Assembly (NCBI GenBank): GCA_004431415.1
Contig: QPMI01000542.1
Location: 310,001-374,000 of the forward strand
DNA: 64,000 nucleotides
Origin: Cyanophora paradoxa CCMP329
Taxonomy: Eukaryota > Plantae > Glaucophyta
Direction: 5' to 3'
Below, piece after piece: positions 1-64,000 of the stretch. Every line of letters starts with the position of its first letter. The stretch's first letter is position 1. The position numbers were made by a program, and so were the translations under genes. The notes under the pieces are model-generated. The model saw only the letters and a program-made list of their open reading frames with translations, had not been told where the DNA came from and did no database searches.

Positions 1-201
1 GCTGGCCCGCACTGCCCGCAGTGCGATCGCCGGTACCGCCAGGCGCCGCGAGCCTCGCGATCGGAGGCCGGGGCCGCCGGGCGGCGGGCGCCGGCGGCGC
101 GGCCAGCGCCGCCGCGCGGCCGCGCGGCCCGCGCCCGAGCGCCGCGGCGCCCGGCCGCCGCCAGCTGCAGCCCGGCGCCGCGCCGCCGGCGCCCGCCGCG
201 C

Positions 202-465
202 TCCCGAGTCCCGAGTCCTGATCGCGACTCGCCGACAGTCGGCGAGTCCCGAGTCCCGGAGTCCCGAGTCTCCCGACCGTCGGACTCCCGACTCCCGACT
301 CCCGAGTCCCGAGTCCCGACTCCCGAGTCCCGACTCCCGAGTCCCGAGTCCCGACTCGGCGACTCCCGAGCCTCGGAGTCCCGACTCCCGACTCCCGACT
401 CCCGGAGTCCGGCGAGTCCCGACTTCCGCGCCCGAGTCGGCCCGACTCGGCGAGTCCGACTTCGA
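202..465. repeat. Short-period (6-7 nt) CCCGAGT/CCCGACT satellite upstream of the channel gene (also at about 15956, 29324, 36887 and 44441)
   Basis: Direct reading, e.g. TCCCGACTCCCGACTCCCGAGTCCCGAGTCCCGAC. Confidence 0.9.
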
Positions 466-1077
466 CCCGGGCCCTGATCGGAGGCGCCGTGCCGACTCAC
501 AGGGATCCGGACTCCGGATCCGGAGTCGGCTCATCAGCCTGGCAGACTCCTCGGCTCTGCTGCGCTCTACTAGGCTACTCTGGCTACTACTACTAGGCTG
601 CTCTGCTGCTGCCAGCATCCTGCTGGTCCCTGGGAGGCTGGGAGCCTGGGACTCCCTGCAGCGGCTGGTCCGTGGCGACTCCGAGCAGCTGCAGGCTGTA
701 CTGCAGGCTGCAGCAGGCGTCTGCAGCTGCCCTGGGCGACACTGTGACAGCTGGTAGGATCCGGAGGCGCGAGTCGGCGCATGCACTGCAGCAGGCATCG
801 GCAGCTGCCCTGGGCCTGTTCCTAGGCCTGGGCCGCCGCCTGGCCCAGCAGCTGCAGACTGCAGTCACTGAGTGTTTCGAGTCAACTTTCGACTGTCTGT
901 GGAGCTCCTGCAGCTGGAGATCTAGACGCGAACATCTATATATATAGGTCTGCAGTACTAGTTAGCTAGCCATAGATCTATAGCTATAGCTAGGCCCAGC
1001 AGCTTCGAATTCGCAGCATCCATATGCATGCGCAAATGTGCAGCCTTGAATGCAGCTACGCATGCATATGCATGCAT

Positions 1078-4000
1078 ATGGCGCCGGCCTGCAGCCGCAG
1101 CTGCCCGCGGCGGGCGGGCAGAGTCCGCGGCCGCGCGCGCCTGTGCACGCGAAGGCAAGGGCCCCGCGGCCGGCGCCGGCACTGGCGCCAGTCGCAGGTC
1201 GCCTCGCGACCGGCGAGATCTAGATCTGGAGCTCGACCGCCGGCAGCGGCCGTCGGGGGCGGCCGCCGTAGGTCTCGGCGCATGCGCGCTGCTGGCCCTC
1301 CAGCTCGGGCTGCTGACCGTGGCGCTCCTGCCTGCGGCTTCGGCAATATCCATCAACGCCTCGTCAATCGTGCTGGCCCCGCCTTCCCGGCCGCCCACTG
1401 GCTTTGAGACCGCGGAAACGTACTACGCCTCTGTTCAGGTACGCAATTGCAATTTGGCAAATGCTGTCCCATTGTCATTTAAATTTGCGAATAAGTCCGA
1501 TACACGTGCCGGTACTTTAAGCACAATTTTGGTTCGCGCTCATCTTACATAAGACTTAATTGCATCTCCCCACACTATATATAGCTATTTTCAGGCCGGG
1601 AGTGTGCACGTGGACCGAACCCTTAGTCACACACGCGGCTAATGACGCCGTCGCAGCGCGTGTACGCCGCTTCGACGGACCCCACAACGAAGCTCGTCTT
1701 CGGCCGCAAGAGTCCGTCTGGGCCGCCGGGCCGCCGCCCGCGCCCTAGGCCTCCCTCCGGCTTCGAGCTGATCATGAGCCACCACCGGTACCGGCGCCGT
1801 TGCGCAGGCGAGCTGTGGCTGGTGGTCGACGTCGATGACCCTCCGGGATCGATGAGGGCGAGTTCTCCTGTCAGGCCTCCGCCTCCACACCTGCAGCGTC
1901 GACGAGGGTGCGAAACAATAAATTCCGCCTTTCTTATGGCTGACCAAGACTTTCCCATGGGCCACCCTTTCCGTGGCACAGCGGCCATGCTGGCCCAGCC
2001 GGCTGCAGCCCTTACATCGTCGTGAGCGCTCCGAGCACCAACGTCACCTTCCGCGTCCCCACGTGCCCCGGTATCCGAATCCCATCCCGAAACCATCGTC
2101 TGCTTCGAATTCATTGTTATATTTTTATAAAGAACTCCAGCTTCAAGCTATTTTTTATAAGACTCTTGTTTGACGCTTGACATTTACACGCGGCGCGGCA
2201 GGGCGCAGACGCCGTGGGCGTCCCACCACGCGACCTCGCGCCTCTACTTCCGCCACGTCGTCAACGACGAGGACCCCGTCCTCGAGCCCTCCGCGCCCCG
2301 ATCGTGTCAGCGGCCTTCAGCTTCCAATTTAAATTCGTCTCTTCGTGTGATTCGGAGCGTGCAGGAACCTCGCAAACTGCAACTACATCACGACAGCTTT
2401 CGGGATACTGGAGGTGCGATGCTCCGATCCGTTTCTTCTAAGAGTCTTAAGCTCGAGCTCGAACCAACTCGTTTTCGCTGATCGCAAATCCCGCTTTTCG
2501 AAATCGGCAGTACATCACGCTCGACAACGCGACGCACGCGCCCAGCGGGTACTTCGAGGTCGAGCCCGACCCCTCCAACCCACTCAATGCAGACCCCGTC
2601 GTCGACACGGTGCGCCATTCAGTCCTTTTGAGTCCAGCAATATGTCTTATTCCGCTTTGCTTGCAGTCGAAGCGCATCAAGCTCGACCCGGAGCTAGAGC
2701 CCGTGTCTCTGCAGCTGGTCCATGTCGATGTTAAATCAAACGTCTGCCGCTTCTGCGCTGATTCCGGTCTCATCCTGCAGATCGGGGCTGAGCCTGGCTC
2801 GACCCTTTCCGTCAATGACGTCATGTGGGTGGCGATCACTTTCGACGGGGTCATCGTGCGCCCGAAATTGAACCGCGACTCTGTCTTCCCGGACACGTAA
2901 AATTTCCTCTCGAAATAATCCTAATCATAACCCTGCACACCACAGGACGACCCTCTTCCGCCGAACTGTTCCATTGCTGTCAACCTGTGCGCTGCCGCAT
3001 GCGCATATGCATGCTCAGCCGTTTGAATACCATTATATTCAAACTAATCTCTTGTTCGAGCTTCGAGCTGCTGCCGACGTTGTTTTCACTTCTGCTTAAG
3101 CTTATTCAACCCCCCCGGCTCGACAGCAATTTCCGGACCATTGAAGACTGGCAGGCAGTCTCGCGCGATGATGCGCTCGCGGGAATGGGCGGTGCGGGCC
3201 ACGCCACAATCAGCGATCACACACTCGTCTACCGTCACACGTACGCGTGCAGCTTGATGCTTGTTTCGCATGCGCATGGGTCTCCGAGCGCTAAACGATC
3301 ACGGCATGCGCAGGGTTCTGAAGGGTGAGAACTCGAGGGCGATTGCGGTGAGGAGCCCCGTAACACAGGGCCTCATCATCTCGAACGATTGCTCCTCGAA
3401 GTGCGGCTTGCGCCGAGGCGGAATGCGTGCTCCCTCTCAGAGTCTCTGCAGGGGGATGCGATTCGCGTCCGCGAAAGCAGGAGCAAAGCGGACCGTGAGC
3501 CTCGCAGGTGCATTCGAGAGAAGGGGCGCCGGGCGCGTGTCTAAGCTGGGCTCAAATCTCCCTGCAGACCTCGTCTTCTCGCCATGCAAGCGGTCCTTGA
3601 CCTCGCCGAGCGGCTGCGAGCCCGGAGTGACCTCCGTCGGCGTTGACACCCTCCGTGCGCCAACGCCCCCGACCGGGATCTCAATTGAAAGCCACATGAG
3701 TAGCTCCAGAAATTAATCTGAGCGGTGTTTTGCGGCAGCCCCGCGGATGGTCGGCGTCAGCACACGCAAGGACCCGAAGTCGGTGTTCTACAGCGGCGAC
3801 GCTATCGATATTGGTAGGCATATCACTAATCGTATAACAGCTGGCTTCTGTCACTGACCACATTTATGTGTGCGCAGCGGTTCTTTTCACCAAGCCCGTG
3901 ATTTTTGTGGTTTCTCCCGACAATGGCGTCAATCCCTTCGGTCTGCCTGCGTTGCCCTGCGTAGAAATATCCGAACAAGCGTTTGTACATGGGTCGCTCA

Positions 4001-5911
4001 ACTGGCTCTCCGGATCCTTCGCGCAGCCGTGGGGCGGCCTTACCTCGACCTGAACTCCGGCGGCGAGGCCTCTTTCGTCGGATACTTCCCGAACGACAAT
4101 TCCACCCTTCTCTTCCGCTACCTAGTTGCGGTTCGTCGCTCAGGATCGCACAGCTCAGTTGCCGGAATGCTTCTGCTAAATCTGCAGCCGCTGATCCTCG
4201 GAGAGCAGTCTGGCGAGACGACGGACGGGAAGCCCCTTGAGGTCGTCAAGTTCGAAACAAACGGCGCCGTCGTTACGTCGGCCAACGGCCTGGACAGTGC
4301 GCCGTGCAATCGCAAAGGCTTTTGACCTCGCTCAAGAAAGCTTATCGCATTCTTTCGCGTCTCAGTTGTCGCGAACGAAGAGGTGCTGAAGGCGGTTAAG
4401 GATGCGAACAGCGGCCTGTCAGCCGCTGGCCTCATTGTTCAGCGCTCCAGCACTGCGCGCCGGGTACGATCTGTACATGGTTTAAAAACGCATTTCTCAT
4501 TTGAGAGGCAACGATCGATTTTGCGAGCGCAGCTCGAGGTATTCGGCGCTGTCGGCGGGGGCCGTGATGTCTTCTCGCTCCACTCGGTCATTTACATTAT
4601 TCTTACCTTCGACGACGTGGTGCGGCGCGTTTGTGATGAATTGCTGCACAGCTGCAGGCGGGCTCACAGTGTTTTCTCGTAATTTGCACAGGTCTTCCAG
4701 CGCCCGAAGGACAACAACTCCGCCGCCCTCGACGCCTGCCGGCCGACGCTGCGCACTAACTTCGGAACTTTGGAGTTCCTCCCGCGCGAGGAGTTCAACG
4801 CTATTGTCCAGGTGCTATTTTGCGCTTGACGTCGCCTGAACGCGTACGTGCCTGAACGCTTCGCAGGGCAACGTGGCAGGCCGCCAGCAGATCGTATTTC
4901 GCCGTTCAGTGGAAGTGCGCGAAATCATATGCGACCGGACGCCGTGTTCGTGCATACGAAGCCGCCTCTGACAGCGACGCAGCCCGAGGACGGGCTGTAC
5001 GAGAGCATCGAGATCGAGAAGCCGTACGACACTGCGGTCAACGCCACCGGCTGCAGCCCCGCCGCGAGTGCGCGCGCGTGGCTCTGCATGCGCATTTTAA
5101 TTTGTGAAACCGATCTGCTTTCGACTCTGTTAATTCTCCAATGCAATTCTCCTGTTAATATATTCTGTTTCAATGTTTCTTGAACAGCGGGCATGGTTGT
5201 ACCGGTGGCGCTCTCGAAGATCGCGGGCTTCTACCCGCTGGAGAATCAAAACAACCCCTTTGAGGCATGGGTGAAGGTGCGTGAGCAAAGCGCTCGCATA
5301 TCTGAATATCTGCATATCTGCATCTGCTGTCTAATTTCCAAGCTAGATCGATACCTTTTCGGCCAGCATCGTCGGAGTTGCCGCAAAGGTAATTGGTCTT
5401 GTTTAATGATTATTCGATCCCCCAGCTGCAGTCTATCGGTTTTGAGATTCTTCCAGTTCTCGAACATCACTGTGGGCCTCGCTCCCGGTCGCATAGGGGT
5501 ACGTATACGTTCTCGAGACGAGCTCGCGAGCATCGCCACCCGTGCATCCGACAACACCGCGCGCGCCGCAGGACGTCGATATCCTCGTCACATTTTCGAA
5601 ACCGGTGGACTACCAAATCCTCGTGCGACCACAAACTTGCAGCCAAAATCGATACCGAATTCGTCTTCGTGGCTCACGCGCACGCGGCCGCGGCGCGCGC
5701 GCAGCTGGACCCGCTGAACGTGCAGGACGCGGCGAAGACGCGGGAGGCACGCCTGTACGGCACGCCGCGCATCGCCCTCAACACGCTCGCCTACGCGTAC
5801 CTCCTCGGCTACGCCAACCCGGACATTCCCGGCCAGCTTGATCCATTACGCACTCCAAGAGCAGTGTTCGTCATGAACATGATGATCATGAACATGATTT
5901 GCATGACATGA
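1078..5911 (+). pseudogene. 3'-truncated copy 1 of the channel gene (signal peptide plus ectodomain only; may be coding)
   Basis: Near-identical to 45313-50058 up to ...GCCAACCCGGACA (5825). It then reads through the junction insert and CACTA fragment to a TGA at 5909-5911 (tail IPGQLDPLRTPRAVFVMNMMIMNMICMT). Confidence 0.85.
5826..5870 (+). other. 45-nt junction insert (also at about 21584, 34921 and 42496)
   Basis: CATTCCCGGCCAGCTTGATCCATT is identical to 55216-55239 in the RING exon, and partial similarity continues for about 20 nt. Confidence 0.85.
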
Positions 5912-7068
5912 CATCGGCGGTTTGCACTCAACCTGCGCATTTTACATTTTACGAAATACCATAAATATCCAGAAGGGTGTAGATGGGGGTTTTCGAGGGT
6001 GGCGGAGACGATGGGCGTGTTTCTGCGGCCAGCCAATTAAAGCCTGAACCGGTATTCAAGATTCGCAGTAACGGGGGCCCCATATTGCTCCCAGCATCAT
6101 TCCGCCCCACCCATTCGCAGGCAGCTTCCACCACTCCGAATATAAGTCATTCAGATGCTATTAAGAGATACTGCATGCTTGGAAGCCCGCTCGGAGTTCG
6201 AACCACGAGCCCCGCACCCTCGAGCCCTTGGCCCCCGCGTGCTCAGTTTGCAGACGAGCTGGCCTCGTTCATATCGATGCTATAAGTTATATATAATTAG
6301 CTGCAGGAAGGCACACTACCTACAACTAAAACTGTAATATTGATAAATTCGGACGTCGATACATACGCCATACATGTCCAGCCGAAATTCTAGCGGAGCA
6401 CAGCGAACGATTGGCGCGAAACTGAGCACGTCAGAAGTGCAGTTTAGAGCAATCTAGAGCAGGGAAATTTTTGGTTTCGCGCCAATGTCTCGCCGTGCAG
6501 AAGTTGGCCTCGGGGGTCGCTGCGCCCCGGCCCCTCTTCAGCCCTCGACAGCGCAAGGCAGCTCAAGGCCCGCCCAGGCCCCCCGCTCCCCCAACTGCCC
6601 TTCCCGGGACTCGAACGCTGGAGCAATAAGACGCCGGCCGGGCGCGCTGCTAGCTCGGCTAGCTCGCCGCGAAACTGGCCTTTTCCTCGTCGCCTTTGTA
6701 TGGCCATACATCTAGGAAAATTTCGTACCGGATCCGCACGAAACTGAGCCTTATTCTAGCATCAAGATGCATATTAGCTAGTATTAAACGCTTCAGTTTC
6801 TCGCCAATCGCTTCCCATTATTTTATCCAGCCAAATCGACCAGATACTCTAGATCGATATCTCCGCGAAGTCTCCAGCCAAGGCGCGGAGACTTGCTGGA
6901 GAGTGGCTCTATACAAGTCTCCAAAGAGTCTCCAAGCGGATATTAGCTGGAGACTACAGCTCAGGAAATACTCCATCTAGTCTCCTGAAGCCCCAAAAAT
7001 GCGTTAGTCTCCAGCTAGTCTCAGTCTATTCTCCAGCTGATCTCCCGGGACCCCCCCCTCCACTAGTG
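5871..7068. mobile_element. CACTA right-arm fragment (1.2 kb, with right TIR)
   Basis: Matches 14030-15230, followed by GAG and 27 more bp of the normal right flank (to 7098). Confidence 0.9.
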
Positions 7069-7279
7069 GAGCCCGGGGATATCGATCCGCGAGCCGCTAA
7101 CGGGACCCGGAGTCGCCTTCCTTAAGCTTGAGGCCGGCTTCTTTGAATTCGCGCTTCCATGCTGCCCGCTGCCCGTTTTCCTTGACCGTACGCGTCGGAC
7201 ATCTGCCTCGGGCAGGCTTCCTTGCGACGTCTTAGAATCCGCGCTGCCCGCTTACGGCATCGTTTTTCGCGATCGGCAG

Positions 7280-8960
7280 GCTTCGCGATCTGGGCCAACA
7301 TCGCCGCCGAGGACGCCGCCGGCAAGGTCCTCGTCATATGGTTCGTATTTACTTTAATTTACTGTTACTTATAATTACTAACGAAACGAAGCCAATTTAA
7401 TTGCTTCACTTAATTAATTACTCAATCCTCAAAGCTTAAATCCTAGTTTGCTTGGGCCTCCTTTCGATACGGACTCGGGATCCGGCGCACCTCGAGCTCC
7501 GGGGGGATCCCTTCGATTAGGAAATTCCTGATCCGCCTCTCTGTTTTGCGCGCGCAGGATGATCATTTCCACGTGCGCGCCCCCTTCGTTACCCGCTTTT
7601 CGAGTCTTGCCAGACCCTCATGACCAGATATAACTTCAATTTTCGCGCAGTTTCGCGCTCAGCGGGTTCGAGCACGTGGTGGCTAACGTGCGCACTCTTC
7701 TAACCATTTCCCTTTTATGCAGATCCCCAAATTAAACTTGAAAGCTGATCGCATGCGCAGATGTACACGCTGCCGCTGGGGTACTGGCTCGGGGCCCCCG
7801 TCTCCTGGAACGACGTGAGTGCCTTGCCGTCCCCCCCCCCCCCCCCCCCCCGTCTTTCCCCTTCCCTTCGACCCCCCCCCCCCCCACACTCCCTCCCCCT
7901 CCCTTCTCCCCTTCTTCCAAGCTATATCCTCCTGTCCTGAGACGTTAACGCGTGGACAGATCTTCAGGAACCTGGGGATCGTGACGGTGGGGAACTACGT
8001 GGGCGGGGGTATCATGGTCGGCGCCGTCATGTTCCTGGGCGTGGGGTACCACCCCAAGCACAAGGCGCGCCCTCGTTTCTCGAGAAGCCGTACCCTTTAA
8101 ATTCCTTTCTAACCAAGCTTGCGGGCAGGAGGAGGAGGGGGAGGGGGAGGGGCCGGCCCACGGGGTGGTCCCGGGGGCCAAGAAGCGCGTGACGAATCAC
8201 GCGAGCACCGCCGCCGAGCTCGTATACGACGTCCGTTCTTTTCGAATCATGATCATTGATTTATGCTGTAAAACACCTAACATGGAATCTTAATGAACCT
8301 CTTGCATCTTAAATGAACCTAAAACTCTTTGAATGGAGGCTTTATAACTCTGGACTCCTTGAATGAACCCTTTTGCCTTTTGAATTTCATGGTTCCTGAA
8401 GCTGATCGCGAAGCGGGGCGCAGCACCGCGGGGGCTGGTTCCACTGGGCGCCAGGCGCCGGGCGCGTCGCGTCGCGACGCTGGTGGCGGTCCGCCTCTTT
8501 CTATATATGGCCTACAGCGCTCCGCTAATTATAATATAACTCCCCAATTTCGAATTCGAAGGCGGAGGAGGGGAGGGCGGGCCGCGCGACCGCGCACCGG
8601 GAGGACGCCGGCTCGCGATCGGACGACGCGAGTCCCGCCTCGAGGAAGGGCGCCGGCCGCGATCGCGACGATCGCGACGCGGACGGCGCGGCGGCGGCCG
8701 GGGCCGGGCTCCCCGGGGCCGTCCCGAGCGCCTTCACGGTACCCGTCGTGGCGGTCTCGGTGCGAGCTCTCGCTTCTCCCGATCTTGAGTTCGCTCTTGT
8801 TCTGACTCTGAGCGCGCGACAGCTGCAGCAACCGGCCCGGGGCGTGCGGGCCGAGCCCGGGCTTCTCCCCCCCTCCTCCAAGGCGGGGTCCTTCGGCCCC
8901 CAGCGCGTCGCGTTTGGCGACCCGTCGCCGGCGCTAGAGAAGGAGCTCGGAGATCTCTAG
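7280..8960 (+). pseudogene. 3' half of a formate/nitrite transporter (FNT; NAR1/NirC/FocA family) gene, 5'-truncated by the junction at 7098/7099
   Basis: Spliced exons read CFAIWANIAAEDAAGKVLVIW-MIIST-FALSGFEHVVAN-MYTLPLGYWLGAPVSWND-IFRNLGIVTVGNYVGGGIMVGAVMFLG. These contain the FNT motifs GK, GFEHxxAN and NLxxVTxGNxxGG. A low-complexity tail probably ends ...LEKELGDL-TAG (8960); the tail exons are less certain. Confidence 0.88.
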
Positions 8961-9286
8961 GACGGTTGATATAAGGGCAAGCGCAAGTTAAGGGATTTCA
9001 GAGCCGCGTGCCGGCCGTCATTTGACGGCTCTCGAATTTCCTCTTGATTTTCAAGACGCGCTATCGAGCTGCCCGGCGTTGATTATTGGTTAGAACGACG
9101 TACACATGCACAATATTTCCGCGGTATTTTTGTATGCAAGCGTCCCTACACTGTCTCAGAGTCTTGTTCTTCGCTTGTGCATCTTGTCCAGTATACGTAG
9201 GGATGCCTTTCATGCGCCGCGGCGCTTGGTCTGATTTCGAATTCCTATATTTAATATATATAGTCATAGTTTCAAAGTGAAGCCTC

Positions 9287-9352
9287 GCATTCGCAGCCAT
9301 GGCCATTTTCTACATTCGCAGCCATGGCCGTTTCCTCCATTTCCGCAGCCAT
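9287..9352. repeat. About 25-bp tandem repeat, 3 units (CATTCGCAGCCATGGCC core); duplicated at about 22657-22721
   Basis: Direct reading. Confidence 0.75.
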
Positions 9353-10575
9353 TTCCTGCTAAAGATCCGTGTACACGTTAAACGTTTCGATCGCATCTTA
9401 GAAATCCTTCAGAGGATTTAAGATCAGCTCCTTTCGCAGGAGATTGCGTCGATGCAATGGAGCTCATTGTAGCTATTGCCAGTATACGTAGACGTAGATG
9501 TACAGTACCATTCGGGAATTTCCTGGGTCTATAGCTATAGCTAGTTGGTTTCTGTAGCCAGATTTCTAGATTTGATTCGTCGGTAGATGCGCCCGTTCCC
9601 GGAGTCCCCTCGGTGTCAAGAGTCGCTCGAATCTTGCAATTGCGTCAATTGCAATCTGATCAATTTGAAGCAGTGTTGGCCAGCCCCTCTCAGAGTCTGA
9701 ATATCTTTTGCGTGGGAGATAATCACAAGAAATCATTCGACTTCGAATCCAAAACATGTGCAGATCTAGAGTACGCGCAGCCTCAGACAGGACTTGGAAG
9801 GCGCTCCGTTGTTCCAACCCGCCTTTGAATTTCCCGTCGGTCCGATCCAGCCCTGGAGCTGCGCGTATGCGCATGCATGCATTTCATCGTATGGTCGAGC
9901 TCCCGGAGTCGGGGACTCCGGGAGGCCAGGCCAAGGCCTCGCGATCGCGGCCGCATCGCGGCTGAAATTCGAGTCCCGAGAGTCGCGCGCGTGACCGCCA
10001 CGAGGGCAAGTCCAAGGCCTTGGCCTTGGCATTAATATTGGCATTGGTCCCGAAACCACCACGTGCACCGCTGCACGCGTACGGCCGGGGTCGACGTTCC
10101 GATTCCGACTCGCGATCGCGCTCGGCCGAGCACTAGTGGAGGGGGGGGTCCCGGGAGATCAGCTGGAGAATATGAAATCCAATCTCTAATCTCCATTTCC
10201 GGACTATAGAGGATTTCTGGAGATTAACACGAGACTACCTGGAGATTAAAACCGAGACTAGCCGGAGACTAGATGTGCATGCATGTGCAGACTTCCCGGA
10301 GATTAGAAACCTTAGCTATAGAGACTTTCGGGAGAGTTCTTGCCCGCCCCGCAGAACCACAGGAGACTTTCCGGAGACTTCATGGTACGCCCAGGCAGAT
10401 TTTCTGGAGATTAAACAAAATGCAGATAGCTATATATATATAGCTAATATAGCTATCTAGCTGCGCTGCAGCGATAGCTAGCAATCTAGCTACAGCTTTC
10501 TAGCTACGGCTACTTCTCTTGAAGGGAAGCGACGAGATCGGCCCCGGCCCGTGTGAGCTAGGTGTGAACTTGCCG

Positions 10576-11135
10576 AGGAGTCGCGCCCACGCTGCAGAGC
10601 TCGAGGCAGGCAAAGATCTGGGGCCGCGAGTCAGAAAGGGCGAGCGGGCGAGCGTCCGACCGGGAGGACCGCGTACCTTCATCGAGGATCGTGAGGCGAA
10701 GTCGCGCTCACGCTGCACGCCTCGACGCAGGCGAAGATCTGGGGCCGCGAGTCAGCAAGCGCGAGCGGGCCTCGGCGGGGATCGGGCGGCGGCGAGCGTC
10801 CGGCCGGGAGGAGCGCATACCTTCATCGAGGATCGCGAGGCGAAGTCGCGCTCACGCTGCACGCCTCGACGCAGGCGAAGATCTGGGGCCGCGAGTCAGC
10901 AAGCGCGAGCGGGCCTCGGCGGGGATCGGGCAGCGGCGAGCGTCCGGCCGGGAGGAGCGCATACCTTCATCGAGGATCGCGAGGCGAAGTCGCGCCCACG
11001 CTGCACGCCTCGACGCAGGCGAAGATCTGGGGCCGCGAGTCAGCAAGCGCGAGCGGGCCTCGGCGGGGATCGGGCGGCGGCGAGCGTCCGGTCGGGAGGA
11101 ACGCGTACCTTCATCGAGGATCGCGAGGCGAACTC
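10576..11135. repeat. 144-bp tandem repeat inside CACTA copy A (3 near-perfect units plus 1 degenerate)
   Basis: GAGGCGAA starts recur at 10693, 10837, 10981 and 11125. Confidence 0.92.
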
Positions 11136-12344
11136 GCGCGGGCTGCAGCCTGCAGCTGCAGGAAGTGTGAAGTCCGAGTCGTGCGGTCGCGGGTCACCAC
11201 GGAAGTTCCTGCGTGCGACGATTAGCAAGAATAGCCCACAGAGCGATCGCAGCGCGTCCGAGAGCACGAGTTAAGCCGCGCTCCGCGGATCGGACCTGGC
11301 GGGCTGCGGACAAAGCCGTTCGGCGCTCCGGGCGGAAGCTGCCCACTTCCTGAAGCTCTCTGGTCAGCACAGAGTGTATGGAGAAGTCGGCAGCTCGCGG
11401 GAGGCGGGCCACGGACCTGATTCGACGAAGTCCGCCCGCGGCCCGCTCTCGCTGCCGACCTGCGCGCGTACGAGATGCACACAACACTAGAGAGGCCGCT
11501 GCTGCATGCTCCGCTCGCCCGCGGGCGCAGCAAGGCGCAGCAGCGGGCAGCGAGGACTCCGATATTTGCGACTTGTGTACCCCGTTCAAAATCGGTACCC
11601 AAGTTCGAAGACCTCGGACCTCCGACCTTGCTCTTAGCTATAGCTAGAGTTATGCAAGACAAGCGGCGAGTGCAGCTCTGCACTGGAGGCGCTAGCTACG
11701 AAGAGTGGAGAGCGCCATAGACCCCGCAGGCTCCGCAGGTGACGTGGCCAGATGCGTGCGGCAGCGCAGGAGGCCGCTTGCTCTTAGCAGCGTACCGAGA
11801 GCGTGGATGCGTGGTGCGCTGGATCGGTCCCGCGAGCCCCATTGCGCTCTCCAGCGGCGCCGACCTCGGGAGAAGTTGCTCATCCGGGCCCAGGTTCGGC
11901 GCAGCTCCCCGCTCTACATCACAGAGGTCTTGAGTCGATGTAAGAGCGCCACTTGCACGCTTTCAGCCCGACCTGACGCGATTTCGTGCAGGCTGGCAGG
12001 CGGCGTGCGGATTGCTTGCACCTTCGAGAGCGCACGACGCACCGCGCACGCGCAACGCTCTGCATCGTCTCTCCGGTCGATCCTGTTGCAGGCGAGCCGC
12101 GCCCGCTGCCGCGCCGCGCCCGAGCGCCGACGGCCGCCGCAGTTTGATGGTCGCGCGGCCGCACCCGTGCGCTCCCGCCCAATCGCTGCGCATTCCCGTG
12201 ATCCTCGCCTCAGATGCTCGCGAAACGGCCGCGCGGGAGCGGGTCCTCCGCCGCTCCTTCCCCCCTCGCGGGCGGCCTTCCTCGGCTCCACGACCATCCC
12301 GTCGCCGAGCTCGCCCAGGTCCGAGGGGTCCCTAGGGGAGGGAG

Positions 12345-13241
12345 AATCAACTTTCGGCCGACCACGTAGGCTTATAAAGGGCTTCAATACGAGTTAAAAG
12401 AGCATAGTATCCGGTCCGGTGGCTCACGTTTAGAGACGACTTCCTGGGAGCGCTGCCGGGCCGCTGGGCCACGGGAATCGCTGCCGCGGGCGCGTTCTCT
12501 TTCCCCGCGCACTGGTCTGCATCTAACCTCAATCCCGGAACTCGCAGATCTCGCAGGCGAGCTCTCCACGCGAAACGGCTGAGGAGCTCCGAGCGTTTCG
12601 GGTGCGCGCTCGCCAGGGCGGCGATTCCTCCCAAAATTTTCTTAGCAGAGGCAGCTCCTCTGAGGGAGTAGAGTACGGGGGACCGCCTTTCGACCCCCTT
12701 CGATTCCGTGAGGAGCTTCCTTTGCGGATCTAGCGCCAGGGCCAGGGCGCAGCTCTTAAGCCCCATCAATCATCTTAAATGTCTCTTCAATGCGCATCTC
12801 ACATATTTTTGCCTCCCAGATTGTCGGGGATCGATCTGGCGCTTTCGTGGAGCCCGTGGAGCTCGAGGACGACGTCCGCCGCCTCCAGGTACGAAGGTGC
12901 CCCTGGGGGGCAAAAATCAACTTTCGGCCGACCACGTAGGCTTATAGAGGGCTTCAATACGAGTTAAATGAGCATAGTCTCCGGTCCGGCAGATTACTTT
13001 TAGAAACGACTTCCTGGCACTGTTGCCGGGCCGCTGTGCCACGAGAATCGCTGCGCCGGGCGCGTTCTCTTATCCCGCGCACTAGTCTGCATCTAATCTC
13101 GAGTTCTGCTTGTTCAGATTTCGCAGGCGAACTCCCCACGCGAAACGGCTGCGGAGCTCCGCGCTTTTCTGGTGCGCGCTCGCCAGGCCGCGGCGCCGCT
13201 CTTAAGCTCTACGCATAATCTCAAATGTCTCTTCAATGCGC
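12345..13241. repeat. Diverged direct repeat with 570-bp period inside CACTA (also at about 25718-26614)
   Basis: AATCAACTTTCGGCCGACCACGTAGGCTTATA occurs at 12345 and 12915. Both units end TGTCTCTTCAATGCGC; the second lacks about 125 bp and carries many substitutions. Confidence 0.85.
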
Positions 13242-16200
13242 GCTGCGACGTGCTTCTAGATCGCCCCGTTCTGAACACCCCCCGCCTGACCTTATTCTGA
13301 CATTATTCTGACACTATCCCCTAGGACGGACCTCCCGACCCGCCCCGGGCCACCGGAGGCGCGCCGGACCGCCGGACTTGCGCGGCCCGACGGAGACGGG
13401 TGCGGGCAAGCGGTGCGTACCCCTACCGGGGGTACATGATTTCTTAGTGACCTTCCTTCAGTTCCTCATTTCTCGGCACGGCGGCGGCGACGGGCGGCTC
13501 CGCGCGGCTCCCCGTGCGCGTCTTGACATGGGCTATCCACAGGCCGAGCGCGGCGCCCGGCGCCGCGGCCGGGGAGGAGCCCGGGCCCGAGATCTCCCCA
13601 GGAGAACCCTCTGGACCGCCGCGCTCCTCTGCGCCTTCCCTATTCCGCGCGTAAGGATGCACGGAGGTCGTTAGGATGATTCTTTATCTAAATGTGCAGT
13701 AAACATGCAGCGCGATTTTCGCTTTCGGCACAGCGGGGCAGTTTTCGCACGCGCCGTCCCGCGGAGCGGCGCTGGGGGCTGCGCGGCCTCTATACGCATC
13801 TCTAATCGATATAGAATGTTCGTGGCATGCTGCGCGCCGGGTGGGGGTTCCGGGGAATGCATTCCGCAGCGGAAAGTATACGCAGCCGGTTCAAATTTGG
13901 CGGCCTGTTGTGAACGCACCGGCTCATCTCCAGCTTCTAAAACTTGCATATTTGGAATCAGAAGCTTCAAAATAGGGTGGGTGCTTGTTTCTAGGTCGAT
14001 ACGAGAAGAGGGCCCGATCCACGACTCGGTCATGAACATGATGATCATGAACATGATTTGCATGACATGACATCGGCGGTTTGCACTCAACCTGCGCATT
14101 TTACATTTTACGAAATACCATAAATATCCAGAAGGGTGTAGATGGGGGTTTTCGAGGGTGGCGGAGACGATGGGCGTGTTTCTGCGGCCAGCCAATTAAA
14201 GCCTGAACCGGTATTCAAGATTCGCAGTAACGGGGGCCCCATATTGCTCCCAGCATCATTCCGCCCCACCCATTCGCAGGCAGCTTCCACCACTCCGAAT
14301 ATAAGTCATTCAGATGCTATTAAGAGATACTGCATGCTTGGAAGCCCGCTCGGAGTTCGAACCACGAGCCCCGCACCCCTCGAGCCCTTGGCCCCGCGTG
14401 CTCAGTTTGCAGACGAGCTGGCCTCGTTCATATCGATGCTATAAGTTATATATAATTAGCTGCAGGAAGGCACACTACCTACAACTAAAACTGTAATATT
14501 GATAAATTCGGACGTCGATACATACGCCATACATGTCCAGCCGAAATTCTAGCGGAGCACAGCGAACGATTGGCGCGAAACTGAGCACGTCAGAAGTGCA
14601 GTTTAGAGCAATCTAGAGCAGGGAAATTTTTGGTTTCGCGCCAATGTCTCGCCGTGCAGAAGTTGGCCTCGGGGGTCGCTGCGCCCCGGCCCCCTCTTCA
14701 GCCCTCGACAGCGCAAGGCAGCTCAAGGCCCGCCCAGGCCCCCCCGCTCCCCCCAACTGCCCTTCCCGGGACTCGAACGCTGGAGCAATAAGACGCCGGC
14801 CGGGCGCGCTGCTAGCTCGGCTAGCTCGCCGCGAAACTGGCCTTTTCCTCGTCGCCTTTGTATGGCCATACATCTAGGAAAATTTCGTACCGGATCCGCA
14901 CGAAACTGAGCCTTATTCTAGCATCAAGATGCATATTAGCTAGTATTAAACGCTTCAGTTTCTCGCCAATCGCTTCCCATTATTTTATCCAGCCAAATCG
15001 ACCAGATACTCTAGATCGATATCTCCGCGAAGTCTCCAGCCAAGGCGCGGAGACTTGCTGGAGAGTGGCTCTATACAAGTCTCCAAAGAGTCTCCAAGCG
15101 GATATTAGCTGGAGACTACAGCTCAGGAAATACTCCATCTAGTCTCCTGAAGCCCCAAAAATGCGTTAGTCTCCAGCTAGTCTCAGTCTATTCTCCAGCT
15201 GATCTCCCGGGACCCCCCCCTCCACTAGTGGAGCCCGGGGATATCGATCCGCGAGCCGCTGAGCTGGGGTCCTGCAGCTGGGGACCCGCCCGAGATCTAG
15301 AGATTCTAGCCTATAGCTAGCAGCTGCAGACCGTACGCGTCGGACCACGCGCGCGCTGCGCATGCGGGCCTGCGCATGCGGCACGTGCATGCGCACGCGT
15401 ACGCGTATATGCGTATACGTACGTACGAGGGCGCGTGTATACAGGGCCCACGTGCACGCGGGCCGCGGCTCGGGGGCCCGGCCGGCGCGGGGCGGGCCCG
15501 AGGGGGGGGGGTACTGCCGTACCGGCCCCACTCGTCGCGTCGACTCGCCGCGCGGAAAGGCGCGGTGCGCCGGTTGGCACAAGCGATTCGACGCGCCGGC
15601 GTCGATGTCTCCGCGGCGAGTCCGCGCAGAGTCCGCGGAGCTTCATGTGTTTTGATTCTTTTGAAAGGTTTTTCAATCTGAAGAATTAAAAAAAGACAAA
15701 GGAATCATTGAAAGGTAACTTCGGGGTAACTTCCGAAAAAAGTGTTGCCGCAGGCTGGCCCGCACTGCCCCGCAGTGCGATCGCCGGTACCGCCAGGCGC
15801 CGCGAGCCTCGCGATCGGAGGCCGGGGCCGCCGGGCGGCGGGCGCCGGCGGCGCGGCCAGCGCCGCCGCGCGGCCGCGCGGCCCGCGCCCGAGCGCCGCG
15901 GCGCCCGGCCGCCGCCAGCTGCAGCCCGGCGCCGCGCCGCCGGCGCCCGCCGCGCTCCCGAGTCCCGAGTCCTGATCGCGACTCGCCGACAGTCGGCGAG
16001 TCCCGAGTCCCGGAGTCCCGAGTCTCCCGACCGTCGGACTCCCGACTCCCGACTCCCGAGTCCCGAGTCCCGACTCCCGAGTCCCGACTCCCGAGTCCCG
16101 AGTCCCGACTCGGCGACTCCCGAGCCTCGGAGTCCCGACTCCCGACTCCCGACTCCCGGAGTCCGGCGAGTCCCGACTTCCGCGCCCGAGTCGGCCCGAC

Positions 16201-16831
16201 TCGGCGAGTCCGACTTCGACCCGGGCCCTGATCGGAGGCGCCGTGCCGACTCACAGGGATCCGGACTCCGGATCCGGAGTCGGCTCATCAGCCTGGCAGA
16301 CTCCTCGGCTCTGCTGCGCTCTACTAGGCTACTCTGGCTACTACTACTAGGCTGCTCTGCTGCTGCCAGCATCCTGCTGGTCCCTGGGAGGCTGGGAGCC
16401 TGGGACTCCCTGCAGCGGCTGGTCCGTGGCGACTCCGAGCAGCTGCAGGCTGTACTGCAGGCTGCAGCAGGCGTCTGCAGCTGCCCTGGGCGACACTGTG
16501 ACAGCTGGTAGGATCCGGAGGCGCGAGTCGGCGCATGCACTGCAGCAGGCATCGGCAGCTGCCCTGGGCCTGTTCCTAGGCCTGGGCCGCCGCCTGGCCC
16601 AGCAGCTGCAGACTGCAGTCACTGAGTGTTTCGAGTCAACTTTCGACTGTCTGTGGAGCTCCTGCAGCTGGAGATCTAGACGCGAACATCTATATATATA
16701 GGTCTGCAGTACTAGTTAGCTAGCCATAGATCTATAGCTATAGCTAGGCCCAGCAGCTTCGAATTCGCAGCATCCATATGCATGCGCAAATGTGCAGCCT
16801 TGAATGCAGCTACGCATGCATATGCATGCAT

Positions 16832-19800
16832 ATGGCGCCGGCCTGCAGCCGCAGCTGCCCCGCGGCGGGCGGGCAGAGTCCCGCGGCCGCGCGCGCCTGT
16901 GCACGCGAAGGCAAGGGCCCCGCGGCCGGCGCCGGCACTGGCGCCAGTCGCAGGTCGCCTCGCGACCGGCGAGATCTAGATCTGGAGCTCGACCGCCGGC
17001 AGCGGCCGTCGGGGGCGGCCGCCGTAGGTCTCGGCGCATGCGCGCTGCTGGCCCTCCAGCTCGGGCTGCTGACCGTGGCGCTCCTGCCTGCGGCTTCGGC
17101 AATATCCATCAACGCCTCGTCAATCGTGCTGGCCCCGCCTTCCCGGCCGCCCACTGGCTTTGAGACCGCGGAAACGTACTACGCCTCTGTTCAGGTACGC
17201 AATTGCAATTTGGCAAATGCTGTCCCATTGTCATTTAAATTTGCGAATAAGTCCGATACACGTGCCGGTACTTTAAGCACAATTTTGGTTCGCGCTCATC
17301 TTACATAAGACTTAATTGCATCTCCCCACACTATATATAGCTATTTTCAGGCCGGGAGTGTGCACGTGGACCGAACCCTTAGTCACACACGCGGCTAATG
17401 ACGCCGTCGCAGCGCGTGTACGCCGCTTCGACGGACCCCACAACGAAGCTCGTCTTCGGCCGCAAGAGTCCGTCTGGGCCGCCGGGCCGCCGCCCGCGCC
17501 CTAGGCCTCCCTCCGGCTTCGAGCTGATCATGAGCCACCACCGGTACCGGCGCCGTTGCGCAGGCGAGCTGTGGCTGGTGGTCGACGTCGATGACCCTCC
17601 CGGGATCGATGAGGGCGAGTTCTCCTGTCAGGCCTCCCGCCTCCACACCTGCAGCGTCGACGAGGGTGCGAAACAATAAATTCCGCCTTTCTTATGGCTG
17701 ACCAAGACTTTCCCATGGGCCACCCTTTCCGTGGCACAGCGGCCATGCTGGCCCAGCCCGGCTGCAGCCCTTACATCGTCGTGAGCGCTCCGAGCACCAA
17801 CGTCACCTTCCGCGTCCCCCACGTGCCCCGGTATCCCGAATCCCATCCCGAAACCATCGTCTGCTTCGAATTCATTGTTATATTTTTATAAAGAACTCCA
17901 GCTTCAAGCTATTTTTATAAGACTCTTGTTTGACGCTTGACATTTACACGCGGCGCGGCAGGGCGCAGACGCCGTGGGCGTCCCACCACGCGACCTCGCG
18001 CCTCTACTTCCGCCACGTCGTCAACGACGAGGACCCCGTCCTCGAGCCCCTCCGCGCCCCGATCGTGTCAGCGGCCTTCAGCTTCCAATTTAAATTCGTC
18101 TCTTCGTGTGATTCGGAGCGTGCAGGAACCTCGCAAACTGCAACTACATCACGACAGCTTTCGGGATACTGGAGGTGCGATGCTCCGATCCGTTTCTTCT
18201 AAGAGTCTTAAGCTCGAGCTCGAACCAACTCGTTTTCGCTGATCGCAAATCCCGCTTTTCGAAATCGGCAGTACATCACGCTCGACAACGCGACGCACGC
18301 GCCCAGCGGGTACTTCGAGGTCGAGCCCGACCCCTCCAACCCACTCAATGCAGACCCCGTCGTCGACACGGTGCGCCATTCAGTCCTTTTGAGTCCAGCA
18401 ATATGTCTTATTCCGCTTTGCTTGCAGTCGAAGCGCATCAAGCTCGACCCGGAGCTAGAGCCCGTGTCTCTGCAGCTGGTCCATGTCGATGTTAAATCAA
18501 ACGTCTGCCGCTTCTGCGCTGATTCCGGTCTCATCCTGCAGATCGGGCTGAGCCTGGCTCGACCCTTTCCGTCAATGACGTCATGTGGGTGGCGATCACT
18601 TTCGACGGGGTCATCGTGCGCCCGAAATTGAACCGCGACTCTGTCTTCCCGGACACGTAAAATTTCCTCTCGAAATAATCCTAATCATAACCCCTGCACA
18701 CCACAGGACGACCCTCTTCCGCCGAACTGTTCCATTGCTGTCAACCTGTGCGCTGCCGCATGCGCATATGCATGCTCAGCCGTTTGAATACCATTATATT
18801 CAAACTAATCTCTTGTTCGAGCTTCGAGCTGCTGCCGACGTTGTTTTCACTTCTGCTTAAGCTTATTCAACCCCCCCGGCTCGACAGCAATTTCCGGACC
18901 ATTGAAGACTGGCAGGCAGTCTCGCGCGATGATGCGCTCGCGGGAATGGGCGGTGCGGGCCACGCCACAATCAGCGATCACACACTCGTCTACCGTCACA
19001 CGTACGCGTGCAGCTTGATGCTTGTTTCGCATGCGCATGGGTCTCCGAGCGCTAAACGATCACGGCATGCGCAGGGTTCTGAAGGGTGAGAACTCGAGGG
19101 CGATTGCGGTGAGGAGCCCCGTAACACAGGGCCTCATCATCTCGAACGATTGCTCCTCGAAGTGCGGCTTGCGCCGAGGCGGAATGCGTGCTCCCTCTCA
19201 GAGTCTCTGCAGGGGGATGCGATTCGCGTCCGCGAAAGCAGGAGCAAAGCGGACCGTGAGCCTCGCAGGTGCATTCGAGAGAAGGGGCGCCGGGCGCGTG
19301 TCTAAGCTGGGCTCAAATCTCCCTGCAGACCTCGTCTTCTCGCCATGCAAGCGGTCCTTGACCTCGCCGAGCGGCTGCGAGCCCGGAGTGACCTCCGTCG
19401 GCGTTGACACCCTCCGTGCGCCAACGCCCCCGACCGGGATCTCAATTGAAAGCCACATGAGTAGCTCCAGAAATTAATCTGAGCGGTGTTTTGCGGCAGC
19501 CCCGCGGATGGTCGGCGTCAGCACACGCAAGGACCCGAAGTCGGTGTTCTACAGCGGCGACGCTATCGATATTGGTAGGCATATCACTAATCGTATAACA
19601 GCTGGCTTCTGTCACTGACCACATTTATGTGTGCGCAGCGGTTCTTTTCACCAAGCCCGTGATTTTTGTGGTTTCTCCCGACAATGGCGTCAATCCCTTC
19701 GGTCTGCCTGCGTTGCCCTGCGTAGAAATATCCGAACAAGCGTTTGTACATGGGTCGCTCAACTGGCTCTCCGGATCCTTCGCGCAGCCGTGGGGCGGCC

Positions 19801-21668
19801 TTACCTCGACCTGAACTCCGGCGGCGAGGCCTCTTTCGTCGGATACTTCCCGAACGACAATTCCACCCTTCTCTTCCGCTACCTAGTTGCGGTTCGTCGC
19901 TCAGGATCGCACAGCTCAGTTGCCGGAATGCTTCTGCTAAATCTGCAGCCGCTGATCCTCGGAGAGCAGTCTGGCGAGACGACGGACGGGAAGCCCCTTG
20001 AGGTCGTCAAGTTCGAAACAAACGGCGCCGTCGTTACGTCGGCCAACGGCCTGGACAGTGCGCCGTGCAATCGCAAAGGCTTTTGACCTCGCTCAAGAAA
20101 GCTTATCGCATTCTTTCGCGTCTCAGTTGTCGCGAACGAAGAGGTGCTGAAGGCGGTTAAGGATGCGAACAGCGGCCTGTCAGCCGCTGGCCTCATTGTT
20201 CAGCGCTCCAGCACTGCGCGCCGGGTACGATCTGTACATGGTTTAAAAACGCATTTCTCATTTGAGAGGCAACGATCGATTTTGCGAGCGCAGCTCGAGG
20301 TATTCGGCGCTGTCGGCGGGGGCCGTGATGTCTTCTCGCTCCACTCGGTCATTTACATTATTCTTACCTTCGACGACGTGGTGCGGCGCGTTTGTGATGA
20401 ATTGCTGCACAGCTGCAGGCGGGCTCACAGTGTTTTCTCGTAATTTGCACAGGTCTTCCAGCGCCCGAAGGACAACAACTCCGCCGCCCTCGACGCCTGC
20501 GGCCGACGCTGCGCACTAACTTCGGAACTTTGGAGTTCCTCCCGCGCGAGGAGTTCAACGCTATTGTCCAGGTGCTATTTTGCGCTTGACGTCGCCTGAA
20601 CGCGTACGTGCCTGAACGCTTCGCAGGGCAACGTGGCAGGCCGCCAGCAGATCGTATTTCGCCGTTCAGTGGAAGTGCGCGAAATCATATGCGACCGGAC
20701 GCCGTGTTCGTGCATACGAAGCCGCCTCTGACAGCGACGCAGCCGAGACGGGCTGTACGAGAGCATCGAGATCGAGAAGCCGTACGACACTGCGGTCAAC
20801 GCCACCGGCTGCAGCCCCGCCGCGAGTGCGCGCGCGTGGCTCTGCATGCGCATTTTAATTTGTGAAACCGATCTGCTTTCGACTCTGTTAATTCTCCAAT
20901 GCAATTCTCCTGTTAATATATTCTGTTTCAATGTTTCTTGAACAGCGGGCATGGTTGTACCGGTGGCGCTCTCGAAGATCGCGGGCTTCTACCCGCTGGA
21001 GAATCAAAACAACCCCTTTGAGGCATGGGTGAAGGTGCGTGAGCAAAGCGCTCGCATATCTGAATATCTGCATATCTGCATCTGCTGTCTAATTTCCAAG
21101 CTAGATCGATACCTTTTCGGCCAGCATCGTCGGAGTTGCCGCAAAGGTAATTGGTCTTGTTTAATGATTATTCGATCCCCCAGCTGCAGTCTATCGGTTT
21201 TGAGATTCTTCCAGTTCTCGAACATCACTGTGGGCCTCGCTCCCGGTCGCATAGGGGTACGTATACGTTCTCGAGACGAGCTCGCGAGCATCGCCACCCG
21301 TGCATCCGACAACACCGCGCGCGCCGCAGGACGTCGATATCCTCGTCACATTTTCGAAACCGGTGGACTACCAAATCCTCGTGCGACCACAAACTTGCAG
21401 CCAAAATCGATACCGAATTCGTCTTCGTGGCTCACGCGCACGCGGCCGCGGCGCGCGCGCAGCTGGACCCGCTGAACGTGCAGGACGCGGCGAAGACGCG
21501 GGAGGCACGCCTGTACGGCACGCCGCGCATCGCCCTCAACACGCTCGCCTACGCGTACCTCCTCGGCTACGCCAACCCGGACATTCCGGCCAGCTTGATC
21601 CATTACGCACTCCAAGAGCAGTGTTCGTCATGAACATGATGATCATGAACATGATTTGCATGACATGA
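16832..21668 (+). pseudogene. 3'-truncated copy 2 of the channel gene
   Basis: Same sequence and same junction as copy 1. One C fewer in ATTCCCGG moves the stop to 21633 as written, or to 21668 if that is a homopolymer error. Confidence 0.85.
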
Positions 21669-22295
21669 CATCGGCGGTTTGCACTCAACCTGCGCATTTT
21701 ACATTTTACGAAATACCATAAATATCCAGAAGGGTGTAGATGGGGGTTTTCGAGGGTGGCGGAGACGATGGCGTGTTTCTGCGGCCAGCCAATTAAAGCC
21801 TGAACCGGTATTCAAGATTCGCAGTAACGGGGCCCCATATTGCTCCCAGCATCATTCCGCCCCACCCATTCGCAGGCAGCTTCCACCACTCCGAATATAA
21901 GTCATTCAGATGCTATTAAGAGATACTGCATGCTTGGAAGCCCGCTCGGAGTTCGAACCACGAGCCCCGCACCCCTCGAGCCCTTGGCCCCGCGTGCTCA
22001 GTTTGCAGACGAGCTGGCCTCGTTCATATCGATGCTATAAGTTATATATAATTAGCTGCAGGAAGGCACACTACCTACAACTAAAACTGTAATATTGATA
22101 AATTCGGACGTCGATACATACGCCATACATGTCCAGCCGAAATTCTAGCGGAGCACAGCGAACGATTGGCGCGAAACTGAGCACGTCAGAAGTGCAGTTT
22201 AGAGCAATCTAGAGCAGGGAAATTTTTGGTTTCGCGCCAATGTCTCGCCGTGCAGAAGTTGGCCTCGGGGGTCGCTGCGCCCCGGCCCCCTCTTC
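21628..22295. mobile_element. CACTA right-arm internal fragment (no TIR)
   Basis: Matches about 14030-14699, then switches through the microhomology TC to sequence matching 8925 onward. Confidence 0.88.
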
Positions 22296-22329
22296 GCCGG
22301 CGCTAGAGAAGGAGCTCGGAGATCTCTAG
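22294..22329 (+). pseudogene. Last 36 nt of the FNT coding sequence, carried by the 13.4-kb duplication
   Basis: Identical to 8925-8960. Confidence 0.7.
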
Positions 22330-23500
22330 GACGGTTGATATAAGGGCAAGCGCAAGTTAAGGGATTTCAGAGCCGCGTGCCGGCCGTCATTTGACGGCTC
22401 TCGAATTTCCTCTTGATTTTCAAGACGCGCTATCGAGCTGCCCGGCGTTGATTATTGGTTAGAACGACGTACACATGCACAATATTTCCGCGGTATTTTT
22501 GTATGCAAGCGTCCCTACACTGTCTCAGAGTCTTGTTCTTCGCTTGTGCATCTTGTCCAGTATACGTAGGGATGCCTTTCATGCGCCGCGGCGCTTGGTC
22601 TGATTTCGAATTCCTATATTTAATATATATAGTCATAGTTTCAAAGTGAAGCCTCGCATTCGCAGCCATGGCCATTTTCTACATTCGCAGCCATGGCCGT
22701 TTCCTCCATTTCCGCAGCCATTTCCTGCTAAAGATCCGTGTACACGTTAAACGTTTCGATCGCATCTTAGAAATCCTTCAGAGGATTTAAGATCAGCTCC
22801 TTTCGCAGGAGATTGCGTCGATGCAATGGAGCTCATTGTAGCTATTGCCAGTATACGTAGACGTAGATGTACAGTACCATTCGGGAATTTCCTGGGTCTA
22901 TAGCTATAGCTAGTTGGTTTCTGTAGCCAGATTTCTAGATTTGATTCGTCGGTAGATGCGCCCGTTCCCGGAGTCCCCTCGGTGTCAAGAGTCGCTCGAA
23001 TCTTGCAATTGCGTCAATTGCAATCTGATCAATTTGAAGCAGTGTTGGCCAGCCCCTCTCAGAGTCTGAATATCTTTTGCGTGGGAGATAATCACAAGAA
23101 ATCATTCGACTTCGAATCCAAAAACATGTGCAGATCTAGAGTACGCGCAGCCTCAGACAGGACTTGGAAGGCGCTCCGTTGTTCCAACCCGCCTTTGAAT
23201 TTCCCGTCGGTCCGATCCAGCCCTGGAGCTGCGCGTATGCGCATGCATGCATTTCATCGTATGGTCGAGCTCCCGGAGTCGGGGACTCCGGGAGGCCAGG
23301 CCAAGGCCTCGCGATCGCGGCCGCATCGCGGCTGAAATTCGAGTCCCGAGAGTCGCGCGCGTGACCGCCACGAGGGCAAGTCCAAGGCCTTGGCCTTGGC
23401 ATTAATATTGGCATTGGTCCCGAAACCACCACGTGCACCGCTGCACGCGTACGGCCGGGGTCGACGTTCCGATTCCGACTCGCGATCGCGCTCGGCCGAG

Positions 23501-26500
23501 CACTAGTGGAGGGGGGGGTCCCGGGAGATCAGCTGGAGAATATGAAATCCAATCTCTAATCTCCATTTCCGGACTATAGAGGATTTCTGGAGATTAACAC
23601 GAGACTACCTGGAGATTAAAACCGAGACTAGCCGGAGACTAGATGTGCATGCATGTGCAGACTTCCCGGAGATTAGAAACCTTAGCTATAGAGACTTTCG
23701 GGAGAGTTCTTGCCCCGCCCCGCAGAACCACAGGAGACTTTCCGGAGACTTCATGGTACGCCCAGGCAGATTTTCTGGAGATTAAACAAAATGCAGATAG
23801 CTATATATATATAGCTAATATAGCTATCTAGCTGCGCTGCAGCGATAGCTAGCAATCTAGCTACAGCTTTCTAGCTACGGCTACTTCTCTTGAAGGGAAG
23901 CGACGAGATCGGCCCCGGCCCGTGTGAGCTAGGTGTGAACTTGCCGAGGAGTCGCGCCCACGCTGCAGAGCTCGAGGCAGGCAAAGATCTGGGGCCGCGA
24001 GTCAGAAAGGGCGAGCGGGCGAGCGTCCGACCGGGAGGACCGCGTACCTTCATCGAGGATCGTGAGGCGAAGTCGCGCTCACGCTGCACGCCTCGACGCA
24101 GGCGAAGATCTGGGGCCGCGAGTCAGCAAGCGCGAGCGGGCCTCGGCGGGGATCGGGCGGCGGCGAGCGTCCGGCCGGGAGGAGCGCATACCTTCATCGA
24201 GGATCGCGAGGCGAAGTCGCGCTCACGCTGCACGCCTCGACGCAGGCGAAGATCTGGGGCCGCGAGTCAGCAAGCGCGAGCGGGCCTCGGCGGGGATCGG
24301 GCAGCGGCGAGCGTCCGGCCGGGAGGAGCGCATACCTTCATCGAGGATCGCGAGGCGAAGTCGCGCCCACGCTGCACGCCTCGACGCAGGCGAAGATCTG
24401 GGGCCGCGAGTCAGCAAGCGCGAGCGGGCCTCGGCGGGGATCGGGCGGCGGCGAGCGTCCGGTCGGGAGGAACGCGTACCTTCATCGAGGATCGCGAGGC
24501 GAACTCGCGCGGGGCTGCAGCCTGCAGCTGCAGGAAGTGTGAAGTCCGAGTCGTGCGGTCGCGGGTCACCACGGAAGTTCCTGCGTGCGACGATTAGCAA
24601 GAATAGCCCACAGAGCGATCGCAGCGCGTCCGAGAGCACGAGTTAAGCCGCGCTCCGCGGATCGGACCTGGCGGGCTGCGGACAAAGCCGTTCGGCGCTC
24701 CGGGCGGAAGCTGCCCACTTCCTGAAGCTCTCTGGTCAGCACAGAGTGTATGGAGAAGTCGGCAGCTCGCGGGAGGCGGGCCACGGACCTGATTCGACGA
24801 AGTCCGCCGCGGCCCGCTCTCGCTGCCGACCTGCGCGCGTACGAGATGCACACAACACTAGAGAGGCCGCTGCTGCATGCTCCGCTCGCCCGCGGGCGCA
24901 GCAAGGCGCAGCAGCGGGCAGCGAGGACTCCGATATTTGCGACTTGTGTACCCCGTTCAAAATCGGTACCCAAGTTCGAAGACCTCGGACCTCCGACCTT
25001 GCTCTTAGCTATAGCTAGAGTTATGCAAGACAAGCGGCGAGTGCAGCTCTGCACTGGAGGCGCTAGCTACGAAGAGTGGAGAGCGCCATAGACCCCGCAG
25101 GCTCCGCAGGTGACGTGGCCAGATGCGTGCGGCAGCGCAGGAGGCCGCTTGCTCTTAGCAGCGTACCGAGAGCGTGGATGCGTGGTGCGCTGGATCGGTC
25201 CCCGCGAGCCCCCATTGCGCTCTCCAGCGGCGCCGACCTCGGGAGAAGTTGCTCATCCGGGCCCAGGTTCGGCGCAGCTCCCCGCTCTACATCACAGAGG
25301 TCTTGAGTCGATGTAAGAGCGCCACTTGCACGCTTTCAGCCCGACCTGACGCGATTTCGTGCAGGCTGGCAGGCGGCGTGCGGATTGCTTGCACCTTCGA
25401 GAGCGCACGACGCACCGCGCACGCGCAACGCTCTGCATCGTCTCTCCGGTCGATCCTGTTGCAGGCGAGCCGCGCCCGCTGCCGCGCCGCGCCCGAGCGC
25501 CGACGGCCGCCGCAGTTTGATGGTCGCGCGGCCGCACCCGTGCGCTCCCGCCCAATCGCTGCGCATTCCCGTGATCCTCGCCTCAGATGCTCGCGAAACG
25601 GCCGCGCGGGAGCGGGTCCTCCGCCGCTCCTTCCCCCCTCGCGGGCGGCCTTCCTCGGCTCCACGACCATCCCGTCGCCGAGCTCGCCCAGGTCCGAGGG
25701 GTCCCTAGGGGAGGGAGAATCAACTTTCGGCCGACCACGTAGGCTTATAAAGGGCTTCAATACGAGTTAAAAGAGCATAGTATCCGGTCCGGTGGCTCAC
25801 GTTTAGAGACGACTTCCTGGGAGCGCTGCCGGGCCGCTGGGCCACGGGAATCGCTGCCGCGGGCGCGTTCTCTTTCCCCGCGCACTGGTCTGCATCTAAC
25901 CTCAATCCCGGAACTCGCAGATCTCGCAGGCGAGCTCTCCACGCGAAACGGCTGAGGAGCTCCGAGCGTTTCGGGTGCGCGCTCGCCAGGGCGGCGATTC
26001 CTCCCAAAATTTTCTTAGCAGAGGCAGCTCCTCTGAGGGAGTAGAGTACGGGGGACCGCCTTTCGACCCCCTTCGATTCCGTGAGGAGCTTCCTTTGCGG
26101 ATCTAGCGCCAGGGCCAGGGCGCAGCTCTTAAGCCCCATCAATCATCTTAAATGTCTCTTCAATGCGCATCTCACATATTTTTGCCTCCCAGATTGTCGG
26201 GGATCGATCTGGCGCTTTCGTGGAGCCCGTGGAGCTCGAGGACGACGTCCGCCGCCTCCAGGTACGAAGGTGCCCCTGGGGGGCAAAAATCAACTTTCGG
26301 CCGACCACGTAGGCTTATAGAGGGCTTCAATACGAGTTAAATGAGCATAGTCTCCGGTCCGGCAGATTACTTTTAGAAACGACTTCCTGGCACTGTTGCC
26401 GGGCCGCTGTGCCACGAGAATCGCTGCGCCGGGCGCGTTCTCTTATCCCGCGCACTAGTCTGCATCTAATCTCGAGTTCTGCTTGTTCAGATTTCGCAGG

Positions 26501-28601
26501 CGAACTCCCCACGCGAAACGGCTGCGGAGCTCCGCGCTTTTCTGGTGCGCGCTCGCCAGGCCGCGGCGCCGCTCTTAAGCTCTACGCATAATCTCAAATG
26601 TCTCTTCAATGCGCGCTGCGACGTGCTTCTAGATCGCCCCGTTCTGAACACCCCCCGCCTGACCTTATTCTGACATTATTCTGACACTATCCCCTAGGAC
26701 GGACCTCCCGACCCGCCCCGGGCCACCGGAGGCGCGCCGGACCGCCGGACTTGCGCGGCCCGACGGAGACGGGTGCGGGCAAGCGGTGCGTACCCCTACC
26801 GGGGGGTACATGATTTCTTAGTGACCTTCCTTCAGTTCCTCATTTCTCGGCACGGCGGCGGCGACGGGCGGCTCCGCGCGGCTCCCCGTGCGCGTCTTGA
26901 CATGGGCTATCCACAGGCCGAGCGCGGCGCCCGGCGCCGCGGCCGGGGAGGAGCCCGGGCCCGAGATCTCCCCAGGAGAACCCTCTGGACCGCCGCGCTC
27001 CTCTGCGCCTTCCCTATTCCCGCGCGTAAGGATGCACGGAGGTCGTTAGGATGATTCTTTATCTAAATGTGCAGTAAACATGCAGCGCGATTTTCGCTTT
27101 CGGCACAGCGGGGCAGTTTTCGCACGCGCCGTCCCGCGGAGCGGCGCTGGGGGCTGCGCGGCCTCTATACGCATCTCTAATCGATATAGAATGTTCGTGG
27201 CATGCTGCGCGCCGGGTGGGGGTTCCGGGGAATGCATTCCGCAGCGGAAAGTATACGCAGCCGGTTCAAATTTGGCGGCCTGTTGTGAACGCACCGGCTC
27301 ATCTCCAGCTTCTAAAACTTGCATATTTGGAATCAGAAGCTTCAAAATAGGGTGGGTGCTTGTTTCTAGGTCGATACGAGAAGAGGGCCCGATCCACGAC
27401 TCGGTCATGAACATGATGATCATGAACATGATTTGCATGACATGACATCGGCGGTTTGCACTCAACCTGCGCATTTTACATTTTACGAAATACCATAAAT
27501 ATCCAGAAGGGTGTAGATGGGGGTTTTCGAGGGTGGCGGAGACGATGGGCGTGTTTCTGCGGCCAGCCAATTAAAGCCTGAACCGGTATTCAAGATTCGC
27601 AGTAACGGGGGCCCCATATTGCTCCCAGCATCATTCCGCCCCACCCATTCGCAGGCAGCTTCCACCACTCCGAATATAAGTCATTCAGATGCTATTAAGA
27701 GATACTGCATGCTTGGAAGCCCGCTCGGAGTTCGAACCACGAGCCCCGCACCCCTCGAGCCCTTGGCCCCCGCGTGCTCAGTTTGCAGACGAGCTGGCCT
27801 CGTTCATATCGATGCTATAAGTTATATATAATTAGCTGCAGGAAGGCACACTACCTACAACTAAAACTGTAATATTGATAAATTCGGACGTCGATACATA
27901 CGCCATACATGTCCAGCCGAAATTCTAGCGGAGCACAGCGAACGATTGGCGCGAAACTGAGCACGTCAGAAGTGCAGTTTAGAGCAATCTAGAGCAGGGA
28001 AATTTTTGGTTTCGCGCCAATGTCTCGCCGTGCAGAAGTTGGCCTCGGGGTCGCTGCGCCCCGGCCCCCTCTTCAGCCCTCGACAGCGCAAGGCAGCTCA
28101 AGGCCCGCCCAGGCCCCCCGCTCCCCAACTGCCCTTCCGGGACTCGAACGCTGGAGCAATAAGACGCCGGCCGGGCGCGCTGCTAGCTCGGCTAGCTCGC
28201 CGCGAAACTGGCCTTTTCCTCGTCGCCTTTGTATGGCCATACATCTAGGAAAATTTCGTACCGGATCCGCACGAAACTGAGCCTTATTCTAGCATCAAGA
28301 TGCATATTAGCTAGTATTAAACGCTTCAGTTTCTCGCCAATCGCTTCCCATTATTTTATCCAGCCAAATCGACCAGATACTCTAGATCGATATCTCCGCG
28401 AAGTCTCCAGCCAAGGCGCGGAGACTTGCTGGAGAGTGGCTCTATACAAGTCTCCAAAGAGTCTCCAAGCGGATATTAGCTGGAGACTACAGCTCAGGAA
28501 ATACTCCATCTAGTCTCCTGAAGCCCCAAAAATGCGTTAGTCTCCAGCTAGTCTCAGTCTATTCTCCAGCTGATCTCCCGGGACCCCCCCCTCCACTAGT
28601 G
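23501..28601. mobile_element. Non-autonomous CACTA transposon, complete copy B (duplicated with its flanks)
   Basis: Same TIRs, GAG TSD and flanks as copy A, so it arose by segmental duplication and not by a new insertion. Confidence 0.92.
23947..24506. repeat. 144-bp tandem repeat inside CACTA copy B
   Basis: Same array as 10576-11135; the first full unit starts at 24064. Confidence 0.92.
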
Positions 28602-30195
28602 GAGCCCGGGGATATCGATCCGCGAGCCGCTGAGCTGGGGTCCTGCAGCTGGGGACCCGCCCGAGATCTAGAGATTCTAGCCTATAGCTAGCAGCTGCAG
28701 ACCGTACGCGTCGGACCACGCGCGCGCTGCGCATGCGGGCCTGCGCATGCGGCACGTGCATGCGCACGCGTACGCGTATATGCGTATACGTACGTACGAG
28801 GGCGCGTGTATACAGGGCCCACGTGCACGCGGGCCGCGGCTCGGGGGCCCGGCCGGCGCGGGGCGGGCCCGAGGGGGGGGGGTACTGCCGTACCGGCCCC
28901 ACTCGTCGCGTCGACTCGCCGCGCGGAAAGGCGCGGTGCGCCGGTTGGCACAAGCGATTCGACGCGCCGGCGTCGATGTCTCCGCGGCGAGTCCGCGCAG
29001 AGTCCGCGGAGCTTCATGTGTTTTGATTCTTTTGAAAGGTTTTTCAATCTGAAGAATTAAAAAAAGACAAAGGAATCATTGAAAGGTAACTTCGGGTAAC
29101 TTCCGAAAAAAGTGTTGCCGCAGGCTGGCCCGCACTGCCCCGCAGTGCGATCGCCGGTACCGCCAGGCGCCGCGAGCCTCGCGATCGGAGGCCGGGCCGC
29201 CGGGCGGCGGGCGCCGGCGGCGCGGCCAGCGCCGCCGCGCGGCCGCGCGCCCGCGCCCGAGCGCCGCGGCGCCCGGCCGCCGCCAGCTGCAGCCCGGCGC
29301 CGCGCCGCCGGCGCCCGCCGCGCTCCCGAGTCCCGAGTCCTGATCGCGACTCGCCGACAGTCGGCGAGTCCCGAGTCCCGGAGTCCCGAGTCTCCCGACC
29401 GTCGGACTCCCGACTCCCGACTCCCGAGTCCGAGTCCCGACTCCCGAGTCCCGACTCCCGAGTCCCGAGTCCCGACTCGGCGACTCCCGAGCCTCGGAGT
29501 CCCGACTCCCGACTCCCGACTCCCGGAGTCCGGCGAGTCCCGACTTCCGCGCCCGAGTCGGCCGACTCGGCGAGTCCGACTTCGACCCGGGCCCTGATCG
29601 GAGGCGCCGTGCCGACTCACAGGGATCCGGACTCCGGATCCGGAGTCGGCTCATCAGCCTGGCAGACTCCTCGGCTCTGCTGCGCTCTACTAGGCTACTC
29701 TGGCTACTACTACTAGGCTGCTCTGCTGCTGCCAGCATCCTGCTGGTCCCTGGAGGCTGGGAGCCTGGGACTCCCTGCAGCGGCTGGTCCGTGGCGACTC
29801 CGAGCAGCTGCAGGCTGTACTGCAGGCTGCAGCAGGCGTCTGCAGCTGCCTGGGCGACACTGTGACAGCTGGTAGGATCCGGAGGCGCGAGTCGGCGCAT
29901 GCACTGCAGCAGGCATCGGCAGCTGCCCTGGGCCTGTTCCTAGGCCTGGGCCGCCGCCTGGCCCAGCAGCTGCAGACTGCAGTCACTGAGTGTTTCGAGT
30001 CAACTTTCGACTGTCTGTGGAGCTCCTGCAGCTGGAGATCTAGACGCGAACATCTATATATATAGGTCTGCAGTACTAGTTAGCTAGCCATAGATCTATA
30101 GCTATAGCTAGGCCCAGCAGCTTCGAATTCGCAGCATCCATATGCATGCGCAAATGTGCAGCCTTGAATGCAGCTACGCATGCATATGCATGCAT

Positions 30196-33100
30196 ATGGC
30201 GCCGGCCTGCAGCCGCAGCTGCCCCGCGGCGGGCGGGCAGAGTCCCGCGGCCGCGCGCGCCTGTGCACGCGAAGGCAAGGGCCCCGCGGCCGGCGCCGGC
30301 ACTGGCGCCAGTCGCAGGTCGCCTCGCGACCGGCGAGATCTAGATCTGGAGCTCGACCGCCGGCAGCGGCCGTCGGGGGCGGCCGCCGTAGGTCTCGGCG
30401 CATGCGCGCTGCTGGCCCTCCAGCTCGGGCTGCTGACCGTGGCGCTCCTGCCTGCGGCTTCGGCAATATCCATCAACGCCTCGTCAATCGTGCTGGCCCC
30501 GCCTTCCCGGCCGCCCACTGGCTTTGAGACCGCGGAAACGTACTACGCCTCTGTTCAGGTACGCAATTGCAATTTGGCAAATGCTGTCCCATTGTCATTT
30601 AAATTTGCGAATAAGTCCGATACACGTGCCGGTACTTTAAGCACAATTTGGTTCGCGCTCATCTTACATAAGACTTAATTGCATCTCCCACACTATATAT
30701 AGCTATTTTCAGGCCGGGAGTGTGCACGTGGACCGAACCCTTAGTCACACACGCGGCTAATGACGCCGTCGCAGCGCGTGTACGCCGCTTCGACGGACCC
30801 CACAACGAAGCTCGTCTTCGGCCGCAAGAGTCCGTCTGGGCCGCGGCCGCCGCCCGCGCCCTAGGCCTCCCTCCGGCTTCGAGCTGATCATGAGCCACCA
30901 CCGGTACCGGCGCCGTTGCGCAGGCGAGCTGTGGCTGGTGGTCGACGTCGATGACCCTCCCGGGATCGATGAGGCGAGTTCTCCTGTCAGGCCTCCCGCC
31001 TCCACACCTGCAGCGTCGACGAGGGTGCGAAACAATAAATTCCGCCTTTCTTATGGCTGACCAAGACTTTCCCATGGGCCACCCTTTCCGTGGCACAGCG
31101 GCCATGCTGGCCAGCCCGGCTGCAGCCCTTACATCGTCGTGAGCGCTCCGAGCACCAACGTCACCTTCCGCGTCCCCACGTGCCCCGGTATCCCGAATCC
31201 CATCCCGAAACCATCGTCTGCTTCGAATTCATTGTTATATTTTTATAAAGAACTCCAGCTTCAAGCTATTTTTATAAGACTCTTGTTTGACGCTTGACAT
31301 TTACACGCGGCGCGGCAGGGCGCAGACGCCGTGGCGTCCCACCACGCGACCTCGCGCCTCTACTTCCGCCACGTCGTCAACGACGAGGACCCGTCCTCGA
31401 GCCCCTCCGCGCCCGATCGTGTCAGCGGCCTTCAGCTTCCAATTTAAATTCGTCTCTTCGTGTGATTCGGAGCGTGCAGGAACCTCGCAAACTGCAACTA
31501 CATCACGACAGCTTTCGGGATACTGGAGGTGCGATGCTCCGATCCGTTCTTCTAAGAGTCTTAAGCTCGAGCTCGAACCAACTCGTTTTCGCTGATCGCA
31601 AATCCCGCTTTTCGAAATCGGCAGTACATCACGCTCGACAACGCGACGCACGCGCCCAGCGGGTACTTCGAGGTCGAGCCCGACCCCTCAACCCACTCAA
31701 TGCAGACCCCGTCGTCGACACGGTGCGCCATTCAGTCCTTTTGAGTCCAGCAATATGTCTTATTCCGCTTTGCTTGCAGTCGAAGCGCATCAAGCTCGAC
31801 CCGGAGCTAGAGCCCGTGTCTCTGCAGCTGGTCCATGTCGATGTTAAATCAAACGTCTGCCGCTTCTGCGCTGATTCCGGTCTCATCCTGCAGATCGGGG
31901 CTGAGCCTGGCTCGACCCTTTCCGTCAATGACGTCATGTGGGTGGCGATCACTTTCGACGGGGTCATCGTGCGCCCGAAATTGAACCGCGACTCTGTCTT
32001 CCCGGACACGTAAAATTTCCTCTCGAAATAATCCTAATCATAACCCCTGCACACCACAGGACGACCCTCTTCCGCCGAACTGTTCCATTGCTGTCAACCT
32101 GTGCGCTGCCGCATGCGCATATGCATGCTCAGCCGTTTGAATACCATTATATTCAAACTAATCTCTTGTTCGAGCTTCGAGCTGCTGCCGACGTTGTTTT
32201 CACTTCTGCTTAAGCTTATTCAACCCCCCCGGCTCGACAGCAATTTCCGGACCATTGAAGACTGGCAGGCAGTCTCGCGCGATGATGCGCTCGCGGGAAT
32301 GGGCGGTGCGGCCACGCCACAATCAGCGATCACACACTCGTCTACCGTCACACGTACGCGTGCAGCTTGATGCTTGTTTCGCATGCGCATGGGTCTCCGA
32401 GCGCTAAACGATCACGGCATGCGCAGGGTTCTGAAGGGTGAGAACTCGAGGGCGATTGCGGTGAGGAGCCCCGTAACACAGGGCCTCATCATCTCGAACG
32501 ATTGCTCCTCGAAGTGCGGCTTGCGCCGAGGCGGAATGCGTGCTCCCTCTCAGAGTCTCTGCAGGGGGATGCGATTCGCGTCCGCGAAAGCAGGAGCAAA
32601 GCGGACCGTGAGCCTCGCAGGTGCATTCGAGAGAAGGGGCGCCGGGCGCGTGTCTAAGCTGGGCTCAAATCTCCCTGCAGACCTCGTCTTCTCGCCATGC
32701 AAGCGGTCCTTGACCTCGCCGAGCGGCTGCGAGCCCGGAGTGACCTCCGTCGGCGTTGACACCCTCCGTGCGCCAACGCCCCGACCGGGATCTCAATTGA
32801 AAGCCACATGAGTAGCTCCAGAAATTAATCTGAGCGGTGTTTTGCGGCAGCCCGCGGATGGTCGGCGTCAGCACACGCAAGGACCCGAAGTCGGTGTTCT
32901 ACAGCGGCGACGCTATCGATATTGGTAGGCATATCACTAATCGTATAACAGCTGGCTTCTGTCACTGACCACATTTATGTGTGCGCAGCGGTTCTTTTCA
33001 CCAAGCCGTGATTTTTGTGGTTTCTCCCGACAATGGCGTCAATCCTTCGGTCTGCCTGCGTTGCCCTGCGTAGAAATATCCGAACAAGCGTTTGTACATG

Positions 33101-35006
33101 GGTCGCTCAACTGGCTCTCCGGATCCTTCGCGCAGCCGTGGGCGGCCTTACCTCGACCTGAACTCCGGCGGCGAGGCCTCTTTCGTCGGATACTTCCCGA
33201 ACGACAATTCCACCCTTCTCTTCCGCTACCTAGTTGCGGTTCGTCGCTCAGGATCGCACAGCTCAGTTGCCGGAATGCTTCTGCTAAATCTGCAGCGCTG
33301 ATCCTCGGAGAGCAGTCTGGCGAGACGACGGACGGGAAGCCCCTTGAGGTCGTCAAGTTCGAAACAAACGGCGCCGTCGTTACGTCGGCCAACGGCCTGG
33401 ACAGTGCGCCGTGCAATCGCAAAGGCTTTTGACCTCGCTCAAGAAAGCTTATCGCATTCTTTCGCGTCTCAGTTGTCGCGAACGAAGAGGTGCTGAAGGC
33501 GGTTAAGGATGCGAACAGCGGCCTGTCAGCCGCTGGCCTCATTGTTCAGCGCTCCAGCACTGCGCGCCGGGTACGATCTGTACATGGTTTAAAAACGCAT
33601 TTCTCATTTGAGAGGCAACGATCGATTTTGCGAGCGCAGCTCGAGGTATTCGGCGCTGTCGCGGGGCCGTGATGTCTTCTCGCTCCACTCGGTCATTTAC
33701 ATTATTCTTACCTTCGACGACGTGGTGCGGCGCGTTTGTGATGAATTGCTGCACAGCTGCAGGCGGGCTCACAGTGTTTTCTCGTAATTTGCACAGGTCT
33801 TCCAGCGCCCGAAGGACAACAACTCCGCCGCCTCGACGCCTGCCGGCCGACGCTGCGCACTAACTTCGGAACTTGGAGTTCCTCCCGCGCGAGGAGTCAA
33901 CGCTATTGTCCAGGTGCTATTTTGCGCTTGACGTCGCCTGAACGCGTACGTGCCTGAACGCTTCGCAGGGCAACGTGGCAGGCCGCCAGCAGATCGTATT
34001 TCGCCGTTCAGTGGAAGTGCGCGAAATCATATGCGACCGGACGCCGTGTTCGTGCATACGAAGCCGCCTCTGACAGCGACGCAGCCCGAGGACGGGCTGT
34101 ACGAGAGCATCGAGATCGAGAAGCCGTACGACACTGCGGTCAACGCCACCGGCTGCAGCCCCGCCGCGAGTGCGCGCGCGTGGCTCTGCATGCGCATTTT
34201 AATTTGTGAAACCGATCTGCTTTCGACTCTGTTAATTCTCCAATGCAATTCTCCTGTTAATATATTCTGTTTCAATGTTTCTTGAACAGCGGCATGGTTG
34301 TACCGGTGGCGCTCTCGAAGATCGCGGGCTTCTACCCGCTGGAGAATCAAAACAACCCCTTTGAGGCATGGGTGAAGGTGCGTGAGCAAAGCGCTCGCAT
34401 ATCTGAATATCTGCATATCTGCATCTGCTGTCTAATTCCAAGCTAGATCGATACCTTTTCGGCCAGCATCGTCGGAGTTGCCGCAAAGGTAATTGGTCTT
34501 GTTAATGATTATTCGATCCCCCAGCTGCAGTCTATCGTTTTGAGATTCTTCCAGTTCTCGAACATCACTGTGGCCTCGCTCCCGGTCGCATAGGGTACGT
34601 ATACGTTCTCGAGACGAGCTCGCGAGCATCGCCACCCGTGCATCCGACAACACCGCGCGCGCCGCAGGACGTCGATATCCTCGTCACATTTTCGAAACCG
34701 GTGGACTACCAAATCCTCGTGCGACCACAAACTTGCAGCCAAAATCGATACCGAATTCGTCTTCGTGGCTCACGCGCACGCGGCCGCGGCGCGCGCGCAG
34801 CTGACCCGCTGAACGTGCAGGACGCGGCGAAGACGCGGGAGGCACGCCTGTACGGCACGCCGCGCATCGCCCTCAACACGCTCGCCTACGCGTACCTCCT
34901 CGGCTACGCCAACCCGGACATTCCCGGCCAGCTTGATCCATTACGCACTCCAAGAGCAGTGTTCGTCATGAACATGATGATCATGAACATGATTTGCATG
35001 ACATGA
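30196..35006 (+). pseudogene. 3'-truncated copy 3 of the channel gene
   Basis: Same sequence and junction as copy 1, with many 1-bp deletions in G/C runs; in-frame TGA ends at 35006. Confidence 0.85.
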
Positions 35007-36162
35007 CATCGGCGGTTTGCACTCAACCTGCGCATTTTACATTTTACGAAATACCATAAATATCCAGAAGGTGTAGATGGGGTTTTCGAGGGTGGCGGAG
35101 ACGATGGGCGTGTTTCTGCGGCCAGCCAATTAAAGCCTGAACCGGTATTCAAGATTCGCAGTAACGGGGCCCCATATTGCTCCCAGCATCATTCCGCCCC
35201 ACCATTCGCAGGCAGCTTCCACCACTCCGAATATAAGTCATTCAGATGCTATTAAGAGATACTGCATGCTTGGAAGCCCGCTCGGAGTTCGAACCACGAG
35301 CCCCGCACCCTCGAGCCCTTGGCCCCCGCGTGCTCAGTTTGCAGACGAGCTGGCCTCGTTCATATCGATGCTATAAGTTATATATAATTAGCTGCAGGAA
35401 GGCACACTACCTACAACTAAAACTGTAATATTGATAAATTCGGACGTCGATACATACGCCATACATGTCCAGCCGAAATTCTAGCGGAGCACAGCGAACG
35501 ATTGGCGCGAAACTGAGCACGTCAGAAGTGCAGTTTAGAGCAATCTAGAGCAGGGAAATTTTTGGTTTCGCGCCAATGTCTCGCCGTGCAGAAGTTGGCC
35601 TCGGGGGTCGCTGCGCCCCGGCCCCCTCTTCAGCCCTCGACAGCGCAAGGCAGCTCAAGGCCCGCCCAGGCCCCCCCGCTCCCCCCAACTGCCCTTCCCG
35701 GGACTCGAACGCTGGAGCAATAAGACGCCGGCCGGGCGCGCTGCTAGCTCGGCTAGCTCGCCGCGAAACTGGCCTTTTCCTCGTCGCCTTTGTATGGCCA
35801 TACATCTAGGAAAATTTCGTACCGGATCCGCACGAAACTGAGCCTTATTCTAGCATCAAGATGCATATTAGCTAGTATTAAACGCTTCAGTTTCTCGCCA
35901 ATCGCTTCCCATTATTTTATCCAGCCAAATCGACCAGATACTCTAGATCGATATCTCCGCGAAGTCTCCAGCCAAGGCGCGGAGACTTGCTGGAGAGTGG
36001 CTCTATACAAGTCTCCAAAGAGTCTCCAAGCGGATATTAGCTGGAGACTACAGCTCAGGAAATACTCCATCTAGTCTCCTGAAGCCCCAAAAATGCGTTA
36101 GTCTCCAGCTAGTCTCAGTCTATTCTCCAGCTGATCTCCCGGGACCCCCCCCTCCACTAGTG
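34966..36162. mobile_element. CACTA right-arm fragment with right TIR
   Basis: Matches 14030-15230 and ends ...CCACTAGTG|GAG. Confidence 0.9.
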
Positions 36163-37756
36163 GAGCCCGGGGATATCGATCCGCGAGCCGCTGAGCTGGG
36201 GTCCTGCAGCTGGGGACCCGCCCGAGATCTAGAGATTCTAGCCTATAGCTAGCAGCTGCAGACCGTACGCGTCGGACCACGCGCGCGCTGCGCATGCGGG
36301 CCTGCGCATGCGGCACGTGCATGCGCACGCGTACGCGTATATGCGTATACGTACGTACGAGGGCGCGTGTATACAGGGCCCACGTGCACGCGGGCCGCGG
36401 CTCGGGGGCCCGGCCGGCGCGGGGCGGGCCCGAGGGGGGGGGGTACTGCCGTACCGGCCCCACTCGTCGCGTCGACTCGCCGCGCGGAAAGGCGCGGTGC
36501 GCCGGTTGGCACAAGCGATTCGACGCGCCGGCGTCGATGTCTCCGCGGCGAGTCCGCGCAGAGTCCGCGGAGCTTCATGTGTTTTGATTCTTTTGAAAGG
36601 TTTTTCAATCTGAAGAATTAAAAAAAGACAAAGGAATCATTGAAAGGTAACTTCGGGGTAACTTCCGAAAAAAGTGTTGCCGCAGGCTGGCCCGCACTGC
36701 CCCGCAGTGCGATCGCCGGTACCGCCAGGCGCCGCGAGCCTCGCGATCGGAGGCCGGGGCCGCCGGGCGGCGGGCGCCGGCGGCGCGGCCAGCGCCGCCG
36801 CGCGCCGCGCGGCCCGCGCCCGAGCGCCGCGGCGCCCGGCCGCCGCCAGCTGCAGCCCGGCGCCGCGCCGCCGGCGCCCGCCGCGCTCCCGAGTCCCGAG
36901 TCCTGATCGCGACTCGCCGACAGTCGGCGAGTCCCGAGTCCCGGAGTCCCGAGTCTCCCGACCGTCGGACTCCCGACTCCCGACTCCGAGTCCCGAGTCC
37001 CGACTCCCGAGTCCCGACTCCCGAGTCCGAGTCCCGACTCGGCGACTCCCGAGCCTCGGAGTCCCGACTCCCGACTCCCGACTCCCGGAGTCCGGCGAGT
37101 CCCGACTTCCGCGCCCGAGTCGGCCCGACTCGGCGAGTCCGACTTCGACCCGGGCCCTGATCGGAGGCGCCGTGCCGACTCACAGGATCCGGACTCCGGA
37201 TCCGGAGTCGGCTCATCAGCCTGGCAGACTCCTCGGCTCTGCTGCGCTCTACTAGGCTACTCTGGCTACTACTACTAGGCTGCTCTGCTGCTGCCAGCAT
37301 CCTGCTGGTCCCTGGAGGCTGGAGCCTGGGACTCCCTGCAGCGGCTGGTCCGTGGCGACTCCGAGCAGCTGCAGGCTGTACTGCAGGCTGCAGCAGGCGT
37401 CTGCAGCTGCCCTGGGCGACACTGTGACAGCTGGTAGGATCCGGAGGCGCGAGTCGGCGCATGCACTGCAGCAGGCATCGGCAGCTGCCCTGGGCCTGTT
37501 CCTAGGCCTGGGCCGCCGCCTGGCCCAGCAGCTGCAGACTGCAGTCACTGAGTGTTTCGAGTCAACTTTCGACTGTCTGTGGAGCTCCTGCAGCTGGAGA
37601 TCTAGACGCGAACATCTATATATATAGGTCTGCAGTACTAGTTAGCTAGCCATAGATCTATAGCTATAGCTAGGCCAGCAGCTTCGAATTCGCAGCATCC
37701 ATATGCATGCGCAAATGTGCAGCCTTGAATGCAGCTACGCATGCATATGCATGCAT

Positions 37757-40700
37757 ATGGCGCCGGCCTGCAGCCGCAGCTGCCCCGCGGCGGGCGGGCA
37801 GAGTCCCGCGGCCGCGCGCGCCTGTGCACGCGAAGGCAAGGGCCCCGCGGCCGGCGCCGGCACTGGCGCCAGTCGCAGGTCGCCTCGCGACCGGCGAGAT
37901 CTAGATCTGGAGCTCGACCGCCGGCAGCGGCCGTCGGGGGCGGCCGCCGTAGGTCTCGGCGCATGCGCGCTGCTGGCCCTCCAGCTCGGGCTGCTGACCG
38001 TGGCGCTCCTGCCTGCGGCTTCGGCAATATCCATCAACGCCTCGTCAATCGTGCTGGCCCCGCCTTCCCGGCCGCCCACTGGCTTTGAGACCGCGGAAAC
38101 GTACTACGCCTCTGTTCAGGTACGCAATTGCAATTTGGCAAATGCTGTCCCATTGTCATTTAAATTTGCGAATAAGTCCGATACACGTGCCGGTACTTTA
38201 AGCACAATTTTGGTTCGCGCTCATCTTACATAAGACTTAATTGCATCTCCCCACACTATATATAGCTATTTTCAGGCCGGGAGTGTGCACGTGGACCGAA
38301 CCCTTAGTCACACACGCGGCTAATGACGCCGTCGCAGCGCGTGTACGCCGCTTCGACGGACCCCACAACGAAGCTCGTCTTCGGCCGCAAGAGTCCGTCT
38401 GGGCCGCCGGCCGCCGCCCGCGCCCTAGGCCTCCTCCGGCTTCGAGCTGATCATGAGCCACCACCGGTACCGGCGCCGTTGCGCAGGCGAGCTGTGGCTG
38501 GTGGTCGACGTCGATGACCCTCCCGGGATCGATGAGGGCGAGTTCTCCTGTCAGGCCTCCCGCCTCCACACCTGCAGCGTCGACGAGGGTGCGAAACAAT
38601 AAATTCCGCCTTTCTTATGGCTGACCAAGACTTTCCCATGGGCCACCCTTTCCGTGGCACAGCGGCCATGCTGGCCCAGCCCGGCTGCAGCCCTTACATC
38701 GTCGTGAGCGCTCCGAGCACCAACGTCACCTTCCGCGTCCCCCACGTGCCCCGGTATCCCGAATCCCATCCCGAAACCATCGTCTGCTTCGAATTCATTG
38801 TTATATTTTTATAAAGAACTCCAGCTTCAAGCTATTTTTTATAAGACTCTTGTTTGACGCTTGACATTTACACGCGGCGCGGCAGGGCGCAGACGCCGTG
38901 GGCGTCCCACCACGCGACCTCGCGCCTCTACTTCCGCCACGTCGTCAACGACGAGGACCCCGTCCTCGAGCCCCTCCGCGCCCCGATCGTGTCAGCGGCC
39001 TTCAGCTTCCAATTTAAATTCGTCTCTTCGTGTGATTCGGAGCGTGCAGGAACCTCGCAAACTGCAACTACATCACGACAGCTTTCGGGATACTGGAGGT
39101 GCGATGCTCCGATCCGTTTCTTCTAAGAGTCTTAAGCTCGAGCTCGAACCAACTCGTTTTCGCTGATCGCAAATCCCGCTTTTCGAAATCGGCAGTACAT
39201 CACGCTCGACAACGCGACGCACGCGCCCAGCGGGTACTTCGAGGTCGAGCCCGACCCTCCAACCCACTCAATGCAGACCCCGTCGTCGACACGGTGCGCC
39301 ATTCAGTCCTTTTGAGTCCAGCAATATGTCTTATTCCGCTTTGCTTGCAGTCGAAGCGCATCAAGCTCGACCCGGAGCTAGAGCCCGTGTCTCTGCAGCT
39401 GGTCCATGTCGATGTTAAATCAAACGTCTGCCGCTTCTGCGCTGATTCCGGTCTCATCCTGCAGATCGGGGCTGAGCCTGGCTCGACCCTTTCCGTCAAT
39501 GACGTCATGTGGGTGGCGATCACTTTCGACGGGTCATCGTGCGCCCGAAATTGAACCGCGACTCTGTCTTCCCGGACACGTAAAATTTCCTCTCGAAATA
39601 ATCCTAATCATAACCCTGCACACCACAGGACGACCCTCTTCCGCCGAACTGTTCCATTGCTGTCAACCTGTGCGCTGCCGCATGCGCATATGCATGCTCA
39701 GCGTTTGAATACCATTATATTCAAACTAATCTCTTGTTCGAGCTTCGAGCTGCTGCCGACGTTGTTTTCACTTCTGCTTAAGCTTATTCAACCCCCCCGG
39801 CTCGACAGCAATTTCCGGACCATTGAAGACTGGCAGGCAGTCTCGCGCGATGATGCGCTCGCGGGAATGGGCGGTGCGGGCCACGCCACAATCAGCGATC
39901 ACACACTCGTCTACCGTCACACGTACGCGTGCAGCTTGATGCTTGTTTCGCATGCGCATGGGTCTCCGAGCGCTAAACGATCACGGCATGCGCAGGGTTC
40001 TGAAGGGTGAGAACTCGAGGGCGATTGCGGTGAGGAGCCCGTAACACAGGGCCTCATCATCTCGAACGATTGCTCCTCGAAGTGCGGCTTGCGCCGAGGC
40101 GGAATGCGTGCTCCCTCTCAGAGTCTCTGCAGGGGATGCGATTCGCGTCCGCGAAAGCAGGAGCAAAGCGGACCGTGAGCCTCGCAGGTGCATTCGAGAG
40201 AAGGGCGCCGGGCGCGTGTCTAAGCTGGGCTCAAATCTCCCTGCAGACCTCGTCTTCTCGCCATGCAAGCGGTCCTTGACCTCGCCGAGCGGCTGCGAGC
40301 CCGGAGTGACCTCCGTCGGCGTTGACACCCTCCGTGCGCCAACGCCCCGACCGGGATCTCAATTGAAAGCCACATGAGTAGCTCCAGAAATTAATCTGAG
40401 CGGTGTTTTGCGGCAGCCCGCGGATGGTCGGCGTCAGCACACGCAAGGACCCGAAGTCGGTGTTCTACAGCGGCGACGCTATCGATATTGGTAGGCATAT
40501 CACTAATCGTATAACAGCTGGCTTCTGTCACTGACCACATTTATGTGTGCGCAGCGGTTCTTTTCACCAAGCCCGTGATTTTTGTGGTTTCTCCCGACAA
40601 TGGCGTCAATCCCTTCGGTCTGCCTGCGTTGCCCTGCGTAGAAATATCCGAACAAGCGTTTGTACATGGGTCGCTCAACTGGCTCTCCGGATCCTTCGCG

Positions 40701-42580
40701 CAGCCGTGGGCGGCCTTACCTCGACCTGAACTCCGGCGGCGAGGCCTCTTTCGTCGGATACTTCCCGAACGACAATTCCACCCTTCTCTTCCGCTACCTA
40801 GTTGCGGTTCGTCGCTCAGGATCGCACAGCTCAGTTGCCGGAATGCTTCTGCTAAATCTGCAGCCGCTGATCCTCGGAGAGCAGTCTGGCGAGACGACGG
40901 ACGGGAAGCCCCTTGAGGTCGTCAAGTTCGAAACAAACGGCGCCGTCGTTACGTCGGCCAACGGCCTGGACAGTGCGCCGTGCAATCGCAAAGGCTTTTG
41001 ACCTCGCTCAAGAAAGCTTATCGCATTCTTTCGCGTCTCAGTTGTCGCGAACGAAGAGGTGCTGAAGGCGGTTAAGGATGCGAACAGCGGCCTGTCAGCC
41101 GCTGGCCTCATTGTTCAGCGCTCCAGCACTGCGCGCCGGGTACGATCTGTACATGGTTTAAAAACGCATTTCTCATTTGAGAGGCAACGATCGATTTTGC
41201 GAGCGCAGCTCGAGGTATTCGGCGCTGTCGGCGGGGGCCGTGATGTCTTCTCGCTCCACTCGGTCATTTACATTATTCTTACCTTCGACGACGTGGTGCG
41301 GCGCGTTTGTGATGAATTGCTGCACAGCTGCAGGCGGGCTCACAGTGTTTTCTCGTAATTTGCACAGGTCTTCCAGCGCCCGAAGGACAACAACTCCGCC
41401 GCCCTCGACGCCTGCCGGCCGACGCTGCGCACTAACTTCGGAACTTTGGAGTTCCTCCCGCGCGAGGAGTTCAACGCTATTGTCCAGGTGCTATTTTGCG
41501 CTTGACGTCGCCTGAACGCGTACGTGCCTGAACGCTTCGCAGGGCAACGTGGCAGGCCGCCAGCAGATCGTATTTCGCCGTTCAGTGGAAGTGCGCGAAA
41601 TCATATGCGACCGGACGCCGTGTTCGTGCATACGAAGCCGCCTCTGACAGCGACGCAGCCCGAGACGGCTGTACGAGAGCATCGAGATCGAGAAGCCGTA
41701 CGACACTGCGGTCAACGCCACCGGCTGCAGCCCGCCGCGAGTGCGCGCGCGTGGCTCTGCATGCGCATTTTAATTTGTGAAACCGATCTGCTTTCGACTC
41801 TGTTAATTCTCCAATGCAATTCTCCTGTTAATATATTCTGTTTCAATGTTTCTTGAACAGCGGCATGGTTGTACCGGTGGCGCTCTCGAAGATCGCGGGC
41901 TTCTACCCGCTGGAGAATCAAAACAACCCCTTTGAGGCATGGGTGAAGGTGCGTGAGCAAAGCGCTCGCATATCTGAATATCTGCATATCTGCATCTGCT
42001 GTCTAATTTCCAAGCTAGATCGATACCTTTTCGGCCAGCATCGTCGGAGTTGCCGCAAGGTAATTGGTCTTGTTTAATGATTATTCGATCCCCCAGCTGC
42101 AGTCTATCGGTTTTGAGATTCTTCCAGTTCTCGAACATCACTGTGGGCCTCGCTCCCGGTCGCATAGGGTACGTATACGTTCTCGAGACGAGCTCGCGAG
42201 CATCGCCACCCGTGCATCCGACAACACCGCGCGCGCCGCAGGACGTCGATATCCTCGTCACATTTTCGAAACCGGTGGACTACCAAATCCTCGTGCGACC
42301 ACAAACTTGCAGCCAAAATCGATACCGAATTCGTCTTCGTGGCTCACGCGCACGCGGCCGCGGCGCGCGCGCAGCTGGACCCGCTGAACGTGCAGGACGC
42401 GGCGAAGACGCGGGAGGCACGCCTGTACGGCACGCCGCGCATCGCCCTCAACACGCTCGCCTACGCGTACCTCCTCGGCTACGCCAACCCGGACATTCCG
42501 GCCAGCTTGATCCATTACGCACTCCAAGAGCAGTGTTCGTCATGAACATGATGATCATGAACATGATTTGCATGACATGA
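37757..42580 (+). pseudogene. 3'-truncated copy 4 of the channel gene
   Basis: Same sequence and junction as copy 1. The stop is at 42545 as written, or 42580 if the junction C-run is CCC. Confidence 0.85.
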
Positions 42581-43725
42581 CATCGGCGGTTTGCACTCAA
42601 CCTGCGCATTTTACATTTTACGAAATACCATAAATATCCAGAAGGTGTAGATGGGGTTTTCGAGGGTGGCGGAGACGATGGGCGTGTTTCTGCGGCCAGC
42701 CAATTAAAGCCTGAACCGGTATTCAAGATTCGCAGTAACGGGGGCCCATATTGCTCCCAGCATCATTCCGCCCCACCCATTCGCAGGCAGCTTCCACCAC
42801 TCCGAATATAAGTCATTCAGATGCTATTAAGAGATACTGCATGCTTGGAAGCCCGCTCGGAGTTCGAACCACGAGCCCGCACCCTCGAGCCCTTGGCCCC
42901 GCGTGCTCAGTTTGCAGACGAGCTGGCCTCGTTCATATCGATGCTATAAGTTATATATAATTAGCTGCAGGAAGGCACACTACCTACAACTAAAACTGTA
43001 ATATTGATAAATTCGGACGTCGATACATACGCCATACATGTCCAGCCGAAATTCTAGCGGAGCACAGCGAACGATTGGCGCGAAACTGAGCACGTCAGAA
43101 GTGCAGTTTAGAGCAATCTAGAGCAGGGAAATTTTTGGTTTCGCGCCAATGTCTCGCCGTGCAGAAGTTGGCCTCGGGGTCGCTGCGCCCCGGCCCCTCT
43201 TCAGCCTCGACAGCGCAAGGCAGCTCAAGGCCCGCCCAGGCCCCCCGCTCCCCCAACTGCCCTTCCCGGACTCGAACGCTGGAGCAATAAGACGCCGGCC
43301 GGCGCGCTGCTAGCTCGGCTAGCTCGCCGCGAAACTGGCCTTTTCCTCGTCGCCTTTGTATGGCCATACATCTAGGAAAATTTCGTACCGGATCCGCACG
43401 AAACTGAGCCTTATTCTAGCATCAAGATGCATATTAGCTAGTATTAAACGCTTCAGTTTCTCGCCAATCGCTTCCCATTATTTTATCCAGCCAAATCGAC
43501 CAGATACTCTAGATCGATATCTCCGCGAAGTCTCCAGCCAAGGCGCGGAGACTTGCTGGAGAGTGGCTCTATACAAGTCTCCAAAGAGTCTCCAAGCGGA
43601 TATTAGCTGGAGACTACAGCTCAGGAAATACTCCATCTAGTCTCCTGAAGCCCCAAAATGCGTTAGTCTCCAGCTAGTCTCAGTCTATTCTCCAGCTGAT
43701 CTCCCGGACCCCCCCTCCACTAGTG
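42540..43725. mobile_element. CACTA right-arm fragment with right TIR
   Basis: Matches 14030-15230 and ends ...CCACTAGTG|GAG. Confidence 0.9.
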
Positions 43726-45312
43726 GAGCCCGGGGATATCGATCCGCGAGCCGCTGAGCTGGGTCCTGCAGCTGGGGACCCGCCCGAGATCTAGAGATTC
43801 TAGCCTATAGCTAGCAGCTGCAGACCGTACGCGTCGGACCACGCGCGCGCTGCGCATGCGGGCCTGCGCATGCGGCACGTGCATGCGCACGCGTACGCGT
43901 ATATGCGTATACGTACGTACGAGGCGCGTGTATACAGGGCCCACGTGCACGCGGGCCGCGGCTCGGGGCCCGGCCGGCGCGGGGCGGCCCGAGGGGGGGG
44001 TACTGCCGTACCGGCCCCACTCGTCGCGTCGACTCGCCGCGCGGAAAGGCGCGGTGCGCCGGTTGGCACAAGCGATTCGACGCGCCGGCGTCGATGTCTC
44101 CGCGGCGAGTCCGCGCAGAGTCCGCGGAGCTTCATGTGTTTTGATTCTTTGAAAGGTTTTTCAATCTGAAGAATTAAAAAAAGACAAAGGAATCATTGAA
44201 AGGTAACTTCGGGGTAACTTCCGAAAAAAGTGTTGCCGCAGGCTGGCCCGCACTGCCCGCAGTGCGATCGCCGGTACCGCCAGGCGCCGCGAGCCTCGCG
44301 ATCGGAGGCCGGGCCGCCGGGCGGCGGCGCCGGCGGCGCGGCCAGCGCCGCCGCGCGGCCGCGCGGCCCGCGCCCGAGCGCCGCGGCGCCCGGCCGCCGC
44401 CAGCTGCAGCCCGGCGCCGCGCCGCCGGCGCCCGCCGCGCTCCCGAGTCCCGAGTCCTGATCGCGACTCGCCGACAGTCGGCGAGTCCCGAGTCCCGGAG
44501 TCCCGAGTCTCCCGACCGTCGGACTCCCGACTCCCGACTCCCGAGTCCCGAGTCCCGACTCCGAGTCCCGACTCCCGAGTCCCGAGTCCCGACTCGGCGA
44601 CTCCCGAGCCTCGGAGTCCCGACTCCCGACTCCCGACTCCCGGAGTCCGGCGAGTCCCGACTTCCGCGCCCGAGTCGGCCGACTCGGCGAGTCCGACTTC
44701 GACCCGGGCCCTGATCGGAGGCGCCGTGCCGACTCACAGGGATCCGGACTCCGGATCCGGAGTCGGCTCATCAGCCTGGCAGACTCCTCGGCTCTGCTGC
44801 GCTCTACTAGGCTACTCTGGCTACTACTACTAGGCTGCTCTGCTGCTGCCAGCATCCTGCTGGTCCCTGGGAGCTGGGAGCCTGGGACTCCCTGCAGCGG
44901 CTGGTCCGTGGCGACTCCGAGCAGCTGCAGGCTGTACTGCAGGCTGCAGCAGGCGTCTGCAGCTGCCCTGGGCGACACTGTGACAGCTGGTAGGATCCGG
45001 AGGCGCGAGTCGGCGCATGCACTGCAGCAGGCATCGGCAGCTGCCCTGGCCTGTTCCTAGGCCTGGGCCGCCGCCTGGCCCAGCAGCTGCAGACTGCAGT
45101 CACTGAGTGTTTCGAGTCAACTTTCGACTGTCTGTGGAGCTCCTGCAGCTGGAGATCTAGACGCGAACATCTATATATATAGGTCTGCAGTACTAGTTAG
45201 CTAGCCATAGATCTATAGCTATAGCTAGGCCCAGCAGCTTCGAATTCGCAGCATCCATATGCATGCGCAAATGTGCAGCCTTGAATGCAGCTACGCATGC
45301 ATATGCATGCAT

Positions 45313-48300
45313 ATGGCGCCGGCCTGCAGCCGCAGCTGCCCGCGCGGGCGGGCAGAGTCCCGCGGCCGCGCGCGCCTGTGCACGCGAAGGCAAGGGCCCC
45401 GCGGCCGGCGCCGGCACTGGCGCCAGTCGCAGGTCGCCTCGCGACCGGCGAGATCTAGATCTGGAGCTCGACCGCCGGCAGCGGCCGTCGGGGGCGGCCG
45501 CCGTAGGTCTCGGCGCATGCGCGCTGCTGGCCCTCCAGCTCGGGCTGCTGACCGTGGCGCTCCTGCCTGCGGCTTCGGCAATATCCATCAACGCCTCGTC
45601 AATCGTGCTGGCCCCGCCTTCCCGGCCGCCCACTGGCTTTGAGACCGCGGAAACGTACTACGCCTCTGTTCAGGTACGCAATTGCAATTTGGCAAATGCT
45701 GTCCCATTGTCATTTAAATTTGCGAATAAGTCCGATACACGTGCCGGTACTTTAAGCACAATTTTGGTTCGCGCTCATCTTACATAAGACTTAATTGCAT
45801 CTCCCCACACTATATATAGCTATTTTCAGGCCGGGAGTGTGCACGTGGACCGAACCCTTAGTCACACACGCGGCTAATGACGCCGTCGCAGCGCGTGTAC
45901 GCCGCTTCGACGGACCCCACAACGAAGCTCGTCTTCGGCCGCAAGAGTCCGTCTGGGCCGCCGGGCCGCCGCCCGCGCCCTAGGCCTCCCTCCGGCTTCG
46001 AGCTGATCATGAGCCACCACCGGTACCGGCGCCGTTGCGCAGGCGAGCTGTGGCTGGTGGTCGACGTCGATGACCCTCCCGGGATCGATGAGGGCGAGTT
46101 CTCCTGTCAGGCCTCCCGCCTCCACACCTGCAGCGTCGACGAGGGTGCGAAACAATAAATTCCGCCTTTCTTATGGCTGACCAAGACTTTCCCATGGGCC
46201 ACCCTTTCCGTGGCACAGCGGCCATGCTGGCCCAGCCCGGCTGCAGCCCTTACATCGTCGTGAGCGCTCCGAGCACCAACGTCACCTTCCGCGTCCCCCA
46301 CGTGCCCCGGTATCCCGAATCCCATCCCGAAACCATCGTCTGCTTCGAATTCATTGTTATATTTTTATAAAGAACTCCAGCTTCAAGCTATTTTTATAAG
46401 ACTCTTGTTGACGCTTGACATTTACACGCGGCGCGGCAGGGCGCAGACGCCGTGGGCGTCCCACCACGCGACCTCGCGCCTCTACTTCCGCCACGTCGTC
46501 AACGACGAGGACCCGTCCTCGAGCCCCTCCGCGCCCCGATCGTGTCAGCGGCCTTCAGCTTCCAATTTAAATTCGTCTCTTCGTGTGATTCGGAGCGTGC
46601 AGGAACCTCGCAAACTGCAACTACATCACGACAGCTTTCGGGATACTGGAGGTGCGATGCTCCGATCCGTTTCTTCTAAGAGTCTTAAGCTCGAGCTCGA
46701 ACCAACTCGTTTTCGCTGATCGCAAATCCCGCTTTTCGAAATCGGCAGTACATCACGCTCGACAACGCGACGCACGCGCCCAGCGGGTACTTCGAGGTCG
46801 AGCCCGACCCTCCAACCCACTCAATGCAGACCCCGTCGTCGACACGGTGCGCCATTCAGTCCTTTTGAGTCCAGCAATATGTCTTATTCCGCTTTGCTTG
46901 CAGTCGAAGCGCATCAAGCTCGACCCGGAGCTAGAGCCCGTGTCTCTGCAGCTGGTCCATGTCGATGTTAAATCAAACGTCTGCCGCTTCTGCGCTGATT
47001 CCGGTCTCATCCTGCAGATCGGGGCTGAGCCTGGCTCGACCCTTTCCGTCAATGACGTCATGTGGGTGGCGATCACTTTCGACGGGTCATCGTGCGCCCG
47101 AAATTGAACCGCGACTCTGTCTTCCCGGACACGTAAAATTTCCTCTCGAAATAATCCTAATCATAACCCCTGCACACCACAGGACGACCCTCTTCCGCCG
47201 AACTGTTCCATTGCTGTCAACCTGTGCGCTGCCGCATGCGCATATGCATGCTCAGCCGTTTGAATACCATTATATTCAAACTAATCTCTTGTTCGAGCTT
47301 CGAGCTGCTGCCGACGTTGTTTTCACTTCTGCTTAAGCTTATTCAACCCCCCCGGCTCGACAGCAATTTCCGGACCATTGAAGACTGGCAGGCAGTCTCG
47401 CGCGATGATGCGCTCGCGGGAATGGGCGGTGCGGGCCACGCCACAATCAGCGATCACACACTCGTCTACCGTCACACGTACGCGTGCAGCTTGATGCTTG
47501 TTTCGCATGCGCATGGGTCTCCGAGCGCTAAACGATCACGGCATGCGCAGGGTTCTGAAGGGTGAGAACTCGAGGGCGATTGCGGTGAGGAGCCCCGTAA
47601 CACAGGGCCTCATCATCTCGAACGATTGCTCCTCGAAGTGCGGCTTGCGCCGAGGCGGAATGCGTGCTCCCTCTCAGAGTCTCTGCAGGGGGATGCGATT
47701 CGCGTCCGCGAAAGCAGGAGCAAAGCGGACCGTGAGCCTCGCAGGTGCATTCGAGAGAAGGGGCGCCGGGCGCGTGTCTAAGCTGGGCTCAAATCTCCCT
47801 GCAGACCTCGTCTTCTCGCCATGCAAGCGGTCCTTGACCTCGCCGAGCGGCTGCGAGCCCGGAGTGACCTCCGTCGGCGTTGACACCCTCCGTGCGCCAA
47901 CGCCCCGACCGGGATCTCAATTGAAAGCCACATGAGTAGCTCCAGAAATTAATCTGAGCGGTGTTTTGCGGCAGCCCCGCGGATGGTCGGCGTCAGCACA
48001 CGCAAGGACCCGAAGTCGGTGTTCTACAGCGGCGACGCTATCGATATTGGTAGGCATATCACTAATCGTATAACAGCTGGCTTCTGTCACTGACCACATT
48101 TATGTGTGCGCAGCGGTTCTTTTCACCAAGCCCGTGATTTTTGTGGTTTCTCCCGACAATGGCGTCAATCCCTTCGGTCTGCCTGCGTTGCCCTGCGTAG
48201 AAATATCCGAACAAGCGTTTGTACATGGGTCGCTCAACTGGCTCTCCGGATCCTTCGCGCAGCCGTGGGGCGGCCTTACCTCGACCTGAACTCCGGCGGC

Positions 48301-51300
48301 GAGGCCTCTTTCGTCGGATACTTCCCGAACGACAATTCCACCTTCTCTTCCGCTACCTAGTTGCGGTTCGTCGCTCAGGATCGCACAGCTCAGTTGCCGG
48401 AATGCTTCTGCTAAATCTGCAGCCGCTGATCCTCGGAGAGCAGTCTGGCGAGACGACGGACGGGAAGCCCTTGAGGTCGTCAAGTTCGAAACAAACGGCG
48501 CCGTCGTTACGTCGGCCAACGGCCTGGACAGTGCGCCGTGCAATCGCAAAGGCTTTTGACCTCGCTCAAGAAAGCTTATCGCATTCTTTCGCGTCTCAGT
48601 TGTCGCGAACGAAGAGGTGCTGAAGGCGGTTAAGGATGCGAACAGCGGCCTGTCAGCCGCTGGCCTCATTGTTCAGCGCTCCAGCACTGCGCGCCGGGTA
48701 CGATCTGTACATGGTTTAAAAACGCATTTCTCATTTGAGAGGCAACGATCGATTTTGCGAGCGCAGCTCGAGGTATTCGGCGCTGTCGGCGGGGGCCGTG
48801 ATGTCTTCTCGCTCCACTCGGTCATTTACATTATTCTTACCTTCGACGACGTGGTGCGGCGCGTTTGTGATGAATTGCTGCACAGCTGCAGGCGGGCTCA
48901 CAGTGTTTTCTCGTAATTTGCACAGGTCTTCCAGCGCCCGAAGGACAACAACTCCGCCGCCCTCGACGCCTGCCGGCCGACGCTGCGCACTAACTTCGGA
49001 ACTTTGGAGTTCCTCCCGCGCGAGGAGTTCAACGCTATTGTCCAGGTGCTATTTTGCGCTTGACGTCGCCTGAACGCGTACGTGCCTGAACGCTTCGCAG
49101 GGCAACGTGGCAGGCCGCCAGCAGATCGTATTTCGCCGTTCAGTGGAAGTGCGCGAAATCATATGCGACCGGACGCCGTGTTCGTGCATACGAAGCCGCC
49201 TCTGACAGCGACGCAGCCCGAGGACGGGCTGTACGAGAGCATCGAGATCGAGAAGCCGTACGACACTGCGGTCAACGCCACCGGCTGCAGCCCCGCCGCG
49301 AGTGCGCGCGCGTGGCTCTGCATGCGCATTTTAATTTGTGAAACCGATCTGCTTTCGACTCTGTTAATTCTCCAATGCAATTCTCCTGTTAATATATTCT
49401 GTTTCAATGTTTCTTGAACAGCGGGCATGGTTGTACCGGTGGCGCTCTCGAAGATCGCGGGCTTCTACCCGCTGGAGAATCAAAACAACCCCTTTGAGGC
49501 ATGGGTGAAGGTGCGTGAGCAAAGCGCTCGCATATCTGAATATCTGCATATCTGCATCTGCTGTCTAATTTCCAAGCTAGATCGATACCTTTTCGGCCAG
49601 CATCGTCGGAGTTGCCGCAAAGGTAATTGGTCTTGTTTAATGATTATTCGATCCCCAGCTGCAGTCTATCGGTTTTGAGATTCTTCCAGTTCTCGAACAT
49701 CACTGTGGGCCTCGCTCCCGGTCGCATAGGGGTACGTATACGTTCTCGAGACGAGCTCGCGAGCATCGCCACCCGTGCATCCGACAACACCGCGCGCGCC
49801 GCAGGACGTCGATATCCTCGTCACATTTTCGAAACCGGTGGACTACCAAATCCTCGTGCGACCACAAACTTGCAGCCAAAATCGATACCGAATTCGTCTT
49901 CGTGGCTCACGCGCACGCGGCCGCGGCGCGCGCGCAGCTGGACCCGCTGAACGTGCAGGACGCGGCGAAGACGCGGGAGGCACGCCTGTACGGCACGCCG
50001 CGCATCGCCCTCAACACGCTCGCCTACGCGTACCTCCTCGGCTACGCCAACCCGGACACCAAGGTGGGATGCATTGTTTCAAACTGCATTCCCTCTTATT
50101 TGAGCTGATCATGATGGGCGGCGCCTCAATTAGACGACGCTGGTATTCCGGTACTCGGTGCAGGTGGGCGAGGGGACGCCCGAGGGCGAGTACCTGGACG
50201 TCCTCAGCGTCGACGCGTTTGATTCGTACGGCGGCATCCTCCGCACCGCCGGCAACGCCCTCGACGTGCGAAACAGCCGGACAGCGTGCACAACCTCTCG
50301 GATTGCTGCTGATCGCGGCTGGTCTGCAGGTCATTCTGGGCTTGCCCGCGCCGGGAGCGGAGCACGGCCTCTCGGATTCGCGGGTAACGGTCGAGAAGAC
50401 GGGAAGGCCGGCGATGCCTTTCGGCTACGACCCGAGCCAGCCGCCAACCGAGGAACCCGTCGCTTTGATTGTTGACAAGTCGTCGAATTCTGGCGGCCGG
50501 CAACGAACGCGGCACGTGCTCGCGTCCTCACTGGACGTCAGCCCACAGCCGGTGCGGGTCGAGGTCACCGTTCAGATCAATTCGGTCATCGATGTCTCGG
50601 TGCGCGACGCGCCTCCAGACGCAAGAGGTCGATATCGCTTCACGCATTAATTTCGCGGGCGGTGACCGGTCTTCGTAGACGAAGGACCAGTCGATGAAGG
50701 TTGACCTGACGCTGTTGCAGGAGTGGTACGCTCTGCCGCCTTCAGCGCTACGGCGATATTTGCGACGACTGAATTCAAATCATTTCGAATTCGCTAGGTT
50801 TGATTCGCGCTTCAAATACCCGAACCTGGCCCCCATCGCCGAAAATGACACTTCGATCCTGAACGCGATTTGGAGCCCGCGCCTGACTTTTGTCAACGTC
50901 CTGGTGCGGCGCAGCGCCCACGGCAAGCTAAACACGTCCTGATCGTACTCCGCAGAGCAAGCCGGACGGGTTCGACGGCAAGGTCATCCGGTTCAATGTG
51001 CGAGACCACCGCTGCCAAAAACACACTCAATTGCAAGTGTCGATCGCTTACGACACAGTCTCTCGCGCAGAACGGCACCGTCAGGCTGTATCAGCGGTTC
51101 ATCCAGGACTTCGCGGGTGCGACCGCTTGCGGCGACCGTACCCGCGCGCGGCGCTGAATGCAGATTTTGCGCAGTGGACATCAATGTCAAGGACTTTCCG
51201 TTCGACATTCAGGTGCGCTCTGGAACGCGCGGGGGAAGCACGTTCGTTTCGCCCCTCCTAACAAATTGCGCAGACGCTTTCTATCCAGGTACCAGCGTCT

Positions 51301-53350
51301 GTCGCGGTTAAACTCAGCTTCGGATATAGTTCGCTTATTCAGAAACGGCGTGCAGCTTCGGAGCAACAGCTTCGACGGAAGCCAGCTGACATTCGCGCCC
51401 ATAACTGGAGCGAAACTCAACGGGCAGGAGGCCAACATGCGCGGCATTGTCGACCCGTCGTGGTGCGTCACGGCACGCTCGCTTCGGTAATGTACGCGCA
51501 AATAGAAAGCCTAATGCACACGCTTCGCGGCCGCTCGCCACCCCAGGACCTACGAGTCGTACAAGCAAGAGGTGGAGACAACGGACACTGGGATCAACGC
51601 AGGCTACGACATCCTAACCACGAGCTTCCGTGCTCGGGTCCGTGCAAATCCTGCGGATTATTCGGTTCAAAGAAGCTAATTCAAAGCGTCCTTGCAGCGC
51701 ATCCGAACGTACAACGTGATCAATTTGCTGGTGCCTCTTCTGCTCATCAGCATCTCGGTCATCTTCTCGCTCTTCCAGTGCGTTTTCAGCGCTTCAGAAG
51801 CTCGGCGCTCCAGAACAAATAATCGCGACCCTCTTTTCCCCTTCAGGCCCGTGGAGAGCGAGAACCGGACGGTGGCGTGCGAGACGGCGCTGCTCGGAAC
51901 GCTCGGCTTCTCCTTCGTCCTCGCGGACCTCTCGCCGCCCGTCTCCTACATGACCAAGATGGGCGCCTTCACCTTCCAGGTGCAGAATCGCGATGAACAA
52001 TTATAATTGAGAATGAAGAGCTGTGTATGAGTTTCCAAACGACAGCAGCGCAAAAGACAGTTTCCAAATACAAAAATATAGCTACGTTGCTACATGCTTT
52101 CGCGCCTGACTCCGGTCGCAGGCGTACGCGTTCAGCATCGTGGGGCTCGCCGTCAACGTCGCCTTTGGGCACCTCGTGTGCGCGCCGCCGTCTGCTTCGC
52201 GGAGACGCGCCGCTCGTTCCGCGGCTGACGGTGGACGGGGCAGCTGGGTCGTCAACGAGCTGCGCCGCATGGACGACGGCGGCAAGGGCGACGACCGCGA
52301 GCGGATCTTCGAGCACATCTACGAGGCCGTCCTCAAGGTGCGATCCGATGGTCTCTGCTTCTTATTGCGTCCGCTGGCGCGCTCGCGAGTTCACCGCCCC
52401 TCGCGCAGTTCAAGGGCTCGCAGCCGCAGGCCGCCCCGGCCTCCGCAGTGGACGCGAAGGCCGCCAGCGCGTCTCCCCGCGGGCAGACGCTGGCGCCCAT
52501 CGCACCCCAGCCGAACGTGCAGCTCCTGCAGACGGCGGGCCGCGTGCCGGTGGCGCCCAGCGCGGGGGCCCTGGGCTTCCCGACGCCGACCGAGGCTTCG
52601 ATCCCGAACTCAACGGCGATCAATATGCACGCGGCCGACGCCGAGCACGATGCGGCGGCGCGGATCATGACGCACAGGACGCCGGGGACGGGCTCGACGG
52701 CCCTCACCCGCTTCTTCGCCCGGAGCGGCTCGATCCGCCTCCAGCAGATCGCCGCGTCGGCCGAGGTGCCGGCCGTTCAGCTTACACTGCCTCGCGACAC
52801 TCAGTCCGCCCTGCGCTGCAGGTGGCGCCGGCGCCGGGGCTCGGCGACATCGTCTTCAAGGACGGCCTCCTCACCACCCGCGCCACTGAGGTCCGCGAGC
52901 CCGCCGCCCAATCGCTCTAGATACTGTTATTTCGCTCAACGTTGGGCGCCGCGATGATGTGCAGGAGGAGGCCCGGAATCAGCCCCCGCCGGCCCCCGAC
53001 CCCAAGCGCCTCGCGGGGTTCTTCGTGCCCCCTGTGCGCCCCCTCCGCACCGACTTGCACCAATCGCTAACTCGGCGGACTGTCTCCTCGCGCAGGTTCT
53101 GCCGCGCCGGTACCACGTCTTCGACATCTACGGCATTCGCTTCGGCGAGCTCCGCGTCCAGAACCGCGAGGTGGCCATACATGCAGAGCCTAAATATTCT
53201 AGGGCCGCCCCTGCAAAGCTTCTCACGCTCGCGCCTGCTCCGCGGCAGGTGTACATCGAGCGGCTGCGGGAAGTGAACGCGTGGGTGCGGGCCGCGTTCA
53301 TCGTGGCCTTCGTCGCCAGCACCGCGTGCATCTTCACCGTCGCCCCGTAG
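45313..53350 (+). CDS. Full-length Cys-less (Pro-loop) pentameric ligand-gated ion channel subunit with a very long N-terminal ectodomain; roughly 45-50 short exons (hand estimate)
   Basis: Manual GT-AG splicing gives these pLGIC hallmarks in order: GYDPSQPP..PVRVEVTVQINSVIDVS-TKDQSMKVDLTLLQEWFDSRF, IWSPRLTFVN, NGTVRLYQR, Pro-loop VDINVKDFPFDIQTL, M1 RIRTYNVINLLVPLLLISISVIFSLF, M2 ESENRTVACETALLGTLGFSFVLADLSPPVSYMT, M3 MGAFTFQAYAFSIVGLAVNVAF, a long loop, and M4 REVNAWVRAAFIVAFVASTACIFTVAP-TAG (53348-53350). Exon 1 has a signal-like segment LGACALLALQLGLLTVALLPAASA. The start ATG is inferred from copies 2-4, where it is in frame; single-base G/C-run indels in this copy are probably consensus errors. 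Confidence 0.9.
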
Positions 53351-53627
53351 CCAGCGGGCGATTGAAACCCTTTTTACTTTAGGATGTATCGATTCGTGAC
53401 TTTTAGCTTTAAGAAGCAAGCTTCGGTACTGCTGCTTTATTCAACCCCCACGCTCTTTCCTGCATAGGCCCCCGCAGACCTTCCTGAACGGAGCGTACTT
53501 TATTGCTCTTTTCCGATAGCATTGATTCGCATGGATTGCTTGCCAAACGGGGCGTAATGTACAATTGAAATCAGTCAGGACACACGCGCTGCCGCGCGCA
53601 AACGAGCCCTAATGTAGACAGGCTTTT

Positions 53628-56600
53628 CTAATACGAGTAGGCTTTTTCTTTGCCCTTGGCGCTCGCGATCGTGTTCGGGGCTGTGGTTGGGGCCGCCGTA
53701 GTTCCGGAGCCAGCTGCAGGGCTGCCGCTGGACCCGGCAGTAGGGGTCGCGGGAGTCTGTGAGCAGCCACTCCATCTGCTGCCAGAAGCGTAAGGATTCA
53801 ATTTAAAATCAAACGAAACAATGCCATCTTCACCGGTGCAGGTCCGCGAGAGTGATGCACGCGCTCGAGCTCGTCGCCGCCGTCGCGCTCATCGCGGCGC
53901 GCTTCGCCTTCGCGACCGCCCAGATGTCTTCCTCGACGGTCCCCGCCATGAGAAAATGCTGCGAAGCCCGACCATAAATTCAAAATCAGATATAGACTTC
54001 CATCTGCAGAGCATTTAATTTGCGTCTAGATCTAGACTTCCATCCGCAAAGCATATAATTTCTATCCAGACTTCCGTCTGCAGAGCATTTCAAATGGATC
54101 TCACGTGAATTGTCATTGGCTTCGTCTGTCCCATGCGGATGATGCGGCCGGTGGCTTGGTCGGCTGCGAAATGCACCGGCACCCTTCACGATCAGCATCG
54201 ATTCATGCATGTTTCTAGAAGCACATCACACCTTCCGCAAAGTTCAGACTTGGCTCGGCGAAAATGATGTGATTGGCCTGCTCGCAAAGCTGGACTGATA
54301 ACGAACAATTCGCAATGGATAGAGAAACCCAAGACGAACGATAGTCAGCGTGAGCCCGCACGAGCCGACTCGGTAGAGCATGAGGCAGGCGGGGAGCTCG
54401 TTGAAGTCATCCGCCGTCTCCGCCTGGAACTCGGCGATGCGGTTGGCGCGCTGCTGGCGGGAGCCCCGGAACGCTTCCACGCATCTGTGTGCATTCAGAC
54501 CCGCCAAGATACGACAAGGGCATACGCTGACCGAATAGGAGGGTTATGCGATTTGCAGGCGTCAGACAAGAGCTCCAACACTTCCGGATCCTGAGCAAGC
54601 ATTATTATTGCTATCGGATCCGGAGTCGGCCTTTCGCTTAATAAATTTTAAACGTGAGCCCATAGGTTTGCGCACCCGTGCAAAAACGACACACTTCTCA
54701 TTGTTACACTTGATTTCCTGGATCTTGTTGCATATGGCAAGCACCTAGGAGGCGAATTGGCTCATATATACTAACAAATATAATATTCTGATGGGATCAT
54801 GATCGATATCACCTTCGAGCCGTATCGGGCGCGCTGGGGATCCAAGATGGCAGAGTCGCCTCGGATGGAAGGTCGAGACGCCAGCATGCTTTCCTCGAGC
54901 GCGTCGCGGTCGGCGTCGCCGTCGAGACGTTGGATGAAATAGCGTTCCACTTCGTTTCCTTCGGATTCCTGTTTGGAAGCAGTGCAGAATATTAATGAAG
55001 CTCGAGCTTGGAAGAGCAATATTAATATTGCAAGGAGGCGGTTTCGCACCACCTGGCAGAAAACGCGATCGTCTTCCGATGAAGAGGATTCGGAAGATCC
55101 AGCGGGCGTGAGCTCGAGCTTCCACTCAATGGGACATCGGACGCCGCGCCCAGTTTCGCTGGCGAATTTGATGTGACATTCCTGGCACAGCACATGGGAG
55201 CACTTGAGCACGAAGCATTCCCGGCCAGCTTGATCCATTCCGCAATACGAGCACTTTCGCTGCGCCGGAACGAGTCAGAGTATCGGCGAGGACCTAGAGA
55301 TGCAAGGCCTGCCTCGAAGTTTCCCTCCTGATCCTGATTAACTTGCGCCTCGAGATCTTGGACTCGAGTCTTGAAGCACCCGTGGACGTGCTCCCGTTCC
55401 TCAAGCAGCTCGTCATTGTATTGGACCTTCCTGCCGCGCGCGTGCAAAAGAGCTCGGGGTTTGATTGCGCCTGGCCATGGGATCACGTGCGTATGTACAG
55501 CGGAAAAGTTTTGTTTACCAGCGACGCTGAGCGAGCTCACGGCTGACGTTAAAAATCTTCATCACGACCCTGGTGCATGCCAACGTTAACTCAACGATAT
55601 CGATGAGGTGAAATTGCGATAACAAATAAAACGATGTCAAATGGCGGTCAGCTATCGGTTCGAATTCATTCACGCACCGAGCGCGCGCTCGCATCCCTTC
55701 GTTGGGCGATTTCGAGCAGATGTGCGCGTATAGGCCGAGCCATCTCTGCACTCTCTGAATTCGAATGCGTCTGGCGAACAAAGGATCCGGAGGGCCCGCG
55801 GGCTTGCCGCAATATTGATGTGAGACGATGGACCTCCGGTGGCCTTGTCGAGATTAGTCAGTTGCGAGTCTGCAGAGCCGAAGAACCGGGTCGCAAGCCT
55901 GCGCAGGCGAAATTAAAACATTAATTACAAAGACCCGCATCAAGTGCTGAAAAAAAGATCAAAACGGCGGACTTGGACAGCATTCGCTTCACAAAGTCGG
56001 GATAGTGCTGTTGCACAGGTCTCCCGAGGGCCGCCTGCACGTCCGGATCCAGACAGGCAAAATACCAAGTCGACAACCCGACCAGCTCGCGGATCCGCCC
56101 AAAGTCATTGTCAGTGGCCAGGTATTCCTGCGCCGGCCATCGTCATGAAATCGGCTTCAGAACGCAGCATGTTTTGGGCTGGAACCTGCGCAGATGGGGA
56201 ATTGTCGATGGTGATCGCTTTGACGTTTTTCATCAACCGTTCCCATTCATCAAACTGTATTGTCAGAAGCGCAATTATAAGCCGAATATTGATCGCCGAA
56301 AGATAATCCAGCTGTACCTCTCTGTCCCTGCGCATCCAGGTGGCGGTGACCATGGTGACAGCCTCGTGGAGAGCATAGTGAAGTTGGGAAATGATCTGCT
56401 TGTCGATTAATATTATGGGAAAATGAAGCTAAATGCATATTGTCATTTCACCGTAATGTACTCGTCTTTTGGAACCCCGATTTGGGAAAAGTCTAGCTGG
56501 ACGATGCAGCGTTTGGACTTAGATTTGCCGATGCCAACGGTACATGCGGAGTCGACGTCCAAGCTTTTAAGGTAGTCCCAGCCCCGCCCTGGCCTGCGGG

Positions 56601-59600
56601 AAAACGAAGTCTGCAAGAGGATATTTGAGATATCTGCCCATATATAATCACCAGGAAGATATTGCTGAAAATAACTTTTCAATAGCAAACGCGGCCTTGC
56701 TCAGCCATTCCGACACATCGTTCCACCTTGAAGAAAGGTTTCCGTGTCCCAGCAATGCAGCGACCGCTGTTTCGCGCACCTACAGCTTATTTAATAGTAG
56801 ATCTCAAAGGATCTTTGAAGGAATAAATAAAACACTCACAATCGCAGTGTCGGCGAGAACCTGTAAGGCCAGCTCCTTGAGCGCAGAGGGTCCTACACCC
56901 CCCTTACATCGACGTCGAATCGTCTGAAGTCGTTCCAGTGCCGTTGCCAGGACGCCCCCTGGCATTGGCGCGATTTTACCCGTGTTGTCGACGAGGATAC
57001 GGTTGCTGCATACGTCCCGGGCTTGCGAGCTGGTCAGTTCCGCGACTTCTTGAAAAAGAGCGCCAGGCTCATGATCAGGGATGTTGACTGCCGCGCCAGC
57101 AGGCGCGGTATTGATTCCCATGAGCAGTAGAAAGCCGTACATAGAAACCAGCTGCCATGAAAGTCACCACAATAAGAGCAGTTTAGGCTTCGATATATAT
57201 GTACCTTTGCTCTGTGTAGCGGGGATTGGTTCGGTTGAACCAGCTGCAGCTCCTCGCTGATGAGATTCAAGCAGTTGCGCAGCTGCGTGATGACGGCGTG
57301 CTCGGACTCGCGAAGCTGTTGAAGCCGCATATCAGCGATGGCTTGCTCGGTCCGCTCTTCCAATAGCTTCACGTGCTTCGCGCATTCTGTCTCCCTAGCG
57401 CGTTCCAAAAGCAGCGTCGCGAACTCGTGCGACGTGATGGCTTTTGAGCCGGCGCTAGCTGATGATTTCCGGTCTTGCTGCTGGGCCGCCGTCGTGTTGC
57501 ACGATGCCAAGAGCTTCTCGAACGCGCGCTGAGCCGATGGGCATGCCTTGAGAAGGTCCTCGACGAAGCCTTGATCGATATCAGTTTTCTGTGCATGGAT
57601 CCGGAATGTTGCTCACATCTGAACGATATCGTACCGCCGGCGCACGGGCAGGGGAGCACCCGCTTTTGAAAGAGTTTCACTTGCTCATCAGATAGCTGTG
57701 AATCCGCGATCTGCCGGGCAAATGTAAATTTCGACGCTCAGCTGCAGATACAAAGCCAACACTGAGGACAGGTGCGAGGGAAGCAATCAGCACCTGCTCA
57801 TCCAGGCGGAGTTTTTCCGATGCAATTTGGTCTGCAATCTGCGCCCACAAGTTTGAGCGCGATTCGCATTTGCTCACATTTTTAAAATCAATTGCGCGCC
57901 AAATTTTGCAGTCGCTTTTTGTGAAACTCGCATCTGTCCCTCTCCATCGCAGATATATTCACCTGCAAAATTCGCTAATAAGCCATGGGCCATATCATAA
58001 TCAATCCGAAATTGTGCACGTCGTCGGTCGACATCGCGCAATATTAATCTACACGTGGCTAATAATGGGTTCGGGCACATGCACAGCGCACACCGTGTAT
58101 TCGAGATACTTTTTTGGAGGAAGATCGAGCTCGTTCCGGACGTGCCCCAAAGATTCGCGGTGTGCAAAAGACGAAAAGAACCTGTGTGTTGTAATTATAT
58201 AAAGCACGAATTAAAATCAAGGTAATCGCAAGGTGATTGCAATTGAATCGAATGTCGAAGTACCAAGCCAGGTCGTCCATAGCTGATCTCATGATCGTGA
58301 AGCGTGAAGCATCGATATCGTCATTGGTACACCGGCTCAGATAGATATCTGAGAACCTTAGGAAAAGATGATTAGATCCACGGGGGGGAAACATGGAAAC
58401 GAAGATGAGGGGGTAGGGGACACTTATATCAAGCAGGAATATGCGTACCAAGAACCGACGCCGTAGGGATTGTGCTTGAGGAAAGCCAGTATCCCCCCAA
58501 GGTCTTTCAGGCCGTTTTTGATTGGCGTTCCTGTGACCGCCCAGCTGCGCGAAAAGAAGTGAATACGCGAAGGCACTCACGGTCGCGGACCCGAGCTCAT
58601 TCACGCGCACCGGTTCTCTGCCTCAATCGAGTCGCATTGCTTGACGAGTTTGCTTTGCCTGTTGCCTGCTTGTTGAGCCTCGTCAAGAATAATGCGCCAC
58701 CACCTGCGAGCTCAAACATGTAATTTGCATTACCCATGCACTACTCCTAGGCTCATTCACTGCTCGTACACCGCATGTAAAACCCGGATACCTGCACTGG
58801 GCCAGCGCTTTGAAGATCACTTCCAAAGCTTTCCTGTTCTCTCTCGCATCGAATGGGACAAGTACAATCTCCGCCCGGCACAGACGCTGATTTTCGATGT
58901 TATCGTGGCTATATATTGAGCGCAACAAGTGCGCACTTGTAACGATTTCACGTCGGCCTCGCGCTCCAAGAGAATCGTGCGATCAGCCAGCCAGGGAGAC
59001 AGCTTTTGGATCTACGTTTACGCACGCAACACACGTACAGCTGTCGAGCAAGCAGAAACATACTAATATTTAGATTTGGATGACGCGCGCACCTCCCGAT
59101 GCCATTGCTCAAAAATCAGCGGAGGAACGATAATGAGCGTGTTGGCCAGCGCCTTAGTGGTCGCAACGGTGCGTGCTGCGGTCCGAGTTCGGGGGCGCGG
59201 GTTCGAAAGAATCAGAGCAATGCAGTCCAGCTGCGTTTACGAAGAAAGCTCAAACGTCAGGCACAAAAGCCCAGAAATCCCTAAGAGAGAACCAATTCAC
59301 CGTCTTCCCCAGACCCTGCGCATTGCAGCGGCCATTGGTCAGTGCTAGTTTACTTTGCAGCGACTAAGGCCTGTGGCGGGCGCGATAGAAATTATCCTGA
59401 TCGCGGACCATTTCATCGCACAGGAGTCCACCGCGAACGGCGAAACGGGGAGGCTTGACCGGGGTCGTTGTCGCTTCGCCCGTGCATAGGTTGACGTAGA
59501 AGGGCTTTCCTCTGAACGCTGGCTCGTCTTCCGGGACCTGCCCCTGGCCAGCGATTGCTGCTTTTCCTGGAATCTGCGCTGCTCTAAGGAGCCGCTCTCG

Positions 59601-61630
59601 GAGGTGCCAAATTTCAGAGTATACTTGCGCGCCTTTTTGAAGACGGGATGCGGGTCCGGTGGTGATGGCGAGGTCTCCTCTGGCCTTGTCTCTTGTCGAA
59701 GCATGAAACTCAGAGCCTTGCGCTGAAACGGCTTCATGATGATTCCGTCGGCAAGACGCTTTGGTTGCTTGGCTATTTCCGCAGGCCGATCGCGTGTGCG
59801 CGCCTCTCCCATAAGTCTGGCGGCAGGTTAAATGTTAATGTTTACTGCCGTTGCCAAACAGTTCGAATTCGCGCGCGTATATTATGTTTCGCTTCATCGT
59901 ACCGAAGTTTTTCGTAGAACGAGTGCAAGGCAATATTCCCTGTCACAGAAGGCGCGCTGATGTTGTCGCCGAAGTTCGGTATCGTGCCCGGAAATTCTTC
60001 GTAGTGCTTGTTGTTGATCGGAAGCGGAAGCACCGGAAAGTCGCGATCGGTGAAGGGCGAAGCGGCGGCCTTGAACGCGGACTTTCCCGTCGAATTCTTA
60101 TACTTTCGAATGTCTAGGAGCCCCGCCAAGTTAAACACGAGGATGTGGTCATGATGCACAGTGCTGGCACATGGCGCGATCGTGAATTTTAGAACAGGGA
60201 ATGATCGATGCGTGCCGAATCAGATCTAGAGGCTCACACTTGCTCAATGTCGAAGGAATCCGGTTCACTGAAAAAATCGGGGAGGAGACCGAAACTCCCT
60301 CGAACAACCGCTTCTTCATGCTCCCAGTGCAGCGAGTACTCCACAGTGATCTGCGGCCGTTCAAAATGATTCGAAAGACTGGCGAAATCGCTAATTGATA
60401 TGAACCAGAGACCTTTTGTTGCTCCGAGAGGCGAATTAAAGCGCCGATGTAATCCTCGGATTTTCGAGTCGGATTCGAAAAGCACCTTGCCAAGACCTCG
60501 CCTGTCTCCTCCACGACAAAATTCATGCTGTCTGTCTTTAGCGAGAGGCCGCAGCCCTTTTCTGCGAGAGTGCGCAGTCGTTGCATGCTGACAGCGTCTT
60601 CGGCAATGAAAGCAATCTGCGGCGATCGGAATCGAAGTTTTTGTCAATTGCTGGATTAAGAAATCGAGTTTCCTTGGTGCGCACTCTCACGTGGTCCGAG
60701 ATAAGATTGAAATCCTTCGAGAATGCATGTGCCAGCCCCGGAGTAGCAGCTAAAGGTTTCTTCGCCTGGTCGCTTGCTGCCGCGCATGCTGCGCGGCGTT
60801 CGGTTTTGTGCACATCTAGACCTTGAATCTAGGCAAACGCACGTGCGGCGGCTTGTGGATAATCGAGATCCATATCCGAAGCTTCTTCAAGGTCACGATC
60901 CTCAAGATCATCAGAGTTCCGATCATCCGAGTCGTTTGAGCTTTCCGAGTCGCTCTCGTGATCAGCGGTATCGATCGAGCTTGCGCCGCCGGGAAAGAGT
61001 GAATTCGAATTCGAAGATAAATTTGCTGTCGTGCTTGAGCTTGCGCTAGCGCCACCCGAGTCTACAACGGCACGCTTCGGCTTCGAATTCTGCTAAGGCG
61101 CATCACGTAATTAAAATTCAAGCATTAAGTGTTCGCAATGCATATGGCTTTGCAATGTAATAATGTGCAACGATCTATATAAATATATAAGCTCCTTAAG
61201 TTCTTGATCACCGCGTCTGCTTCGGATCCTGCCTCTTTGCGCTTTCGCTTCTCCGATGGAGTCCGCATTGCTGCCTGGAAGCGATTCCAGTTAAAAATAG
61301 ATACAGCAACGCCGCTGCCAGCGTAATAAAACGCACAGGTTCCATGCGCCGGCGAGGAGCGATGTACAACACGTCCTCTGCGCGGCCGTTCGGGTGCGTG
61401 TCCCCGAGGGCCTCTTCGACTGTCGTGCAGTCCGGTGCCGGGATCTCGTGTCCGCAAGACGGATTCGAGGGGTCCTCGGGAATGACGAACTCGAAAGGGG
61501 CTCCAACTTGCGTAAATTGCTTTTCCAGCTCGCCAAGAGTCATGTCGTAGCTTTTGATCCGTACTGTACACTTGTCCGATCGCGACCCGTCAATCCAGAG
61601 AGCAAGAATTTTCTTCTTCTGAGACGCCAT
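53628..61630 (-). CDS. SNF2-family ATPase with embedded RING finger (SHPRH/Rad5/Irc20-like E3 ligase-translocase), multi-exon
   Basis: Spliced motifs in order: KPFQRKALSFMLRQE (about 59700), RGGLLCDEM|GLGKT (about 59430-59305), TLIIVPPLIFEQWHRE, WWRIILDEAQ (about 58700), WAVTGTPIKNGLKDLGGILAFL, RING CSYC..CSHVLCQEC..RCP (55255-55130), VGSCGLTLT-ANHIIFAEPSLN-DQATGRIIRMGQTKP, and FLMAGTVEEDI. The start (MASQKKK at 61630) and the stop are tentative, and the 5'-most exons could belong to a separate gene. Confidence 0.88.
53993..54091. repeat. Intronic minisatellite, 3 units of AGACTTCCATCTGCAGAGCAT
   Basis: Direct reading, within an intron of the SNF2-RING gene. Confidence 0.75.
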
Positions 61631-62340
61631 CCCCCAACAAGCCGCGCCAATTTGATGATCTGATGCACGAAGTTTGTGAATGCGCTGTCCAAGACAGCGA
61701 GAGCATGCAGAAAAGTGACGATATTTGCTCGTCCGCTCGATGCCGGGGGAGAAGCGACAACGTACCTTCTCCTGCGCGGCGCCCGCGCCGATCCGAGATC
61801 TGAGTGCGCACGAATGGGTCATGATCACTTAGCGCGAATCGACGAGAGTCGCGCGATCAGTGACTTGACGTCGACGAGATCGGGCACCTTCGAAATTCAA
61901 TTTCCGGCGTGAAGCCGGCGCCTTTGATCTGCACCGGCCGCCCGCAATAATCTGGCGATTCGACAGATATTCGGCGCGCTCGCCTTCGACGGAAGCTTAA
62001 GCTCCGCGCGTCCGCGTCGTAGAGAGAGATCTGTAGAGAGAGCTCGAGGCAAGAACCGCTCGATTATATATTATTATTATTATTATTAAAAAGGATTTCT
62101 CTAGTTGTGCATATATCTATGCATATATATGATCTCTCGATCGCGAGCTCGAGCTCCTCTAGCTCGATCTCGAGCCGGGGATCGGCTGTGTGTCTCCTAG
62201 GCCTAGCTCTCGAGCCGGAAATCCGGGGTTCGGACCTCAAGCTCGCTAGCGCTTTAAAATTCGGGATCCCCTCGATCTATCGTCGCGATCTCAATCCGCG
62301 GCCGGATCCTACCCGGCAGCAGCAGCGAGCGCGGCGCGAA
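61631..62340. promoter_or_regulatory. Probable bidirectional promoter between the SNF2-RING gene and the winged-helix gene
   Basis: Divergent starts about 710 bp apart, an AT-rich (ATT)n/TATA patch at about 62064-62130, and chains of 6-bp palindromes. Confidence 0.5.
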
Positions 62341-64000
62341 ATGACGTTAACGTGGTGCGCGCACGTTTTGCGCGAGGACGGGGGGGCCACGTACGGCGGG
62401 CCTAGGCCCGGCAGGCGGCCGCGGCGCAACGAGAGCGACAAGATTTTCAGTCGAGCCCGGCCCGCGGCCGGCGCAAATTAAACGTGAACACGCCCGCCAA
62501 AGGCTAAAGCACGCGCATGCGCAGGGTGAGCGCTGTCTGGGAGGCTGCGATCGAGTTGCAGAGAACAAACGACTCCGAAGGCGGCGTGCTGAAGAGCGAA
62601 ATTGAGGCCCACATCAGGGCGAACTGGAATCTGTATTTCGGCAACCGCCCCGTACCTGCGACGGTGTCGCGGATCATCGCCGAGAGGCTGGGCGCGCGCG
62701 GCGGCAATCGATTCCGCCACGCCGGCGGCCCGGAGTCGGCCTACAATCCTGACAGCAAATGCGCGCAAACTAAAGCTCTCCCCCACTGCGGCATTCGTTC
62801 ACATCTCTATGACGCGAAATTGCAGGGGCGCCAATTAACCGCGAATCAATTGAAGTCGAAGCGAATTCGAAGCAGAAGCCGGCCGCGGGCGCAAATTCGA
62901 GGAAGAAGGCCAAGAAGTTGGAGTCAGGATCTTCGGCTGCGGCATCTTCGGCGCCGGCATCGAGCAAACGCAAAGACAGCGCCCCTCGACCGAGCACAAA
63001 GAGAAAGCTCGAGTTCACCGCAGAACTCTCTGAGACAGAAAAGGTTCGTCCGAATATTTCGATGTTGCAAGTTGATTGCCCAAAGCTGCTAGTGACTTAA
63101 TATTAATGGCCATTTAGAGTGCAATGGACAGCGACGACGATGGCGAGAAGTCGAATGCGGCCCCGACACGGCCCGTGAAATCTCCCAAACGCTCTCGAGC
63201 TCGAGCTTCTTCCTCTACACCGGCACCCGCTTTGCCAGACGAGGCTAATTCCGCACAGGTAGCTGCTGACGCCTCCAGCCAGTCGCTTCGTCTTCGCGAT
63301 TACTTCTGCTAATTACCCGATCGTAATCAGCAATAGACTGACATATAGGCCATGTAGACTGACGCCGCCATATAAACTGACGCGGCCTTATAGACTGACG
63401 TGGCCTTCTCACGGCGTGCTATGCCCACGAGCAAGGGGGACCGGCATGCATCTGCTCCGCGAGACGGCATTACTCCTGCTGAGGTCGACATCAACACACA
63501 GGTGTCACCTTCAAATATATCTAATATTAATTGTAATATACCTCACTGCCAAAGGCGTCTGCAGTCCTCGAGGAGAAGCTTAAGCACTGAGCGCGAGACA
63601 CAGCCATCGGCTGCCAGCGAGAGCCTGAGCTCTGCATCTGGCCGTGGGCGAGGAAGAAGCCGCCCTCGAGCTCTGCAGGTGCCCTCCATCTCTCATGCCT
63701 AGGCCTCCCTGCTCTGAAATTCAAGATTTACAGGCGCGGACATCGCGATCGATATCGATATCGTCCCCCATCGACTTGGAAACGGAGACCAATTTCGCCA
63801 GCTTGCCTTTCGTACGTCTTTCTTCTCGTTGTGACGTTCCTTCGTAATCGAACTAAATTATGACAGAGTATGCCCTTGAGCGCTAGCTCTTCTTCTCCTG
63901 CTGCGCCTGCAGCCACGACGGAACAGATTGCGGTCAATTCGGGCTTTTTATATTGCGTAGCAATTTCGCAGTTGCATTAATATTTCATCGTCCTTCGCAG
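62341..64000 (+). CDS. 5' part of a putative chromatin protein with an N-terminal winged-helix domain (Polycomb-like EH / ASH2L type); runs off the window
   Basis: ATG at 62341 and an intron to about 62524 give MTLTWVSAVWEAAIELQRTNDSEGGVLKSEIEAHIRANWNLYFGNRP...RLGARGGNRF. This LxWV...EI......NW...RF pattern matches what I recall of PCL/ASH2L winged helices. Basic, Ser-rich low-complexity exons follow, and the window ends on an acceptor-like CGCAG. Confidence 0.55.
63333..63405. repeat. Short tandem repeat, 4 units of TAGACTGAC plus GC-rich spacer (about 18-21 bp period)
   Basis: Direct reading, probably intronic. Confidence 0.7.

Follow-up and report, generated by a model that had tools for sequence, protein, structure and literature searches.

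A Cyanophora paradoxa gene joining a chain of prokaryote-type Ig-like repeats to a Cys-less pentameric ligand-gated channel subunit

Can a chain of bacterial-type Ig-like domains and a pentameric ligand-gated ion channel (pLGIC) be parts of one eukaryotic protein? Reviews of the family describe extra N-terminal domains in prokaryotic members only and not in eukaryotic homologs (PMC9897478, PMC12664993). The question is raised by a locus of the alga Cyanophora paradoxa CCMP329, located in a stretch of 64,000 nucleotides of contig QPMI01000542.1 (positions 310,001 to 374,000), which is denoted here as the window. A first-pass annotation had read positions 45313-53350 as one continuous run of exons leading from a signal peptide through a long beta-rich region into a complete Cys-less channel. 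According to the analysis reported here, it is fairly probable that the locus is a single, very intron-rich gene for a Cys-less pLGIC subunit with an N-terminal chain of prokaryote-type Ig-like domains, that the front of this gene is part of a recent tandem duplication, that its frameshifts are assembly errors and that its pore is cation-selective.

The + strand of 45313-53350 corresponds to one gene and matches the published C. paradoxa model tig00021070_g17905. The reconstructed open reading frame comprises 47 exons and 1503 amino acids, from ATG 45313 to the stop codon at 53348-53350, with seven single bases restored by majority vote across five tandem copies; homology and splice rules are the sole guide to the placement of exon 1 with its start codon and of several short exons. 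The continuous exon run is thus recovered in the corrected sequence, while in the raw window it is interrupted by seven frameshifts. The published protein of the locus, P0006, covers both the Ig part and the channel and is identical to the locus in 1043 of 1053 residues, but omits exons around the frameshifts. Exon 1 is connected to the first exon of this model by an in-frame GT-AG join (45766|45892). With 46 spliceosomal introns the gene bears out the earlier description of the host as an intron-rich microbial eukaryote.

Nine of the ten peptides quoted in the first-pass annotation are found on the + strand where they had been placed, namely DVDILVTFSKPVDY (49805-49846), YGTPRIALNT (49989-50018), AYAYLLG (50022-50042), VGEGTPEGEYLDVLSVDAF (50164-50220), GGILRTAGNALD (50230-50265), LGLPAPGAEHGLS (50336-50374), GSTLSVNDVMWVAITFDG (47033-47086), GRPYLDLNSGGEASFVGY (48268-48321) and FSLHSVIYIILTFDDV (48806-48853). 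The tenth, NSTLLFR, is unbroken only in the four upstream copies, whereas in the channel-joined copy the loss of one nucleotide at 48340 splits it. The channel had also been suggested to be undescribed. This does not hold for the gene models, which are present in the published EukProt proteome (g17905, g17907 and g20089; unnamed, with a Pfam ligand-binding domain), yet a paper on a eukaryotic pLGIC with such an Ig extension was not found in the literature.

Positions 1-50058 of the + strand are occupied by a tandem array of five copies of the promoter and the first 28 exons (c1, 1-5825; c2, 15754-21583; c3, 29124-34920; c4, 36686-42495; c5, 44242-50058), which are 99.1-99.7% identical in self-BLAST and arranged in nested units of 7.56 kb and 13.37 kb. 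Only c5 runs on into the channel. Past the break, the reading frame of c1-c4 meets a stop after 16-28 codons; the break is also the end of g17902 and g17904, two short published models. The truncated copies share a novel junction, equivalent to position 50058 and located 5 nt before the end of an exon, which is followed by 44 nt and a 1.23-kb element. The same element recurs elsewhere in the array. Neither the tandem duplication (44242-50058) nor the assembly frameshifts had been noticed in the first-pass annotation.

Single-base deletions in homopolymers are the mark of an unpolished long-read consensus in repeats. The differences between the copies are almost all of this kind, 58 of 75 being located in homopolymers of three or more nucleotides, and no real substitutions are found among the five copies. 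Because these deletions carry the signature of assembly errors, the seven frameshifts that the raw window shows in c5 are false, being assembly errors and not mutations. If they were real, the channel-joined copy would be a decaying pseudogene with seven N-terminal frameshifts and only g17907 and g20089 would be functional, a reading to which the need for seven single-base restorations and the missing exons of the published model lend some weight. It is nevertheless scarcely plausible, as every one of the five copies carries private 1-nt deletions (5 to 38 apiece) and the 3.3-kb unique part of the gene contains neither a deletion nor a frame break.

The four channel-less 5′ copies would derive from a recent 7.56-kb tandem duplication of the gene front. 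Alternatively, the five-copy array may itself be an artefact of assembly, in which case the gene would be single-copy in the genome and its truncated versions nonexistent: the copies are identical except for indels of the error type, and nested 7.56-kb and 13.37-kb units are a structure that assemblers can misbuild. All truncated copies, however, end at one novel junction, which a simple collapse or expansion error would not produce, and we consider the artefact unlikely, though to be kept in mind more than the other alternatives discussed here. The fusion would be untouched by it, because the continuation of c5 into the channel agrees with both paralogs.

The join between ectodomain and channel is located within a single exon (50330-50599, + strand), which encodes, without interruption, the last strand of the final Ig-like unit u5, a 42-residue linker and strand beta-1 of the ligand-binding domain (LBD). 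The exon is crossed by an open frame (50333-50647), and the Pfam Neur_chan_LBD match begins at residue 533 of P0006, corresponding to position 50546. Since parts of both domains are encoded by this one exon, the fusion is independent of any splice call. The same domain order and the same GT-AG junctions are displayed by two paralogs, one 94% identical (P0001) and the other, from a different contig, 65% identical (P0002). In P0002 the N-terminal region and the LBD are similarly conserved (64% versus 68% identity), and the architecture as a whole is conserved in both paralogs. A search for homologs with an Ig-pLGIC architecture outside C. paradoxa found none.

Wrong joining of two separate genes, one for a secreted Ig-repeat protein and one for a conventional short pLGIC, is very improbable indeed. 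The channel-less upstream Ig copies are annotated as separate short genes, and the Ig-channel join is read here from DNA sequence; against this stand the uninterrupted exon 50330-50599 with Ig end and LBD beta-1, the absence of a start codon with a signal sequence between them and the continuous frame over the junction, which is kept in two paralogs. The proposal of one gene, in which a beta-rich Ig-like ectodomain precedes a complete Cys-less pLGIC, is in agreement with this exon, with P0006 and with both paralogs.

At its N-terminus (45313-45595, + strand) the predicted protein starts at ATG 45313 with a 66-residue leader, followed by a hydrophobic segment of residues 67-95 (45509-45595), all inside exon 1 (45313-45766). 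The Kyte-Doolittle maximum of 2.27 is reached at residues 67-85 of the corrected reading frame, and the segment is predicted to act as a signal peptide or else as a signal anchor. The following ectodomain region (45596-46933, + strand; residues 96-329, about 230 residues) contains at most one degenerate half-unit (residues 246-299); its match to the unit profile is weak (iE 0.077) and a Pfam and NCBIfam search of residues 96-329 gave no match. Coding capacity is shared with paralog P0002 from 46440 onward. The part preceding the LBD amounts to about 975 residues including the leader, longer than the earlier estimate of about 800.

Within this part the Ig-type extension accounts for about 880 residues overall and harbors four distinct repeats, each about 140-160 residues long. 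Unit u2 (46934-47887, + strand; residues 330-487) scores 57.7 bits and u4 (48695-49613, + strand; residues 631-785) 129 bits against an algal unit profile which, having been derived from the units of the paralogs, serves to define unit boundaries only. In u2 the periodic LxFRY-type strand is present and weak partial matches to a prokaryote-only profile, built from prokaryotic repeats alone, are observed. The divergent u4 is about 20% identical to the other units, with which it shares the VxF and xVFRx strands. Unit u3 (47888-48694, + strand; residues 488-630) is the nearest to the prokaryotic repeats, and u5 (49614-50416, + strand; residues 786-934) is the last unit, spanning the breakpoint at 50058 and ending inside exon 50330-50599. 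The exon joins of u5, ..NPDTK|GT (50063) and AG|..LVFRYSV (50134), are obtained whichever of the two paralogs serves as guide.

The first-pass annotation had pointed to a resemblance to Ig-like repeats of large bacterial surface proteins, which is substantiated by several comparisons. The prokaryote-only profile matches u3 with 40.0 bits (residues 494-600) and u5 with 30.4 bits (residues 836-922, extending to position 50378). Unit u3 is 38% identical over 77 residues to a repeat in a 3344-residue Azospirillum plasmid protein and shares 29-36% identity with 19 prokaryotic loci; hhalign relates the algal units to the Big_5-type repeats of a giant Azospirillum protein with a probability of 91.8% (E 7e-7). 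The AF2 model of u3 (pLDDT 66) depicts an all-beta sandwich of nine strands, which resembles the Atlas Big_12, Big_5 and Big_13 clusters in shape (TM 0.58-0.66). A VIA search with the AF2 model yielded Z scores of 5-6, below 8, to the S-layer protein SbsC (5.2), Cwp6, InvD and FdeC, and Foldseek of the same model against the PDB gave nothing significant. The backing that structure gives to an Ig fold is moderate.

Strand motifs of the type ..VxFSxPV.., GxPxLxLN, TLxFxYxV and GGxIxDxxGN are common to the algal units and to the Big_5/Big_12 repeats of giant surface and S-layer proteins (SbsA/SbsC type). The algal units differ from the latter by long insertions, by falling under every Pfam threshold and by being part of a eukaryotic membrane channel instead of secreted adhesins. 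In a Pfam search at E values up to 1 none of the algal units gave a match, the gathering scores of Big_5 (PF13205) and Big_12 (PF19078) not being reached; the prokaryotic intermediates score 21.9-26.3 bits with the Big_5/Big_12 models, and the Azospirillum repeats are called Big_5/Big_12. On these sequence comparisons u3 and u5 are homologous to prokaryotic Big_5/Big_12-like Ig repeats. For residues 96-329, u2 and u4 no independent match outside the algal family was obtained, and u2 and u4 are tied to the prokaryotic repeats through the other algal units only. The putative extracellular chain would have a minimum of four and perhaps five or six divergent Ig-like domains, whose detectable relatives are found only in bacteria and archaea.

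The C-terminal part comprises a complete Cys-less pLGIC. The LBD (50543-51700, + strand; residues 977-1160) is encoded by about nine exons and is recognized by Pfam Neur_chan_LBD (PF02931) with 60.5 bits on P0006 and 69-70.2 bits on the paralogs, at a cut-off of 26. Exon 51175-51212 encodes the Cys-less Pro-loop ..AVDINVKDFPFDIQ.., in which DFPFD, containing the FPFD Pro-loop with the proline of the beta6-beta7 loop, is invariant across the three paralogs. At the positions of the metazoan C-x13-C pair all three paralogs carry Val/Ala and Leu in place of the disulfide-forming cysteines, and the protein is therefore placed in the Cys-less group.

Helices M1-M3 (51707-52256, + strand) are covered by the alignment to a solved chimera and are 83% identical to P0002 and 100% to P0001. 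The conserved M1 proline and the M2 9′ leucine are present in the alignment of the paralogs; M2 carries Glu at -2′, Arg at 0′, Leu at 9′ and Asp at 20′. Hydrophobic peaks mark M1, M3 and M4 (residues 1166-1184, 1231-1252 and 1485-1503). The intracellular M3-M4 loop (52257-53278, + strand; about 227 residues, columns 300-500 of alignment A1) is partly of low complexity and 56% identical to P0002; long loops at this position are typical for eukaryotic pLGICs (PMC12664993). Helix M4 and the stop codon follow at 53285-53350 (+ strand), the last exon (53249-53347) being recovered with all three guides. The earlier identification of a complete Cys-less channel is upheld by the LBD score, the four helices, the long loop and the FPFD motif. 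From the two Pfam domains that had been named as support, Neur_chan_LBD exceeds its cut-off while Neur_chan_memb (PF02932), with 13.6 bits, remains under it.

In order to compare the protein to known pLGICs, a profile search of the PDB was inspected for the best 60 of 306 matches, among which are ELIC (1e-22 to 3e-24), GlyR (1e-17), GLIC (1e-15) and nAChR, but not DeCLIC. ELIC from Erwinia (PDB codes 2vl0, 2yn6), the best solved sequence match (LBD through M3, E 1e-22), is likewise Cys-less and of the cation-channel type that is suggested for the C. paradoxa protein, but it is bacterial, with about 320 residues, and lacks both an N-terminal domain and an intracellular loop. Also similar are the protist Cys-less Pro-loop pLGICs (Jaiteh, Taly and Henin 2016, PMC4795631), which share the FPFD Pro-loop without flanking cysteines, four transmembrane helices and a long M3-M4 loop. 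That study analysed the core channels, discarding the outside parts from the alignment, and does not mention glaucophytes. The C. paradoxa protein exceeds these channels by about 880 extracellular residues. The Atlas clusters nearest to its core, which serve as a lead only, are haptophyte, diatom, chlorophyte and rotifer pLGICs, the protist clusters having only 317-492 residues.

Among pLGICs, DeCLIC from Desulfofustis alone provides a structural precedent for an N-terminal accessory domain: its outer beta-rich domain modulates gating (PMC9897478, PMC12664993). In this bacterial channel the domain consists of two jelly-roll lobes packed on the extracellular domain, in contrast to the at least four Ig-like units (about 880 residues) of the eukaryotic protein. 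A jelly-roll domain of the DeCLIC type was also considered for the C. paradoxa protein and rejected, as its units match Ig-like repeats instead in sequence comparison.

The bacterial relatives raise the possibility that a bacterial pLGIC already equipped with an N-terminal domain was recently imported in its entirety, in which case the fusion would reveal nothing new on eukaryotic channels. Relatives of the Ig units are detectable only in bacteria and archaea, the best solved match, ELIC, is bacterial and N-terminal domains are otherwise known in prokaryotic pLGICs only (PMC9897478). Such an import is quite unlikely in view of the 46 spliceosomal introns, the host-like GC3 of 77%, the eukaryotic-type intracellular loop of 227 residues, the three diverged paralogs and the eukaryotic origin of the nearest Atlas clusters of the core (haptophyte, diatom, chlorophyte, rotifer; a lead only). 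The Ig module by itself may have been acquired through an ancient transfer.

For the favored single-gene channel subunit a mode of action can be envisaged. Insertion by the signal sequence would place the Ig chain outside the cell, and the ligand-binding ring of a pentamer would therefore be topped by a stalk or crown of 20-30 Ig domains. The pore would be cation-selective, since acidic rings are located at -2′ and 20′, position 9′ is Leu and a Pro-Ala-Arg motif is absent. The trigger of channel opening would still be a small ligand located where subunits meet in the ELIC-like domain. Contact-, adhesion- or tether-gating, as put forward in the first-pass annotation, is purely conjectural. We give only a slim chance to the idea that, through the Ig stalk, contact with a macromolecule or particle (for example a bacterial surface, the extracellular matrix or another cell) gates or tunes the channel. 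In that scenario the four channel-less copies would yield stalk-only proteins of about 875 residues, either soluble or anchored in the membrane, which could compete for this partner or assemble together with the channel, as a receptor/decoy system arising during gene amplification.

The locus illustrates how gene models are broken by unpolished tandem repeats in the C. paradoxa assembly. The three paralogs together with the stalk-only copies represent natural controls for experiments on the stalk. If the reading given here is true, a conserved bacterial-type Ig stalk of about 880 residues on a eukaryotic channel overturns the generalization that such extensions occur in prokaryotes only. It would provide a second and very different system for the coupling of accessory extracellular domains to gating, next to the N-terminal domain of DeCLIC, the only one studied so far, which is small and of unknown purpose. 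It also suggests how a wall-less flagellate alga might answer the recognition of its surroundings directly with an ion current.

In this GC-rich (52-68%) stretch of eukaryotic DNA, the gene on the + strand at 45313-53350 encodes a complete pentameric ligand-gated ion channel (pLGIC) core preceded by an N-terminal extension of Ig-like repeats, denoted here as the stalk. Both parts meet within a single exon (50330-50599, + strand), one open stretch that harbors the end of the last Ig-like unit as well as the start of the ligand-binding domain (LBD): an Ig profile built from prokaryotic repeats only extends to 50378, and the Pfam LBD starts at 50546. Since this exon is uninterrupted from the end of the Ig profile to the LBD, the Ig-channel fusion is independent of any intron call. 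The published model tig00021070_g17905 (P0006) covers stalk and channel as well, and the assignment of both to one gene in the first-pass annotation is thus borne out. With respect to the paralog tig00021312_g20089 (P0002), the locus is 64% identical in the N-terminal part versus 68% in the LBD; such even conservation speaks for selection acting on a single protein over its full length.

The published models were retrieved from a set of 1.84 billion representative proteins, in which exon 50679-50939 as query matched two proteins (1019 and 1238 aa), the EukProt Cyanophora paradoxa entries tig00021070_g17907 (P0001) and P0002. P0006 (1053 aa) was added by a query with P0001 in a larger protein collection. 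Besides these three C. paradoxa paralogs, word-based searches of 5.8 billion proteins yielded no protein of comparable length that has words in common with the family, and no relatives of the channel were found in two metagenome scans with channel alignments. Using a spliced aligner written for this analysis, with P0006, P0001 and P0002 as guides, 1043 of the 1053 residues of P0006 were found to be identical to the locus over 35 exons (45877-53347), which identifies P0006 as the published model of this very locus. P0001 and P0002 are 94% and 65% identical to the locus, and the GT-AG junctions are identical with all three guides.

The stalk-coding part lies in a tandem array, which had been overlooked in the first reading of this region. 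The segment 44242-50058 is the fifth copy of a repeat whose other copies start at 1, 15754, 29124 and 36686, with identities of 99.1-99.7%. Copy similarity ends at 50058, 5 nt short of the exon end ..NPDTK|GT. Beyond this break, all four upstream copies continue with 44 nt and then a 1.23-kb element recurring in the array; their reading frame meets a stop 16-28 codons past the break, and the short published models g17902 and g17904 terminate at this position. Because both paralogs read through the same junction (..GYANP(D/T)(T/S)KTTLVFRYSV..), the passage from copy 5 into the channel is the native arrangement. Of the ten peptides quoted in the first-pass annotation, nine are found on the + strand at the places assigned to them, while NSTLLFR is contiguous in the upstream copies only.

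The array consists of nested tandem duplications of a 7.56-kb unit (27404-42495 matching 34965-50058) and a 13.37-kb unit (8925-22298 matching 22294-35635), both of which carry the promoter and exons 1-28 of the channel gene. The 1.23-kb element (5870-7098, 14029-15260, 27404-28631, 34965-36192 and 42539-43755, with a partial copy at 21627-22298) precedes every gene copy. Two of its copies flank a 6.9-kb segment (7099-14028) in an LTR-like arrangement; the long ORFs of this segment gave no match to Pfam. It contains short internal direct repeats at 10638-11139 and 12315-13195 (96% and 84% identity), copies of which lie at 24009-24510 and 25688-26568. Upstream of the gene start, 44461-45057 translates to a low-complexity Ser/Arg/Pro-rich repeat (..PDSRVPSPDSESRLPSPESRL..) and is probably non-coding simple sequence of the promoter or 5' region. 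On the downstream side, next to the channel gene, a minus-strand ORF at 54771-55238 yields the sole Pfam matches among the long ORFs of 53400-64000, a RING finger (zf-RING_5, 19.8 bits) below the cut-off; it is probably part of a neighbouring gene, perhaps g17906.

The five copies differ in 75 gap columns and in not a single true substitution. Fifty-eight of these columns fall in homopolymers of at least 3 nt, which make up 15% of all columns. This pattern is the hallmark of long-read consensus errors that could not be polished inside the repeat. The 3.3-kb unique part contains no frame break. Error-type 1-nt deletions are the sole differences between copies of the 7.56-kb and 13.37-kb units. 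In the coding exons of copy 5, seven single bases, at 45338, 45343, 46511, 46807, 47083, 48340 and 48467, were restored by the majority base, leading to a corrected ORF of 4512 nt (1503 aa). Its 47 exons have a median length of 87 nt and are separated by 46 introns with a median of 70 nt, 45 of them bordered by GT-AG and one by GC-AG. The GC-AG intron at 47719/47783 derives its support from the P0002-guided alignment only; the published model uses junctions 47744/47805 at this site, which are out of frame on the corrected sequence. Exon 1 encodes a leader of 66 aa and a strongly hydrophobic segment (aa 67-95), and an in-frame join to the first exon of the published model is possible; nowhere is the gene model less certain than at this join and at the start codon. 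The joined corrected protein was assembled and checked computationally from the locus sequence, while the queries for database searches and folding were single exons and the published models P0001, P0002 and P0006.

In the channel core, the Pfam domain Neur_chan_LBD scores 60.5 bits in P0006 and 69-70 bits in the paralogs (cut-off 26); Neur_chan_memb, at about 14 bits, falls short of its cut-off. A profile of the three channel parts matched 306 solved pLGIC sequences in the PDB, best of all ELIC (E 1e-22 to 3e-24), followed by GlyR (1e-17) and by nAChR alpha-4 and GLIC (1e-15), with alignments spanning β1 to M3. Ten single exons searched against Pfam and the M1-M2 open segment searched against the PDB with phmmer gave no match, because these pieces are too short. 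The M3-M4 loop comprises about 227 aa; a long M3-M4 loop is a eukaryotic trait. The clusters closest to the core in the ESM Atlas, a lead only, comprise pLGICs of 317-492 aa from protists and rotifers. The M2 helix reads E(-2') N R(0') ... T6' L9' ... D20', and the established selectivity signature applied to it suggests a cation channel. In all paralogs, both canonical flanks of the β6-β7 loop (..AVDINVKDFPFDIQTL..) lack a cysteine, and the channel is therefore a Cys-less 'Pro-loop' receptor, as originally proposed. Receptors of this kind have been described in protists by Jaiteh et al. (PMC4795631), who do not mention glaucophytes.

The Ig-like assignment covers four clear units, u2 (46934-47887), u3 (47888-48694), u4 (48695-49613) and u5 (49614-50416); aa 96-329 lie outside it. 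A strand of the type LxFRY occurs five times in P0002 at a spacing of 141-164 aa. Pairwise identity in the unit alignment is 19-33%, and BLASTP of the N-terminal part against itself gave no significant internal repeat; judged by sequence, the units are akin to each other at the profile level only. The N-terminal parts found no match in NCBIfam, nor did the unit alignment as a profile in the PDB. In a tblastn search of plasmids, u3 matched a 3344-aa ORF on an Azospirillum lipoferum plasmid (38% identity over 77 aa) with Big_13, Big_6, Big_5, PATR and DUF4347 domains; the matched repeats score 21.9-26.3 bits for Big_5, with Big_12 second. Alignment of the algal units to five of these repeats with hhalign gave a probability of 91.8% (E 7e-7). 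Among prokaryotes, sampled with one genome per species, 19 loci contain repeats 29-36% identical to u3, among them Asgard archaea, actinomycetes, Verrucomicrobia and a Rivularia cyanobacterium; the Pfam assignment of these repeats, to Big_12/Big_5, is weak. An HMM of the 19 prokaryotic repeats alone scores u3 with 40 bits and u5, which had no part in choosing them, with 30 bits. The suspected resemblance to Ig-like repeats of bacterial surface proteins is thereby substantiated; we conclude that prokaryotic Ig-like repeats are homologous to u3 and u5, through which the divergent copies u2 and u4 are tied to them.

Four of the 19 loci belong to Asgard archaeal MAGs (L002, L004, L006 and L014; Odin-, Hod- and Promethearchaeia), a notable occurrence, as such Ig-like repeats are elsewhere typically found in surface proteins of bacteria.

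An AF2 model of u5 from an 8-row alignment reached a pLDDT of 55 and had no significant Foldseek match. AlphaFold with a 23-row unit alignment gave an all-beta model (pLDDT 66 overall, 75-87 in the core). In an Atlas shape search this model reached TM 0.58-0.66 over 93-110 residues, and those matched clusters that are annotated with a bacterial Ig family carry Big_12, Big_13, Big_6 and Big_5. It has no significant Foldseek match in the PDB. VIA-align places it next to Ig-like domains of the surface proteins SbsC, Cwp6, InvD and FdeC at Z 5-6, which is too low to rule out an arrangement that is simply common.

A literature search found no paper on such a channel, nor on pLGICs in Cyanophora; the public proteome already contains the sequences as unnamed entries. 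Neither the tandem duplication and its stalk-only copies nor the frameshifts of the assembly had been observed at this locus before. In the receptor as envisaged, the stalk would be extracellular, given its position after a signal or anchor segment and immediately before the extracellular LBD, and the pore would be cation-selective. The idea of a 'contact-gated' channel is speculation. By analogy with DeCLIC, likewise a pLGIC with an accessory N-terminal domain, which in that case alters the gating kinetics (PMC9897478), the stalk may act as a binding and/or allosteric accessory module of the channel.
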